IMG/VR virus record: IMGVR_UViG_2657244986_000010
Span: 1-20,239 of that record
Length of the DNA stretch: 20,239 bases
Source: a virus
Taxonomy: Duplodnaviria; Heunggongvirae; Uroviricota; Caudoviricetes
Strand: one strand, 5' to 3'
The notes under the pieces: generated by a model
The model's database searches: none
Told to the model about the DNA's origin: nothing
What the model saw: only the letters and a program-made list of their open reading frames with translations
Position numbers and translations under genes: made by a program
Shown here: in pieces, positions 1 to 20,239 of the stretch
How the letters are laid out: each line of letters opens with the position of its first letter
How positions within the stretch are numbered: the first letter of the stretch is position 1

Positions 1-144
1 ATGATAGCGATAATTTTACTCATCATCCTTCACATCTGGCTCTGTAGACAGGGTGGTGATCACTTCTGGAGTGAATCCAGATTAAACATCTCATTGCTGA
101 TGCTTGATATTGAGCATCTGGCGCGCGGTAAGGGGCTGCGTTGA
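1..144 (+). other. Possible small ORF or C-terminal fragment of an upstream gene (47 codons, hydrophobic N-terminus)
   Basis: Frame-1 translation from position 1 gives MIAIILLIILHIWLCRQGGDHFWSESRLNISLLMLDIEHLARGKGLR-stop. It may continue from a gene beginning upstream of the window, possibly lysis-related. No Shine-Dalgarno can be assessed. Confidence 0.2.
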
Positions 145-383
145 GATAAGAGCCAGTTCATTACAAAGCCTATCTACTGGTGGGCTTGATAATGAAACCG
201 GAATTTATTCTGGGTAACCAGTTACGGCAGTACAGCGAAACAACCCAAGCCAGTAAGTGGGGAAATAACACTGGCAGCCACTGAAAGATGAACCTCCTGC
301 CTTATGGCAAAAAAAGATTCTTTGTGGTGGCGGACTGATGGAAAGACATCCTAATCAAGCAACCACTCCACAGGGTCATAATT

Positions 384-764
384 ATGAACGACCAGCAAAT
401 CGAAAAAGAAATCGTTGAGAAAGGCAAAACCGCTCCGAGAATCACTCCGCAGCACATCGAAGACGTGATTAAAAGCGAGCATTACTTTACTGCTTATGAT
501 GGACGTAATGGTGCCATTTCCAGCAACGAATATTGTGGCAGGGAAAAACCAGAAGAAGGCGATCGTGATTTATCACCATTGAAGTTGCTCACTTTCTGCG
601 TACTGGTGCTGAAGAATGGCTTCACCGTCACCGGAGAGAGTGCCTGTGCAAGCCCGGAAAACTTTGATGCAGAAATTGGTCGGAAGATTGCCCGGCAAAA
701 TGCTGTAAACAAAATCTGGATGCTCGAAGGTTACTTGCTGAAGCAGAAGCTAAGCGAACAGTAG
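384..764 (+). CDS. Gp49-like phage protein (N4 Gp49 / Sf6 gene 66 family), function unknown
   Basis: 126 aa ORF sitting just upstream of the packaging genes, where P22-like phages carry small accessory genes. Family assignment is from recall of the conserved pattern, not a search. Confidence 0.55.
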   Translation: MNDQQIEKEIVEKGKTAPRITPQHIEDVIKSEHYFTAYDGRNGAISSNEYCGREKPEEGDRDLSPLKLLTFCVLVLKNGFTVTGESACASPENFDAEIGRKIARQNAVNKIWMLEGYLLKQKLSEQ

Positions 765-867
765 TTATTACAAAAGCCATTCCCCACAGAGTGGCTTTGA
801 TAATGGCTTATACCCTACACGGGATAACTTAACTGATATCCCTTTTAACGGATAAACGGAGCCAACA

Positions 868-1110
868 ATGGCAGAGATTATTCCCATGACTGAAGAACAG
901 AAATTCCAGTTAGAGATTTACAAACTGGTCATGAACCAGAACGCAGCCGCAGAAGAAGCATTTCAATTCATTGGCACTGACGAGCTGAAGCTTGAGCTAT
1001 TCAAAATTCACTTCCAGTCAGGTGGCGCTAATTCAGATATCACGACCCGCACTATCGAAGCGGTGCGTAAATCGAAGGAAGCGTTAGACCTGTTCACTAC
1101 CGGAGCATAA
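868..1110 (+). CDS. Hypothetical small phage protein (80 aa)
   Basis: ORF with a GGAG Shine-Dalgarno 7-8 nt upstream of the ATG; stop lies 2 nt before the small terminase start. No recognisable motif. Confidence 0.5.
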   Translation: MAEIIPMTEEQKFQLEIYKLVMNQNAAAEEAFQFIGTDELKLELFKIHFQSGGANSDITTRTIEAVRKSKEALDLFTTGA

Positions 1111-1112
1111 AC

Positions 1113-1553
1113 ATGGCACGCCCAACAAAGTATCAAGAGGCGTATGCCGAACAGGCACGCAAACTGTGCTTGCTGGGCTACACCGATGCAGAACTTGCTG
1201 ATTTCTTTGAAGTCAGTGAGTCAACTATTAACAAGTGGAAGCTTGATTATCCTAAGTTTTCGGAGTCCATAAAAAAGGGTAAGGCCGTCGCTGATGCAGA
1301 AGTTAGTGATCGTCTTTATCAACGAGCTATGGGCTTCGTGGCTCCAGACATCGATATTCGTGTTATTGAAAACAGAATTGTCGAAACTCCGCTTGAGAAG
1401 TATTACCCGCCTGATACAACCGCTGCCATCTTCTGGCTTAAGAACCGACAGAAGGATAAATGGCGCGACAAGGTTGATCACGAGCTAACAGGCAAAGACG
1501 GCGGCGCAATCCAGATTGAAACATCACCGATGAGCACTCTATTCGGAAAATGA
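1113..1553 (+). CDS. Terminase small subunit
   Basis: 146 aa ORF immediately upstream of the large terminase with an ATGA stop/start overlap. N-terminal helix-turn-helix-like segment (YTDAELADFFEVSESTINKWK). C-terminal tail (GKDGGAIQIETSPMSTLFGK) matches my recollection of the Sf6-type small terminase. Confidence 0.8.
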   Translation: MARPTKYQEAYAEQARKLCLLGYTDAELADFFEVSESTINKWKLDYPKFSESIKKGKAVADAEVSDRLYQRAMGFVAPDIDIRVIENRIVETPLEKYYPPDTTAAIFWLKNRQKDKWRDKVDHELTGKDGGAIQIETSPMSTLFGK

Positions 1554-2965
1554 CCTCGATTAATCCTATCTTTGAACCGTTCATTGAGGCGCATCGCTAC
1601 AAAGTCGCCAAAGGCGGTCGAGGTAGCGGTAAATCATGGGCAATTGCGAGACTGCTTGTTGAAGCGGCGCGTCGGCAGCCAGTGCGTATTCTCTGTGCTC
1701 GTGAACTGCAAAACAGTATCAGCGATTCGGTAATCCGGTTGCTTGAAGACACCATAGAGCGGGAAGGGTATTCGGCTGAGTTTGAAATTCAGCGTTCAAT
1801 GATTCGTCATCTCGGAACGAATGCTGAATTCATGTTCTACGGCATCAAAAACAACCCGACGAAGATTAAATCGCTAGAAGGCATTGATATCTGCTGGGTG
1901 GAGGAAGCGGAAGCGGTAACGAAGGAATCATGGGATATCCTGATACCAACCATCCGCAAGCCATTTTCCGAAATATGGGTGAGCTTTAACCCGAAAAACA
2001 TCCTCGACGATACCTATCAGCGATTCGTCGTAAATCCTCCAGATGATATTTGTCTGCTGACGGTGAACTACACCGACAACCCGCACTTTCCTGAAGTTCT
2101 CCGTCTGGAGATGGAAGAGTGTAAACGCAGAAATCCGACACTGTATCGTCACATCTGGCTTGGTGAGCCAGTAAGCGCAAGTGATATGGCAATCATCAAA
2201 CGTGAATGGCTTGAAGCCGCAACCGATGCGCACAAGAAACTAGGATGGAAAGCGAAAGGCGCTGTTGTTTCTGCACATGACCCGTCAGATACAGGGCCGG
2301 ATGCTAAAGGTTATGCATCGCGTCACGGTTCGGTAGTTAAGCGCATTGCCGAAGGTCTGCTGATGGACATCAACGAGGGGGCTGACTGGGCTACTTCGCT
2401 GGCGATTGAAGACGGTGCTGACCACTACTTGTGGGATGGTGATGGTGTCGGTGCAGGGCTACGCAGACAGACAACGGAAGCGTTCTCCGGTAAGAAAATC
2501 ACCGCCACGATGTTCAAGGGCAGCGAATCGCCATTTGATGAAGATGCACCATATCAGGCTGGAGCATGGGCTGATGAAGTCGTGCAGGGCGACAACGTTC
2601 GCACTATTGGCGATGTGTTCCGCAATAAGCGAGCGCAATTCTATTACGCGCTGGCTGACAGGTTGTATCTGACATATCGGGCGGTTGTCCACGGTGAGTA
2701 TGCAGACCCCGACGACATGCTGAGCTTCGACAAAGAAGCGATAGGCGAGAAGATGCTGGAGAAGCTGTTTGCAGAACTGACGCAGATTCAGCGCAAATTC
2801 AATAACAACGGGAAGCTGGAGCTTATGACTAAGGTCGAAATGAAGCAGAAGCTCGGTATTCCATCTCCTAACCTGGCTGATGCGCTGATGATGTGTATGC
2901 ATTGCCCGGAGTCGGCTGCGCAACCCGACTATTCCAGTTACTCAATTCCTTGTGGTGTAGGTTGA
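1550..2965 (+). CDS. Terminase large subunit (ATPase/nuclease)
   Basis: 471 aa. Walker A P-loop KGGRGSGKS near the N-terminus, acidic Walker B-like CWVEEAE, and position between small terminase and portal. Strongly resembles Sf6/P22-type large terminase. Confidence 0.93.
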   Translation: MTSINPIFEPFIEAHRYKVAKGGRGSGKSWAIARLLVEAARRQPVRILCARELQNSISDSVIRLLEDTIEREGYSAEFEIQRSMIRHLGTNAEFMFYGIKNNPTKIKSLEGIDICWVEEAEAVTKESWDILIPTIRKPFSEIWVSFNPKNILDDTYQRFVVNPPDDICLLTVNYTDNPHFPEVLRLEMEECKRRNPTLYRHIWLGEPVSASDMAIIKREWLEAATDAHKKLGWKAKGAVVSAHDPSDTGPDAKGYASRHGSVVKRIAEGLLMDINEGADWATSLAIEDGADHYLWDGDGVGAGLRRQTTEAFSGKKITATMFKGSESPFDEDAPYQAGAWADEVVQGDNVRTIGDVFRNKRAQFYYALADRLYLTYRAVVHGEYADPDDMLSFDKEAIGEKMLEKLFAELTQIQRKFNNNGKLELMTKVEMKQKLGIPSPNLADALMMCMHCPESAAQPDYSSYSIPCGVG

Positions 2966-2966
2966 T

Positions 2967-5165
2967 ATGGCAGAAAAAAAGATGACTGACTGGCATCGCA
3001 AGGTGCTGTGCAACTTTGATAATGCCTGGTCAGCAACGCAGGATATGCGTGAGCAGATTATTGAGGCTCAACGTTTCGTCCGGGTATCCGGCGCACAGTG
3101 GGAAGGCAGCACAAACGCTGGTTACTCATTTGATGAAGGCAGGTTTGAGCATTACCCGCGCTTTGAACTGAATAAGATTGCCCGTGAATGTGATCGCATC
3201 ATTGGCGAGTATCGACAGAATCGCATCAGCGTTAAATTCAGGCCGAAGGATGACAAGGCATCGGAAGCGTTAGCCGAAAAGATGAACGGCAAATTCCGCG
3301 CTGACTATCAGGAAACATCAGGTGGCGAAGCGTGTGATAACGCATTTGATGATGCTGTAACGGGCGGATTCGGTTGTTTCCGCATGTGTGCCGATTACGA
3401 AGATGAAATGGACCCAAGTAACGAGCAGCGACGCATCAGCCTTCTTCCTGTTTACGACCCGGCGACATGCGTCTTCTTCGATCAGGACAGCAAACAATAT
3501 GACCGCTCTGATGCTATGTGGGCTATGGAAATGTTCTCCATGACGCCTAAAGCGTTCGAGGCTGAATACCCTGATTCCATTGCGGCAAGCCTTTCGCGGG
3601 ATGGCACTGGTACTCAGTATGACTGGTCAACGCCTGACGCCATCTATGTTGGACGTTACTACGAAGTTCGCATAGAGAAGGTGAAGCTCACGGCGTGGCG
3701 CAACCCTGTTAGCGGAGAAACGGCAATCTATGATGAAGAGCAAATCAAAGATATTGTCGACGAGCTGACCGATGGTGCATTCGAACTGATTGGCGAGCGA
3801 ACGGTGAAGAAGCGCCGCGTTTATTGCGGTCTTCTGTCTGGCGCTGAATGGCTGGAAGAACCGAAGCGTATTCCGGGTGAACATATTCCTCTCATCCCGG
3901 TATATGGGCGTCGCTCATTTGTTGATAATCAGGAGCGAATCGAAGGCCACGCAGCAAAAGCGATGGATGCACAGCGTCTTGAGAACCTGATGGTTTCCAT
4001 GATTGCAGATAACGCTACTCAGGCTGGCGGTGATGGCATTCCTGTAGTTGATGTTGACATGATTCCTGGTCCTCTCGCCACTCATTGGGCGGAGCGCAAC
4101 AAAAAGCGCCCGGCGTTCCTGCCGATGGTCAGTCTGAAAAACAAAAACGGAGATATTACTGCGCAGGCTCAGGTCAGCAGTTATACGCCTCCGACACAAA
4201 TGCCTCCAGCTCTTGCCGGGCTATTGCAGTACACCGGAACGGCTATTCAGCAAATTACAGGTGCGTCGCAGCTTGAGAACATGCCGAGCAACGTCGCTAC
4301 TGATACCGTTGATAGCATTTTTAACCGGATGGACACGCAGTCCTATATCTACATGGACAACATGGCTAAATCTATGCGTCGCGCTGGCGTTGTGTGGCTT
4401 TCTATGGCGCGTGAAGTCTATGGCAGCGATACGCCGATGCGTATCGTTAATGAGGACGGCAGCGATGACGTGGCGCTGATGACTGGTGAAGTGGTTGACC
4501 GTCAGACAGGGCAGGTTATCGCGCTTAACGACCTTTCGCAGGGTAACTATGAAGTGACTGTCGATGTCGGTCAGTCGTTCGCTACTCGCCGTGATGCAAC
4601 GGTTAAGTCGTTACTTTCCATGCTGGCACTTATCCCACCAGGAACGCCGAAGCACGACCTTGTATCGTCGATGATTCTCGACAATATGGACGGCGAAGGG
4701 ATGGACGACCTGAAAGAATACAACCGCAATCAGTTGCTTCTGTCTGGAGTTATCAAGCCGAGAACGCCAGAAGAACAGCAGATGGTTGAGCAGGCGAAAC
4801 AACAACAGGCCAGTCAGCCAGATCCGGCTATGGTTGCTGCGCAAGGTCAGCTTCTTGCTGGTCAGGCTGAATTGCAGAAAGCGCAGAACGAGCAGGCAGC
4901 CATTCAGGTTAAAGCATTCCAGGCACAGACTGATGCTCAGGTTGCAGCGGCAAACGTTGTGAAAATCCTCGCATCTGCTGATAGCCAGCAGAAATCTGAT
5001 ATCCGCGAGGCTCTGAAACTGCTCGGACAGTTCCAGCAACAGCAAGGAGACAATGCCCGTGCTGATGCAGAGCTTGTCCTGAAAAGTCAGGCACAGGGCC
5101 ATGCGCTGCGCATGGACATCAGCAGCATCCTGCAAAAATCAACTCAGCAACAACCACAGCAGTAA
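2967..5165 (+). CDS. Portal protein (P22 gp1-like)
   Basis: 732 aa. C-terminal Gln/Ala-rich helical segment (DPAMVAAQGQLLAGQAELQKAQNEQ...) matches the P22 portal barrel region as I recall it. Starts 1 nt after the large terminase stop. Confidence 0.92.
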   Translation: MAEKKMTDWHRKVLCNFDNAWSATQDMREQIIEAQRFVRVSGAQWEGSTNAGYSFDEGRFEHYPRFELNKIARECDRIIGEYRQNRISVKFRPKDDKASEALAEKMNGKFRADYQETSGGEACDNAFDDAVTGGFGCFRMCADYEDEMDPSNEQRRISLLPVYDPATCVFFDQDSKQYDRSDAMWAMEMFSMTPKAFEAEYPDSIAASLSRDGTGTQYDWSTPDAIYVGRYYEVRIEKVKLTAWRNPVSGETAIYDEEQIKDIVDELTDGAFELIGERTVKKRRVYCGLLSGAEWLEEPKRIPGEHIPLIPVYGRRSFVDNQERIEGHAAKAMDAQRLENLMVSMIADNATQAGGDGIPVVDVDMIPGPLATHWAERNKKRPAFLPMVSLKNKNGDITAQAQVSSYTPPTQMPPALAGLLQYTGTAIQQITGASQLENMPSNVATDTVDSIFNRMDTQSYIYMDNMAKSMRRAGVVWLSMAREVYGSDTPMRIVNEDGSDDVALMTGEVVDRQTGQVIALNDLSQGNYEVTVDVGQSFATRRDATVKSLLSMLALIPPGTPKHDLVSSMILDNMDGEGMDDLKEYNRNQLLLSGVIKPRTPEEQQMVEQAKQQQASQPDPAMVAAQGQLLAGQAELQKAQNEQAAIQVKAFQAQTDAQVAAANVVKILASADSQQKSDIREALKLLGQFQQQQGDNARADAELVLKSQAQGHALRMDISSILQKSTQQQPQQ

Positions 5166-5255
5166 TTAACCCATAACGTGCAATGGCTGTCTTTATGAGG
5201 CCTGGCACCCTATTGCCTTCCGATGGGCTGAACATCGAGTAAACAGGGGTAACAA

Positions 5256-6149
5256 ATGGACCAGATGGCAGAAAACACACCAGAAGTTGAAATCGAAACC
5301 GACGCGTCAGAGCAGATTCCTGATGATGTCGAACTGGCTGAAGAAGTCGAAACAGAAGATGGCAGTGAGTCATCCGGCAATGATGTAGAGGAAGCTACTG
5401 AAACTGATGACGACGAATCAGAACAGGAATTCTACTTTGGTGACGAAAAGTTGGATTCGCCAACCAGCGAAGATGGCGCAGAGCATGGACTGGTAAAACA
5501 CCTGCGCAAGACGATTAAAGAGAAAGACCGTGAGCTGAAAGAGCTGATGCGTCAGTCTCAGAAACCCGTCGAGCAGCAGCCGGTAATCACTCAACCACCG
5601 CGAATGCCAAAACTGGATGATGAGGACATCGGTTTCGATGAAGAAATCTACCAGCAACGCATGGCTAAGTGGGCAGAGGATAACGGCAAGTACCAGCAAC
5701 AGGAGATGGCTCGCAAGCAGAAGGAGCAGGAGCTTCAGGCTGCCTATCAAGAGCGATTATCCAAATATCAGCAACGTGTTAAGGCTCTCAAAGTTCCTGG
5801 CTATCAGGAAGCTGAGCAGGCCGTACTCGAGGAAATCCCCATCGAGACACAAAACGCGATCTTGTTTGAGTCAGAGAAGCCGGAAATCGTTGTTCTGGCA
5901 CTCGGTCGCAACGCTGAACTGCGCAAGCAACTGGCAGAAGCTACCAACCCCGTAGCAATTGGTCGTCTGCTGGAACGTATCGAATCGAAGGCCAGAATCA
6001 TGCCAAAAGCAAAAACCACGGCAGCCACAACCCCGACAGTTAAGGGGAGCAACGGCGCAGTAATCAACAACCTCGACAAACTGAAAGCCAAGGCGCTGGA
6101 AACTGGTGACTGGACGCCGTATTTCGCCGCTAAAAAGGCAAAAAAATAA
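5256..6149 (+). CDS. Scaffolding protein (P22 gp8-like)
   Basis: 297 aa with a highly acidic N-terminus, a charged helical middle and a basic C-terminal coat-binding-like tail (KAKALETGDWTPYFAAKKAKK). Sits between portal and coat. Confidence 0.75.
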   Translation: MDQMAENTPEVEIETDASEQIPDDVELAEEVETEDGSESSGNDVEEATETDDDESEQEFYFGDEKLDSPTSEDGAEHGLVKHLRKTIKEKDRELKELMRQSQKPVEQQPVITQPPRMPKLDDEDIGFDEEIYQQRMAKWAEDNGKYQQQEMARKQKEQELQAAYQERLSKYQQRVKALKVPGYQEAEQAVLEEIPIETQNAILFESEKPEIVVLALGRNAELRKQLAEATNPVAIGRLLERIESKARIMPKAKTTAATTPTVKGSNGAVINNLDKLKAKALETGDWTPYFAAKKAKK

Positions 6150-6167
6150 CCTATCGGAGCATTAAGC

Positions 6168-7421
6168 ATGGCTAACCAATTAGCAAAAGACCTTGAAATC
6201 ATGTTCGAAAACTACGTTGAAGGCTTTGAGGCCGCCTGCGTAGTTTCCCGTAACGCTAAAAAATTCCGTCCCGGTGATACAGCAATGCAGCGAGCAGGTG
6301 ATGTTCTGTATCGTCCGCAGCATTACCACATGAACATTGAGGAAGGCCTAGACCTCAGCGGCAAAACGCCAACAGCACTGGTTCAGCGCCTTGTTCCTTC
6401 TGTGTTCAAGGAGCCGAAAAACATTCTGTACACTCTGGATGCGCGTGAAATGCGTGACCCGGAACATAAAACTGAAGCTGGTCGCGCCGCAGGTATGCGC
6501 CTTGCTGCACAGATTGACTCTGACCTGATTTCCATGGTTACGCAGCGTGCTACTAACGTGATCACGATGGCTGACTCAACCACAGGTTCACAGGGCCGTG
6601 ATTTGTGGAATTGTGCGGCAGGTATTGATGCCACCATGACGGCGATTGGTGTACCTCAGGGTATCAACCGTCGCTCTTTCTGGAACCCCTTCAACTACAA
6701 AGACCTTGCTGGCGAGCTTGGTCACCGTGCCTATGCTCAGGGCGCAACCCTGACAGCATACGAAAAAGCGCAAATCCCTCCGGTTGCGTCCTTCGATAGC
6801 TACAAGACCGATATTTCTGGTCGTGTTCCGAAGGGTACAGCAACTTCCATTACGCTGGCAGCAGCACCTGCGCACAAGGTTGAAGCGAAAGATGCTAACG
6901 ATATGCCAGTGGATAACCGACAGGGGACCATTACGGTATCTGCTGAAGGTTTGCAGGTTGGCGATGCGTTTACCATCGCAGGGGTGAATTCTGTACACCA
7001 GATCACCAAAGATACCACCGGGCAGCCGCAGGTATTCCGCGTTCTGGCAGTAAGCGGAACGACAGTAACTATCTCCCCGAAAATTCTGCCGCCTGACAAC
7101 GCGGATGTCGCCAGCCGACCATATGCAAACGTTGATGCTAATGCGGCAAGTAGCGCAGCAATCACCATTCTCAACAAAAATGCCGCACCGGCTAACCTGT
7201 TCTGGGCTGATGGTTCTGTTGAACTGATGTACGGCAAGCTGGCGTTCCCAACTGGTCAGGGTCCACAGGTAATGACAGCAACCACCGAGCAGGGCGCTAC
7301 GCTGATCATGTCTTACGCCTTCGACCACATCAAAGGTGTAACCACTGCGCGTTTCACCACCCTGTACGGTTGCTCTGTACTTGTTCCTGAATATACGGGC
7401 ATCGTTATTGCCGGGCAGTAA
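6168..7421 (+). CDS. Major capsid (coat) protein (P22 gp5-like)
   Basis: 417 aa with a GGAG Shine-Dalgarno upstream. Position after the scaffold gene and motifs such as PYANV and NLFWADGS resemble P22/Sf6 coat. Followed directly by a terminator-like hairpin. Confidence 0.85.
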   Translation: MANQLAKDLEIMFENYVEGFEAACVVSRNAKKFRPGDTAMQRAGDVLYRPQHYHMNIEEGLDLSGKTPTALVQRLVPSVFKEPKNILYTLDAREMRDPEHKTEAGRAAGMRLAAQIDSDLISMVTQRATNVITMADSTTGSQGRDLWNCAAGIDATMTAIGVPQGINRRSFWNPFNYKDLAGELGHRAYAQGATLTAYEKAQIPPVASFDSYKTDISGRVPKGTATSITLAAAPAHKVEAKDANDMPVDNRQGTITVSAEGLQVGDAFTIAGVNSVHQITKDTTGQPQVFRVLAVSGTTVTISPKILPPDNADVASRPYANVDANAASSAAITILNKNAAPANLFWADGSVELMYGKLAFPTGQGPQVMTATTEQGATLIMSYAFDHIKGVTTARFTTLYGCSVLVPEYTGIVIAGQ

Positions 7422-7428
7422 TTTTGGT

Positions 7429-7450
7429 GGGGCTTCGGCCCCATTTTTAT
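7429..7450 (+). terminator. Putative intrinsic terminator or attenuator downstream of the coat gene
   Basis: GGGGC-TTCG-GCCCC hairpin (5 bp GC stem, UUCG-type tetraloop) followed by ATTTTTAT, starting 8 nt after the coat stop codon. Confidence 0.5.
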
Positions 7451-7462
7451 TGGGAGAAGACA

Positions 7463-7651
7463 ATGGCACGAACAATGCTCTATAAGCCTGGCAACATGAT
7501 CACCTGTGGTCAGTTTGCTGTCGATTACATCATTGTTGATGACGAAGAAGTTAAATCTCACCTGAAAAAAGGCTGGGTAAAAACTCCTGAAGAAACCGCA
7601 ACGAAGCATAAAGTGGCTAAGGCGGAAGAAGATGGCGAAAACGAAGGGTGA
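7463..7651 (+). CDS. Hypothetical small protein between coat and gp4-like genes (62 aa from the ATG at 7463)
   Basis: ORF track gives 7424..7651, but the ATG at 7463 has a GGGAGAAG Shine-Dalgarno 3 nt upstream and lies after the terminator hairpin. The 3' end overlaps the next gene by 20 nt. Confidence 0.45.
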   Translation: MARTMLYKPGNMITCGQFAVDYIIVDDEEVKSHLKKGWVKTPEETATKHKVAKAEEDGENEG

Positions 7652-8093
7652 TCTCGTTCTTAAGGCTTTACGAAAAGCCGGGCTGTATTCCAATGCCACG
7701 TTGACAGATGCTGACCCTCAGGCAATTGAAGATGCCATTAATGACCTCGAAGACATGATGGCAGCATGGCAGGCTAAAGGTATCGAGCTTGGATATCAGT
7801 TTGCTGATACAGAAAACGGCATCATGCCGTTACCTGACGATGATTCAGGTATCCCTGCATGGGCAAATGATGGCGTCGCTTTGAAACTCGCTGTGCAAGT
7901 GTGCATGGATAACGTCATTCAGCCGTCAGACGCTCTCCTTACCACTGCTGACAGTGCATATCAGACAATCTGTATCGCTTTAACCAAAATACCACCACTT
8001 GAGCGGCGAAATGACATGCCTCGCGGTAGTGGTAACAAAAGCGCGTTTACGTGGAATCGGTTTTACATCGAGAAAGATGATCCGAGTACGTGA
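7632..8093 (+). CDS. Head completion / tail accessory protein (P22 gp4-like)
   Basis: 153 aa, in the position and size range of P22 gp4 between coat and gp10-like genes. Confidence 0.65.
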   Translation: MAKTKGDLVLKALRKAGLYSNATLTDADPQAIEDAINDLEDMMAAWQAKGIELGYQFADTENGIMPLPDDDSGIPAWANDGVALKLAVQVCMDNVIQPSDALLTTADSAYQTICIALTKIPPLERRNDMPRGSGNKSAFTWNRFYIEKDDPST

Positions 8094-8102
8094 GGTGAAT
8101 AA

Positions 8103-9521
8103 ATGCCGATTCAGCAACTTCCGCTTATGAAAGGCGTCGGCAAAGACTTTCGAAACGCCGACTATATCGACTATCTGCCAGTGAATATGTTGGCTACACC
8201 CAAAGAAATCCTGAACAGCAGCGGATATCTTCGCTCATTCCCGGGCATTGCCAAACGTTCTGATGTGAACGGTGTATCTCGCGGCGTCGAGTACAACATG
8301 GCGCAGAATGCTGTTTATCGCGTGTGTGGTGGCAAGTTGTATAAGGGCGAAAGCGAAGTCGGTGACGTCGCTGGAAGTGGTCGCGTATCAATGGCGCATG
8401 GTCGAACATCTCAGGCTGTAGGCGTTAATGGTCAACTGGTCGAGTATCGCTATGATGGTACGGTTAAAACCGTCTCAAACTGGCCTACAGACAGCGGATT
8501 CACACAGTACGAGTTAGGTTCAGTTCGTGACATTACGCGCTTACGTGGGCGTTATGCGTGGTCAAAAGACGGTACTGATTCATGGTTTATCACTGACCTT
8601 GAAGACGAATCGCACCCTGACCGCTACAGCGCACAATATCGTGCCGAGTCTCAGCCGGACGGCATCATCGGCATCGGAACATGGCGAGACTTCATCGTCT
8701 GCTTTGGTTCATCGACGATTGAATATTTTTCCCTGACAGGATCAACTACCGTTGGTGCCGCTTTGTATGTCGCACAGCCATCACTGATGGTGCAAAAAGG
8801 CATCGCCGGGACTTACTGCAAAACGTCATTCGCTGATTCTTATGCGTTCATCAGCAATCCGGCAACAGGTGCTCCGTCTGTATACATCATCGGCTCCGGT
8901 CAGGTATCACCAATCGCCAGCGCGAGCATTGAGAAAATTCTCCGCTCCTACACTGCTAATGAACTGGCTGATGGTGTGATGGAGTCTCTGCGATTTGATG
9001 CGCATGAGCTGCTGATTATCCATCTTCCGCGCCATGTTCTCGTGTACGACGCATCTTCAAGCGCCAATGGTCCGCAATGGTGTGTGCTGAAAACGGGCCT
9101 GTATGACGATGTGTACCGCGCTATCGACTTCATTTACGAAGGCAATCAGATAACGTGCGGTGATAAGCTGGAGTCCGTGACCGGGAAATTGCAATTCGAC
9201 ATCAGCAGCCAGTACGACAAGCAACAGGAACACCTGCTGTTTACTCCACTGTTCAAAGCGGATAACGCCAGAGTGTTCGACCTTGAGGTTGAATCGTCAA
9301 CTGGCGTTGCGCAGTACGCCGACCGCCTTTTTCTCTCTGCAACCACTGACGGCATCAATTACGGGCGTGAGCAGATGATTGAGCAGAATGAACCGTTCGT
9401 TTACGACAAGCGTGTTTTGTGGAAGCGAGTAGGGCGCATCAGGAAAAACATTGGTTTCAAATTGCGCGTTATCACGAAGTCACCTGTCACTCTGTCTGGC
9501 GCTCAGATAAGGATTGAGTAA
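8103..9521 (+). CDS. Tail accessory protein (P22 gp10-like)
   Basis: 472 aa, the length I recall for P22 gp10, in the syntenic position. TAATG overlap with the tail needle gene. Confidence 0.75.
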
Positions 9522-10369
9522 TGGCGGATTCGAATCTCAATGTGCCGGTAATCATCCAAGCTACGCGGCTCGATACATCAGTTCTTCCACGCAATATCTT
9601 CTCGCAGTCGTATCTGCTTTACGTTATCGCACAGGGCACTGATGTTGGTAACGTGGCTAACAAGGCCAACGAGGCCGGACAGGGCGCTTATGACGCACAA
9701 GTCAGGAACGATGAGCAGGATGTGATTCTCGCTGACCATGAGCAGCGAATTTCTGCTGCGGAAGCAACGCTTGTTAATCATGAGGAGCGAATCAGCCAGG
9801 CAGAATCAACTCTTCAGGACCATGAAACGCGAATCGCTCAGAATGAAAGCGATATTGCGTCGCTTGATACCAGAGTTCAGTCGCTGGAGTCGCAGGTTTC
9901 AGACCATGAAACGCGCATTGATGCTCTGGAGTATGCAACCACACGCAAGAAGTCAGAGGTTGTTTACTCTGGCGTATCAGTAACCATCCCGACAGCGCCG
10001 ACCAACCTTGTTAGCCTGCTGAAAACGCTCACGCCGTCATCCGGGACGTTGGCACCATTCTTCGACACTGTTAACAACAAGATGGTTGTGTTCAACGAGA
10101 ACAAAACCTTGTTCTTCAAGCTGTCGATTGTCGGGACGTGGCCCAGCGGAACCGCCAACAGGTCAATGCAGCTAACATTTTCCGGTTCTGTTCCTGACAC
10201 ACTGGTAAGCGGTCGCAACTCGGCGACAACAACCGACAACATCCTGTTAGCTACGTTCTTCAGCGTGGATAAAGACGGCTTTCTTGCCACAAATGGCAGT
10301 ACGTTAACCATTCAGTCAAATGGGGCGGCGTTTACTGCCACAACCATCAAAATCATTGCGGAGCAGTGA
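9521..10369 (+). CDS. Tail needle protein (gp26-like) with extended C-terminal domain
   Basis: 282 aa. Central repeated coiled-coil blocks ([13 protein letters not shown] / [13 protein letters not shown] / [13 protein letters not shown] / [11 protein letters not shown]). The C-terminal ~140 residues are beta-rich, consistent with an Sf6/HK620-type knob rather than the shorter P22 needle. Confidence 0.8.
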
Positions 10370-10824
10370 TGATTCAGTTCAAACCAACGCGAAACATCGA
10401 CCTGATCGAAGCAGTAGGAAATCACCCTGACATTATCGCCGGGAGCAACAACGGTGATGGATACGACTACAAACCTGATTGCCGTTACTTTGAGGTGAAC
10501 GTGCACGGGCAGTTCGGCGGCATTGTTTACTATCAGGAGATTCAGCCGCTGACATTCGATTGCCACGCCATGTACCTGCCAGAGATTCGCGGCTTCAGCA
10601 AGGAAATCGGGCTGGCGTTCTGGCGATACATTCTGACTAACACCACCGTTCAGTGCGTCACATCGTTCGCCGCACGCAAATTCCGCCACGGGCAGATTTA
10701 CTGCGCAATGATTGGCCTTAAGCGTGTCGGAACCATCAAGAAATACTTTAAAGGCGTGGATGACGTGACGTTTTACAGCGCCACACGCGAAGAACTAATC
10801 GACTTCCTGAATCACGGGAGATAG
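10366..10824 (+). CDS. Ejection / DNA-transfer protein (P22 gp14-like)
   Basis: 152 aa in the syntenic position after the tail needle. GTG at 10366 overlaps the needle stop; an ATG follows at 10369. Confidence 0.6.
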
Positions 10825-10826
10825 CC

Positions 10827-11519
10827 ATGTTATATGCATTTAAGCTGGGCAGAAAACTGCGCGGCGAGGAACCTTATTGCCCTGAAAAGGGTGGGAAAGG
10901 TGGCAGTTCTGATAAAAGCGCAAAGTATGCCGCAGAAGCTCAGAAGTATGCAGCAGACCTGCAAAATCAGCAGTGGCAGACGATCATGAAAAACCTTGCT
11001 CCGTTCACGCCTCTTGCGGAGCAGTATGTTAACCAGTTGCAGAATCTTTCCAGTTTAGAAGGTCAGGGGCAGGCACTTAATCAGTATTACAACTCTCAGC
11101 AGTATAAAGACCTTGCAGGTCAGGCGCGTTACCAGAGTCTTGCTGCTGCGGAGGCGACGGGTGGACTTGGTTCGACAGCCACAAGCAATCAACTGGCTAC
11201 GATCGCGCCGACACTCGGTCAGTCTTGGTTATCAAACCAGATGAGCAATTACAACAATCTGGCAAACGTTGGGCTTGGTGCGCTGCAAGGTCAGGCAAAC
11301 GCCGGGCAGACGTACGCCAACAACATGAGCAGCATTGCACAGCAAAGCGCAGCACTTGCCGCTGCTAATGCCAATAAACCATCAAGTCTTCAGACTGCAA
11401 TTAGCGGTGGCACGTCTGGTGCGATTGCCGGTGCAGGTCTTGCCAGCCTTTTGGGAACATCAACGCCTTGGGGCGCTGGCATTGGTGCTGGTATCGGATT
11501 GCTTGGCTCGTTGTTTTAA
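10827..11519 (+). CDS. Ejection protein (P22 gp7-like)
   Basis: 230 aa. N-terminus MLYAFKLGRKLRGEEP...EKGGKGGSS closely resembles P22 gp7 as I recall it. Gly/Ala-rich hydrophobic C-terminus. Confidence 0.75.
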   Translation: MLYAFKLGRKLRGEEPYCPEKGGKGGSSDKSAKYAAEAQKYAADLQNQQWQTIMKNLAPFTPLAEQYVNQLQNLSSLEGQGQALNQYYNSQQYKDLAGQARYQSLAAAEATGGLGSTATSNQLATIAPTLGQSWLSNQMSNYNNLANVGLGALQGQANAGQTYANNMSSIAQQSAALAAANANKPSSLQTAISGGTSGAIAGAGLASLLGTSTPWGAGIGAGIGLLGSLF

Positions 11520-11528
11520 GGGGTAATC

Positions 11529-12860
11529 ATGGCTACTTGGCAAGGAACAAACGGCGGATTGTTGGCTGGTATCGGCGGCGTCAACTCAAACGCTCCGAGC
11601 GTAAATGACATCGGCAATACGCTTCAGCTTATCAGGCAGAACAATGATATTGAGCGTTCAGGCGCTAACAATGTTGGGCTGACTGCTTTGCAAGGCCTTT
11701 CAGGTATTGCGGGGGTGTTTCAGCAGGAAAAGCAGGCTCAGCGGCAGAAAGAATTTCAGCAGGCATACGCTAATGCTTATGCGTCTGGTGATCGCGGTGC
11801 TTTGCGTCAGTTGGCTACTCAATATCCAGACCAGATTGAATCCGTTCGTAAAGGCATGGGATTCATTGATGAAGAGCAGCGTAATTCTATCGGCACCTTA
11901 GCGGCTGGCGCACGCCTTGCGTCATCGTCTCCAGAAGCAATGCAATCATGGCTGCAAAACAACGCCGGTGAGTTAGCTCGTGTTGGCGTTAATCCTCATG
12001 ACGTCGCTCAGATGTACCAACAGAACCCGCGGCAGTTCGGCGAATTTGTCGATCACCTGGGGATGAACAGTCTCGGGCCCGAAAAATACTTTGACCTACA
12101 GGATAAAATGCAGGGTCGCCAGGTTACCATGCGCGGTCAGGATCTGGATTCGCAAACCGCCGCTCGGAATCAGGCAATCACAATGCGCGGACAAGATATC
12201 CAGGCGGATTTAGGTCAGCAGCGCATTAATCTGGACGCAGAAACAAACCGCATTAACAACGAAAATAAGCGCCTTGACCGGATGCTATCAGCAGAAACTA
12301 ACGACCTGAAGCGCCAGGAAATACAGAGCCGCATAGCAGCCAACAACCAGCAGTTGCAGCAGAAGCAGCAAGCGCTAAATGATGGCTACAAAGACGGCAT
12401 CAACACCCTCACAACCAGCATGTTCACTCTGAACGATATCGTTAGTTCTCCTTCACTTAAGAGCATTACAGGCTTACGTGGAGTAATCCCCAACGTTCCA
12501 GGCTCACAGGCTGCAGACACTCAGGCACGACTTGATACCTTTAAATCACAAGCATACCTGACAGCGGTTCAGGCCATGCGAGGCATGGGCGCACTTTCTG
12601 ATGCCGAGGGCAAAAAGCTCGACCAGGCTGTTGGTTCGCTGCAGAACTCGCAGAGCGAGGAGTCCTTTCGTCGCAACGCTGGCGTCATCCTGAACACGCT
12701 CAACCAGAAGCGTAATGAGGCGGTTGGTAAGTACGTTCAGCAAAACGGTATCAAGCGAGTGGAAGCGCCTCAGGCTTCTATAGATTACCTGAAGCAGCAC
12801 CCCGAACTGTCAATCGACTTCATTAATCGCTACGGATATCTTCCATCTTTGGGGCAGTAA
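11529..12860 (+). CDS. Ejection protein (P22 gp20-like)
   Basis: 443 aa with N-terminus MATWQG..., in the syntenic position. Gln-rich with a coiled-coil-like middle region. Confidence 0.75.
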   Translation: MATWQGTNGGLLAGIGGVNSNAPSVNDIGNTLQLIRQNNDIERSGANNVGLTALQGLSGIAGVFQQEKQAQRQKEFQQAYANAYASGDRGALRQLATQYPDQIESVRKGMGFIDEEQRNSIGTLAAGARLASSSPEAMQSWLQNNAGELARVGVNPHDVAQMYQQNPRQFGEFVDHLGMNSLGPEKYFDLQDKMQGRQVTMRGQDLDSQTAARNQAITMRGQDIQADLGQQRINLDAETNRINNENKRLDRMLSAETNDLKRQEIQSRIAANNQQLQQKQQALNDGYKDGINTLTTSMFTLNDIVSSPSLKSITGLRGVIPNVPGSQAADTQARLDTFKSQAYLTAVQAMRGMGALSDAEGKKLDQAVGSLQNSQSEESFRRNAGVILNTLNQKRNEAVGKYVQQNGIKRVEAPQASIDYLKQHPELSIDFINRYGYLPSLGQ

Positions 12861-15254
12861 ATGGCTAATTACCGTGATTTGTTAGAGCAGGCTGGCGCAC
12901 GTTACGGTGTGCCAGAAGGGTTGATGACTGCACTGGGTGCCAAGGAGTCTTCTTACAACCCTGCCGCAGTAAGCTCCGCCGGGGCTGTAGGATTGACTCA
13001 GGTCATGCCTGGGACATGGCGTGATATGGGTTATACCGATGAGCAAATGCAAAACCCCGAATATCAGGCTGACGCTGGCGCGCGCTATCTGGCAAAGATG
13101 TACCAGCAGTTTGGTAACTGGCGTGACGCTCTTCAGGCTTATCACGACGGTCCCGGCAACGTTATGAAGGCAAAGCGTGGTGAATATACGCCAGGACCTG
13201 AAGGCCGCGGTTACGTTGATGATCGCTTTGCTCAATGGGCGGGTGACCCGGTGACAGACTCAACAGTCGAACAGCGCGCCACCTCTGCAAAGGTACATCC
13301 TCAGCAAGACCCTAACAACCCGTTTGCACAACTGGAAGCACAGTCATCCGAACAAGTATCGGCATCAGGCGTGCAGTCAGACCCAAATAATCCATTTGCT
13401 CAGATTGAGCAGCAGGCAGCCAGTCAGCAGCCACCTCAACCCGTAAGTTCTGTCGCACCGAAACCTGTTCAGCAGCAAGGCGGAATAATGTCTGACCTTG
13501 GTAATGGACTTGCTGAAACCGGGCGCGGCTTACTACAGGCAGGAATCAACGTAGCGAACATACCTGCTGAACTCACTGATGCTGTAACAAGCGCGGCGGC
13601 TTGGGCTGGAGGTAAACTCGGCATTGGCGATGGTACATATCAACCAGCACCACGAGTAACAACGCAGGGATTAGAGCAGGACTTTGGCCTTCAGCAAGGC
13701 GCGCTGACTCCACAAACGACAGAGGGAAGGGTATTTGCTGAAGCATTGCCTTACCTCACTCCTGCTGGCGTTGAGAGAGCGGCAACACAGGCACCAACAC
13801 TTGCTGGTCGAATTGCTCAGGGTGCAACTCGTCTTCTAGCAGAAAACGCAGTTGGATCACTTGCTGCAAACAGTGCGAAAGATGATGCGGAAGCACTCGC
13901 CACCGATTTAGGCGTTGGTGTGCTGGCTGGCGGTGCTATTAACGCTGCCGGACGTGGATTAGGTGCTGCTTATCGTGGTGTTCGTGGTTCGATAGCACCA
14001 GAAGCTCAACAGGCTATCAGGTTTGCAGAGCGTGAAGGAGTTCCTCTGCACACCACAGACCTGTTACAGCCTACTTCCCGCGTCGGGAAAATGGCGCAGA
14101 CTACAGCAGAAAATATCCCCCTGGCTGGCACAAGCGGAATGAGAGCAACGCAACAGGAAGCGAGAAGCCAGTTGGTGCAGAGATTTGCCGATAAATTCGG
14201 TGAGTATGATCCAGCGGTTGTTATTGACAGCCTTAAAGCGAAAACATCAGGAATTCGTCGTGCCGCCGGTAATCGACTGGAGCAGGTTCAGAATGCTATG
14301 GCTGGAGTAAACATTCAGCCTGCGCGAGCAATTCAGCAGATTGATACAGAAATATCTAATCTGCAGAAGCTTGGTAAGGTCGCCGATAACGAGACTATTT
14401 CAAAACTTCAGTCCTATCGTGATGAGCTTGTTCGCAATGCTGGTCCTGATGGTCCGGTAAATCTGGATTTGAAGCAATTAAGCGATCTGCGCAGCCAGTT
14501 CAGAATGGACGTGAAGGGGGAACGACCAGTGTTGCCAAACCGTTCCGATGCTGCCATTCAGCGCGTTTACAAGGCGATGACAGACGATATCAATGGTGCC
14601 ATTGGTCAGAATCTTGGCAACGATACTCTCCGTAAATATCAGCAGGCCAATGCCGTCTACGCTGACGAAGCGGCGAAACTAAAGAATACCAGGCTGAAGA
14701 ATGTTCTCATGAAAGGCGACCTGACGCCGGAAGTTGTCAACAACATGCTATTCAGCAAGAACAAATCGGAAATTAAGACGCTGTATAACTCAGTTGGTCG
14801 TGTTGGCAGGGCGCAAATGCGCAATGGCATCATTGGAAAGGCGATGGAGAAATCAGGTGGTTCCCCTGACCAGTTCCTTCGGCAGCTTAACATCCTGCAA
14901 AACCAGACTGGCATCACATTTAAGGGGCAGGACGCTGCTTATCTGAAAGGATTAAAAAACTATCTGCAATCCACGCAGCAGGCTGCAAAAGCGGCAGTAA
15001 CAACACCCACAGGGCAGCAAACTATCCCGTTCATTATTGGGTATGGGACGGCAATGAACCCGGCGACAACTGGCGCAGCAGTAAGCTACGGACTTCTTAC
15101 TCGCGCCTATGAGAGCGAGCCATTCAGAAATGCAATGCTCCGAATGGCAAACACCCCACGCGGATCAACAGCGTTTGAGAAAGCCATGCAGCAGGCACAA
15201 AAGGCAATTAACGCTCTGACGCAGGGGGCTAAGTCTGATGCGTTGTCAGAATAG
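12861..15254 (+). CDS. Ejection protein (gp16-like) with N-terminal lytic transglycosylase (SLT) domain
   Basis: 797 aa. Residues ~20-100 carry the three family-1 lytic transglycosylase motifs: catalytic E-S (GAKESSYNP, Glu codon at 12945-12947), GLTQVMP, and AYHDGPGNV. Last gene of the ejection-protein cluster. Confidence 0.8.
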   Translation: MANYRDLLEQAGARYGVPEGLMTALGAKESSYNPAAVSSAGAVGLTQVMPGTWRDMGYTDEQMQNPEYQADAGARYLAKMYQQFGNWRDALQAYHDGPGNVMKAKRGEYTPGPEGRGYVDDRFAQWAGDPVTDSTVEQRATSAKVHPQQDPNNPFAQLEAQSSEQVSASGVQSDPNNPFAQIEQQAASQQPPQPVSSVAPKPVQQQGGIMSDLGNGLAETGRGLLQAGINVANIPAELTDAVTSAAAWAGGKLGIGDGTYQPAPRVTTQGLEQDFGLQQGALTPQTTEGRVFAEALPYLTPAGVERAATQAPTLAGRIAQGATRLLAENAVGSLAANSAKDDAEALATDLGVGVLAGGAINAAGRGLGAAYRGVRGSIAPEAQQAIRFAEREGVPLHTTDLLQPTSRVGKMAQTTAENIPLAGTSGMRATQQEARSQLVQRFADKFGEYDPAVVIDSLKAKTSGIRRAAGNRLEQVQNAMAGVNIQPARAIQQIDTEISNLQKLGKVADNETISKLQSYRDELVRNAGPDGPVNLDLKQLSDLRSQFRMDVKGERPVLPNRSDAAIQRVYKAMTDDINGAIGQNLGNDTLRKYQQANAVYADEAAKLKNTRLKNVLMKGDLTPEVVNNMLFSKNKSEIKTLYNSVGRVGRAQMRNGIIGKAMEKSGGSPDQFLRQLNILQNQTGITFKGQDAAYLKGLKNYLQSTQQAAKAAVTTPTGQQTIPFIIGYGTAMNPATTGAAVSYGLLTRAYESEPFRNAMLRMANTPRGSTAFEKAMQQAQKAINALTQGAKSDALSE
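13308..13409 (+). repeat. Two diverged tandem copies of a ~24-residue DPNNPFAQ-containing motif inside the gp16-like gene
   Basis: QQDPNNPFAQLEAQ... at 13308 and QSDPNNPFAQIEQQ... at 13380, spaced 72 nt (24 codons) apart, in the Gln-rich linker after the SLT domain. Codon usage differs between the copies. Confidence 0.6.
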
Positions 15255-15343
15255 CTTTGCAAACACCAGGAAAGTGCAAAAACCAAATATGTAGAATGTA
15301 ATATTCATCATATCTCTTTGCATAAATCCTCCGTAATGGATGG

Positions 15344-15637
15344 TTAGTTGCTGTCTTTTTTATATAGCTCCTTGAGCGTATCAAAGACAATTTTCTTAAC
15401 CATATCAGATTGTTGTTCTGCCATACGCTCTGCATCGTCAATGTAAACTGATGCAGAGCTTTGTTTATCCAATGATTCTTCAATCGCTGCAATTATCTCT
15501 GAGTTCAGCGACCTGTTATTCATCTTCGCACGCTGCTTAATTTTCGCGTGGAGTTCATGCGGAAGTCTCAAGTGAAACTGCGCCTCGTCGTATTTGCTGT
15601 ACATCCTTGATGCCTCACCAGTTGGGTGGAATGGCAT
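15344..15637 (-). CDS. mnt: Mnt-like ribbon-helix-helix repressor (Arc/MetJ family)
   Basis: RHH segment FHLRLPHELHAKIKQRAKMNNRSLNSEIIAAIEESL and C-terminal DAERMAEQQSDMVKKIVFDTLKELYKK closely resemble P22 Mnt as I recall it. The true start may be the internal ATG at 15604 (GAGG 8 nt upstream), giving 86 aa. Confidence 0.8.
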   Translation of the reverse strand: MPFHPTGEASRMYSKYDEAQFHLRLPHELHAKIKQRAKMNNRSLNSEIIAAIEESLDKQSSASVYIDDAERMAEQQSDMVKKIVFDTLKELYKKDSN

Positions 15638-15725
15638 CGTAACCTACTGGATAAATACTCAATAGTACCATTTCGGTATGCAATCACATCATGGTTGCAT
15701 CATATCATTCGTCTGGAGCAATGAA

Positions 15726-17810
15726 ATGTCAGATATCACCGCAAATGTTGTGGTAAGCATGCCTTCGCAACTCTTCACTATGGCTCGTTCTTTTAAAGCG
15801 GTTGCCAATGGCAAAATTTATATCGGTAAAATTGACACTGACCCGGTAAATCCTGAAAACCAGATTCAGGTTTATGTGGAGAACGAAGACGGCTCTCACG
15901 TTCCTGTTGCACAGCCAATCATCATTAACGCTGCTGGTTACCCGGTATATAACGGACAGATTTCCAAGTTTGTAACCGTGCAAGGCCACTCTATGTCTGT
16001 TTATGATGCGTATGGTGCACAGCAGTTCTATTTTCCGAATGTGCTGAAGTATGACCCTGACCAATTAAGGCAAGAATTAGCTTCTGACAGAGGAGCAACA
16101 TTATCATTAAGTCAGATAGCTACTTCTTACGGTCTTGATTTCTCGTTAGGCGGTGTATGGCGGGAGGGGGTGTTATCTAATGTTGATAACTGGTGGTGGT
16201 ATAATAATAAAATCTACACCGGTGGTAGCGGAAATCTGCCATCTATCCCATCAGCACCGTGGTATCCAATTCGCCCGGGATACAAATTAAACTTAACAGA
16301 CTTTATTACCTCCAAGGGTGTGAGCGATATTCTTGACGTAGTGGACTGGCAATGGGCTTTCGATAGCGCGAAGCTCAATGCTTCTCACACATCAATGCTT
16401 GACATGGACGCACGCGAATACACTATGAATTCCACTGGTTACATAGCGCCACAGGGTGTTGGTCTTCGCGGTCCGAAAGATGCAATGATGAACCCGTCTT
16501 TAGATGGTATAGCTGTTATATATGTCAATAAAGAGCCATCATCAAACGATGTGTTTGTGACAATGCAAGGTGGAAACGCATTTGAAAATTTCGGTATATT
16601 CTTTGCTCAGCAAATCTACACCACACTGGCCTCAGCGTTAGATACTGGGACGATGTTCAAACGCGTACCTGCAACTGGAGCTGGTGATGAAATTATGACA
16701 AAAGCATGCATATTAAAGGGGGTTAGCGCGTGTGGGGTTGCAAAACTTTGGAGTGGAAGCCTTGATGACAATGCGACAGGTGAATACGATGAGATAATTC
16801 GCGTTTCTGCCACGCCAAACAAATTTGGGCCTACATTTCGGTATGGTATTAGCACTGATTTTCTGCGCACAAAAACAGTTCATATTAATGCTAATGTTGT
16901 TAGCGCGTATCGAGCTAGATATGGAGTTGATTTTACGGTAAGAGCGCTAACCAGCGACAATACATCAGCCATAGGATTCCTTATTGAGCGCATGGATGGT
17001 GGTCTATTCGAGGATATCCTGACATATGGTGTTCCATTCTCGGTTGTTTTTGGTGCTGTTGGCGGGTCTGGCGGGGTTAACTCAGGTAGTGCAAACTTCG
17101 TATCATGTGGCTTTGACGCAACCTGTTTTCCTATCTACATTAACGCCCCTACAGGAGCATTTGGTATTTCTTTCTCTAACTGCCAGGCTGTCTTCGATGA
17201 GCAGTATGGTGACACGTCCGGAGCTCTGGTTTATTTGGGCGCAGGAGCTTCCTCACATCAGATAATGCTTAGCAATATCAAGGTGCAGAAGTCAGCAAGT
17301 TTCAATTATCGACCAGTAAGGGCTGTTTCTGGAAGTGCGGATAACAGGGTGACAATTTCAACCAGTGCGTTAACAGCCAGTCAAGACGTTCTTGATGAGG
17401 GAACCAGTAATCGCATAAGCATTATTGGATCAACAAGAAACCTCGGCGGCCTTAATATGATGACTAATACTACGGCAGAATCATCGCTGGTGTCATCAAT
17501 GGGGGAGTTGAATACAGTAGTAAGAAAGCAGTTATCAGTACCAATTCAAGCCGGCTCTTCATTTGTCAATTTGACAGTAACGTATCCATATACTGGTTGG
17601 CTTGCAACTCCTAATGTGATAACAGAGCTTGTCGGTGTGGCAATTCCTGGTCAACCAGATTCAACTCTTTACGACGTAAGAACGTTTTCTCGGACAGAAA
17701 ATGGGTGCGTACTTAGATGCACCTTGAGCTCAGCAGCGACTGGTAACGGTAACCTTATAGTTGACATATATGTTGTCGGTACGGTTCGGGGAACGCTCAA
17801 AGCGGTTTAG
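15726..17810 (+). CDS. Tailspike protein (conserved head-binding domain, divergent receptor-binding domain)
   Basis: Residues 1-113 ([11 protein letters not shown]...[21 protein letters not shown]...NVLKYDPDQ) match the conserved P22/Sf6/HK620 tailspike head-binding domain. GGAG Shine-Dalgarno 8 nt upstream of the ATG at 15726. The track's 15678 start adds 16 unsupported residues. Confidence 0.9.
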
Positions 17811-17830
17811 TATTGTTTATAAGCCAACTC

Positions 17831-17870
17831 GCAACTATCATGCGCATAAGAACAATGGCTTGATAGTTGC
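17831..17870. repeat. 10-bp perfect inverted repeat (GCAACTATCA ... TGATAGTTGC) with 20-bp spacer, between tailspike and acyltransferase
   Basis: Read directly from the sequence at 17831-17840 and 17861-17870. Overlaps a candidate -10 hexamer TATCAT (17836-17841) with TTGTTT 17 bp upstream. Confidence 0.5.
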
Positions 17871-17886
17871 TTGATTAGGGGGAATA

Positions 17887-19002
17887 GTGAGCAAAAACAG
17901 GTTGCATGGATTAGATGCGTGGAGAGGTGTTGCTGCGATAATGGTTGCAATTTACCATTTTAACGTTAATTCGTTTATGCATGAATTAACGATAGTTAAA
18001 AACTCATGGTTATTCGTTGAGTTTTTTTTCGTGCTAAGCGGATTTATCATGATGTATAATTATTCAGATAGAATTAATAATCGTGAGCAGCTACTTTCTT
18101 TTTTATTTAAGCGTTTTTCAAGGATTTGGCCTCTTCATATATTTGTTCTTTTTTTATTTGTGCCTGTAGCTATTGCTGGATATGTAATCGGTAATATTGA
18201 TCCGTCTCGTTTTTCTGTTGCATCATTTATAAGTAATGTATTTCTTATCCAATCGTTAGGTGTGAATGATGGCGTGACATGGAACTCTCCATCGTGGAGT
18301 ATTAGCTCAGAGTTTTTTGTTTACGTTGCGTTTGGCCTTATCACACTAACCTTTACTAAAGGGTGGTGTCGTTTTATTATTCCGTCTTTGATTTGCTTTG
18401 TTATTTTGACTAATTTTTCGAATATGGGTGATGCATACAAGCTGGCCTTCTTTAGGTGTGGTTATTCTTTTTTTATTGGGTGTGTAGTATATTATTTGTA
18501 TAAATCAAAATCATTAAAATCTGGTACATGGTTAGAAATCCTATCGGTGGTTGCTGTTGTATTAACAATGTCATTATTTTTAATCAAAGGTAATGATTTG
18601 ATTGCATATTGCATGCCTTTTTTATTCTGTGCCATTGTTTTCTCGTTTGCTCGCGGGGATGGTGTAATTAGTAAAGCAATGGGAAATAATCTTTTTATAA
18701 AGATGGGTGAGGTTTCTTACTCTATATATATGACGCATGCATTTGTTGCTATTTGTATAAAAAGCTTGTTGCTTTTATTTGGAAAGTTTATTAACCACAA
18801 TTTTTTGGTTAAAATTGGTAACGAAACGCAAGTTAATCTAGGGGGAGTTCTAGCGAATAACTTATTGGATATAGTATTTTTGGTATTGGTCATATCTTTT
18901 TCAATGTTGACATATCGATATGTTGAGTCGCCATGTCAAAGAATACTCAATGCATGGTATAAAAATAAAAAGATGGTTGAGACATCAAATTTGGTTATGT
19001 GA
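17887..19002 (+). CDS. Acyltransferase-3 family integral membrane protein (O-antigen acetyltransferase-like conversion gene)
   Basis: GTG start at 17887 with an AGGGGGA Shine-Dalgarno upstream. N-terminal LDAWRGVAAIMVAIYH and internal WSISSEFFVY motifs typical of acyltransferase_3, with multiple hydrophobic helices. Visibly AT-rich relative to the structural genes. Confidence 0.85.
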   Translation: MSKNRLHGLDAWRGVAAIMVAIYHFNVNSFMHELTIVKNSWLFVEFFFVLSGFIMMYNYSDRINNREQLLSFLFKRFSRIWPLHIFVLFLFVPVAIAGYVIGNIDPSRFSVASFISNVFLIQSLGVNDGVTWNSPSWSISSEFFVYVAFGLITLTFTKGWCRFIIPSLICFVILTNFSNMGDAYKLAFFRCGYSFFIGCVVYYLYKSKSLKSGTWLEILSVVAVVLTMSLFLIKGNDLIAYCMPFLFCAIVFSFARGDGVISKAMGNNLFIKMGEVSYSIYMTHAFVAICIKSLLLLFGKFINHNFLVKIGNETQVNLGGVLANNLLDIVFLVLVISFSMLTYRYVESPCQRILNAWYKNKKMVETSNLVM

Positions 19003-19018
19003 TTGGACTTTCTATACA

Positions 19019-19054
19019 AAGTCTTGCGCCAGATAGCAAGGCTTTGTGTTTTAC
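19019..19054 (+). terminator. Putative intrinsic terminator downstream of the acyltransferase gene
   Basis: AAAGTCTTGC / GCAAGGCTTT 10-bp stem (one G-U wobble) with an 8-nt loop, followed by GTGTTTTA, 17 nt after the acyltransferase stop. Confidence 0.45.
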
Positions 19055-19081
19055 GAATGATGAAGTTCACTCCTTACATAT

Positions 19082-20239
19082 TCAAGCATACTTTTCGTCA
19101 AGCCAATCTGCCCACCACTGCATCATTTCTCTGCGTTTATCGAGATACTGAGCATGGTTGTAAATCCCACGCACAGATCCGCCGTTGGCATGTGCCAGTT
19201 GCACTTCAATAGCATCAGCAGGCCATTCGTGCTCGTTCGTAATCGTGCTGAATTCATGCCTGAATCCGTGACCGCTTTCCAGACCTTCATAGCCGATTTG
19301 TTTGATCACAAGCAGTACAGCGTTCTCGCAAATTGGCTTCTTCTTATCGTTGCGCCCGGCAAAAACAAACTCTGATACTGGTTTGGTGATTGAGCTTAGC
19401 GTAGTGAGAAGTTCAACCACCTGGTCTGACATAGGAACCACATGAATTTTGCGTCCCTTCATCACACTGGCGTCGATGGTGATAATCCTGTTTTCAAAAT
19501 CGACGTTCTTCCATAGCATGGAACGAAGCTCTTTCGTTCTTAGGGCTGTGTAGCGTAAAACTTTGGTCGCAATGAGCGATACGATGCTTCCTGAAAATGT
19601 TGCCAGTGCTTTGTTGAATGCCGGGATCTGGTCTGCAGGAAGAAACGGGAAGTTCTTCTTGCGGTATCCCTTCATGGCGTCAGCAAGGTCAGGTGCCGGG
19701 TTATATTTAGCCCTGCCGGTGACAATAGCGTAACGGAAAACCTCGCCGCATCTTCTGCGTGCTTTGTTGGCTCGCTCCATTGCACCGCGATCTTCAAATC
19801 TGCGGATTACTTCCAGCAGTTGCATCGGCTCAATATCCTGAATCTCAAGACCGCCGATGATGGGTAAAATGTCGTCATCAAACATTTTGGCAAGTTCAGT
19901 TGCATAGCCTACTGACCAGACTTGCTTCTTGTGCTCGTACCATTCCTTGTAAATCGCACTAAATGAATTGTTGTTAGACGAAGCCTTTTTCGCCTTTACC
20001 GGATCGATGCCAACCGAGATGTCTTTCCTCGCAGTCCATGCCTTATCCCTTGCTTCCTGCAAAGTCATAAGCGGATATTTTCCGACGGTCAGGATTTTCT
20101 CCTTACCGTCAATCTTGTAGCGAAGCTGCCATACCTTTTTCCCGGATACAGGAACATAAAGGTACAGGCCATTACCATCGAGAAGGCGGTATGGTTTTTC
20201 TTTCGGCTTTGCTGCTTCAATCTGCTTAACGGTGAGCAT
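19082..20239 (-). CDS. int: Tyrosine recombinase / phage integrase (P4/P22-type with N-terminal arm-binding domain)
   Basis: 385 aa. N-terminal MLTVKQIEAAKP...YRLLDGNGLYLYV...WQLRY arm-type domain. C-terminal catalytic region with R, HGFRH and a Tyr in GIYNHAQY. Start codon is the reverse complement of the last 3 bases of the window. Confidence 0.92.
   Translation of the reverse strand: MLTVKQIEAAKPKEKPYRLLDGNGLYLYVPVSGKKVWQLRYKIDGKEKILTVGKYPLMTLQEARDKAWTARKDISVGIDPVKAKKASSNNNSFSAIYKEWYEHKKQVWSVGYATELAKMFDDDILPIIGGLEIQDIEPMQLLEVIRRFEDRGAMERANKARRRCGEVFRYAIVTGRAKYNPAPDLADAMKGYRKKNFPFLPADQIPAFNKALATFSGSIVSLIATKVLRYTALRTKELRSMLWKNVDFENRIITIDASVMKGRKIHVVPMSDQVVELLTTLSSITKPVSEFVFAGRNDKKKPICENAVLLVIKQIGYEGLESGHGFRHEFSTITNEHEWPADAIEVQLAHANGGSVRGIYNHAQYLDKRREMMQWWADWLDEKYA

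Follow-up and report, generated by a model that had tools for sequence, protein, structure and literature searches.

The open reading frame at 9521..10369 (+) of a 20,239-nt stretch of viral DNA, which was analyzed as a whole and is hereafter called the window, raises a question with three parts: is the product a tail needle, what stands at the distal end of that needle, and does this tip have anything to do with the choice of host? A first-pass annotation, made from the letters of the DNA, had answered the first part in the affirmative, described the C-terminal extension as being of the ‘Sf6/HK620 type’, and suggested that knob-type needles may contribute to host specificity. We revisited these claims using sequence identity, domain layout, repeat register, ligand-contact conservation, and genomic context. 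The gene almost certainly encodes the needle of an apparently intact P22-like (Lederbergvirus) Escherichia coli prophage, and its product is essentially the same protein as gp9 of phage Sf6.

A P22-Like Prophage in E. coli ST12468

Over its full 20,239 bases, the window is 100% identical to the chromosome of E. coli ST12468 (NZ_CP103694.1, roughly 1413005–1433243). The genes annotated there are, in order, lysis genes, terminase, portal, scaffold, P22-type coat, gp4, gp10, the needle, and a DUF2824 (gp14-like) gene, followed by three ejection proteins, an Arc-family gene, the tailspike, an acyltransferase, the integrase IntS, tRNA-Arg, and yfdC. From terminase to tailspike, this order matches that of P22, and in the segment compared with Sf6, which runs from gp4 to the ejection proteins, the order is the same. 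The needle gene follows the gene for the gp10-like tail hub (‘packaged DNA stabilization protein gp10’; 8103..9521, +) and precedes the gp14-like DUF2824 gene (10369..10824, +), an arrangement common to Sf6, HK620, and P22. The needle gene shares one base with each neighbor: the upstream stop codon runs into the needle start codon in TAATG, and the needle stop codon runs into the ATG of the downstream gene in TGATG. Coverage of the window by any one phage record stays below 80%, as is typical of the mosaic lambdoid and P22-like phages.

Some of the surrounding genes differ from their counterparts in the reference phages. The third ejection-protein gene, at the gp16 position (12861–15254, +; ‘lytic transglycosylase domain-containing’), encodes a protein of 797 aa, clearly longer than P22 gp16 (609 aa) and Sf6 gp13 (about 665 aa). 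The Arc-family gene (15344–15604, −) stands alone between the ejection genes and the tailspike gene, and the immI-like region is much reduced compared to that of P22 (mnt, arc, ant, sieA). The tailspike gene (‘head-binding domain-containing’; 15726–17810, +) is followed by an acyltransferase family gene (17887–19002, +), plausibly an O-antigen-modifying gene of lysogenic conversion. On the opposite strand, a mechanical list of open reading frames includes 9964–10311 (−, 115 aa) and 10312–10689 (−, 125 aa), which fall within the needle and gp14-like genes; the RefSeq record of identical sequence annotates neither, and there is no sign that they are genes.

Identity and Conservation of the Needle Protein

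The needle gene, a homologue of Sf6 gene 9 and P22 gene 26, is a real open reading frame, as had been proposed, with an ATG start and 282 codons followed by a stop codon. Compared over its full length, the protein is identical to Sf6 gp9 (NP_958185.1) at 278 of 282 residues. This alignment, which the first-pass annotation had suggested as a check, bears out its reading of a tail needle whose coiled-coil shaft follows a heptad repeat and whose C-terminal knob is of the Sf6 type, and the same conclusion is reached from structure and family comparisons. Against the PDB, residues 130–282 match the knobs of Sf6 (3RWN, E 3.9e-90) and of the E. coli HS prophage HS1 (4K6B, E 1.2e-89) with ~99% identity, while residues 1–144 match the P22 gp26 structures 2POH, 3C9I, and 4ZKP at E ~1e-43 (gp26 chains overall, 1e-43 to 1e-46). 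Pfam family PF16532 (Phage_tail_NK, ‘Sf6-type phage tail needle knob’) hits the needle with 388.5 bits against a cutoff of 27 (E 4e-117), and PHROG 1030 (‘tail needle knob’) spans the whole protein (8.5e-135). An NCBIfam scan of the needle and both neighboring proteins returned no family at E 1e-5. The analysis found no evidence against the tail-needle reading; a substitution at position 231, S231G, affects a residue that contacts phosphate at the tip of the knob and is discussed below.

At the DNA level, the gene is 96–97% identical to those of phages N7, Louie, Sf6, phiKp_30, and Kapi1, and it matches 100% the chromosomal gene of E. coli ST12468, whose product, WP_024245628.1, already bears the name ‘tail needle knob protein’ in RefSeq. 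The gene finds a match in 913 of 5,426 complete E. coli genomes, and in 463 of them the match covers at least 80% of its length. The protein is an already known, structurally characterized, and very common Sf6-type tail needle. These genome counts fit the report by Leavitt et al. of numerous small P22-like remnants in which an Sf6-type needle gene persists, e.g., in O157 and O26 strains.

Relative to Sf6 gene 9, the DNA carries 30 substitutions in 846 positions, which translate into 26 synonymous and four non-synonymous codon differences. The four substitutions, query vs. Sf6 gp9, are S92 vs. R, A113 vs. S, G231 vs. S, and A270 vs. S. At the level of sequence comparison, this preponderance of synonymous differences indicates purifying selection on a working gene.

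The N-Terminal Plug

In needles of this kind, the N-terminal domain is a helical hairpin that plugs the channel of the hexameric tail hub (PMC3741392, PMC9728967). The query has a plug domain homologous to that of P22 gp26: its N-terminal virion-binding domain (aa 1–57; 9521..9691, +) matches gp26 structures and is near-invariant in a four-way alignment of the query, Sf6, HK620, and P22, in which residues 1–72 hardly vary. Residues 3–64 match the 62-residue gp26 chain 8eap_B at E 1.7e-27. Within this conserved coding region, Tandem Repeats Finder reported a weak 9-nt near-tandem triplet, AACGAGGCC repeated three times (9650–9676, +; score 33; residues ANKANEAGQ), which is probably incidental.

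The Coiled-Coil Shaft and Its Repeat Units

Between the plug and the tip, residues 58–139 (9692..9937, +) form the coiled-coil shaft, as delineated by a heptad table, an AlphaFold2 helix, and the alignment to the helical core of P22 gp26. Heptad position a falls at residues 63, 70, 77, and so on, and is occupied first by Asn and then, at every seventh residue from 70 to 133, by Leu, Ile, or Val, i.e., the pattern of a heptad coiled coil. Position d is filled by Q66, H73, A80, H87, A94, H101, N108, L115, L122, H129, and L136, and position e is nearly always Glu or Asp. An AlphaFold2 model, computed for the monomer from the single sequence, has a helix over aa 42–141, with 10-residue block-mean pLDDT values of 84–95 over aa 61–130. 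The first heptads include the sequence NDEQD (aa 63–67; 9707..9721, +), an example of the NxxQD polar core motif, in which N63, Q66, and D67 are invariant across the four-way alignment. In P22 gp26, the Asn at a, the Gln at d, and the Asp at e of NxxQD coordinate Ca2+ (PMC13580157). The heptad register of the query agrees with this published a/d/e assignment, and, by analogy with gp26, NDEQD may likewise bind Ca2+.

The first-pass annotation had described four consecutive DHE-x-RI repeats in the shaft. Motif and repeat searches together with the heptad table do show four such motifs, namely DHEQRI (aa 72–77; 9734..9751, +), with His at core position d and Ile at a; NHEERI (aa 86–91; 9776..9793, +); DHETRI (aa 100–105; 9818..9835, +); and a second DHETRI (aa 128–133; 9902..9919, +). 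However, just the first three are adjacent, and the fourth comes after a degenerate unit, SLDTRV (aa 114–119; 9860..9877, +), which keeps the register but carries Leu where the motif has its position-d His. The [D/N]HExRI period is 14 aa, i.e., two heptads or 42 nt, and the array comprises five units, with the motif in four of them. When the full-length sequence or its helical segment was shuffled 200,000 times, no shuffle reached as many as two HExRI motifs. By their register, the DHE-x-RI blocks are two-heptad units that place His in the core of the predicted trimer.

The periodicity is also visible in the DNA, where a repeat search recovered four in-frame copies of 29 nt at spacings of 42, 42, and 84 nt, with 62–72% identity. 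The third and fourth motifs each hold an exact copy of the 14-mer GACCATGAAACGCG, at 9818–9831 and 9902–9915, for which ~0.14 chance matches are expected in the window even when two mismatches are allowed. Of the two positions originally given for this near-repeat, 9818 is exact, but 9901 should read 9902.

The number of HExRI-type motifs changes from needle to needle: one in HK620, two in P22, four in Sf6 and the query, and five in phage Gally. Shaft lengths among these relatives differ by multiples of seven residues. The varying repeat number and the multiples of seven fit the published range of 11–16 heptads per needle, with 11 in Sf6 (PMC3741392). His-containing two-heptad units of variable number are a tidy example of modular length evolution in a coiled coil, a variation that is already documented.

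The C-Terminal Knob

An Sf6-type needle is defined by a C-terminal domain similar to residues 140–282 of Sf6 gp9 (PMC3741392). In the query, 141 of the 143 residues in this region (9938..10366, +) are identical to Sf6, with ~99% identity to 3RWN and 4K6B and a match to PF16532, and the needle is of the Sf6 type by this definition. The six residues that contact L-glutamate in the Sf6 and HS1 knobs, in Sf6 numbering E146, K200, S248, D250, L255, and K277 (PMC3741392), can all be read in the query at the Sf6 positions. PHROGs 17153, 38468, and 21273 match the knob part of the query only. In the single-sequence AlphaFold2 model, the knob has block-mean pLDDT values of 32–59, mostly below 50, and the N-terminus is also mostly below 50. 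Because the model has low confidence in the knob, its fold rests on the 99% identity to solved structures. The 3RWN and 4K6B knobs were published as beta jellyrolls (PMC3741392), and the fold was likened there to the TNF-like knobs of the adenovirus fiber and PRD1 P5; by analogy with these crystal structures, the query knob would be TNF-like as well.

The C-terminal ~140 residues had been called beta-rich and absent from the shorter P22 gp26. The published jellyroll agrees with the first statement, and a BLASTP search with residues 140–282 failed to align them with HK620 gp26 and reached no better than E 0.57 with P22 gp26, in agreement with the second. Yet P22 gp26 is not simply a truncated version of the query, as it ends in an unrelated tip of ~90 residues. 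This P22-type tip, found in P22, HK620, and epsilon34 gp26 (gp26 residues ~141–233), is not present in the query. The designation ‘Sf6/HK620-type’ is therefore wrong for HK620, and an HK620-type knob was rejected: HK620 gp26 is 233 aa long, its C-terminus is P22-like and aligns with that of P22, and it has no similarity to the query knob. Leavitt et al. 2013 made HK620 the type of subtype A of the P22-type, with a knobless tip (PMC3741392), and annotators should not cite it as a phage with a knob-bearing needle.

The one departure from the known knobs is at the apex. Within the apical triad S231-R232-N233, the Ser and N233 both touch a phosphate ion, and S-R-N was reported in 2013 in all knobs of P22-like phages (PMC3741392). 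The query reads G231-R232-N233: its codon 231 (10211..10213, +) is GGT, for Gly, in contrast to the AGT, for Ser, of Sf6 and HS1. The triad is not a trait that defines membership among Sf6-type needles; its Ser and Asn are not conserved in more distant knob homologues (PMC3741392). Counting exact DNA matches, a 33-mer carrying GGT occurs in one of 5,426 complete E. coli genomes, the source strain itself, while the version with AGT occurs in 211. S231G is a rare change and the sole peculiarity of the query needle. Changing the triad residues in Sf6 left stability unaffected (PMC3741392), and S231G is probably neutral; it may also be a sequencing error.

Alternative Readings of the Gene and Its Knob

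Remnants carrying the needle gene are common in E. coli, and under one alternative the query would itself be a defunct copy in such a defective prophage. Leavitt et al. counted more than 100 E. coli genomes in which a short remnant, a few genes long, retains an Sf6-type needle gene (PMC3741392), and only 463 of the 913 genomes with a match cover at least 80% of the gene. In ST12468, however, the needle frame is full length and sits in a whole late operon of full-length open reading frames, accompanied by lysis genes, tailspike, and integrase, and its codons differ from those of Sf6 at 26 synonymous and just 4 non-synonymous sites. Since the late operon is complete, we rejected the remnant reading as very improbable, and we regard the gene as the working needle gene of a prophage that is P22-like and, apparently, intact. 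The repeats within it invite another interpretation, i.e., that the 42-nt units are a slippage- or recombination-prone array that actively varies the length of the shaft. The regular 42/42/84-nt spacing of four in-frame copies, with the exact 14-mer pair among them, would suit such an array, as would the spread of unit number among relatives (from one in HK620 to five in Gally), the shaft lengths in multiples of seven residues, and the 11–16 heptads across needles (PMC3741392). On the other hand, the copies share merely 62–72% of their DNA, Tandem Repeats Finder detected no 42-nt array, and the Sf6 and ST12468 genes are equal in length and repeat layout despite 30 substitutions. Taken together, the shaft repeats agree with heptad pairs having been gained and lost slowly over evolution, under constraint at the protein level, and not with programmed variation, which we consider even less credible than the remnant.

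That the knob binds a receptor and thereby determines, or helps to determine, host specificity is the alternative with the most in its favor, and it is still unlikely. The TNF-like fold resembles the receptor-binding knobs of the adenovirus fiber and PRD1 P5 (PMC3741392). Among P22-like phages, Sf6-type knobs are restricted to phages of Escherichia and Shigella, and the authors left possible a specific role of the knob in Sf6 infection of Shigella (PMC3741392). Nevertheless, a P22 chimera bearing the HS1 knob, which is of the Sf6 type, infects Salmonella efficiently, and mutations expected to abolish L-glutamate binding had no visible effect (PMC3741392). P22 virions without their native tip are still functional, this tip is dispensable in the laboratory, and knobs diverge by no more than 4.9% between phages infecting hosts with different O-antigens (PMC3741392). 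Specificity in this group of phages is instead set by the tailspike (PMC3741392), with OmpA/OmpC for Sf6 (PMC9728967). An altered tip slows the release of K+, and Leavitt et al. 2013 concluded that the tip is unlikely to act in host specificity and that it aids the kinetics with which the genome is delivered (PMC3741392). This evidence speaks against the suggestion made for the query, and annotators should not ascribe host specificity to the knob.

A Proposed Role for the Needle

By homology with Sf6 and P22, three needle chains would build one fiber, and the query is predicted to be a homotrimer from its 99% identity to proteins that crystallize as trimers (PMC3741392). The N-terminal ~60 residues would turn back on themselves in a helical hairpin and close the channel of the hexameric gp10 tail hub, thereby keeping the packaged DNA in the capsid. 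Residues ~58–139 would make up a trimeric coiled-coil shaft of about 11 heptads, and residues 140–282 a TNF-like jellyroll knob at the distal tip, which would bind three L-glutamate molecules at the subunit interfaces. Needles of 220–320 Å have been published, and that of the query would lie at the lower limit, with a length of about 220 Å and a knob about 45 Å in width. Upon infection, release of the needle would open the channel, and the shape of the tip may influence the speed of DNA delivery. Plugging, release, and the kinetic effect of the tip are extended to the query by analogy with published work on Sf6, HS1, and P22, and a role of the needle in penetration of the cell envelope, also raised in the first-pass annotation, is a published hypothesis.

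The His layers of the shaft permit a more speculative proposal. His73, His87, His101, and His129 occupy position d at regular spacing, each with Glu next to it at position e, and the number of such layers ranges from one to at least five per shaft. These layers could conceivably act as pH- or ion-sensitive switches that tune the stability of the shaft and hence the timing of needle release or membrane insertion, while, in this copy, S231G might in addition alter the contact of the tip with phosphate-rich lipids of the envelope. Read from the sequence, this combined idea is a long shot, somewhat less probable than a specificity role for the knob. If true, the His switch would apply equally to Sf6.

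Comparison with Known Tail Needles

The closest known system is Sf6 gp9, which, like the query, has 282 aa, an N-terminal plug, four [D/N]HExRI units, the knob, and the L-glutamate contact residues. Sf6 gene 9 also occupies the same position as the query gene and overlaps its neighbors by 1 nt on both sides. The host differs, being E. coli for the query and Shigella flexneri for Sf6. The copy described here adds no new architecture, and its significance lies mostly in correct annotation.

The needle of HS1 shares the knob with the query (~99% identity), and Ala305 of HS1 corresponds to Ala270 of the query, a position at which Sf6 has Ser. Unlike the query, HS1 has a shaft of 16 heptads rather than 11 (PMC3741392) and Ser at the position of G231. 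The needle of phage Gally is 317 aa long, which is the length implied for HS1, and contains five consecutive xH[ED]xRI motifs. P22 gp26 and HK620 gp26 resemble the query in the homologous plug and proximal coiled coil, including the NxxQD motif and His73, as well as in gene position and in the role of plugging the portal channel. They depart from it in being 233 aa long, in having two (P22) and one (HK620) DHExRI motifs instead of four, and in the C-terminal ~90 residues, which form a P22-type tip unrelated in sequence to the knob. The knob itself extends beyond the P22-like phages: homologues in T4-like phages, Mu-like Vibrio prophages, and an Aeromonas prophage are 37–63% identical and conserve the L-glutamate contacts (PMC3741392), but, in contrast to the query, they come without the gp26-type N-terminal plug and shaft.

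What the first reader, a model, noticed from the sequence alone, without database searches (positions are those of the whole stretch)
12861..15254. gp16-position ejection protein is a fusion with an N-terminal lytic transglycosylase domain
The last ejection protein is 797 aa, clearly longer than the ~609 aa I recall for P22 gp16. Its first ~100 residues carry the E-S, GLTQ and AYHDGxG motifs of soluble lytic transglycosylases. A peptidoglycan-cutting domain on an internal, ejected virion protein would give this phage its own cell-wall penetration activity during DNA delivery, analogous to T7 gp16. Whether the predicted catalytic Glu29 is actually required is testable.
Basis: partly seen in the sequence, partly recalled or inferred. 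Interest (0 to 1): 0.55.

Follow-up and report, generated by a model that had tools for sequence, protein, structure and literature searches.

The report
Cell-wall-cutting domain on phage ejection protein
The last DNA-ejection protein of this P22-like E. coli prophage carries a well-conserved peptidoglycan-cutting (lytic transglycosylase) domain at its front end, much as phage T7 gp16 does, but public databases already annotate this arrangement, so it is real and only modestly new.

Summary
Window 12861-15254 (+) is one uninterrupted 797-aa ORF. Residues 7-110 match Pfam SLT (E=2.8e-25). Glu29-Ser30 aligns with the catalytic Glu478 of E. coli Slt70 and with Glu37 of T7 gp16. AlphaFold gives a confident lysozyme-like fold that hits Slt70, MltC/E/F and T7 gp16 structures. 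Residues ~209-797 are a Sf6-type gp16 body, about 88% identical to Sf6 gp13, which lacks the domain. The gene sits after gp7 and gp20 and has no signal peptide.

The fusion is not an assembly artefact. The same SLT+linker module occurs in 70 of 5,426 complete E. coli genomes and in the isolated phages IME10, phiKp_30, Sf101, Dewey, Huey and APC_JM3.2.

It is also not new. The window is identical to an E. coli ST12468 prophage, where PGAP names the gene "lytic transglycosylase domain-containing protein". A 2022 review nevertheless says P22-like phages lack such a domain.

Two further points emerged. The SLT+linker always travels with the C-terminal ~60% of gp20 as one mosaic block with almost no nucleotide diversity. 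The linker carries two copies of a short motif found paired at many gp16 N-termini.

The most likely role is local, conditionally useful peptidoglycan cleavage during channel assembly. This is untested.

The parts
12861..15254 (+). SLT-gp16 gene: 797-aa ejection protein plus stop codon. Identical to RefSeq WP_064765207.1.
12861..13238 (+). N-terminal lytic transglycosylase (SLT, goose-lysozyme-like) domain, aa 1-126. Pfam envelope is aa 7-110.
   Evidence: Pfam E=2.8e-25. AF2 pLDDT is above 90 for aa 1-110 and still confident to about aa 126. Foldseek top hits are Slt70 1qte, P. aeruginosa Slt, MltF/C/E and T7 gp16.
12945..12950 (+). Codons for E29-S30, the predicted catalytic Glu and its partner Ser.
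   Evidence: Aligned to Slt70 E478-S479 and T7 gp16 E37-S38. Invariant in 37 SLT sequences.
13239..13484 (+). Q/P/A/S-rich linker predicted to be disordered, aa 127-208.
   Evidence: Composition. pLDDT about 47-67 in the N-terminal model; in the full-length model, below 50 at aa 112-149, 162-173 and 189-238.
13308..13337 (+). Linker motif copy 1, DPNNPFAQLE (aa 150-159).
   Evidence: A short helix is predicted at aa 154-167.
13380..13409 (+). Linker motif copy 2, DPNNPFAQIE (aa 174-183).
   Evidence: A short helix is predicted at aa 178-187.
13485..15251 (+). Sf6-type gp16 body, aa 209-797. It begins at the conserved QQxGxMSDLG...GRGLLQAGINVANIP segment. The all-alpha C-terminal part (aa 375-797) is confidently modelled.
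   Evidence: phrog_770 'DNA transfer protein' E=3.9e-240. Overall identity is 88-89% to Sf6 gp13 and VSe13, and 35% to P22 gp16. AF2 model. The family has 1,128 representatives at 50% clustering.
12066..12860 (+). C-terminal ~60% of gp20 (aa ~180-443), which is co-inherited with the SLT+linker as one mosaic block.
   Evidence: Relative to Sf6, VSe13 and Gally, nucleotide homology stops at 12065 and resumes at 13473. Protein alignment. This segment and the SLT module occur in the same nine phage records and in 69 versus 70 E. coli genomes.
11529..12860 (+). gp20 homolog, the periplasmic channel ejection protein.
   Evidence: PF16928 Inj_translocase E=1.1e-67.
10827..11519 (+). gp7 homolog, the outer-membrane/extracellular channel ejection protein.
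   Evidence: PF25688 P22_gp7 E=1.8e-134.
7632..8093 (+). gp4 tail adaptor homolog. In P22 this is the only virion protein previously credited with muralytic activity.
   Evidence: PF11650 E=2.5e-41. The review PMC5380687 lists P22 gp4 as a virion-associated lysin.

Best explanation
The gene encodes a virion-packaged ejection protein with three parts: an N-terminal family-1 lytic transglycosylase domain (aa 1-126, catalytic Glu29), a flexible linker of about 80 residues carrying two short helical motifs, and a Sf6-type gp16 body.

The protein is made in the cytoplasm without a signal peptide, so it cannot reach the murein of the producing cell. It is packaged with gp7 and gp20 and expelled through the tail at infection.

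Once in the periplasm, the tethered SLT domain would cut glycan strands locally. That would open the peptidoglycan mesh so the gp20 periplasmic barrel and the gp16 cytoplasmic-membrane complex can assemble into the DNA channel.

By analogy with T7 gp16, the activity is probably helpful only under some conditions, such as highly cross-linked murein, stationary phase or low temperature, because close relatives such as Sf6 and P22 infect without it.

Shown here: the single ORF, SLT homology and fold, intact catalytic motifs, gp16 homology and synteny, absence of a signal peptide, and occurrence in viable isolated phages. Inferred: packaging, enzymatic activity, and the timing and site of action.
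For: The ORF is intact and translationally coupled to gp20. Pfam SLT scores E=2.8e-25. E29-S30 aligns with Slt70 E478-S479 and T7 gp16 E37-S38. The catalytic and substrate-site residues are invariant across 37 SLT sequences. AF2 gives a confident fold matching solved lytic transglycosylases and T7 gp16 core structures. The body belongs to the gp16 family and the gene lies after gp7 and gp20 and before the tailspike. The N-terminus is not hydrophobic and there is no signal peptide. Identical SLT modules occur in the isolated phages IME10, phiKp_30, Sf101, Dewey, Huey and APC_JM3.2. A distant metagenomic P22-like virion module has SLT-gp16 in the same position. The sister genera Sortsnevirus and Skarprettervirus carry a 55-67% identical SLT at the start of their 'DNA transfer protein'. 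For T7, the gp16 transglycosylase is reported as needed for genome internalisation when peptidoglycan is highly cross-linked (PMC8954989). The recent in situ P22 model places gp16 in the periplasm before gp20 forms a barrel through the peptidoglycan, and models the gp16 N-terminal region against the gp20 plinth (preprint 10.64898/2026.09.03.749273).
Against: There are no enzymatic or virion-proteomic data for this protein or for any P22-like SLT-gp16. The third motif reads AYHDG where at least 90% of aligned SLT domains have AYNAG; the H-D version is, however, conserved in the 59%-identical sortkaff protein. Sf6 and P22 lack the domain and still infect, so it cannot be essential to the channel mechanism. 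Only about 6% of P22-like ejection modules in complete E. coli genomes carry it: 70 genomes against 1,168 with gp7. The near-zero nucleotide diversity of the module means purifying selection on it cannot be measured within this lineage.
Confidence: 0.75

Rival explanations
1. The SLT domain is catalytically dead or weak. It serves as a peptidoglycan-binding anchor that positions gp16 or the channel at the cell wall rather than cutting it.
For: The motif AYHDG deviates from the AYNAG consensus at two positions that are at least 90% conserved. The channel works without any SLT in Sf6 and P22.
Against: The catalytic E29-S30 pair, GLTQ, Y94 and G97 are all intact and invariant across homologs. The H-D variant is conserved in a 59%-identical lineage, which argues against decay. 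The fold is predicted with high confidence.
Confidence: 0.1
2. The SLT module is a passenger. It has spread recently because it is physically linked to a favoured variant of the gp20 C-terminal domain, and it contributes little to fitness itself.
For: The SLT+linker and the gp20 C-terminal part form one block with 0-1 mismatches per 150 nt across phages whose flanks differ by 2-8% and more. The two segments co-occur perfectly in phage records. The block is a minority variant.
Against: Independent, deeply diverged SLT-gp16 fusions exist: P0263 and P0243, whose bodies are 33-34% identical to this one, and the Sortsnevirus group. The combination has therefore been retained or re-invented repeatedly.
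Confidence: 0.08
3. The domain acts at the end of the cycle, helping lysis or release, rather than at entry.
For: SLT domains occur in some phage endolysins; the PHROG hits include families labelled 'endolysin'.
Against: The prophage has its own lysis cassette upstream, with a GH24 lysozyme and a lysis protein. The SLT has no signal peptide or holin-dependent feature. It is covalently fused to a protein of the ejection-protein family, inside the virion-assembly operon.
Confidence: 0.04
4. The long ORF is an assembly or sequencing artefact that joins two genes.
For: A 211-aa 'SLT only' protein cluster exists (P0001).
Against: P0001 is a deletion remnant: the SLT with a frameshifted tail, followed by a 145-aa gp16 C-terminal fragment, in a decayed prophage. 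The intact ORF is present in 67 or more independent complete genomes and in several phage isolates.
Confidence: 0.01

Closest known systems
Phage T7 gp16 (internal virion protein D)
   Same: Both have an N-terminal SLT domain with the catalytic Glu aligned (T7 E37, here E29), at 28% identity and E=2e-11. Foldseek matches T7 core chains 7eyb_I and 9jyy_I. Both are the last and largest of three consecutive ejection-protein genes. Both lack a signal peptide and are delivered through the tail.
   Different: The bodies show no detectable similarity (BLASTP E=2.1; no PDB fold match for the body). Lengths are 1318 and 797 aa. T7 ejection proteins form an ordered core stack, whereas those of P22-like phages are reported not to (PMC8954989).
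P22 gp16 (609 aa) and Sf6 gp13 (665 aa)
   Same: The body is homologous: 88-89% overall identity to Sf6 gp13, about 95% nucleotide identity from window 13473/13536 onward, and 35% to P22 gp16. The gene position is identical.
   Different: Neither has an SLT or any other Pfam or NCBIfam domain. Their N-terminal segments, about 93 aa in Sf6 and about 50 aa in P22, are unrelated to the SLT+linker.
Sf101 gp13 (YP_009153087.1, 911 aa), the unannotated IME10 ORF, and phiKp_30 BEI45442.1
   Same: The SLT+linker is identical at the protein level. The IME10 and phiKp_30 proteins are full-length equivalents with a Sf6-type body.
   Different: Sf101, Dewey, Huey and APC_JM3.2 join the same module to a very different gp16 body. 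The annotations disagree: 'transglycosylase', 'lytic tail fiber protein', 'DNA transfer protein', 'hypothetical protein', or none.
'DNA transfer protein / transglycosylase' of Sortsnevirus, Skarprettervirus, IME_EC2, Lumpael and Kosakonia phages (for example sortkaff gp44, 1007 aa)
   Same: These carry an SLT domain 55-67% identical to this one near the N-terminus, including the AYHDGPGNV variant. They also have the paired F-x-Q-hydrophobic-acidic motifs and the conserved GRG..Q.GI...N.P segment at the start of the body.
   Different: The rest of the body is only marginally similar. In sortkaff the SLT lies between the two motif copies rather than before both. These are lytic phages of other genera.
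E. coli Slt70 catalytic domain (PDB 1QSA/1QTE) and small stand-alone bacterial SLT proteins
   Same: The fold and active-site motifs match. The nearest non-phage relatives are SLT proteins of about 200 aa at 40-54% identity.
   Different: The bacterial enzymes are exported or anchored in the envelope, and Slt70 has large superhelical domains. Here the domain is cytoplasmically synthesised and fused to an ejection protein.

Membership tests
Family-1 lytic transglycosylase / Pfam SLT (PF01464) | Profile match above the curated threshold. | tested here: met
   88.6 bits against a 21.3 cut-off, E=2.8e-25, aa 7-110 covering profile positions 2-110 of 117.
Family-1 lytic transglycosylase / Pfam SLT (PF01464) | Catalytic Glu in the E-S motif. 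| tested here: met
   E29-S30 aligns to Slt70 E478-S479 and T7 gp16 E37-S38. Invariant in 37 sequences.
Family-1 lytic transglycosylase / Pfam SLT (PF01464) | G-L-M-Q and A-Y-N-A-G substrate-site motifs. | tested here: inconclusive
   GLTQ is present, with G44 and Q47 invariant. The third motif reads AYHDG: A93, Y94 and G97 are invariant, but H95 and D96 replace the N and A found in at least 90% of homologs. The same variant occurs in sortkaff.
Family-1 lytic transglycosylase / Pfam SLT (PF01464) | Goose-type lysozyme-like alpha-helical fold. | tested here: met
   AF2 pLDDT is above 90 over aa 1-110. Foldseek probability is 1.00 to Slt70, P. aeruginosa Slt, MltC, MltE, MltF and MltD.
Family-1 lytic transglycosylase / Pfam SLT (PF01464) | Non-hydrolytic cleavage of MurNAc-GlcNAc bonds giving 1,6-anhydroMurNAc. 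| not testable with these tools
   Requires a biochemical assay.
P22 gp16 / Sf6 gp13 ejection (pilot) protein family | Sequence homology of the body. | tested here: met
   phrog_770 E=3.9e-240 over aa 108-797. Aligned with Sf6 gp13 and P22 gp16. Homolog P0263 carries PF26808 Phage_P22_gp16.
P22 gp16 / Sf6 gp13 ejection (pilot) protein family | Gene order gp14-gp7-gp20-gp16, upstream of the tailspike. | tested here: met
P22 gp16 / Sf6 gp13 ejection (pilot) protein family | Packaged in the virion and ejected into the cell at infection. | not testable with these tools
   Inferred from homology. Needs virion mass spectrometry or ejection assays.
T7-type gp16 (internal virion protein D) | N-terminal SLT domain. 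| tested here: met
   phrog_342 'internal virion protein with endolysin domain' matches aa 3-189 only.
T7-type gp16 (internal virion protein D) | Homologous C-terminal body of about 1100 aa. | tested here: not met
   BLASTP of the body against T7 gp16 gives E=2.1. There is no fold match to T7 core chains outside the SLT. The protein therefore works like T7 gp16 at its N-terminus but is not a member of that family.

The most novel reading that the evidence does not exclude
The SLT is one component of a co-adapted 'cell-wall-crossing cassette'. The cassette comprises the part of gp20 that forms the barrel through the peptidoglycan and the plinth on the cytoplasmic membrane (aa ~180-443), plus the gp16 N-terminal module (SLT and linker). 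It moves between P22-like phages as a single unit. The two NNPFAQ(L/I)E helices in the linker would be variants of a widespread paired NPFDQFD motif, acting as docking peptides that tether gp16, and with it the enzyme, to the gp20 dodecamer. Cutting would then occur exactly where the barrel must pass.
Probability: 0.2. Interest if true: 0.5.

Novelty: already known. Interest (0 to 1): 0.3.

Why it matters
How podophage channels get through the peptidoglycan is still unclear for P22. The only muralytic activity reported there is assigned to gp4 (PMC5380687). Yet the recent in situ structure finds gp4 structurally unchanged in the tail adaptor after ejection. In the passages of that preprint retrieved here, which were not a full reading, no peptidoglycan-cleaving activity is assigned to any ejected protein.

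Natural SLT-plus and SLT-minus gp16 variants with about 95% identical bodies offer a ready-made comparison. Examples are this prophage or IME10 against Sf6. Such pairs could test whether a T7-style transglycosylase speeds channel assembly in P22-like phages.

The finding also corrects a statement in a recent review that P22-like phages lack this domain (PMC8954989). The domain architecture itself is already catalogued, so the value lies in framing that experiment rather than in discovery.

Tried and rejected
- **Split gene or frameshift.** The 211-aa SLT-only cluster P0001 is a deletion remnant in a decayed prophage, so this was rejected.
- **Tandem repeats.** TRF found none in the gene. The two linker motifs are too short and too far apart for it.
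- **Internal regulatory signals.** The promoter and terminator scan between gp20 and the tailspike found nothing above shuffle expectation.
- **Fold of the gp16 body.** Foldseek of the full-length model against the PDB gave no match with E below 0.1. There is no solved relative and no structural link to the T7 gp16 body.
- **Other enzymatic N-terminal modules on gp16 homologs.** Pfam scans of 20 long representatives found only SLT (P0263, P0243). Two others are portal-gp16 and coat-gp16 chimeras from prophage decay (P0135, P0198). One has a C-terminal InPase domain (P0239).
- **Purifying selection on the SLT module.** This was not measurable, because the module has 0-1 nucleotide differences among all close relatives.
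- **Literature.** No open-access paper was found that discusses SLT-gp16 in P22-like phages. The Sf101 genome paper does not mention it. Casjens & Thuman-Commike 2011, the paper most likely to have noted it, is not held in the library, so prior description there can be neither confirmed nor excluded.
Full report
**What is there.**
Window 12861-15254 (+) is one uninterrupted ORF of 797 codons. Its ATG directly follows the TAA stop of the upstream gene, and a G-rich stretch lies a few bases upstream. No promoter-like or terminator-like site above chance separates it from its neighbours.

The surrounding genes form the late operon of a P22-like phage (Lederbergvirus type):
- terminase, portal, scaffold and coat
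- gp4 (7632-8093) and gp10 (8103-9521)
- a Sf6-type needle with knob (9521-10369)
- gp14, then gp7 (10827-11519) and gp20 (11529-12860)
- the gene in question
- an Arc/Mnt-like repressor on the minus strand
- a tailspike with the P22 head-binding domain, an O-antigen acyltransferase, and an IntS integrase

The whole window is identical to a prophage in the E. coli ST12468 chromosome (NZ_CP103694.1), integrated next to a tRNA-Arg gene and yfdC.

**The N-terminal domain.**
Residues 7-110 match Pfam SLT (PF01464) with E=2.8e-25 and 88.6 bits against a 21.3-bit threshold.

Against solved structures the best sequence match is the catalytic domain of E. coli Slt70. Query K28-E29-S30 aligns to Slt70 Q477-E478-S479. 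In alignments with T7 gp16, E29 falls on T7 E37. That this is the T7 residue studied by Moak and Molineux is from my own knowledge. The review PMC8954989 cites their work for the statement that the T7 domain is needed for genome internalisation when peptidoglycan is highly cross-linked.

In an alignment with 36 diverse homologs, E29, S30, A42, G44, Q47, T52, P66, A74, Y76, A93, Y94 and G97 are invariant. The one deviation is H95-D96, where at least 90% of sequences have N-A. The same AYHDGPGNV string occurs in the 59%-identical protein of phage sortkaff, so it is a conserved sub-type rather than decay.

AlphaFold2 models aa 1-110 at pLDDT above 90, with confidence holding to about aa 126. Foldseek finds Slt70, P. 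aeruginosa Slt, MltF, MltC, MltE and MltD, and the T7 core chains 7eyb_I and 9jyy_I.

There is no signal peptide and no strongly hydrophobic segment.

**The rest of the protein.**
- *Linker.* Residues 127-208 are rich in Q, P, A and S and are modelled with low confidence. They contain two copies of DPNNPFAQ(L/I)E, at aa 150-159 and aa 174-183. The full-length model puts short helices on both.
- *Body.* From about aa 205-209 the protein is a gp16-family body. phrog_770 'DNA transfer protein' scores E=3.9e-240. It is 88-89% identical overall to Sf6 gp13 and VSe13 gp13, and 35% to P22 gp16. The invariant residues Q205, Q206, M210 and G214 mark the start of the shared part.
- *Confidence and fold.* Residues 375-797 are confidently all-alpha. 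They have no solved structural relative and no similarity to the T7 gp16 body.
- *Relatives lacking the domain.* Sf6 gp13, Gally gp12 and P22 gp16 have no SLT or any other Pfam hit, and Sf6 gp13 and P22 gp16 also have no NCBIfam hit.

**Not an artefact, and not rare.**
- The first 618 nt occur in 70 of 5,426 complete E. coli genomes, 67 of them at 99% identity or better. All are chromosomal and labelled 'lytic transglycosylase domain-containing protein'.
- The module is 100% identical at the protein level in the isolated phages IME10, phiKp_30, Sf101, Dewey, Huey and APC_JM3.2.
- The gp7 gene marks 1,168 genomes, so roughly 6% of P22-like ejection modules in E. coli carry this module.
- Across the wider gp16 family there are 1,128 representatives at 50% clustering. 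Of the best 150, 115 are at least 550 aa, with a median of 652 aa. SLT N-termini appear in three separate full-length clusters: this one, P0263 (802 aa) and P0243 (811 aa).
- P0263 sits in the same position of a distant metagenomic P22-like virion module.
- Phages of sister genera (Sortsnevirus, Skarprettervirus, IME_EC2, Lumpael, Kosakonia phages) have an SLT 55-67% identical to this one at the start of their 'DNA transfer protein'.
- A 211-aa 'SLT only' cluster is a deletion remnant, not a natural split gene.

**Mosaic structure.**
Compared with Sf6, VSe13 and Gally, nucleotide homology of about 94-95% covers gp7 and the first ~179 codons of gp20. It then disappears from 12066 to 13472 and resumes at 13473 for the whole gp16 body. 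The protein alignment of gp20 shows the same switch.

Compared with Sf101 the pattern is the reverse. Homology of 98% runs from gp7 through all of gp20 and the SLT+linker, and stops at 13478, where a different body begins.

The exchanged unit is therefore the C-terminal ~60% of gp20 plus the SLT+linker. Its left boundary lies close to what a 2026 preprint defines as the PP1/PP2 border of P22 gp20. In that preprint, PP2 is the barrel that crosses the peptidoglycan and PP3 is the plinth on the cytoplasmic membrane. The same preprint models the gp16 N-terminal region against PP3.

Within this block there are 0-1 mismatches per 150 nt between the window, IME10 and phiKp_30. The SLT+linker itself shows none, while the gp16 body differs at 61 and 155 codons respectively.

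The gp20 C-terminal type and the SLT module occur in exactly the same nine full phage records, abutting each other. They occur in 69 versus 70 E. coli genomes; that comparison is of counts only, and I did not intersect the genome lists.

**Likely mechanism.**
The protein is made in the cytoplasm without an export signal. It is packaged like other gp16 proteins and expelled at infection.

The preprint's proposed order is gp7, then gp16 into the periplasm, then gp20 forming a dodecameric barrel through the peptidoglycan to meet gp16 at the membrane. A tethered transglycosylase on gp16 would be in the right place, and would arrive before the barrel, to open the mesh locally.

Sf6 and P22 manage without it, and the T7 enzyme is reported to matter only under certain conditions. 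I therefore expect a conditional benefit. These steps are inference; only the sequence, fold, context and distribution are shown.

**Comparison with what is known, and novelty.**
Functionally this is the T7 gp16 solution placed on a P22-type body. It passes the tests for SLT membership except for the variant third motif. It passes the testable criteria for the gp16 family. It fails the test for T7-type gp16 membership, because the bodies are unrelated.

The architecture is already recorded in public annotation: PGAP for this exact protein (WP_064765207.1), GenBank for Sf101 ('transglycosylase', KJ832078), and PHROG families.

I found no open-access paper that discusses it. [quoted passage not shown] The 2011 comparative paper by Casjens and Thuman-Commike could not be read.

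I rate the finding as already known at the level of annotation, uncharacterised experimentally, and of modest interest.

Noticed in passing
window 13308-13337 and 13380-13409; also P0132, P0145, P0156, P0165, P0170, P0197, P0222, and L006 5902-8922: Many gp16-family proteins begin with a paired short motif: MAN(P/F/V)FDQFD(E/D) near residue 5 and a second copy 15-30 aa later. Eight of 115 full-length representatives have two or more copies, against none in 200 shuffles. The window's two DPNNPFAQ(L/I)E repeats look like a variant. In sortkaff gp44 the SLT lies between the two copies. In P0165 and P0197 an unknown ~115-aa insert lies there. The motifs may be docking peptides.
   Followed up: partly
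window 12066-13484: The C-terminal ~60% of gp20 plus the SLT+linker form one block with almost no nucleotide diversity: 0-1 mismatches per 150 nt across the window, IME10 and phiKp_30. The flanks differ by 2-8% and more. This suggests recent horizontal spread of the block among E. coli, Shigella and Klebsiella P22-like phages.
   Followed up: partly
L005 2222-4219 (Salmonella phage VSe13 gp13); PHROG phrog_29864: A 665-aa Sf6-type gp13 with no detectable SLT domain is annotated 'lytic transglycosylase domain-containing protein'. PHROG family 29864, named 'transglycosylase', matches only the gp16 body (aa 295-516). The enzyme name appears to have been carried over from fusion proteins to relatives that lack the domain.
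   Followed up: partly
L001 5001-7394 (phage IME10, NC_019501.1 31064-33457): The full-length SLT-gp16 gene, 97.4% identical at the nucleotide level, is not annotated at all in the IME10 records, which list only 27 features.
   Followed up: yes
P0239 (1043 aa, gp16-family representative): This gp16 homolog carries a C-terminal PF18823 'InPase' domain (E=5e-56). An enzymatic or toxin-type domain on the cytoplasmic end of an ejected protein is unusual.
   Followed up: no
P0135, P0198, P0001/L008: Chimeric ORFs were found in public assemblies: portal-gp16, coat-gp16, and an SLT with a frameshifted tail followed by a gp16 fragment. These are deletion products in decaying P22-like prophages and can mislead architecture censuses.
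   Followed up: partly
window 15678-17810: The longest tailspike ORF starts at 15678, but the P22 head-binding domain begins at residue 17 and PGAP starts the gene at 15726. The receptor-binding part matches many different PHROG tailspike families through the N-terminal head-binding region only.
   Followed up: no
window 9521-10369 versus L001 1808-2509: The window has a 282-aa Sf6-type tail needle with a knob domain (PF16532). The otherwise ~98% identical phage IME10 has a 233-aa P22-type needle. This is another mosaic swap within the same operon.
   Followed up: no
window 17887-20239: An O-antigen acyltransferase (PF01757) and an IntS-type integrase lie at the prophage end next to tRNA-Arg in the source genome. 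This is typical of a serotype-converting P22-like prophage.
   Followed up: no

Follow-up and report, generated by a model that had tools for sequence, protein, structure and literature searches.

The window, i.e. the whole stretch of 20,239 nucleotides that was analysed, belongs to a P22-like prophage of E. coli. Between gene 16 and the tailspike gene it carries a repressor gene which, with moderate confidence, appears to encode an Mnt-family protein of the P22 kind that is functional, has kept its own promoter and operator and is not accompanied by arc, ant or sar. A tetramer of this protein would bind a 17-bp site (15664-15680) that abuts the -35 region of the leftward promoter Pmnt and covers the start point of a relic of Pant. 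Binding would shut residual rightward initiation into the tailspike gene and would set the level of a leftward, prophage-expressed transcript. This transcript would run through mnt, cross 20 nt without a terminator, include a 25-codon ORF for a membrane peptide and continue antisense into the end of gene 16. The orphan Mnt may now serve this small membrane-peptide gene located just downstream. The genes and their translation signals are as follows.

Positions 12861-15254, plus strand: DNA-ejection protein of the gene 16 type (797 aa), whose N-terminus bears an SLT lytic transglycosylase domain
Positions 15246-15323, minus strand: small, unannotated ORF of 25 codons (MQRDMMNITFYIFGFCTFLVFAKLF) whose product is polar at the N-terminus and ends in a hydrophobic tail of 18 residues
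Positions 15327-15332, minus strand: GGAGGA, the Shine-Dalgarno sequence of the small ORF, with 3 nt between it and the ATG
Positions 15344-15604, minus strand: mnt homologue, 86 aa plus stop, combining a ribbon-helix-helix (RHH) domain for DNA binding with the C-terminal domain through which Mnt tetramerises
Positions 15605-15637, minus strand: 11 extra in-frame codons of a 97-aa ORF, probably 5' leader of mnt rather than coding
Positions 15715-17810, plus strand: tailspike gene, Shine-Dalgarno sequence GGAG (15715-15718) and ORF 15726-17810

Judged by its domain matches, the gene is a real Mnt-family repressor gene. The longest in-frame version of the ORF (15344-15637, minus strand) comprises 97 aa. 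Its N-terminal part matched the Pfam family Arc (PF03869, 1.1e-14), which represents the Arc-like ribbon-helix-helix, and residues 68-93 of the 97-aa form matched Repressor_Mnt (PF11423, 3.3e-14). The latter corresponds to the C-terminal tetramerisation helix, which sets Mnt apart from the dimeric Arc. Additionally, matches to the PDB entries 1MNT (5.1e-19; query residues 6-79 on chain residues 3-76) and 1QEY, the Mnt tetramerisation domain (1.7e-8), were obtained. P22 Mnt and the window protein share 47-49% identical amino acids over the full length, and the DNA-reading beta-strand of the latter is Q9-F-H11-L-R13. The gene is divergent from the tailspike ATG at 15726, which is likewise the tailspike start assigned by PGAP; the tailspike possesses a P22-type Head_binding domain (residues 1-113, E 1e-66).

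The second ATG (15604) is the probable start of mnt and was chosen by PGAP and most gene callers. It is likely that the gap therefore comprises 121 bp and not 88 bp, as had been stated in the preliminary description. The 97-aa form was set aside in view of the PGAP start, of the Shine-Dalgarno sequence GGTGAGG (15613-15619, inside the leader 15605-15637) and of the first ATG, which overlaps the -10 region of the conserved mnt promoter. In phage L and in Buttiauxella (locus L099), the frame upstream of the counterpart of 15604 is closed, as read from the sequences. The leader 15605-15637 lies within a dyad, GATGCC..CACC..GGTG..GGCATC (15609-15638).

The comparisons support the assignment of the locus to the immI position of a P22-like phage, from which, relative to P22, arc, sar and ant are missing between the predicted Mnt operator and the tailspike leader. 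The window shares with P22 immI the protein family with both domains, the position between gene 16 and the tailspike gene, the orientation of mnt, and a homologous leader with the -10 and -35 regions of Pmnt and, beside CAATA, an operator of 17 bp at the matching register. It differs from P22 in the absence of arc, sar, ant and sieA, in a degenerate counterpart of Pant, and in the divergent neighbour of mnt, which is the tailspike gene itself and not arc. That a Mnt-like gene lies beside the tailspike gene without arc or ant had already been described and was confirmed: tblastn searches with Arc, Ant and SieA of P22 and two other Arc/Ant types detected none of them, neither within the window nor across the 44 kb of the entire prophage locus, the only match to the three Arc types tested being the RHH domain of mnt itself. 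Three Ant types and orf241 were likewise not detected by tblastn in the 44-kb locus, the PGAP annotation of the prophage lists no antirepressor, and, as to sar, no Rfam family was found in 14800-16300 at E up to 1. A member of the SieA family (PF26849) was not found between gene 16 and mnt, and the same search did detect SieA in relatives possessing one. The earlier claim of a missing sieA-like gene is thus correct according to tblastn, but the stretch between gene 16 and mnt holds the conserved 25-codon ORF.

This layout is not rare and has been described before. The mnt-tailspike junction occurs in 229 of 5,426 complete E. coli genomes (about 4%), and mnt is located between gene 16 and the tailspike gene without arc or ant also in Gally, SE1, L, VSe13, Sf101 and IME10. 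Mnt-only "ant morons" are known for the phages L, ST64T, ST104, Para1 and SE1 (Villafane 2008, PMC2629481; Zaworski 2020, PMC8022706), and the window is one more of this L/ST64T type. As the arrangement was previously discussed for L and ST64T, the finding itself is ordinary; for phage L, the same two alternatives that the preliminary description raised, remnant or new function, were framed in print (PMC8022706; PMC2629481). Like the window, the L-type phages possess mnt directly divergent from the tailspike gene, lack arc and ant, and have kept Pmnt and a palindromic operator. However, their tailspike leader is of a different type, and their mnt is separated from gene 16 by an additional ORF (60-120 aa) and followed by a terminator, whereas the window contains only the 25-codon ORF. 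Regarding arc and ant in related prophages, the mnt-only junction is common, but some loci possess a separate, complete mnt-arc-ant cassette in addition.

By alignment, the mnt-tailspike gap is homologous to the P22 mnt-arc intergenic region with Pmnt, Pant and Omnt, which is in agreement with the immI position proposed earlier. In a MAFFT alignment of 10 intergenic regions, the CAAT motif and the operator were in register with the annotated O_mnt of P22; of the two promoters, Pmnt is retained and Pant degenerate. The following elements were assigned.

Positions 15636-15662, minus strand: predicted counterpart of Pmnt, -35 TTGAGT (15657-15662), 15-nt spacer, -10 TACGAT (15636-15641)
Positions 15631-15659, plus strand: degenerate counterpart of Pant, -35 ATGGCA (15631-15636), 17 nt, -10-like AATACT (15654-15659)
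Positions 15664-15680, no strand assigned: predicted Mnt operator AGTACCATTTCGGTATG with the core TACC-N5-GGTA, 1 nt from the -35 of Pmnt and covering the point at which the Pant relic would start
Positions 15704-15732, minus strand: second promoter-like site directed towards mnt, CTGACA-17-AATGAT, specific for the leader type and unconserved in relatives

Promoters were scored with a simple home-made sigma-70 position weight matrix, which recovers the annotated P22 promoters Pant (16.9 bits) and Pmnt (14.5 bits). The Pmnt counterpart is in register with the annotated Pmnt of P22 and has a predicted start point near 15629. Its score is moderate (8.2 bits in the window versus 9.4-11.9 in relatives and 14.5 in P22), and its spacer comprises 15 nt versus 17 nt in the other type-A relatives. 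A putative promoter directed towards mnt was present at the homologous position in every mnt-only phage compared (8.2-11.9 bits), and the tailspike-directed strand of these phages scored at most 7.1 bits at this position. A further leftward promoter-like site occurs inside mnt (15492-15519).

The counterpart of Omnt is predicted at 15664-15680. In the MAFFT register, AGTACCATTTCGGTATG of the window corresponds to AGGTCCACGGTGGACCT of P22 and AAGACCACCGTGGTCTT of phage L, and the site shows the geometry of O_mnt in P22, beside the -35 of Pmnt and over the start point of Pant. A putative dyad operator of about 17 bp next to the -35 of the own promoter in a divergent control region, as is typical of the Mnt family, is thus present. 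Among 56 relatives, only 2 of its 17 positions were polymorphic, and its palindrome is weak in the window (4+4 symmetric positions versus 8+8 in P22). The operator with TACC-N5-GGTA occurs once in the 44-kb prophage locus, and no target of the window Mnt besides its own region was found there; one match with two mismatches within the capsid gene was considered as a second target and was taken as chance.

The operator co-varies with the residues of the beta-strand across four specificity classes, given below as beta-strand residues, operator and members.

HFNFR, GGTCCAC-G-GTGGACC: P22, Pluralibacter, Pectobacterium
QFNLR, AGACCAC-C-GTGGTCT: L, SE1, Gally
QFNFR, ATATCAC-G-GTGATAT: Phlomobacter
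QFHLR, GTACC-N5-GGTA(T/C): window, Serratia, Buttiauxella

The DNA-reading residues H6 and N8 of P22 Mnt are replaced by Q and H in the window, and the P22 operator GGTCCAC-G-GTGGACC differs from GTACCAT-T-TCGGTAT in the window. The window (QFHLR with TACC-N5-GGTA) is likewise distinct from the L-type phages (QFNLR with AGACCAC-C-GTGGTCT). The operator of Buttiauxella is a perfect palindrome (GTACCA-TTT-TGGTAC), and a copy of mnt in Citrobacter combines an internal stop with a mutated operator half-site. A profile scan of genome contigs with the Mnt alignment yielded 9 loci only, which added diversity and are too few for statistics. Beside the concrete assignment of operator and promoters, this table, which lists natural variants in the specificity of a classic RHH model protein, is what the present analysis adds to the known layout, and it makes the purpose of the orphan Mnt directly testable.

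An alternative, which we regard as unlikely, is that Mnt mainly gates a promoter reading into the tailspike gene, so that the former Pant, having lost arc-ant, would serve as an early or auxiliary promoter of the tailspike gene, with repression both in the lysogen and after induction. The relic ATGGCA-17-AATACT occupies the place of Pant, its start point being covered by the predicted operator, and it is thought that the ant moron of P22 and its repressors influence the tailspike yield (PMC2629481); a deletion of the sieA region was used for robust tailspike synthesis after induction (PMC10883804). A pattern scan of IMG/VR with GTACCATTTMGGTAT yielded at least 28 P22-like loci beside at least 49 unrelated chance matches, and in 28 of 28 P22-like loci among the matches listed the repressor gene was the immediate neighbour of the tailspike gene. 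However, the relic reached only 7.1 bits, compared to 16.9 bits for the strong Pant of P22 immI, and the hexamer in register with the Pant -10 of P22 (TATATT) lacks the key T (TAAATA in the window, TATATC in L, CAAATC in relative L009). No rightward site is conserved among relatives with the same repressor, the relic lacking conservation in VSe13, L005, L009 and L096, and a consensus promoter scan of the gap revealed no promoter on the plus strand.

P22 Mnt silences Pant-arc-ant of superinfecting P22. The window Mnt might accordingly confer immunity in trans by silencing Pant-arc-ant of incoming or co-resident phages with the same operator, thereby guarding the prophage against antirepression. 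The established behaviour of P22 Mnt and the purifying selection on a mnt gene that has no ant of its own would fit this possibility, which is nevertheless improbable. When arc-ant cassettes with an operator of the window type were sought, the site was located between this repressor type and the tailspike gene in 28 of 28 P22-like IMG/VR loci among the matches listed and never next to arc or ant. Furthermore, where immI is complete, the repressor is a different RHH protein, and no TACC-N5-GGTA was seen by eye upstream of its gene. The defence against Ant-carrying phages, which the preliminary description had considered, is for phages of the same specificity not supported by these 28 loci.

It is equally hard to regard mnt as a non-functional leftover of a degraded immI that is kept by linkage to the tailspike gene alone. 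The loss of arc, ant and sar, the degenerate Pant and occasional dead copies (one of 56 distinct close relatives with a stop, a frameshift in strain EC3 and the pseudogene in Citrobacter) point in this direction. On the other hand, mnt is under purifying selection. The dN/dS ratios between orphan copies were 0.08-0.19, polymorphic sites amounted to 10, 11 and 32% at codon positions 1, 2 and 3 among the 56 distinct relatives, and the ORF was intact in 55 of them. In addition to the occurrence of the junction in 229 genomes, conservation of the operator, the promoter and the Shine-Dalgarno sequence extends across genera, with co-variation between operator and protein. The gene also adjoins the tailspike gene in loci that possess sieA, a further RHH gene, arc, ant and an additional antirepressor, and it was intact within one prophage remnant. 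Since mnt stays beside the tailspike gene even if a separate, complete immI is present, it is not a decaying remnant, and the suggestion that a remnant repressor was merely kept does not agree with these data. The overall interpretation of the preliminary description is consequently supported for the immI position and the homology of the gap, but not for the mere remnant, the dyad operator and the defence against Ant of the same specificity.

The dyad that had been proposed as operator (ATGCAA...TTGCAT) is present and longer than was stated.

Positions 15678-15700, plus strand: ATGCAATCA-CATCA-TGGTTGCAT, 9 bp including one U.G pair

Its arms ATGCAATCA (15678-15686) and TGGTTGCAT (15692-15700) are complementary at 8 of 9 positions and are separated by 5 nt. 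By itself the repeat is no better than expected by chance, as an inverted repeat of at least this quality occurred in 432 of 5000 shuffles of the 88-nt gap (about 9%). Its right arm is the conserved motif TTGCAT of the tailspike leader. Substitutions in the dyad result in U.G, C-G or U-A pairs only if it is read as plus-strand RNA, as would suit pairing in RNA but not symmetry in DNA. Folding of the gap gives the hairpin in the minimum free energy structure, with weak z-scores (-1.2 for the plus and -0.4 for the minus strand), and the covariation count is no more than suggestive (paired cells 96.6%, a single compensatory pair, 15-37 of 500 shuffles as good). The dyad is therefore probably a stem-loop in the 5' UTR of the tailspike gene and not the Mnt operator, whose positional homologue is 15664-15680. 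A function as operator for the window Mnt or another factor is highly improbable, because the 9-nt arms, even if they match perfectly (9/9) in some relatives, are missing in L005, L009, VSe13 and L096, which possess an identical DNA-binding domain and other tailspike leaders.

The preferred reading, in which Mnt sets the level of a leftward transcript, draws attention to the ORF downstream of mnt. It begins 20 nt 3' of the mnt stop codon, and the last three codons of gene 16 overlap it on the opposite strand. Its reading frame was intact throughout 28 nucleotide variants from 94 loci (pN/pS about 0.1-0.3), and it occurs, without annotation, in Sf6, Gally, 683R2, 720R6, IME10, VSe13 and phage L. 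A Pfam-like, PHROG or NCBIfam family match was not obtained, and it is considered a candidate gene for a small membrane protein. A conserved, never annotated gene of this kind located where gene 16 ends in numerous Lederbergviruses, among them Sf6, L and BTP1, and the evidence that selection maintains mnt are further results that go beyond the known layout. No terminator-like site separates mnt from the small ORF, and an intrinsic terminator after mnt or the small ORF was found neither before about 15016 in the window nor in BTP1 13600-14600. The sequence upstream of the small ORF in Sf6 and BTP1-type phages differs from that in the window, and we infer that the window ORF is transcribed through or from within mnt. 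On account of the extra leftward promoter-like sites (15704-15732 and 15492-15519), it could also be expressed independently of Mnt. Phage L has a terminator and an ORF on the opposite strand between mnt and the small ORF, and Sf101 possesses mnt without the small ORF; the two genes are thus not obligately linked.

A homologue of the small ORF is located in the Salmonella prophage BTP1, whose STnc6030 was reported as a superinfection-exclusion "antisense RNA" (Owen 2020, PMC7067206) with RNA-RNA pairing as the published mechanism (PMC7067206). STnc6030 is a leftward, prophage-expressed transcript covering the tailspike gene's 5' end, the gap between gene 16 and the tailspike gene, and the end of gene 16. 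It contains MERDLLNFVFLIFGLVVGKLLFA (BTP1 14083-14012) with a strong Shine-Dalgarno sequence (GGAGGG), at the same place as the 25-codon ORF of the window, likewise on the opposite strand and overlapping the end of gene 16. Both hydrophobic ORFs share the pattern M-x-R-D-hh-N...F-x-I-F-G...K-L-(L)-F with many synonymous differences. In contrast to the window, BTP1 has no mnt, and its transcript has its start within the tailspike gene, at BTP1 14488; the STnc6030 promoter in the head-binding region showed no apparent conservation in the window when compared by eye. P22 SieA is a membrane protein expressed by the prophage, and its gene, like the small ORF, lies between gene 16 and mnt and on the same strand as mnt. 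SieA shows no sequence similarity to the small ORF (tblastn) and comprises 164 aa with its own promoter instead of 25 aa.

By analogy with these systems, it is possible, albeit speculative, that mnt and the 25-codon ORF form a compact, prophage-expressed superinfection-exclusion operon. The peptide, and not the antisense RNA, would be the effector of the STnc6030 type and, as SieA, would block DNA delivery via the C-terminal region of gp16, and Mnt would have been kept to drive and tune the transcript. As a hypothesis, such an exclusion function of the small ORF may re-explain the published antisense-RNA exclusion system as a mini-Sie protein. The cloned STnc6030 fragment of BTP1 includes the small ORF with its Shine-Dalgarno sequence. 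Following arithmetic on the published figures (PMC7067206), the main STnc6030 transcripts of about 500 nt would end just past the ORF and before the proposed antisense "seed". The SNPs of BTP1 that escape STnc6030 are all non-synonymous and fall into gp16 codons 583-595, and SieA escape of P22 maps to G532 and P546 of gp16 (Leavitt 2024, PMC10883804). In an alignment of the gp16 C-termini of P22, BTP1 and L, codons 583-595 align with P546, eight columns after G532.

The window covers the right-hand 20 kb of a Lederbergvirus prophage of P22-like type, which is inserted at argW in E. coli ST12468 (NZ_CP103694.1, 100% identity). The following features of the region next to the tailspike gene are considered here.

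15323-15246, minus strand: small ORF of 25 codons (MQRDMMNITFYIFGFCTFLVFAKLF), Shine-Dalgarno (SD) sequence GGAGGA at 15327-15332
15344-15637, minus strand: Mnt-like ORF in its longest form, 97 aa
15613-15619, minus strand: SD sequence GGTGAGG, which serves the mnt start at 15604
15664-15680: predicted Mnt operator
15726: start of the tailspike gene

The product of 15344-15637 matched the Pfam families Arc (1.1e-14) and Repressor_Mnt, the Mnt-specific C-terminal domain (3.3e-14), and among PDB entries the N-terminal domain of P22 Mnt (1MNT, 5e-19) and the tetramerisation domain (1QEY, 1.7e-8). Full-length identity to P22 Mnt was 47-49%. In tblastn searches, P22 Arc, Ant and SieA as well as two further Arc/Ant types had no match, either in the window or across the entire 44-kb prophage locus, and Rfam gave no match in 14800-16300. 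The preliminary description of an Mnt-like gene divergent from the tailspike gene without arc or ant, and of the absence of sieA between gp16 and mnt, was thus borne out; the gp16-mnt stretch is not empty, as it contains the small ORF. Translation of mnt probably starts at the second ATG (15604; 86 aa), which was chosen by PGAP and most gene callers, and the first ATG shares nucleotides with the -10 hexamer of the conserved mnt promoter. With this start, the gap to the tailspike gene comprises 121 bp and not 88 bp. The tailspike start is identical in PGAP, and residues 1-113 form the head-binding domain (E 1e-66). A 710-aa tailspike ORF from 15678 was rejected as an in-frame artefact.

The annotated mnt-arc region of P22, with Pant, Pmnt, O_arc and O_mnt, served as reference for the gap, and ten such regions were aligned with MAFFT. 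Judged from this alignment, which had been proposed as a check, the gap is a homologue of the P22 control region. After an invariant CAAT, O_mnt of P22 (AGGTCCACGGTGGACC) stands in register with AAGACCACCGTGGTCT in phage L and with AGTACCATTTCGGTAT at 15664-15680 of the window. In phage L, the operator runs into the gene 9 leader of P22 (last ~45 nt), so that, in comparison with P22, exactly arc-sar-ant and its terminator are missing.

In P22 Mnt, bases are read by His6, Asn8 and Arg10 of the N-terminal beta-strand, and the counterparts in the window are Gln, His and Arg. For all loci fetched, this strand was tabulated against the upstream DNA.

Co-variation of the Mnt beta-strand and the predicted operator
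HFNFR: GGTCCAC-G-GTGGACC; P22, Pluralibacter, Pectobacterium
QFNLR: AGACCAC-C/A-GTGGTCT; L, SE1, Gally
QFNFR: ATATCAC-G-GTGATAT; Phlomobacter
QFHLR: GTACC(A/G)T(T/C)T(C/A/T)GGTA(T/C); window, E. coli, Salmonella, Serratia, Buttiauxella

The Buttiauxella operator is perfect (GTACCA-TTT-TGGTAC), and in Citrobacter, where mnt has an internal stop codon, a half-site is mutated too (TACT). The sequence at 15664-15680 is unique in the prophage, and in 56 distinct relatives it is polymorphic at only 2 of 17 positions. These data are the strongest evidence that the operator is located here and not in the dyad at 15678-15700, as first proposed, and that the protein probably still acts as a DNA-binding repressor.

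Promoters were scored with a simple sigma-70 PWM (own, approximate matrix), which recovered the annotated P22 Pant (16.9 bits) and Pmnt (14.5 bits). By this approximate matrix, the top or nearly top site directed towards mnt lay at the Pmnt-homologous position in all mnt-only phages (window, TTGAGT-15-TACGAT, 8.2 bits; other type-A relatives, TTGTTG-17-TACGAT, 9.4 bits; phage L, TTGTGG-17-TATGAT, 10.7 bits; Gally, TTGAGG-17-TAAGAT, 11.9 bits). A consensus scan revealed a further minus strand site in the window gap (CTGACA-17-AATGAT, 15732-15704), which is not conserved elsewhere. It is somewhat probable that a functional Mnt tetramer binds 15664-15680, where it would silence a residual rightward promoter and govern a leftward, lysogen-expressed transcript; this would carry mnt and the small ORF and run antisense into gene 16. 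Binding, promoter activity, co-transcription and phenotype alike we infer. A main role of Mnt in gating a tailspike promoter appears unlikely: the Pant-homologous site is degenerate (window, ATGGCA-17-AATACT, 7.1 bits), with TAAATA in the window, TATATC in L and CAAATC in the related locus L009 in register with the -10 TATATT of P22, and the consensus scan found no plus strand promoter in the gap.

The leftward transcript would include the small ORF, which follows the mnt stop after 20 nt in the same orientation and overlaps the end of gene 16 with its last three codons. It was intact in 94 of 94 loci where it was found (28 nucleotide variants, pN/pS ~0.1-0.3), and its versions use different codons for conserved residues. 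It is also present in Sf6 (NC_005344, 13549-13623, minus strand), Gally, 683R2, 720R6, IME10 and VSe13, and in a 23-codon form in phage L (gap downstream of gp16) and BTP1 (NC_042346, 14012-14083, minus strand). In many Lederbergviruses, such a conserved hydrophobic ORF with a strong SD overlaps the gene 16 end; it was not annotated in the records inspected, and no PHROG or NCBIfam family was found. In the window, mnt takes the place of the sequence that precedes the small ORF in Sf6 and BTP1, and no terminator occurs between both genes; therefore, co-transcription from Pmnt would be the most economical view. The two genes need not be linked: Sf101 possesses mnt without the small ORF, phage L has a terminator and an opposite-strand ORF between the two, and a promoter-like site lies inside mnt (15519-15492).

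In BTP1, the homologue is located inside STnc6030 (D23580 403942-404727, corresponding to BTP1 13703-14488), an abundant prophage transcript that excludes BTP1 completely when cloned and was taken to be an antisense RNA once ORFs >60 aa had been searched for (PMC7067206). The cloned fragment includes the small ORF and its SD, and from the reported sizes the Northern bands of ~500 nt would end just past this ORF and not reach the proposed "seed". The escape SNPs (404041-404078) all alter the encoded amino acids, in gp16 codons 583-595; in a MAFFT alignment they overlap P546 of P22 gp16 and follow G532 by eight columns. Substitution of G532 or P546 lets P22 escape SieA (PMC10883804). These comparisons suggest that the peptide may be a miniature Sie-type exclusion protein.

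IME10 and Sf101 have the identical layout at 97-98% identity (Megablast), with mnt unannotated (IME10) or named "partition protein ATPase". This mis-naming of Mnt homologues is widespread (RefSeq P22, Sf101, SE1, epsilon34 and others; PHROG 795). The mnt-tailspike junction (query: mnt N-terminus, gap and tailspike start, at least 80% covered) was detected in 229 of 5,426 complete E. coli genomes, and the 121-bp gap is exactly alike in 60 of 78 close IMG/VR relatives. The proposed comparison of related prophages likewise revealed mnt directly divergent from the tailspike gene, without arc/ant, in the Salmonella phages VSe13, SE1 and L and in coliphage Gally. This arrangement is already in the literature (PMC2629481, PMC8022706); the window adds one more example of a common type that was known from publications, and the two alternatives raised initially, a kept remnant or a new target of Mnt, represent a published open question. 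The initial observation was largely correct and its interpretation partly right; new leads of use are the operator assigned to a specific site, the series of co-varying strands and operators, and the small ORF, which connects to STnc6030 and SieA.

A role of Mnt in trans-immunity to Ant phages that share its specificity is improbable, since cognate arc-ant cassettes were absent from 28 of 28 P22-like loci among the IMG/VR matches listed. An inert remnant is equally improbable: polymorphic sites amount to 10/11/32% at codon positions 1/2/3, dN/dS between orphan copies is 0.08-0.19, and few copies are inactivated (1 of 56, plus those of EC3 and Citrobacter). Furthermore, prophages of E. coli, Salmonella and Citrobacter in which the sieA-RHH-arc-ant cassette is complete and another antirepressor is present keep the window-type repressor gene as divergent neighbour of the tailspike gene, which argues that mnt next to the tailspike gene is a stable module by itself, beside which a new immI cassette can insert without replacing it.

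In such loci (L005 5001-9938, L009 5001-9922, L101, L124, L145, L178), the second antirepressor-family gene is orf241/248 (PHROG 1726), and the extra Mnt-like gene by the tailspike has a window-type N-terminal half and a different C-terminus, giving two Mnt-like repressors per ant moron. In strain EC3 (L228), mnt is frameshifted. The heavily deleted prophage of E. coli OHT76-1 (L229; NZ_CP135244.1, 1453601-1460743) consists of torI, a gp20 fragment, gp16, intact mnt, tailspike and intS. Between mnt and tailspike, an HNH_3+AP2 homing-endonuclease gene of 164-179 aa, in three sequence types, was present in about 12 of the 78 close relatives (L013, L034, L036, L038, L039, L047, L048, L051, L078, L082, L088). 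It is inserted on the mnt strand after ~codon 6 of the tailspike gene, equivalent to window ~15745, and the first tailspike codons are duplicated; the insert is absent from the window.

The dyad at 15678-15700 is present and longer than first described (9-nt arms, 8/9 complementary), and 432 of 5000 gap shuffles held an equally good inverted repeat. It shares 3 nt with 15664-15680. That it is the operator is very improbable: its right arm belongs to the conserved tailspike leader (motif TTGCAT), and it is absent from L005, L009, VSe13 and L096, in which the DNA-binding domain is identical, the tailspike leaders are other ones and a different hairpin (CCGYAGC-N3-GCUGYGG) takes its place. As plus strand RNA, its lone mismatch in the window is a U.G pair that variants change to C-G or U-A; three other transitions yield U.G or G.U pairs, and Escherichia sp. 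E1V33 shows a compensatory G-C to U-A change. In the pairing test, 96.6% of cells pair, with one double-sided change (15-37 of 500 shuffles equally good), and the folding z-score of the gap RNA with the hairpin was only -1.2. These data point, if faintly, to a probable stem-loop in the tailspike 5' UTR.

In leaders of P22-type tailspike genes, a hairpin CCGUAGC-CAY-GCUGCGG precedes the SD by ~30 nt (z -2.7 in phage L), and P22 has two copies of the motif AAAATTCACCGTAGCCA(C/T)GCT between ant and gene 9 (P22 locus L004, 5043-5064 and 5153-5174; phage L locus L095, about 2385-2420). A further dyad, GATGCC..CACC..GGTG..GGCATC at window 15609-15638, holds the mnt SD and may permit translational control; its inner stem pairs with other sequence in L (CACTT/AAGTG), Buttiauxella (GTCC/GGAC) and P22 (CACT/AGTG).

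The gene 16-type ejection protein (12861-15254) comprises 797 aa vs 609 aa in P22 and has an N-terminal SLT lytic transglycosylase domain (Pfam, 2.8e-25); its relatives match residues 208-797 only. On the tailspike strand, 3' of the tailspike gene, an Acyl_transf_3 gene (17887-19002) likely encodes an O-antigen acetylase. The integrase gene intS (19082-20239) lies by tRNA-Arg (argW), and TorI is encoded at the far end of the prophage (locus L106, 3210-3410); a P22-like phage thus has an integration module of KplE1/CPS-53 type.

Follow-up and report, generated by a model that had tools for sequence, protein, structure and literature searches.

A P22-like tailspike with a rare receptor-binding domain and predicted specificity for Escherichia coli O141

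The tailspike considered here, encoded within a stretch of viral DNA of 20,239 bases (the window, from now on), represents a receptor-domain subtype that is rare and whose predicted specificity, for the O141 antigen of E. coli, is well supported. Its anchor domain, the position of its gene and its predicted fold place it in the P22-like family. The explanation that we regard, as a whole, as likely is that of a putative O141-specific tailspike depolymerase, accompanied by a putative O-antigen acetylase that would bring about lysogenic conversion; the spike belongs to an intact P22-like (Lederbergvirus-type) prophage, inserted at argW in the genome of an E. coli O141 strain. Nothing in it is conceptually new, the P22/Sf6 paradigm being extended to another serogroup, and the interest of the finding is mainly practical.

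The whole window is 100% identical to positions 1413005-1433243 of E. coli ST12468 (NZ_CP103694.1), where, according to the annotation, a P22-like prophage is present in complete form and the window makes up its right half. This prophage contains P22-like lysis and packaging genes; its gene order runs from terminase, portal, scaffold, P22-type capsid, gp4, gp10, tail needle and ejection proteins to an SLT-domain ejection protein, Mnt, the tailspike, an acyltransferase, IntS, tRNA-Arg (argW) and yfdC. The integrase, annotated as intS, adjoins tRNA-Arg and yfdC. The tailspike gene thus sits between immI (mnt), itself preceded by the ejection proteins, and int, as in a P22-like module, and its exact product is already known as RefSeq WP_058905873.1, a 'phage head-binding domain-containing protein'. 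The relevant features of the window are the following:

12861-15254: last ejection protein, 797 aa, with an N-terminal SLT lytic transglycosylase domain (PF01464, E=3e-25)
15344-15637, minus strand: Mnt/Arc-family repressor (PF03869 Arc, E=1e-14; PF11423 Repressor_Mnt, E=3e-14), directly upstream of the tailspike
15726-17810, plus strand: tailspike, 694 aa, intact ORF
16085-19090, plus strand: cassette exchanged relative to phage IME10, comprising receptor domain and acyltransferase
17887-19002, plus strand: acyltransferase-3 membrane protein, putative O-antigen O-acetyltransferase (PF01757, E=5e-22; PHROG 3333 'O-acetyltransferase', E=5e-50)
19082-20239, minus strand: IntS-type integrase (argW site), 96-97% identical to IME10 and Sf6 int, the right conserved flank

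A preliminary description of the window had proposed a tailspike of about 694 aa, in which a head-binding domain of the P22-family pattern (residues 1-113) is fused to a divergent receptor part. Length, pattern and mosaic nature are all borne out, the latter by Pfam, tblastn and PDB matches alike. The boundary between the two parts had been placed correctly at the NVLKYDPDQ motif, which occupies residues 105-113; since, however, the motif ends at nt 16064, the receptor part starts at 16065, one base earlier than the 16066 originally given. As judged from the sequence, the mosaic is composed of four modules, not two, its distinctive sequence starting near residue 182. The parts of the protein, including a linker, are listed below:

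15726-16064, plus strand: residues 1-113, P22-type head-binding (virion-anchoring) domain (PF09008, E=1e-66, full model length)
16065-16268, plus strand: residues 114-181, neck ([45 protein letters not shown]), conserved across relatives
16269-17447, plus strand: residues 182-574, receptor-binding, putatively catalytic, right-handed parallel beta-helix of the predicted structure
17448-17501, plus strand: residues 575-592, linker between beta-helix and C-terminal domain (model residues 461-479, pLDDT below 50)
17502-17810, plus strand: residues 593-694 and stop codon, all-beta C-terminal domain with seven strands (model residues 481-580)

The head-binding domain is 88-93% identical to those of IME10, HK620 and Sf101 by tblastn, and its matches in the PDB, Sf6 gp14 (7sg7, E=6e-64) and P22 gp9, involve residues 1-122 only. 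The divergence of the downstream part, as originally described, is confirmed by a tblastn search of 50,697 phage genomes, in which similarity covers residues 1 to about 120-200 only: residues 1-124 are matched by IME10 (at 93%) and by HK620, residues 1-130 by Sf6 (80% identity), and P22 types reach up to residue 168. When residues 124-694 alone were compared with the same genomes, a 39-aa match in the neck was the only one obtained. Similarly, PDB sequences gave no match beyond residue 122 and Pfam and NCBIfam none beyond residue 113, where PHROG contains no informative family either; PHROG 7173, 'tail spike', matches the neck part only. No full-length identity to a characterised tailspike was found in these searches.

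A receptor domain of the P22 or HK620 type was considered and discarded, as similarity stops at residue 120 and 124, respectively, and no HK620-type homology was found beyond the head-binding domain. The resemblance in length to HK620 gp9 (710 aa), pointed out in the preliminary description, is therefore a coincidence. Sequence homology to the Sf6-type beta-helix, including its catalytic Glu/Asp pair, was likewise not detected: profile comparison by hhalign aligned the head-binding domain only and, because the receptor domain is left unaligned, catalytic residues cannot be transferred from Sf6.

The receptor-domain family, as sampled by sequence searches, is a tiny one. In a large protein database, 29 relatives of residues 124-694 were found, a 66%-identical type being P0006, and an exhaustive HMMER scan of 1.84 billion cluster representatives with residues 182-694 selected just 12 proteins. 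An alignment of relatives shows conservation from end to end, C-terminal domain included.

The predicted monomer structure contains, in the receptor part, the central right-handed parallel beta-helix that the preliminary description had suggested looking for. Its best structural match by Foldseek is the Sf6 tailspike (4urr_B), with 12-13% identity in the structural alignment. The linker is the sole long stretch of low confidence in the model; pLDDT is mostly about 76-93 in the C-terminal domain, falling to 68 at the last few residues. The C-terminal beta domain, with which the spike ends, probably stabilises the presumed trimer.

The predicted fold is that of the PF12708 pectate-lyase-3/RHGA-like tailspike depolymerases, although the protein remains below Pfam thresholds after residue 113 and the PF12708 model itself does not reach its gathering threshold. 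Five distant ones among the 12 proteins of the HMMER scan, four of them at 27-29% identity and the fifth (P0030) at 34%, were also compared with Pfam: three of the former four carry PF12708 (P0033, P0034 and P0036), one of them together with an H-type lectin domain, while P0030 has no match.

Relatives of 44-71% identity all share three aspartates in the central part of the helix, D424, D430 and D464, which are candidate catalytic residues. The distance between D424/D430 and D464, 34-40 residues, corresponds roughly to one to two coils of the helix, and catalytic pairs are spaced in a similar way in the P22, Sf6 and HK620 tailspikes. The domain might, in principle, bind the O-antigen with no endoglycosidase action, being a non-catalytic adhesin, a lyase or some other glycan-modifying enzyme. 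We deem this unlikely, in view of the three invariant aspartates, of the presence of PF12708 in distant relatives, and of the fact that most beta-helix tailspikes of such architecture are depolymerases.

Between anchor and beta-helix lies the neck, about 65 aa long, which is kept behind four different N-terminal anchors: PF09008 (P22 head-binding), PF18668 (Tail_spike_N), PF12571 (tail-collar fibre) and PF03906 (T7 fibre). In BLASTP comparisons it also precedes unrelated beta-helices, as in P0023, 86% identical up to about residue 181, and in P0027, where the neck is 68% identical. Similarity at the DNA level also ends inside it, at 16084 (residue 120) with IME10 and at 16243 (residue 173) with the tailspike of strain ETEC1716. 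For all these reasons we regard the neck as the recombination junction. A set of short matches (P0020-P0029), initially taken for a shared C-terminal module, turned out by BLASTP to correspond to the neck (residues 117-181).

The receptor domain itself is found, at 47-77% identity, behind the same set of anchors (PF18668, PF12571, PF03906 and PF09008). One homologue, from Enterobacter hormaechei (P0003, 77% identical), has a PF18668 anchor and ends a tail module which includes a Big_2 protein, a 974-aa protein and an NlpC/P60 protein (L008, 1-10121); since this is a tail of non-P22 type, the receptor domain crosses phage morphotypes. In a P22-like prophage of E. fergusonii, a spike with a receptor domain 57% identical (P0012) is followed by gtrC-, gtrB- (GT2) and gtrA-like genes (L009, 10142-12926), so that here too a spike is coupled with a modifier of the O-antigen, though from a different modification system.

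The closest sequenced backbone is that of IME10, a Lederbergvirus, with 96-97% DNA identity in ejection protein, mnt, head-binding domain and integrase. By blastn, IME10 matches the window at 12661-16084 (96.8%) and 19091-20239 (96.4%), with nothing in between, and the Sf6 match restarts at the same right-hand point, 19091. The breaks in similarity at 16084 and 19091 show that receptor domain and acyltransferase were swapped as one cassette, the interval 16085-19090 being occupied in IME10 by unrelated sequence. There is no fall in GC at the left junction. The lower GC that the preliminary description had noted in places of the receptor part was not confirmed, values being 0.442 for the head-binding and 0.448 for the receptor part; GC stays at 0.44-0.45 across the whole tailspike gene, and the drop, to 0.331, belongs to the acyltransferase.

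A PF01757 acyltransferase encoded between tailspike and int is what would be expected of an Oac-like gene. The protein shares 25% of its residues with Sf6 Oac, and nothing in the phage collection is more than 31% identical to it. Besides the window copy, the gene is present at 4430-5545 of L002, 5430-6545 of L006 and 5431-6546 of L007.

The link to O141 comes from the host genomes. The rfb cluster of ST12468 is annotated with O141 wzx and wzy, along with rmlBDAC and manCB. O141 wzy is found in 14 of 5,426 complete E. coli genomes, and these 14, all complete, are the basis of the association: DNA of the receptor domain beyond the neck was detected in 12 of the 5,426, as three full-length copies at 100% identity and nine 3'-end remnants, and all 12 carriers are among the 14 O141 genomes. 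The acyltransferase gene occurs in the same 12 genomes, all O141, and nowhere else. Restriction to hosts with O141 wzx/wzy is complete (12 carriers out of 12), and 12 of the 14 O141 genomes are carriers; matches in two non-O141 strains, UMNF18 and ET245, are confined to the neck. The corresponding hypergeometric probabilities are about 7e-35 for the 12 genomes and 1.4e-8 for the three full-length copies alone, figures which overstate independence, as some strains are related, the swine ETEC are probably clonal and one strain is present twice. The distinct polysaccharide which, in the preliminary description, the phage would probably recognise can in this way be narrowed down, the receptor domain being confined to O141 hosts.

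The spike of a prophage need not match its present host, and this counts against an O141 specificity. A lineage effect could also be involved: the spike might recognise some other glycan, such as a K antigen or an exopolysaccharide, travelling with O141 lineages. There are only 14 O141 genomes, several of them from related swine ETEC, and many beta-helix spikes of the same fold are capsule depolymerases. Carriers, however, come from human blood in the USA, a human source in Japan, a UPEC in Mexico, chicken meat in Laos and swine ETEC in Belgium, i.e. from diverse hosts in five countries, and the cassette is found at two chromosomal loci, argW and ybhB/bioA. ST12468 keeps the colanic-acid gene wcaM beside galF, an arrangement which argues against a group 1 capsule locus. 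Moreover, the genes paired with the spike, an Oac-like acyltransferase here and gtr-like genes in E. fergusonii, are classic O-antigen modifiers, and characterised P22-like spikes mostly target the O-antigen, the known exception being CUS-3, directed to the K1 capsule. We consider recognition of another glycan very unlikely, and O141 remains the preferred target.

In the 12 O141 genomes which carry it, the acyltransferase is kept at an identity of at least 99.5%; the ETEC4090 copy is interrupted by IS1. MB51 and VG48B2 are examples of O141 strains without the gene. Nine genomes have the prophage reduced to the last 353 nt of the tailspike gene plus the acyltransferase. These remnants are located at argW in UPEC-245U and at ybhB/bioA in ETEC1716 and EM20-18-50, and their cut point corresponds to window position 17458 in eight cases out of nine, that of ETEC4073 starting at 17490. 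The 353-nt matches had been regarded as a possible C-terminal module of other proteins; they belong, in fact, to truncated copies of the tailspike gene that remain linked to the acyltransferase gene. Their persistence suggests selection for the conversion gene, and they possibly derive from a single truncation event that later moved.

Such remnants raise the question of whether the tailspike gene is itself decaying within a defective prophage, as a relic without function. Of the three full copies, one is indeed broken: in strain 2017.04.03CC (NZ_AP025205.2, 1416075-1419080) an otherwise identical gene is split by an IS3-family insertion, with a product of 594 aa (P0002), and the nine genomes just described hold its 3' end only. 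The ORF of the window is, on the contrary, intact and preceded by a good ribosome-binding site, and around it the P22-like genes for lysis, packaging, head, tail needle and ejection form a complete series, the integrase being intact as well; the tailspike is 100% identical in three genomes and its family is conserved over the full length. That the gene is a relic seems to us extremely unlikely, and we continue to treat it as part of an intact prophage.

A second P22-like spike, WP_096937520.1 (P0023), features the same head-binding domain and neck, followed by an unrelated PF12708 beta-helix. It is found in seven genomes, five of which are O141, the other two being UMNF18 and ET245; examples lie at 343-2340 of L002 (NZ_CP122880.1) and at about 1850021-1851461 of NZ_CP103694.1. 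ST12468 has this type of spike too, and therefore harbors two P22-like prophages with different spikes in one host.

On the model of P22, Sf6 and HK620, the head-binding domain would dock the spike, presumably a trimer, onto the tail hub. The beta-helix would most likely bind and cleave the O141 O-polysaccharide, so that the virion works its way down to the outer membrane. Receptor domain and acyltransferase arrived as one cassette, with the left crossover in the neck and the right one at the 3' end of int. In the lysogen, the acyltransferase would most likely O-acetylate the O141 antigen, blocking re-adsorption by phages whose spike is of this kind, in the manner of Oac in Sf6. A bolder version, towards which we lean slightly less than against it, sees in the locus a dedicated O141 module: with its spike, an O141-specific depolymerase would become known for the first time, the acyltransferase would be a near-fixed, phage-borne determinant of the displayed antigen, and the P0023 spike would perhaps be adapted to the acetylated form.

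Sf6 is among the closest known systems. Its gp14, an endorhamnosidase, shares the head-binding domain, and its neighborhood features the same succession of ejection proteins, tailspike, O-antigen acyltransferase, intS and an argW-type att site. The Sf6 receptor domain, in contrast, has no detectable sequence similarity to the one described here, its spike is shorter (623 aa versus 694 aa), Oac is encoded on the opposite strand relative to the acyltransferase of the window, and the host antigen is that of S. flexneri Y rather than E. coli O141. P22 gp9 and HK620 gp9 differ in that similarity ends at residue 120-124.

O141 is a major serogroup among the E. coli of porcine post-weaning diarrhoea and oedema disease, including enterotoxigenic strains. 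The O141 structure was reportedly published by Farnback et al. in 1998. No paper linking any tailspike to O141 was found in the searchable literature.

O-serogroup-specific subtypes of receptor-binding proteins (RBPs) of E. coli phages have been described by Pas et al. (2023; PMC10408124) for 14 serogroups (O26, O45, O103, O104, O111, O145, O157, O2, O8, O16, O18, 4s/O22, O77 and O78), with Lederbergviruses highlighted. In their scheme an anchor and a conserved junction are followed by an exchangeable receptor domain, and, through horizontal transfers, subtype and host O-serogroup stay associated. The present tailspike conforms to this principle, while O141 lies outside the catalogue, the largest published for E. 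coli serogroup-specific RBPs, being absent from its text and from the supplements examined. Phage host range is determined by the receptor domains of tailspikes, which also find use as serogroup-specific probes and as depolymerases; the O141 spike, if validated, would be a ready reagent to type or target O141 strains. The locus is also a clean example of a conserved neck serving as crossover point for swaps of receptor domains between unrelated tail types, of a spike domain co-transferred with a gene modifying its receptor, and of the retention of the modifying gene after prophage decay.

Some minor features of the region may be mentioned. The ATG at 15726, with a GGAG 7 nt upstream, is the start of the tailspike and agrees with the RefSeq start on the identical prophage; a start at 15678, taken from a mechanical list of ORFs, was discarded, not being the one annotated in RefSeq. 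The corresponding stretch, 15678-15725, adds 16 codons before the start and looks like a non-coding artefact, as does an antisense ORF of 111 aa (15729-16064) over the head-binding region. The DNA of the ejection protein gene is 97% identical to its IME10 homologue. A scan for promoters and terminators at the acyltransferase gave counts at chance level, with one weak -35/-10 match (17860-17888) overlapping the start codon of the gene. The Mnt/Arc repressor occupies the position of P22 immI, a region which holds here a Mnt-like gene only, with no arc or ant before the tailspike; in the related prophage of ETEC1716, Ant lies directly upstream of the tailspike.

Follow-up and report, generated by a model that had tools for sequence, protein, structure and literature searches.

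Gene organization around the tailspike-acyltransferase spacer

The window, i.e., the whole stretch of 20,239 nucleotides of viral DNA analyzed here, matches, with 100% identity, a P22-like prophage that E. coli ST12468 (NZ_CP103694) carries at its argW tRNA gene. The genes considered in this study follow one another in the order Mnt/Arc-family repressor (minus strand), tailspike (plus strand), acyltransferase (plus strand), and integrase IntS (minus strand); the coordinates of the features discussed below are listed in Table 1. The tailspike and acyltransferase genes are separated by a spacer of only 76 bp, in which a hairpin begins 20 nucleotides past the tailspike stop codon. The GTG codon at position 17887 was taken as the acyltransferase start because of the preceding GGGGGA, the aligned start in L009 (a metagenomic contig described below), and the beginning of the Pfam match at residue 7. 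The acyltransferase gene, which is presumed to be an O-antigen conversion gene, has a GC content of 31 to 36%, compared with 43 to 51% for its neighbors. The hairpin downstream of it has a calculated free energy of -25.9 kcal/mol on the plus strand and of -18.1 kcal/mol on the minus strand, the strict terminator scan listing the minus-strand form only; as judged from these predictions, it is likely to be the end of the tailspike/acyltransferase transcription unit.

Table 1. Positions of genes and sequence features in the window
Feature	Position	Strand	Remarks
Mnt/Arc-family gene	15344-15637	-	
Tailspike gene	15678/15726-17810	+	Stop codon TAG at 17808-17810; last gene of the late operon; Pfam Head_binding, E = 1e-66; RefSeq annotation of the identical prophage
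-35-like hexamer TTGTTT	17813-17818	+	In AGTATTGT, 8/8 identical to L009; TTGTGA in L009
Inverted-repeat arms	17831-17840 (left), 17861-17870 (right)		Left GCAACTATCA, right TGATAGTTGC; exact reverse complements; gap of 20 nt
Stem-loop	17831-17870	+	10-bp arms plus 5 inner pairs, giving a 15-bp interrupted stem; 7-nt loop at 17848-17854
-10-like hexamer TATCAT	17836-17841	+	Within left arm; in CGCAACTATCAT, 12/12 identical to L009
IHF core consensus	17853-17865	-	WATCAANNNNTTR (TATCAAGCCATTG), exact match; in loop and right arm
Direct repeat CTTGAT-N5-CTTGAT	17859-17875	+	11-nt period; overlaps right arm; missing from L009
Shine-Dalgarno GGGGGA and GTG start (17887)	17878-17889	+	GGGGGA and start codon aligned in L009
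Acyl_transf_3 membrane acyltransferase gene	17887-19002	+	371 aa; Pfam PF01757, E = 5e-22, from residue 7; RefSeq annotation
Terminator-like hairpin	19014-19055	+	Past the acyltransferase stop, in the interval where this gene and intS converge; stem of 14 bp including two G-U pairs, then UUUA

The C-terminal half of the tailspike (16980-17807) matched only fragments in E. coli remnants when compared with a collection of 5.8 billion proteins, and a protein search of 50,697 phage records yielded no homologue for it. Since it has no homologue among the phage records and matches only to E. coli remnants, this part of the protein appears to be a very rare receptor-binding module.

The inverted repeat and its predicted RNA hairpin

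The first-pass annotation of this DNA had described a perfect 10-bp inverted repeat with a separation of 20 bp in the spacer, and its coordinates and letters proved to be exact. With a repeat finder, the arms lengthen to 13 nucleotides at 92% complementarity. The repeat is genuine and above chance level: two perfect 10-bp inverted repeats with a gap of 3 to 30 nucleotides are present in the 20 kb of the window, compared with 0.68 ± 1.1 in dinucleotide shuffles, and the number expected in a 76-bp spacer is about 0.003, making a chance occurrence unlikely. The other perfect repeat, GCTCTGCATC / GATGCAGAGC with a gap of 13 nucleotides, is located at 15427-15459 inside the Mnt/Arc-family gene.

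RNA folding added five inner pairs within the 20-nucleotide gap (G17842-C17859, C17843-G17858, C17845-G17857, A17846-U17856, and U17847-A17855), resulting in a stem with two interruptions, in which G-C accounts for 4 of the 10 outer pairs. The 50-nucleotide hairpin has a free energy of -18.8 kcal/mol versus -7.65 ± 2.2 kcal/mol in dinucleotide shuffles (z = -5.07), and none of 200 shuffles folded as well. It is followed by the tail UUGAUUAGGGGG, which contains no U-run directly 3′ of the stem and four U residues among its first seven nucleotides. The hairpin was not reported by the terminator scan of the window, and an Rfam search of positions 15200 to 20239 (E ≤ 1) gave no match. An earlier suggestion that a long-loop hairpin attenuates read-through thus requires revision: the hairpin is real and looks like an RNA-level element of the plus strand, but its loop comprises only seven nucleotides, and a GC-rich stem and a U-run are missing.

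Two substitutions bear on the question of whether the repeat acts as RNA or as DNA. The hairpin of L009 contains a U-G pair, its free energy being -19.7 kcal/mol on the plus strand versus -14.8 kcal/mol on the minus strand, and the E. coli copies have a single arm polymorphism, C17870T, by which the closing pair in strain P13-6 becomes G-U instead of G-C. As both substitutions keep plus-strand pairing and break the symmetry of the DNA, the hairpin is read as plus-strand RNA, and the control region of the acyltransferase gene probably contains a hairpin formed by the repeat in RNA.

The direct repeat that overlaps the right arm is probably a local duplication, to judge from its letters and from the alignment gap in L009. 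Its 11-bp period is also the architecture of sites for regulators of the OmpR/PhoB family.

A candidate promoter overlapping the left arm

A TATCAT hexamer overlapping the left arm and a TTGTTT hexamer 17 bp upstream of it had been pointed out before, and both are present as described, with a 17-nucleotide spacer between them. The arrangement TTGTTT-17-TATCAT agrees with the consensus at 8 of 12 positions, the threshold of the scan being 9 of 12. When candidates were scored with a rough promoter weight matrix built from consensus frequencies, this site ranked 9th of 202,080, and shuffled windows contained about 16 equally good sites. Taken alone, the promoter match is therefore no better than chance. 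The L009 version, TTGTGA-17-TATCAT, outscores that of the window with the same rough matrix. The best promoter score in the window by this matrix belongs to TTGACG-17-TACATT, which lies inside the tailspike gene (17113-17141).

Despite the chance-level match, other observations speak for the proposed acyltransferase promoter, which we retain as a candidate: the hexamers and their 17-nucleotide spacing are kept in L009 while the intervening spacer has diverged, and the site precedes a low-GC unit with a terminator-like hairpin of its own. A sigma-70-type promoter for the acyltransferase gene is plausible, with modest comparative support. Its transcripts would be predicted to start near position 17848, in the loop of the hairpin.

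Two further signals in the spacer were considered and dismissed. If TTGATA-17-AATAGT (17860-17888) were the acyltransferase promoter, transcription would start past the GTG codon, although the Pfam match extends from residue 7 on; L009 does not contain this site. A mini-open reading frame at 17840-17863 (MRIRTMA) lacks both a Shine-Dalgarno sequence and conservation.

Comparison with a diverged lineage

Comparative analysis was based on two diverged lineages only, the window and L009, in a MAFFT alignment of 461 columns. In L009, an acyltransferase gene whose product shares 64% protein identity with that of the window is preceded by a decayed tailspike 3′ end and by an insertion sequence element. 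Proceeding along the alignment, the -35 block AGTATTGT is identical at all eight positions, the following spacer at 3 of 13, and the -10 block CGCAACTATCAT at all 12. No other identical run in the 461 columns is as long as the latter, and the total spacing of 17 nucleotides between the -35 and -10 hexamers is unchanged.

A hairpin is predicted in the same place in L009 (CCCGCAACTATCATT / AATGATGGGTGCGGG, 10-nucleotide loop, -19.7 kcal/mol, z = -3.3). It has the core arms in common with the window and, in addition, three outer G-C pairs and two inner A-U pairs, whereas the five inner pairs of the window hairpin are different from those of L009. The L009 stem contains one uncompensated A-G mismatch. 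When the window hairpin was mutated by 30 to 40% outside the left arm in a crude simulation, only about 1% of the products reached the folding stability of the L009 hairpin, which argues for retention of hairpin stability between the lineages as far as such a model can be followed. Between these two sequences, no pair has both of its partners changed, and the right arm aligns ambiguously: MAFFT aligns the L009 right arm to the inner stem of the window and places a gap of 8 to 12 nucleotides in L009 at the window right arm. As to conservation of the repeat itself, which had been named as a point worth checking in related prophages, L009 has a hairpin at the same place. Its core arms are separated by 14 nucleotides, compared with 20 nucleotides in the window; the left arm is unchanged, and the right arm deviates at 2 of its 10 positions.

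The two lineages differ in the predicted influence of the hairpin on translation. For the window, the cost of opening the ribosome-binding site is 3.1 to 4.2 kcal/mol in read-through transcripts versus 4.1 kcal/mol in promoter-derived ones; for L009, the corresponding values are 10.2 to 12.8 kcal/mol versus 4.0 kcal/mol. The L009 hairpin covers three of the five G residues of the Shine-Dalgarno sequence, whereas the stem in the window ends 7 nucleotides further away from it. Masking of the ribosome-binding site by the window hairpin, which would have supplied it with a definite role, was therefore rejected, the opening cost being alike in both transcript forms, and masking is predicted in L009 only. 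As the opening cost in the window does not change between the transcript forms, translational masking is not a conserved function.

Occurrence of the region in E. coli and in phage collections

Among 5,426 complete genomes of E. coli, only 12 contain the region, always with at least 99.5% identity. Several of the carriers, strain UPEC-245U being an example, have three-gene remnants consisting of a 180-residue C-terminal tailspike fragment, the acyltransferase gene, and intS. The segment 17458-20239, which extends from the last approximately 350 bp of the tailspike gene to intS, recurs in remnants with 97 to 99% identity (L002 to L005 and L010), and identity falls upstream of 17458 (78% at the protein level); a recombination boundary inside the tailspike gene is therefore indicated. 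As to location, the remnants adjoin argW, form a tandem with another prophage, or neighbor ybhB-bioA together with IS1. The acyltransferase gene is intact in remnants that have lost the late operon, and this across several chromosomal contexts.

Outside this group, DNA searches of 50,697 phage records in both near and distant modes gave no match, and pattern scans of viral contigs for both arms and for the -35/-10 blocks gave no hits. When genome, viral, and metagenome collections were scanned with the protein as guide, only an identical copy and distant, unrelated contexts were added. Four acyltransferase homologues sampled from the tier below L009 (P0004 and P0006 to P0008, 39 to 42% identity, in L017 to L020) occur in non-phage contexts. 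They were discarded as a comparison for the spacer, for which they are uninformative, none of the four having a tailspike gene upstream. The homologues in L017 and L018 are located inside polysaccharide-biosynthesis clusters, and the named hits of the 39 to 42% tier are from Vibrio; these contexts suggest that the phage acyltransferase gene was captured from a polysaccharide-biosynthesis cluster.

Search for operators and other regulatory sites

An operator at the inverted repeat had also been envisaged. On this reading, a dimeric or tetrameric phage or host protein would bind both 10-bp arms and repress or activate the overlapping promoter. The perfect symmetry of the 10-bp half-sites and their overlap with the -10-like hexamer are what one would expect of such an element, and an exact IHF core consensus as well as a direct repeat with an 11-bp period are found within the same 40 bp. 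The comparison with L009 points the other way. The change of the gap from 20 to 14 nucleotides corresponds to half a helical turn, so that the arms would face different sides of the helix; only the left arm is preserved letter for letter, the right one being changed at 2 of its 10 positions; and the informative substitutions keep RNA pairing via G-U rather than the symmetry of the DNA. Moreover, the arms are 30 bp apart from center to center, which is atypical for a dimer, and the 43-kb prophage contains no further copy of the half-site beyond chance hits with one mismatch. The operators of the prophage repressor are of the 434 type and confined to OL and OR, and the spacer contains no GATC. 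We therefore abandoned the operator proposal, which we regard as very improbable indeed.

Specifically, five operators of the form ACAA-N6-TTGT are present in the prophage, all of them at OL or OR, compared with 0.93 expected, and control of the spacer by the prophage repressor was rejected on this basis. The 434-type operators ACAAGAAAGTTTGT, ACAAGATACATTGT, and others at OL and OR are located in L021 at 11354-11421 and 12560-12595, next to a LexA-family repressor gene. Between positions 17432 and 18198 no GATC occurs, the nearest sites being at 17428 and 18199, and Dam/OxyR phase variation is ruled out by the absence of GATC from the spacer. GATC is strongly underrepresented in the window as a whole, with 33 sites versus 79.7 ± 9 in dinucleotide-preserving shuffles. 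The IHF core consensus has two matches in the window versus 1.07 expected, which is not significant alone. A PmrA/BasR box consists of two XTTAAY hexamers 5 nucleotides apart, the AA bases of which are contacted by the protein (PMC10570014). CTTGAT-N5-CTTGAT fits this architecture, but in both hexamers GA takes the place of the contacted AA, and L009 has no such repeat; the motif was therefore not accepted as a PmrA box.

Comparison with known systems

Morons are described as genes with deviant GC content that possess their own promoter and terminator and are expressed from repressed prophages (PMC3594210). Like the morons of lambdoid phages of the HK97/HK022 type, the acyltransferase gene is a low-GC gene between conserved phage genes, with a promoter-like site upstream and a terminator-like hairpin downstream, and it persists in prophage remnants. 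Unlike in morons, the -10 hexamer of the candidate promoter is embedded in a hairpin arm here, a feature outside the moron definition. In the P22-like prophage BTP1, conversion genes are highly expressed in lysogens (PMC7067206).

The locus resembles the oac locus of Sf6 (tailspike, oac, and int at argW) with respect to phage type, attachment locus, IntS, and the position of an acyltransferase gene beside the tailspike gene; for Sf6 oac, a putative promoter and a putative terminator are annotated. The proteins are not close, however, the best hit of the window acyltransferase in the phage database showing less than 32% identity. Sf6 and six P22-like prophages at argW of E. coli (together L011 to L014 and L022 to L024) carry different acyl- or acetyltransferase genes at the same position, all of which run toward the tailspike gene from the other strand, whereas the acyltransferase gene of the window, unusually, is co-directional with it. 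In the four spacers that were folded (Sf6 and L012 to L014), a short GC-rich hairpin with a T-run (T4 to T7) directly follows the tailspike stop codon and constitutes a bidirectional terminator. The window hairpin shares with intrinsic terminators and intercistronic stabilizer hairpins a stable sense-strand stem-loop past a stop codon and G-U pairs favoring the transcribed strand; unlike intrinsic terminators, it has an AT-rich, interrupted stem without a U-run. Given the co-directional gene, the AT-rich hairpin without a U-run, and the terminator-like hairpin further downstream, the spacer hairpin is not simply the usual terminator of the late operon.

As in gtrABC of P22, a regulatory region lies ahead of an O-antigen modification gene in a P22-like prophage. 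The gtrABC genes are subject to Dam/OxyR phase variation via GATC sites within OxyR half-sites (PMC2909390), unlike the window spacer, which is devoid of GATC.

Proposed function of the spacer and alternative explanations

The explanation that we favor, with somewhat less than even confidence, is a moron-type promoter whose -10 hexamer lies in the 5′ arm of a plus-strand RNA hairpin existing only in late read-through transcripts. According to this proposal, the 76-bp spacer would be the control region of a moron-type lysogenic-conversion acyltransferase gene, and TTGTTT-17 nt-TATCAT would probably drive expression of this gene in the repressed prophage. Promoter-derived transcripts, beginning at about 17848, would be devoid of the 5′ arm; with a start in the loop, the full hairpin would be confined to transcripts arriving from the tailspike gene. 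In these, it would most likely mark and protect the 3′ end of the tailspike message, either as a weak pause or termination signal or as a barrier to exonucleases. Promoter activity, start site, and effect of the hairpin on the RNA are what we infer from the DNA. We adopt the moron reading because the low GC content and the terminator-like hairpin fit the published description of morons and because the gene persists in remnants. Against the proposed function at the tailspike 3′ end stand the AT-rich stem and its tail, which are unlike the canonical terminators after the tailspike genes of the relatives, and the fact that in lambdoid phages polymerase modified by the late-gene antiterminator ignores weak terminators in any case.

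The repeat might alternatively have no function, being a by-product of local duplication or insertion together with chance, with selection acting on the promoter alone or on nothing. In support of this, the 8- to 12-nucleotide gap of L009 coincides exactly with the right arm of the window, and this arm is part of an 11-nucleotide near-tandem repeat (GCTTGATAGTT/GCTTGATTAGG); furthermore, about 0.7 such inverted repeats per 20 kb are expected by chance, and no covariation is seen in the ambiguous alignment of the two lineages. Such a by-product would have to account for hairpins of about -19 kcal/mol in both lineages despite different loops and extensions, a result reached in only about 1% of the mutation simulations, and for the z-score of -5 of the window hairpin; we consider it unlikely. 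An attenuator is unlikely as well. In this case the hairpin would be a leaky intrinsic terminator after the tailspike gene, the hexamers would be incidental, and expression of the acyltransferase gene would depend on what read-through is left or on some promoter lying farther upstream. The hairpin's location 20 nucleotides past the tailspike stop is that of the relatives' terminators, it is stable and kept in L009, and its tail offers four U residues in the first seven nucleotides. The relatives' terminators are, however, GC-rich, short-looped, and followed by T4 to T7, whereas the window hairpin lacks a U-run, has G-C at only 4 of 10 outer pairs, and failed the terminator scan; the better terminator-like hairpin past the acyltransferase gene suggests that the unit ends there, and the conserved -35 and -10 blocks would be left unexplained.

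A further alternative places the promoter upstream, in the 3′ part of the tailspike gene, with the hairpin in the 5′ untranslated leader modulating stability or translation of the mRNA. The AT-rich 3′ half of the tailspike gene does contain several promoter-like sites, for example the one at 17113-17141, and the tailspike gene of prophage BTP1 has multiple internal transcription starts (PMC7067206). In L009, the hairpin covers G residues of the Shine-Dalgarno sequence and raises the opening cost from 4 to 10-13 kcal/mol, but in the window accessibility of the ribosome-binding site is unchanged. The 17113 site lies outside the segment held in common with the remnants at 99% identity, which begins near 17458, and no Rfam family was matched; this alternative is decidedly unlikely. 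Finally, the promoter might be buried in the hairpin by design, such that lysogenic transcripts, starting in the loop, would be unstructured and translatable, while late ones would carry the full stem and be cut, stalled, or, as predicted for L009, silenced. In retroregulation at lambda sib/tI, RNA structure depends on the promoter of origin, and sib exerts its effect via RNase III at the int 3′ end. The similarity would be that, with a start in the loop, the full stem is confined to read-through transcripts, so that the fate of the RNA could follow its origin. Unlike sib, the window element is located between two genes. We regard such a design as highly unlikely, and for the window the predicted accessibility of the ribosome-binding site is alike in both forms; if it were true, the buried promoter would be the 5′-side counterpart of lambda sib retroregulation, and the membrane acyltransferase would be kept off during lytic growth.

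The moron-type promoter with its read-through-specific hairpin therefore remains our preferred, albeit tentative, explanation. The hairpin and promoter of the spacer are a new example of an already known type of element; they are a minor point of local gene control in a prophage, ordinary for phages, and open no new question. If the explanation is correct, a conversion gene standing in line with the late operon would still be expressed independently in lysogens, and this would explain why the module persists in E. coli after decay of the phage.

What the first reader, a model, noticed from the sequence alone, without database searches (positions are those of the whole stretch)
17887..19002. 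AT-rich acyltransferase-3 gene between tailspike and integrase: likely O-antigen-modifying lysogenic conversion cargo
The gene sits exactly where P22 carries gtrABC and Sf6 carries oac, between the tailspike and the att/int region. Its base composition is visibly more AT-rich than the structural genes, pointing to recent horizontal acquisition. It carries acyltransferase_3 hallmarks but its length and sequence do not match what I recall of Sf6 Oac, so it may confer a different O-antigen (or other glycan) acylation. It has its own Shine-Dalgarno, a possible promoter/operator upstream and a terminator downstream, so it looks like an independently expressed cassette.
Basis: partly seen in the sequence, partly recalled or inferred. 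Interest (0 to 1): 0.6.

Follow-up and report, generated by a model that had tools for sequence, protein, structure and literature searches.

The report
Prophage O-antigen acyltransferase restricted to E. coli O141
A P22-like prophage of E. coli carries, between its tailspike and integrase genes, a foreign AT-rich membrane acyltransferase gene that most likely acetylates the host's O141 surface sugar; it is an ordinary kind of phage cargo, but an uncharacterised one found only in serogroup O141.

Summary
ORF 17887-19002 (+, GTG, 371 aa) is a full-length Acyl_transf_3 (AT3) protein. It lies between a P22-type tailspike (15726-17810) and intS (19082-20239, minus strand). Its GC is 33.1% against 50.6% for bases 1-15000 (z = -10).

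It is an AT3-only enzyme. It has the R-X10-H and RXXR motifs and a confident ~10-helix model. It is only 25% identical to Sf6 Oac, and no sequenced phage carries it.

- **Serogroup restriction:** the gene is in 12 of 5426 complete E. coli genomes. All 12 are among the 14 genomes with O141 wzy.
- **No local substitute:** the one O141 gene cluster read (strain ST12468) contains no acetyltransferase.
- **Retention:** the ORF is annotated as a protein-coding acyltransferase gene in all 12, and full length in every copy read, although 9 of the prophages are reduced to remnants.
- **Relatives:** its nearest relatives with informative context (38-44% identity, Vibrio and metagenomes) sit in Wzx/Wzy polysaccharide loci.
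- **Same slot, other cargo:** related tailspikes are followed by gtrABC-like genes or by a Wzy-like gene.

Best reading: a serotype-converting O-antigen O-acetyltransferase specific to O141. The chemistry is untested.

A Shine-Dalgarno site and a downstream bidirectional terminator hairpin are present. A dedicated promoter is not supported. This is a new member of a known kind, of moderate to low interest.

The parts
15726..17810 (+). Tailspike: P22-type head-binding N-terminus plus a receptor-binding domain predicted to be a right-handed beta-helix depolymerase.
   Evidence: Pfam Head_binding, E = 1e-66. PGAP places the start at the position equivalent to 15726. The receptor-binding domain (RBD) has no match by sequence in the phage collection or the PDB. 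The AF2 model has pLDDT 85 and matches the Sf6, Det7, HK620 and phi297 tailspikes at probability 1.0.
17496..19165 (.). Module shared at about 99.5% identity by every copy aligned base by base: the last ~105 tailspike codons, the AT3 gene, the spacer and the 3' end of int. Upstream of ~17496 the remnant tailspikes diverge.
   Evidence: In the copies aligned, mismatches cluster at 17466-17495; there are 3-6 mismatches across the AT3 gene. The copies at the bioA/ybhB locus end at 19165.
17811..17886 (+). Spacer of 76 nt holding a 10-bp perfect inverted repeat (17831-17840 and 17861-17870) and the Shine-Dalgarno site AGGGGGA (17877-17883).
   Evidence: Sequence and fold. The promoter scan is at chance level. 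There is no GATC in the spacer, by inspection.
17887..19002 (+). AT3-only membrane acyltransferase, 371 aa, about 10 transmembrane helices. Carries R13/H24 (R-X10-H), F46-G52 (FFFxLSG), R76/R79 (RXXR), W137/E142 and E347.
   Evidence: Pfam PF01757. PHROG 3333 'O-acetyltransferase', E = 5e-50. These residues are invariant in a 51-sequence alignment. AF2 model pLDDT 94.8, pTM 0.93. GC 33.1%.
19014..19049 (.). Hairpin with a 14-bp stem between the convergent AT3 and int genes; a probable bidirectional intrinsic terminator.
   Evidence: dG -19.9 kcal/mol, z = -4.0. The consensus scan lists it as a minus-strand terminator.
19082..20239 (-). IntS-type tyrosine integrase for the argW attachment site. 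Similarity to other P22-like phages resumes at 19091.
   Evidence: Pfam Phage_integrase, Phage_int_M and Arm-DNA-bind_3. It lies next to tRNA-Arg in host genomes. Matches to Sf6, HK620 and others start at 19091.

Best explanation
The gene encodes an AT3-only inner-membrane O-acyltransferase, most probably an O-acetyltransferase, carried as lysogenic-conversion cargo by a P22-like temperate phage that integrates at argW and infects E. coli of serogroup O141.

Proposed mechanism, inferred from work on other AT3 proteins: acetyl-CoA enters the ~10-helix pore from the cytoplasm. It is held by the conserved arginines R13, R76 and R79. The acetyl group is passed at the periplasmic face, near H24, to a sugar hydroxyl of the O141 repeat unit. 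That acceptor would be undecaprenyl-linked or a nascent polymer.

Proposed effect, inferred by analogy with Sf6 Oac and BTP1 OafB: the modified O-antigen is a poorer substrate for the phage's own beta-helix tailspike. The lysogen is then protected from superinfection and its antigenicity changes.

Shown here: family membership, motifs, fold, foreign composition, the slot, the O141 restriction, and retention in decayed prophages.

Inferred, not shown: the acceptor, the acyl group and the phenotype.
For: AT3 identity:
- Pfam hit above the curated cut-off and full length.
- PHROG 'O-acetyltransferase', E = 5e-50.
- The R-X10-H and RXXR motifs named as defining and essential in PMC9833829 are invariant in 51 homologues. 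They align with R11/H22 and R73/R76 of Sf6 Oac.
- AF2 model pLDDT 94.8 with ~10 transmembrane helices. The best PDB fold match is the acetyl-CoA transmembrane acetyltransferase HGSNAT, probability 0.99.
- No SGNH or other extra domain.

Glycan target:
- All six long-contig contexts of the nearest relatives (38-44% identity) lie inside or at the edge of Wzc/Wzx/Wzy/glycosyltransferase loci.

O141 link:
- The gene is in 12 of 5426 complete E. coli genomes.
- O141 wzy is in 14 of 5426, and all 12 carriers are among those 14. Fisher p is about 7e-35. Counting only four genomic contexts as independent gives about 3e-11.
- The O141 cluster of strain ST12468 holds rmlBDAC, wzx, wzy, four glycosyltransferases and manCB, but no acetyltransferase.

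Retention:
- RefSeq annotates an acyltransferase CDS under the match in all 12 genomes. It is a full-length 371-aa CDS in the eight copies whose annotation was read. The six copies translated here have no internal stop and only 1-2 conservative substitutions.
- The tailspike is full length in only 3 of the 12 genomes, and one of those three is split by IS3. In the other 9 only its last ~320-350 nt remain.
- At the bioA/ybhB locus, int is cut to 84 nt.

Slot logic:
- Sf6 carries oac in the same slot.
- A 57%-identical tailspike in E. fergusonii is followed by gtrA/gtrB plus a 501-aa gene in the gtrC position.
- A 66-70%-identical tailspike is followed by a 446-aa protein with a weak Wzy_C hit. 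That gene is also confined to O141 genomes, 5 of 5.
- The tailspike is a predicted beta-helix depolymerase.
Against: - No chemistry or phenotype is available. I could not retrieve the published O141 O-polysaccharide structure, so I do not know whether O-acetyl groups have been reported.
- The O141 restriction could arise from the phage's host range alone, whatever the enzyme acts on.
- No convincing sigma-70 promoter was found. The gene is on the late-operon strand, unlike Sf6 oac, so expression in the lysogen is unproven.
- Two O141 genomes, MB51 and VG48B2, lack the gene, so it is not needed to make the O141 antigen.
- Several carriers are related porcine ETEC strains, so the 12 genomes are not 12 independent events.
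- There are too few substitutions to test for purifying selection.
Confidence: 0.65

Rival explanations
1. The enzyme acylates a surface or periplasmic glycan other than LPS O-antigen. Candidates are a capsular K antigen of O141 strains (porcine O141 is classically typed with K85, from my own knowledge), enterobacterial common antigen, colanic acid or osmoregulated periplasmic glucans.
For: AT3 proteins have many acceptors (PMC9558356). There is a Pfam OpgC_C hit at E = 6e-6. The Vibrio relatives lie in Wzc-type loci, which are capsule or exopolysaccharide loci as often as O-antigen loci. The O141 restriction alone cannot separate the O-antigen from a co-inherited capsule.
Against: The OpgC match covers only residues 5-94 and profile positions 1-92 of 358, which is the N-terminal region shared across AT3 proteins. 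No NCBIfam model, including equivalogs for named enzymes, matches. The gene is linked to a P22-type tailspike whose relatives are followed by gtrABC-like genes, which act on O-antigen. The carriers include human bloodstream, urinary and commensal isolates as well as pig ETEC, and these need not share one capsule type.
Confidence: 0.17
2. The gene is a passenger: an AT-rich fragment picked up from a polysaccharide locus. It would be silent or without effect in E. coli, and would be found in O141 only because the phage's tailspike limits it to O141 hosts.
For: No promoter above chance was found. A GC of 33% is typical of xenogeneically silenced DNA. Host range alone would explain the serogroup restriction.
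Against: The gene is annotated as an acyltransferase CDS in all 12 genomes and is full length in every copy read, while the adjacent tailspike and int are truncated or hit by IS elements. IS1 and IS100 landed beside it, not in it. All catalytic-motif residues are kept. It has a good Shine-Dalgarno site and a terminator. Two other cargo types occupy the same slot behind related tailspikes, as expected of a functional slot.
Confidence: 0.1
3. The enzyme does modify the O141 antigen, but its main role is not self-exclusion. It could alter immune recognition or serum or gut fitness, or change sensitivity to other O141 phages, such as those carrying the 70%-identical tailspike variant.
For: Strain 2018-01-1CC carries the AT3 remnant and, directly beside it, a second P22-like prophage with the variant tailspike. 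The gene persists long after its own phage has decayed. At that point protection against that phage matters only if relatives still circulate.
Against: The order of acquisition is unknown. The variant-tailspike module also occurs in an AT3-negative O141 strain, VG48B2. Self-exclusion is the documented role of Sf6 Oac and BTP1 OafB (PMC9558356).
Confidence: 0.08

Closest known systems
Oac (OacA) of Shigella phage Sf6: AT3-only O-antigen 2-O-acetyltransferase
   Same: P22-like phage integrating at argW. Same slot between tailspike and int. AT3-only architecture. The R-X10-H, FFxxSG, RxxR and WxxxxE motifs align residue for residue.
   Different: Only 25% identity. 371 aa against 333 aa. Opposite orientation: here the gene is on the tailspike strand and converges on int. 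Different host O-antigen (O141, not S. flexneri Y/X). Activity is not demonstrated.
OafB (formerly GtrC family II) of Salmonella prophage BTP1, and OafA
   Same: Phage- or island-borne AT3 enzymes that acetylate O-antigen. OafB protects against its own phage's tailspike (PMC9558356). The same essential residues are named for OafB: R14/H25, R71/R74, W138/E143 and E334 (PMC9833829). These match by position only; I did not align the two proteins directly.
   Different: OafA and OafB have a fused periplasmic SGNH domain that performs the final transfer. This protein has none.
AT3 genes inside Vibrio Wzx/Wzy/Wzc polysaccharide loci (P0010 from V. cholerae, P0013 from V. scophthalmi, P0014 from V. 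cyclitrophicus)
   Same: Apart from one 64%-identical metagenomic protein with no useful context, these are the closest relatives by sequence, at 38-44% identity over about 95% of the length. Similar size and similarly low GC of 29-34%.
   Different: They are chromosomal biosynthesis-locus genes, not phage cargo. They are also uncharacterised.
gtrABC of P22, and the Wzy-like cargo of related O141 phages
   Same: They occupy the same tailspike-int slot and have the same presumed purpose, altering the receptor glycan. A gtr-like set and a Wzy-like gene follow tailspikes of this same family.
   Different: Different chemistry (glucosylation or polymerisation) and unrelated proteins.
NeuO of prophage CUS-3 (K1 capsule O-acetyltransferase); from my own knowledge, not tested here
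   Same: Glycan O-acetyltransferase cargo of a P22-like E. coli prophage at argW. CUS-3 shares 59% of this window at 95% identity.
   Different: NeuO is a soluble hexapeptide-repeat enzyme that acts on capsule and is phase-variable. It is not an AT3 protein.

Membership tests
Acyltransferase-3 (AT3, PF01757) membrane acyltransferases | Match to the family profile above the curated cut-off, over the full length | tested here: met
   78.8 bits against a cut-off of 31; residues 7-344 match profile positions 2-326 of 326.
Acyltransferase-3 (AT3, PF01757) membrane acyltransferases | R-X10-H motif in transmembrane helix 1 | tested here: met
   R13 and H24 are invariant in 51 homologues and align with R11 and H22 of Sf6 Oac. 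The motif is defined in PMC9833829.
Acyltransferase-3 (AT3, PF01757) membrane acyltransferases | RXXR motif at the cytoplasmic end of transmembrane helix 3 | tested here: met
   R76 and R79 are invariant and align with R73 and R76 of Oac.
Acyltransferase-3 (AT3, PF01757) membrane acyltransferases | About 10 transmembrane helices forming the transmembrane acyltransferase (TmAT) fold | tested here: met
   AF2 model pLDDT 94.8, with helices at 7-25, 40-59, 66-101, 136-153, 161-177, 187-206, 214-230, 238-256, 277-302 and 321-370. The top PDB fold hits are HGSNAT, probability 0.96-0.99, TM-score about 0.4. No AT3 structure has been solved.
Acyltransferase-3 (AT3, PF01757) membrane acyltransferases | Acyl-CoA-dependent acyl transfer to an extracytoplasmic glycan | not testable with these tools
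   Needs biochemistry.
Phage-borne AT3-only O-antigen O-acetyltransferases (Oac type, serotype conversion) | AT3 domain alone, with no fused SGNH domain | tested here: met
   371 aa, and Pfam finds no further domain.
Phage-borne AT3-only O-antigen O-acetyltransferases (Oac type, serotype conversion) | Encoded in a temperate phage next to int/att and the tailspike | tested here: met
   Sf6 has the same layout.
Phage-borne AT3-only O-antigen O-acetyltransferases (Oac type, serotype conversion) | Orthology to Sf6 Oac or its homologues | tested here: not met
   25% identity, pairwise E = 2e-6. The best phage-encoded match is 31% identity over 76% of the length. It belongs to the same superfamily but to a different lineage.
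Phage-borne AT3-only O-antigen O-acetyltransferases (Oac type, serotype conversion) | Tied to one host O-serogroup | tested here: met
   All 12 carrier genomes are among the 14 O141 genomes out of 5426.
Phage-borne AT3-only O-antigen O-acetyltransferases (Oac type, serotype conversion) | Adds O-acetyl to the O-antigen and changes serotype or phage sensitivity | not testable with these tools
   Needs NMR or mass spectrometry and phage assays. The published O141 structure could not be retrieved.
AT3-SGNH two-domain acetyltransferases (OafA, OafB, OatA) | C-terminal periplasmic SGNH domain | tested here: not met
   The protein ends 27 residues after the AT3 profile match, and there is no SGNH hit.
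OpgC (succinylation of osmoregulated periplasmic glucans) | Full-length match to the OpgC profile | tested here: not met
   Only residues 5-94 match, covering profile positions 1-92 of 358.
Named E. coli AT3 enzymes with NCBIfam models | Match to a curated NCBIfam model | tested here: not met
   No NCBIfam family at E <= 0.1.

The most novel reading that the evidence does not exclude
The acyl group added by this prophage gene may be a near-fixed, so far unrecognised component of the O141 antigen as it exists in nature: 12 of 14 O141 genomes carry the gene, and most keep it in a dead prophage. On this reading, O141 strains and their phages are in a stepwise receptor arms race. Tailspike variant A travels with the acyltransferase. 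The 70%-identical variant B travels with a Wzy-like gene and has adapted to the modified antigen. The tailspike C-terminus and the modifying gene would then move together as one exchangeable module between phage backbones and chromosomal sites.
Probability: 0.2. Interest if true: 0.55.

Novelty: new member of a known kind. Interest (0 to 1): 0.35.

Why it matters
O141 is one of the classical serogroups of porcine post-weaning diarrhoea and oedema-disease E. coli, and it also turns up in human bloodstream and urinary isolates.

If a prophage-borne acyl group decorates most O141 antigens, three things could depend on a gene outside the O-antigen cluster that genome-based serotyping ignores:
- typing sera;
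- O-antigen vaccines;
- tailspike-based diagnostics or phage therapy for this serogroup.

More generally, the locus gives a clean natural system: 14 genomes, two cargo types and two tailspike variants. It could be used to study how receptor-binding and receptor-modifying genes travel together. As a class of element it is well known (Sf6 oac, P22 gtrABC, BTP1 oafB), so a specialist would not be surprised.

Tried and rejected
- **O141 chemistry.** I looked for the published O141 O-polysaccharide structure (Farnback 1998, Chen 2017, the supplement of the Liu 2020 review, the MALDI glycotyping supplement). None is held in the library. Whether O-acetyl has been reported stays open.
- **Literature on this gene.** No paper on it was found.
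- **DNA search of sequenced phages.** Only the int flank matches.
- **IMG/VR.** No relative found.
- **GTDB species representatives.** Only partial matches of 38-45% identity over short segments.
- **PDB by sequence.** Nothing found.
- **AFDB fold search.** The library was not available.
- **Viral fold search.** One uninformative hit.
- **NCBIfam.** No family matched.
- **The 64%-identical metagenomic homologue.** It sits next to an IS transposase on a 2.7-kb contig, so its context says nothing.
- **A corrected misreading.** I first read the IS1 in EM20-18-50 as interrupting the gene. The annotation shows it inserted in the spacer after the stop codon, so the ORF is intact. ETEC4090 gave the same kind of two-piece match with an IS1. 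I did not inspect that copy, but an acyltransferase CDS is still annotated there.
- **Kapi1 hyp24.** The Kapi1 preprint describes it as acyltransferase-like and it lies in the same slot. It is a 34-aa ORF with no similarity to this cassette.
- **Phase variation.** The upstream spacer has no GATC sites by inspection, and no copy read shows a frameshift. This is unlike the gtr, oafB and neuO systems.
- **dN/dS.** Only 3-6 substitutions separate the alleles, too few for a test.
Full report

Yes. The six-frame ORF list gives 17887..19002 on the + strand, with a GTG start and 371 aa. RefSeq annotates the same 1116-nt ORF as 'acyltransferase family protein' in identical prophages.

Pfam places the protein in Acyl_transf_3 (PF01757). 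The match is E = 5e-22 and 78.8 bits against a cut-off of 31, covering residues 7-344 and profile positions 2-326 of 326. PHROGs gives 'O-acetyltransferase' at E = 5e-50 over the full length.

Upstream lies a tailspike. Its P22 head-binding domain starts at residue 17 of the longest ORF, so the true gene is 15726-17810. Downstream, convergent, is an IntS-type integrase at 19082-20239 on the minus strand. An Arc/Mnt repressor gene lies at 15344-15637 on the minus strand.

The gene's GC is 33.1%, against 50.6% for bases 1-15000. No 1116-nt window in 1-15000 falls below 45.0%, giving z = -10. Third-position GC is 30%.

**2. Expression signals**

- **Shine-Dalgarno site.** A strong AGGGGGA lies at 17877-17883, 4 nt before the GTG.
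- **Terminator.** A 14-bp hairpin lies at 19014-19049, between the convergent AT3 and int genes. Its dG is -19.9 kcal/mol, z = -4.0, and none of 200 shuffles folds as well. The consensus scan calls it a terminator on the minus strand. I read it as bidirectional.
- **Promoter.** The promoter claim does not survive. Promoter-like hits are at chance level, and the only + strand hit (17860-17888) overlaps the start codon.
- **Inverted repeat.** The 76-nt spacer holds a perfect 10-bp inverted repeat at 17831-17840 and 17861-17870 (z = -2.4). Its role is unknown. It could be a weak late-operon terminator, an operator or a 5'-UTR element.
- **Orientation.** Unlike Sf6 oac, which lies on the int strand, this gene lies on the tailspike strand. 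Late-operon read-through is therefore possible, and expression in the lysogen is unproven.

**3. What the protein is**

An alignment with 50 homologues shows these residues to be invariant: R13 and H24 (R-X10-H), F46-F47-F48-x-L50-S51-G52, R76 and R79 (RXXR), P82-L83-H84, W137-S138-I139-x-x-E142, and E347.

R-X10-H in helix 1 and RXXR on helix 3 are the two motifs described as defining and essential for AT3 proteins (PMC9833829). In the pairwise alignment with Sf6 Oac they line up with R11/H22 and R73/R76 of Oac.

The AlphaFold model is confident, with pLDDT 94.8 and pTM 0.93, and shows about ten transmembrane helices. No AT3 structure has been solved. The best PDB fold matches are the human lysosomal acetyl-CoA transmembrane acetyltransferase HGSNAT, at probability 0.96-0.99 and TM-score about 0.4. 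That agrees with the proposed TmAT superfamily, whose abstract I saw (PMC12423673).

There is no SGNH domain, so this is an 'AT3-only' enzyme like Oac and not a two-domain enzyme like OafA, OafB or OatA (PMC9558356).

**4. How it relates to known enzymes**

- It is not an Oac orthologue: 25% identity, pairwise E = 2e-6.
- The best phage-encoded relatives reach 24-31% identity.
- No sequenced phage has the gene at the DNA level. Similarity to Sf6, HK620, CUS-3 and others resumes only at 19091, 9 nt beyond the int stop codon.
- In the 5.8-billion-protein set the cluster is purely Escherichia. It has 61 member sequences; the exact protein occurs on 143 contigs and other alleles on 61, 50 and 43.
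- The next relative is a 64%-identical metagenomic protein beside an IS element.
- After that come proteins of 38-44% identity, several of them from Vibrio.
- All six long-contig contexts I read lie within or at the edge of Wzc/Wzx/Wzy/glycosyltransferase surface-polysaccharide loci. These are two different V. cholerae loci, V. scophthalmi, V. cyclitrophicus and two metagenomic contigs. Their GC is similarly low, at 29-34%.
- The gene was therefore probably captured from a polysaccharide-locus gene pool.

**5. Distribution: the most informative result**

The cassette 17811-19081 is present at 99.4% identity or more in 12 of 5426 complete E. coli genomes.

I read the O-antigen cluster of one lysogen, ST12468, whose sequence is identical to the window over 17301-19300. 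The cluster is O141: rmlBDAC, O141 wzx, O141 wzy, four glycosyltransferases and manCB. It contains no acetyltransferase.

O141 wzy occurs in 14 of 5426 genomes, and all 12 carriers are among those 14. Fisher's p is about 7e-35. Counting only four distinct genomic contexts as independent events gives about 3e-11. One strain is present as two assemblies, and several pig ETEC strains are probably related, so the p-values overstate independence. The direction of the result is nonetheless unambiguous.

The carriers span the following sources:
- human blood (USA);
- a human urinary-tract isolate (Mexico);
- human isolates of unrecorded sample type (Vietnam);
- pig ETEC (Belgium and France);
- a swine rectal swab;
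- chicken meat (Laos).

**6. Retention in decayed prophages**

The tailspike is full length in only three of the 12 genomes, and in one of those three it is split by IS3. In the other nine only its last ~320-350 nt remain.

The surviving remnant consists of the last 180 codons of a related tailspike, the acyltransferase and some int sequence.

The remnant has the same left end at two chromosomal sites. One is argW (UPEC-245U, 2018-01-1CC). The other is beside bioA/ybhB (P13-6, the ETEC strains, EM20-18-50), where int is cut down to 84 nt.

RefSeq annotates an acyltransferase CDS under the match in all 12 genomes. In the eight copies whose annotation I read it is a full-length 1116-nt CDS. The six copies I translated are 371 aa with no internal stop. 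They differ by 3-6 nt, giving only I18L, R62G or I271V. IS1 and IS100 insertions lie beside the gene, not in it.

This pattern suggests selection for the gene. There are too few substitutions to test that formally.

The segment shared at about 99.5% identity runs from ~17496 to 19165 in the copies aligned. Upstream of ~17496 the tailspikes diverge. The unit that travels is therefore 'tailspike C-terminus + modifying gene'.

**7. The slot in related phages**

The receptor-binding part of the tailspike has no match by sequence in the phage collection or the PDB. Its model (pLDDT 85) is a right-handed beta-helix like the Sf6, Det7, HK620 and phi297 tailspikes, at probability 1.0. That makes it a polysaccharide depolymerase.

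Its few homologues are followed by other glycan-modifying cargo:
- A 57%-identical tailspike in an E. fergusonii prophage is followed by gtrA, gtrB and a 501-aa gene in the gtrC position.
- A 66-70%-identical, gapless variant is followed by a 446-aa protein with a weak Wzy_C hit of 22.7 bits, below the cut-off of 31.7.

The 446-aa gene is in 5 of 5426 genomes, again all O141. One of them is the AT3-negative strain VG48B2, where the gene follows a tail protein with a non-P22 N-terminus.

Three different receptor-modifying solutions behind one tailspike family make a strong contextual argument that the acyltransferase acts on the tailspike's receptor glycan.

**8. Mechanism proposed**

The following steps are inferred from the AT3 literature:
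1. Acetyl-CoA enters the transmembrane pore from the cytoplasm and is held by R13, R76 and R79.
2. The acetyl group is transferred near H24, at the periplasmic face, to a hydroxyl of the O141 repeat unit.
3. The modified polymer resists the phage's own tailspike, giving superinfection exclusion and an altered antigen, as for Sf6 Oac and BTP1 OafB.

My probabilities for each link:
- AT3 enzyme acting on an extracytoplasmic glycan: about 0.9.
- The acceptor is the O141 O-antigen: about 0.65.
- The acyl group is acetyl: about 0.75.
- The main benefit is self-exclusion: about 0.5.

**9. Rivals**

- **Another acceptor**, such as capsule, ECA or OPG. The OpgC hit covers only the N-terminal 90 residues, and no NCBIfam model matches.
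- **A silent passenger** whose O141 restriction simply reflects phage host range. This is weakened by the gene's retention in remnants.
- **A role other than self-exclusion.** One strain carries the remnant beside a second prophage with the variant tailspike.

Two O141 genomes lack the gene, so it decorates the antigen rather than making it.

**10. Verdict**

The element is a new, uncharacterised member of a well-known kind: serotype-converting acyltransferase cargo in the tailspike-int slot of P22-like phages.

The added value is the strict O141 association and the modular pairing with tailspike variants. Together these give a directly testable hypothesis about the O141 antigen.

Noticed in passing
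L018:9430-12922 (E. coli 2018-01-1CC); also L020, L021 and L029:4330-8119: A second tailspike variant (694 aa, 70% identical to the window's and gapless) is followed, in the same slot, by a 446-aa AT-rich (35% GC) protein with a weak Wzy_C hit below Pfam's cut-off. This gene is in 5 of 5426 E. coli genomes, all O141. In VG48B2 it follows a tail protein with a non-P22 N-terminus. It may be a phage-borne O-antigen polymerase or another converting function.
   Followed up: partly
L019:5001-9926 (E. fergusonii GCA_019219305.1): A 57%-identical tailspike of the same family is followed by gtrA, gtrB and a 501-aa gene in the gtrC position, on the opposite strand. This is a third kind of O-antigen-modifying cargo behind this tailspike family.
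   Followed up: partly
L002:7324-9355, L006:5324-7271, L014 and L015: The same prophage remnant, with an identical left end, lies at two chromosomal sites: argW and beside bioA/ybhB. At the bio site it is flanked by int sequence on both sides: a full or partial int upstream and an 84-nt int 3' end downstream. That suggests int-mediated or homologous rearrangement between tandem P22-like prophages.
   Followed up: partly
window 16086-17807: The tailspike's receptor-binding domain has no match by sequence in 50,697 phage records or in the PDB. It has about 19 full-length homologues, which carry three different N-terminal adaptors (PF09008, PF18668 and PF12571), including some in Enterobacter hormaechei. 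This is a small depolymerase family swapped between phage types.
   Followed up: partly
window 12861-15254: The 797-aa protein in the position of P22 gp16 is annotated by RefSeq as 'lytic transglycosylase domain-containing' in the identical ST12468 prophage. Other relatives have a plain 'DNA transfer protein' there.
   Followed up: no
window 164-15064: The virion-assembly half of the window is 96% identical to Klebsiella phage phiKp_30 over 74% of the window. This is a closer match than any Escherichia phage gives over that span.
   Followed up: no
window 17831-17870: A perfect 10-bp inverted repeat with a 20-nt spacer lies between the tailspike stop codon and the acyltransferase Shine-Dalgarno site. 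It is conserved in all copies aligned. Its function is unknown.
   Followed up: partly
L025:4983-5087 (phage Kapi1): Kapi1 integrates at argW and is reported to alter its host's O-antigen. It has only a 34-aa ORF in the tailspike-int slot, so its converting gene must lie elsewhere.
   Followed up: partly
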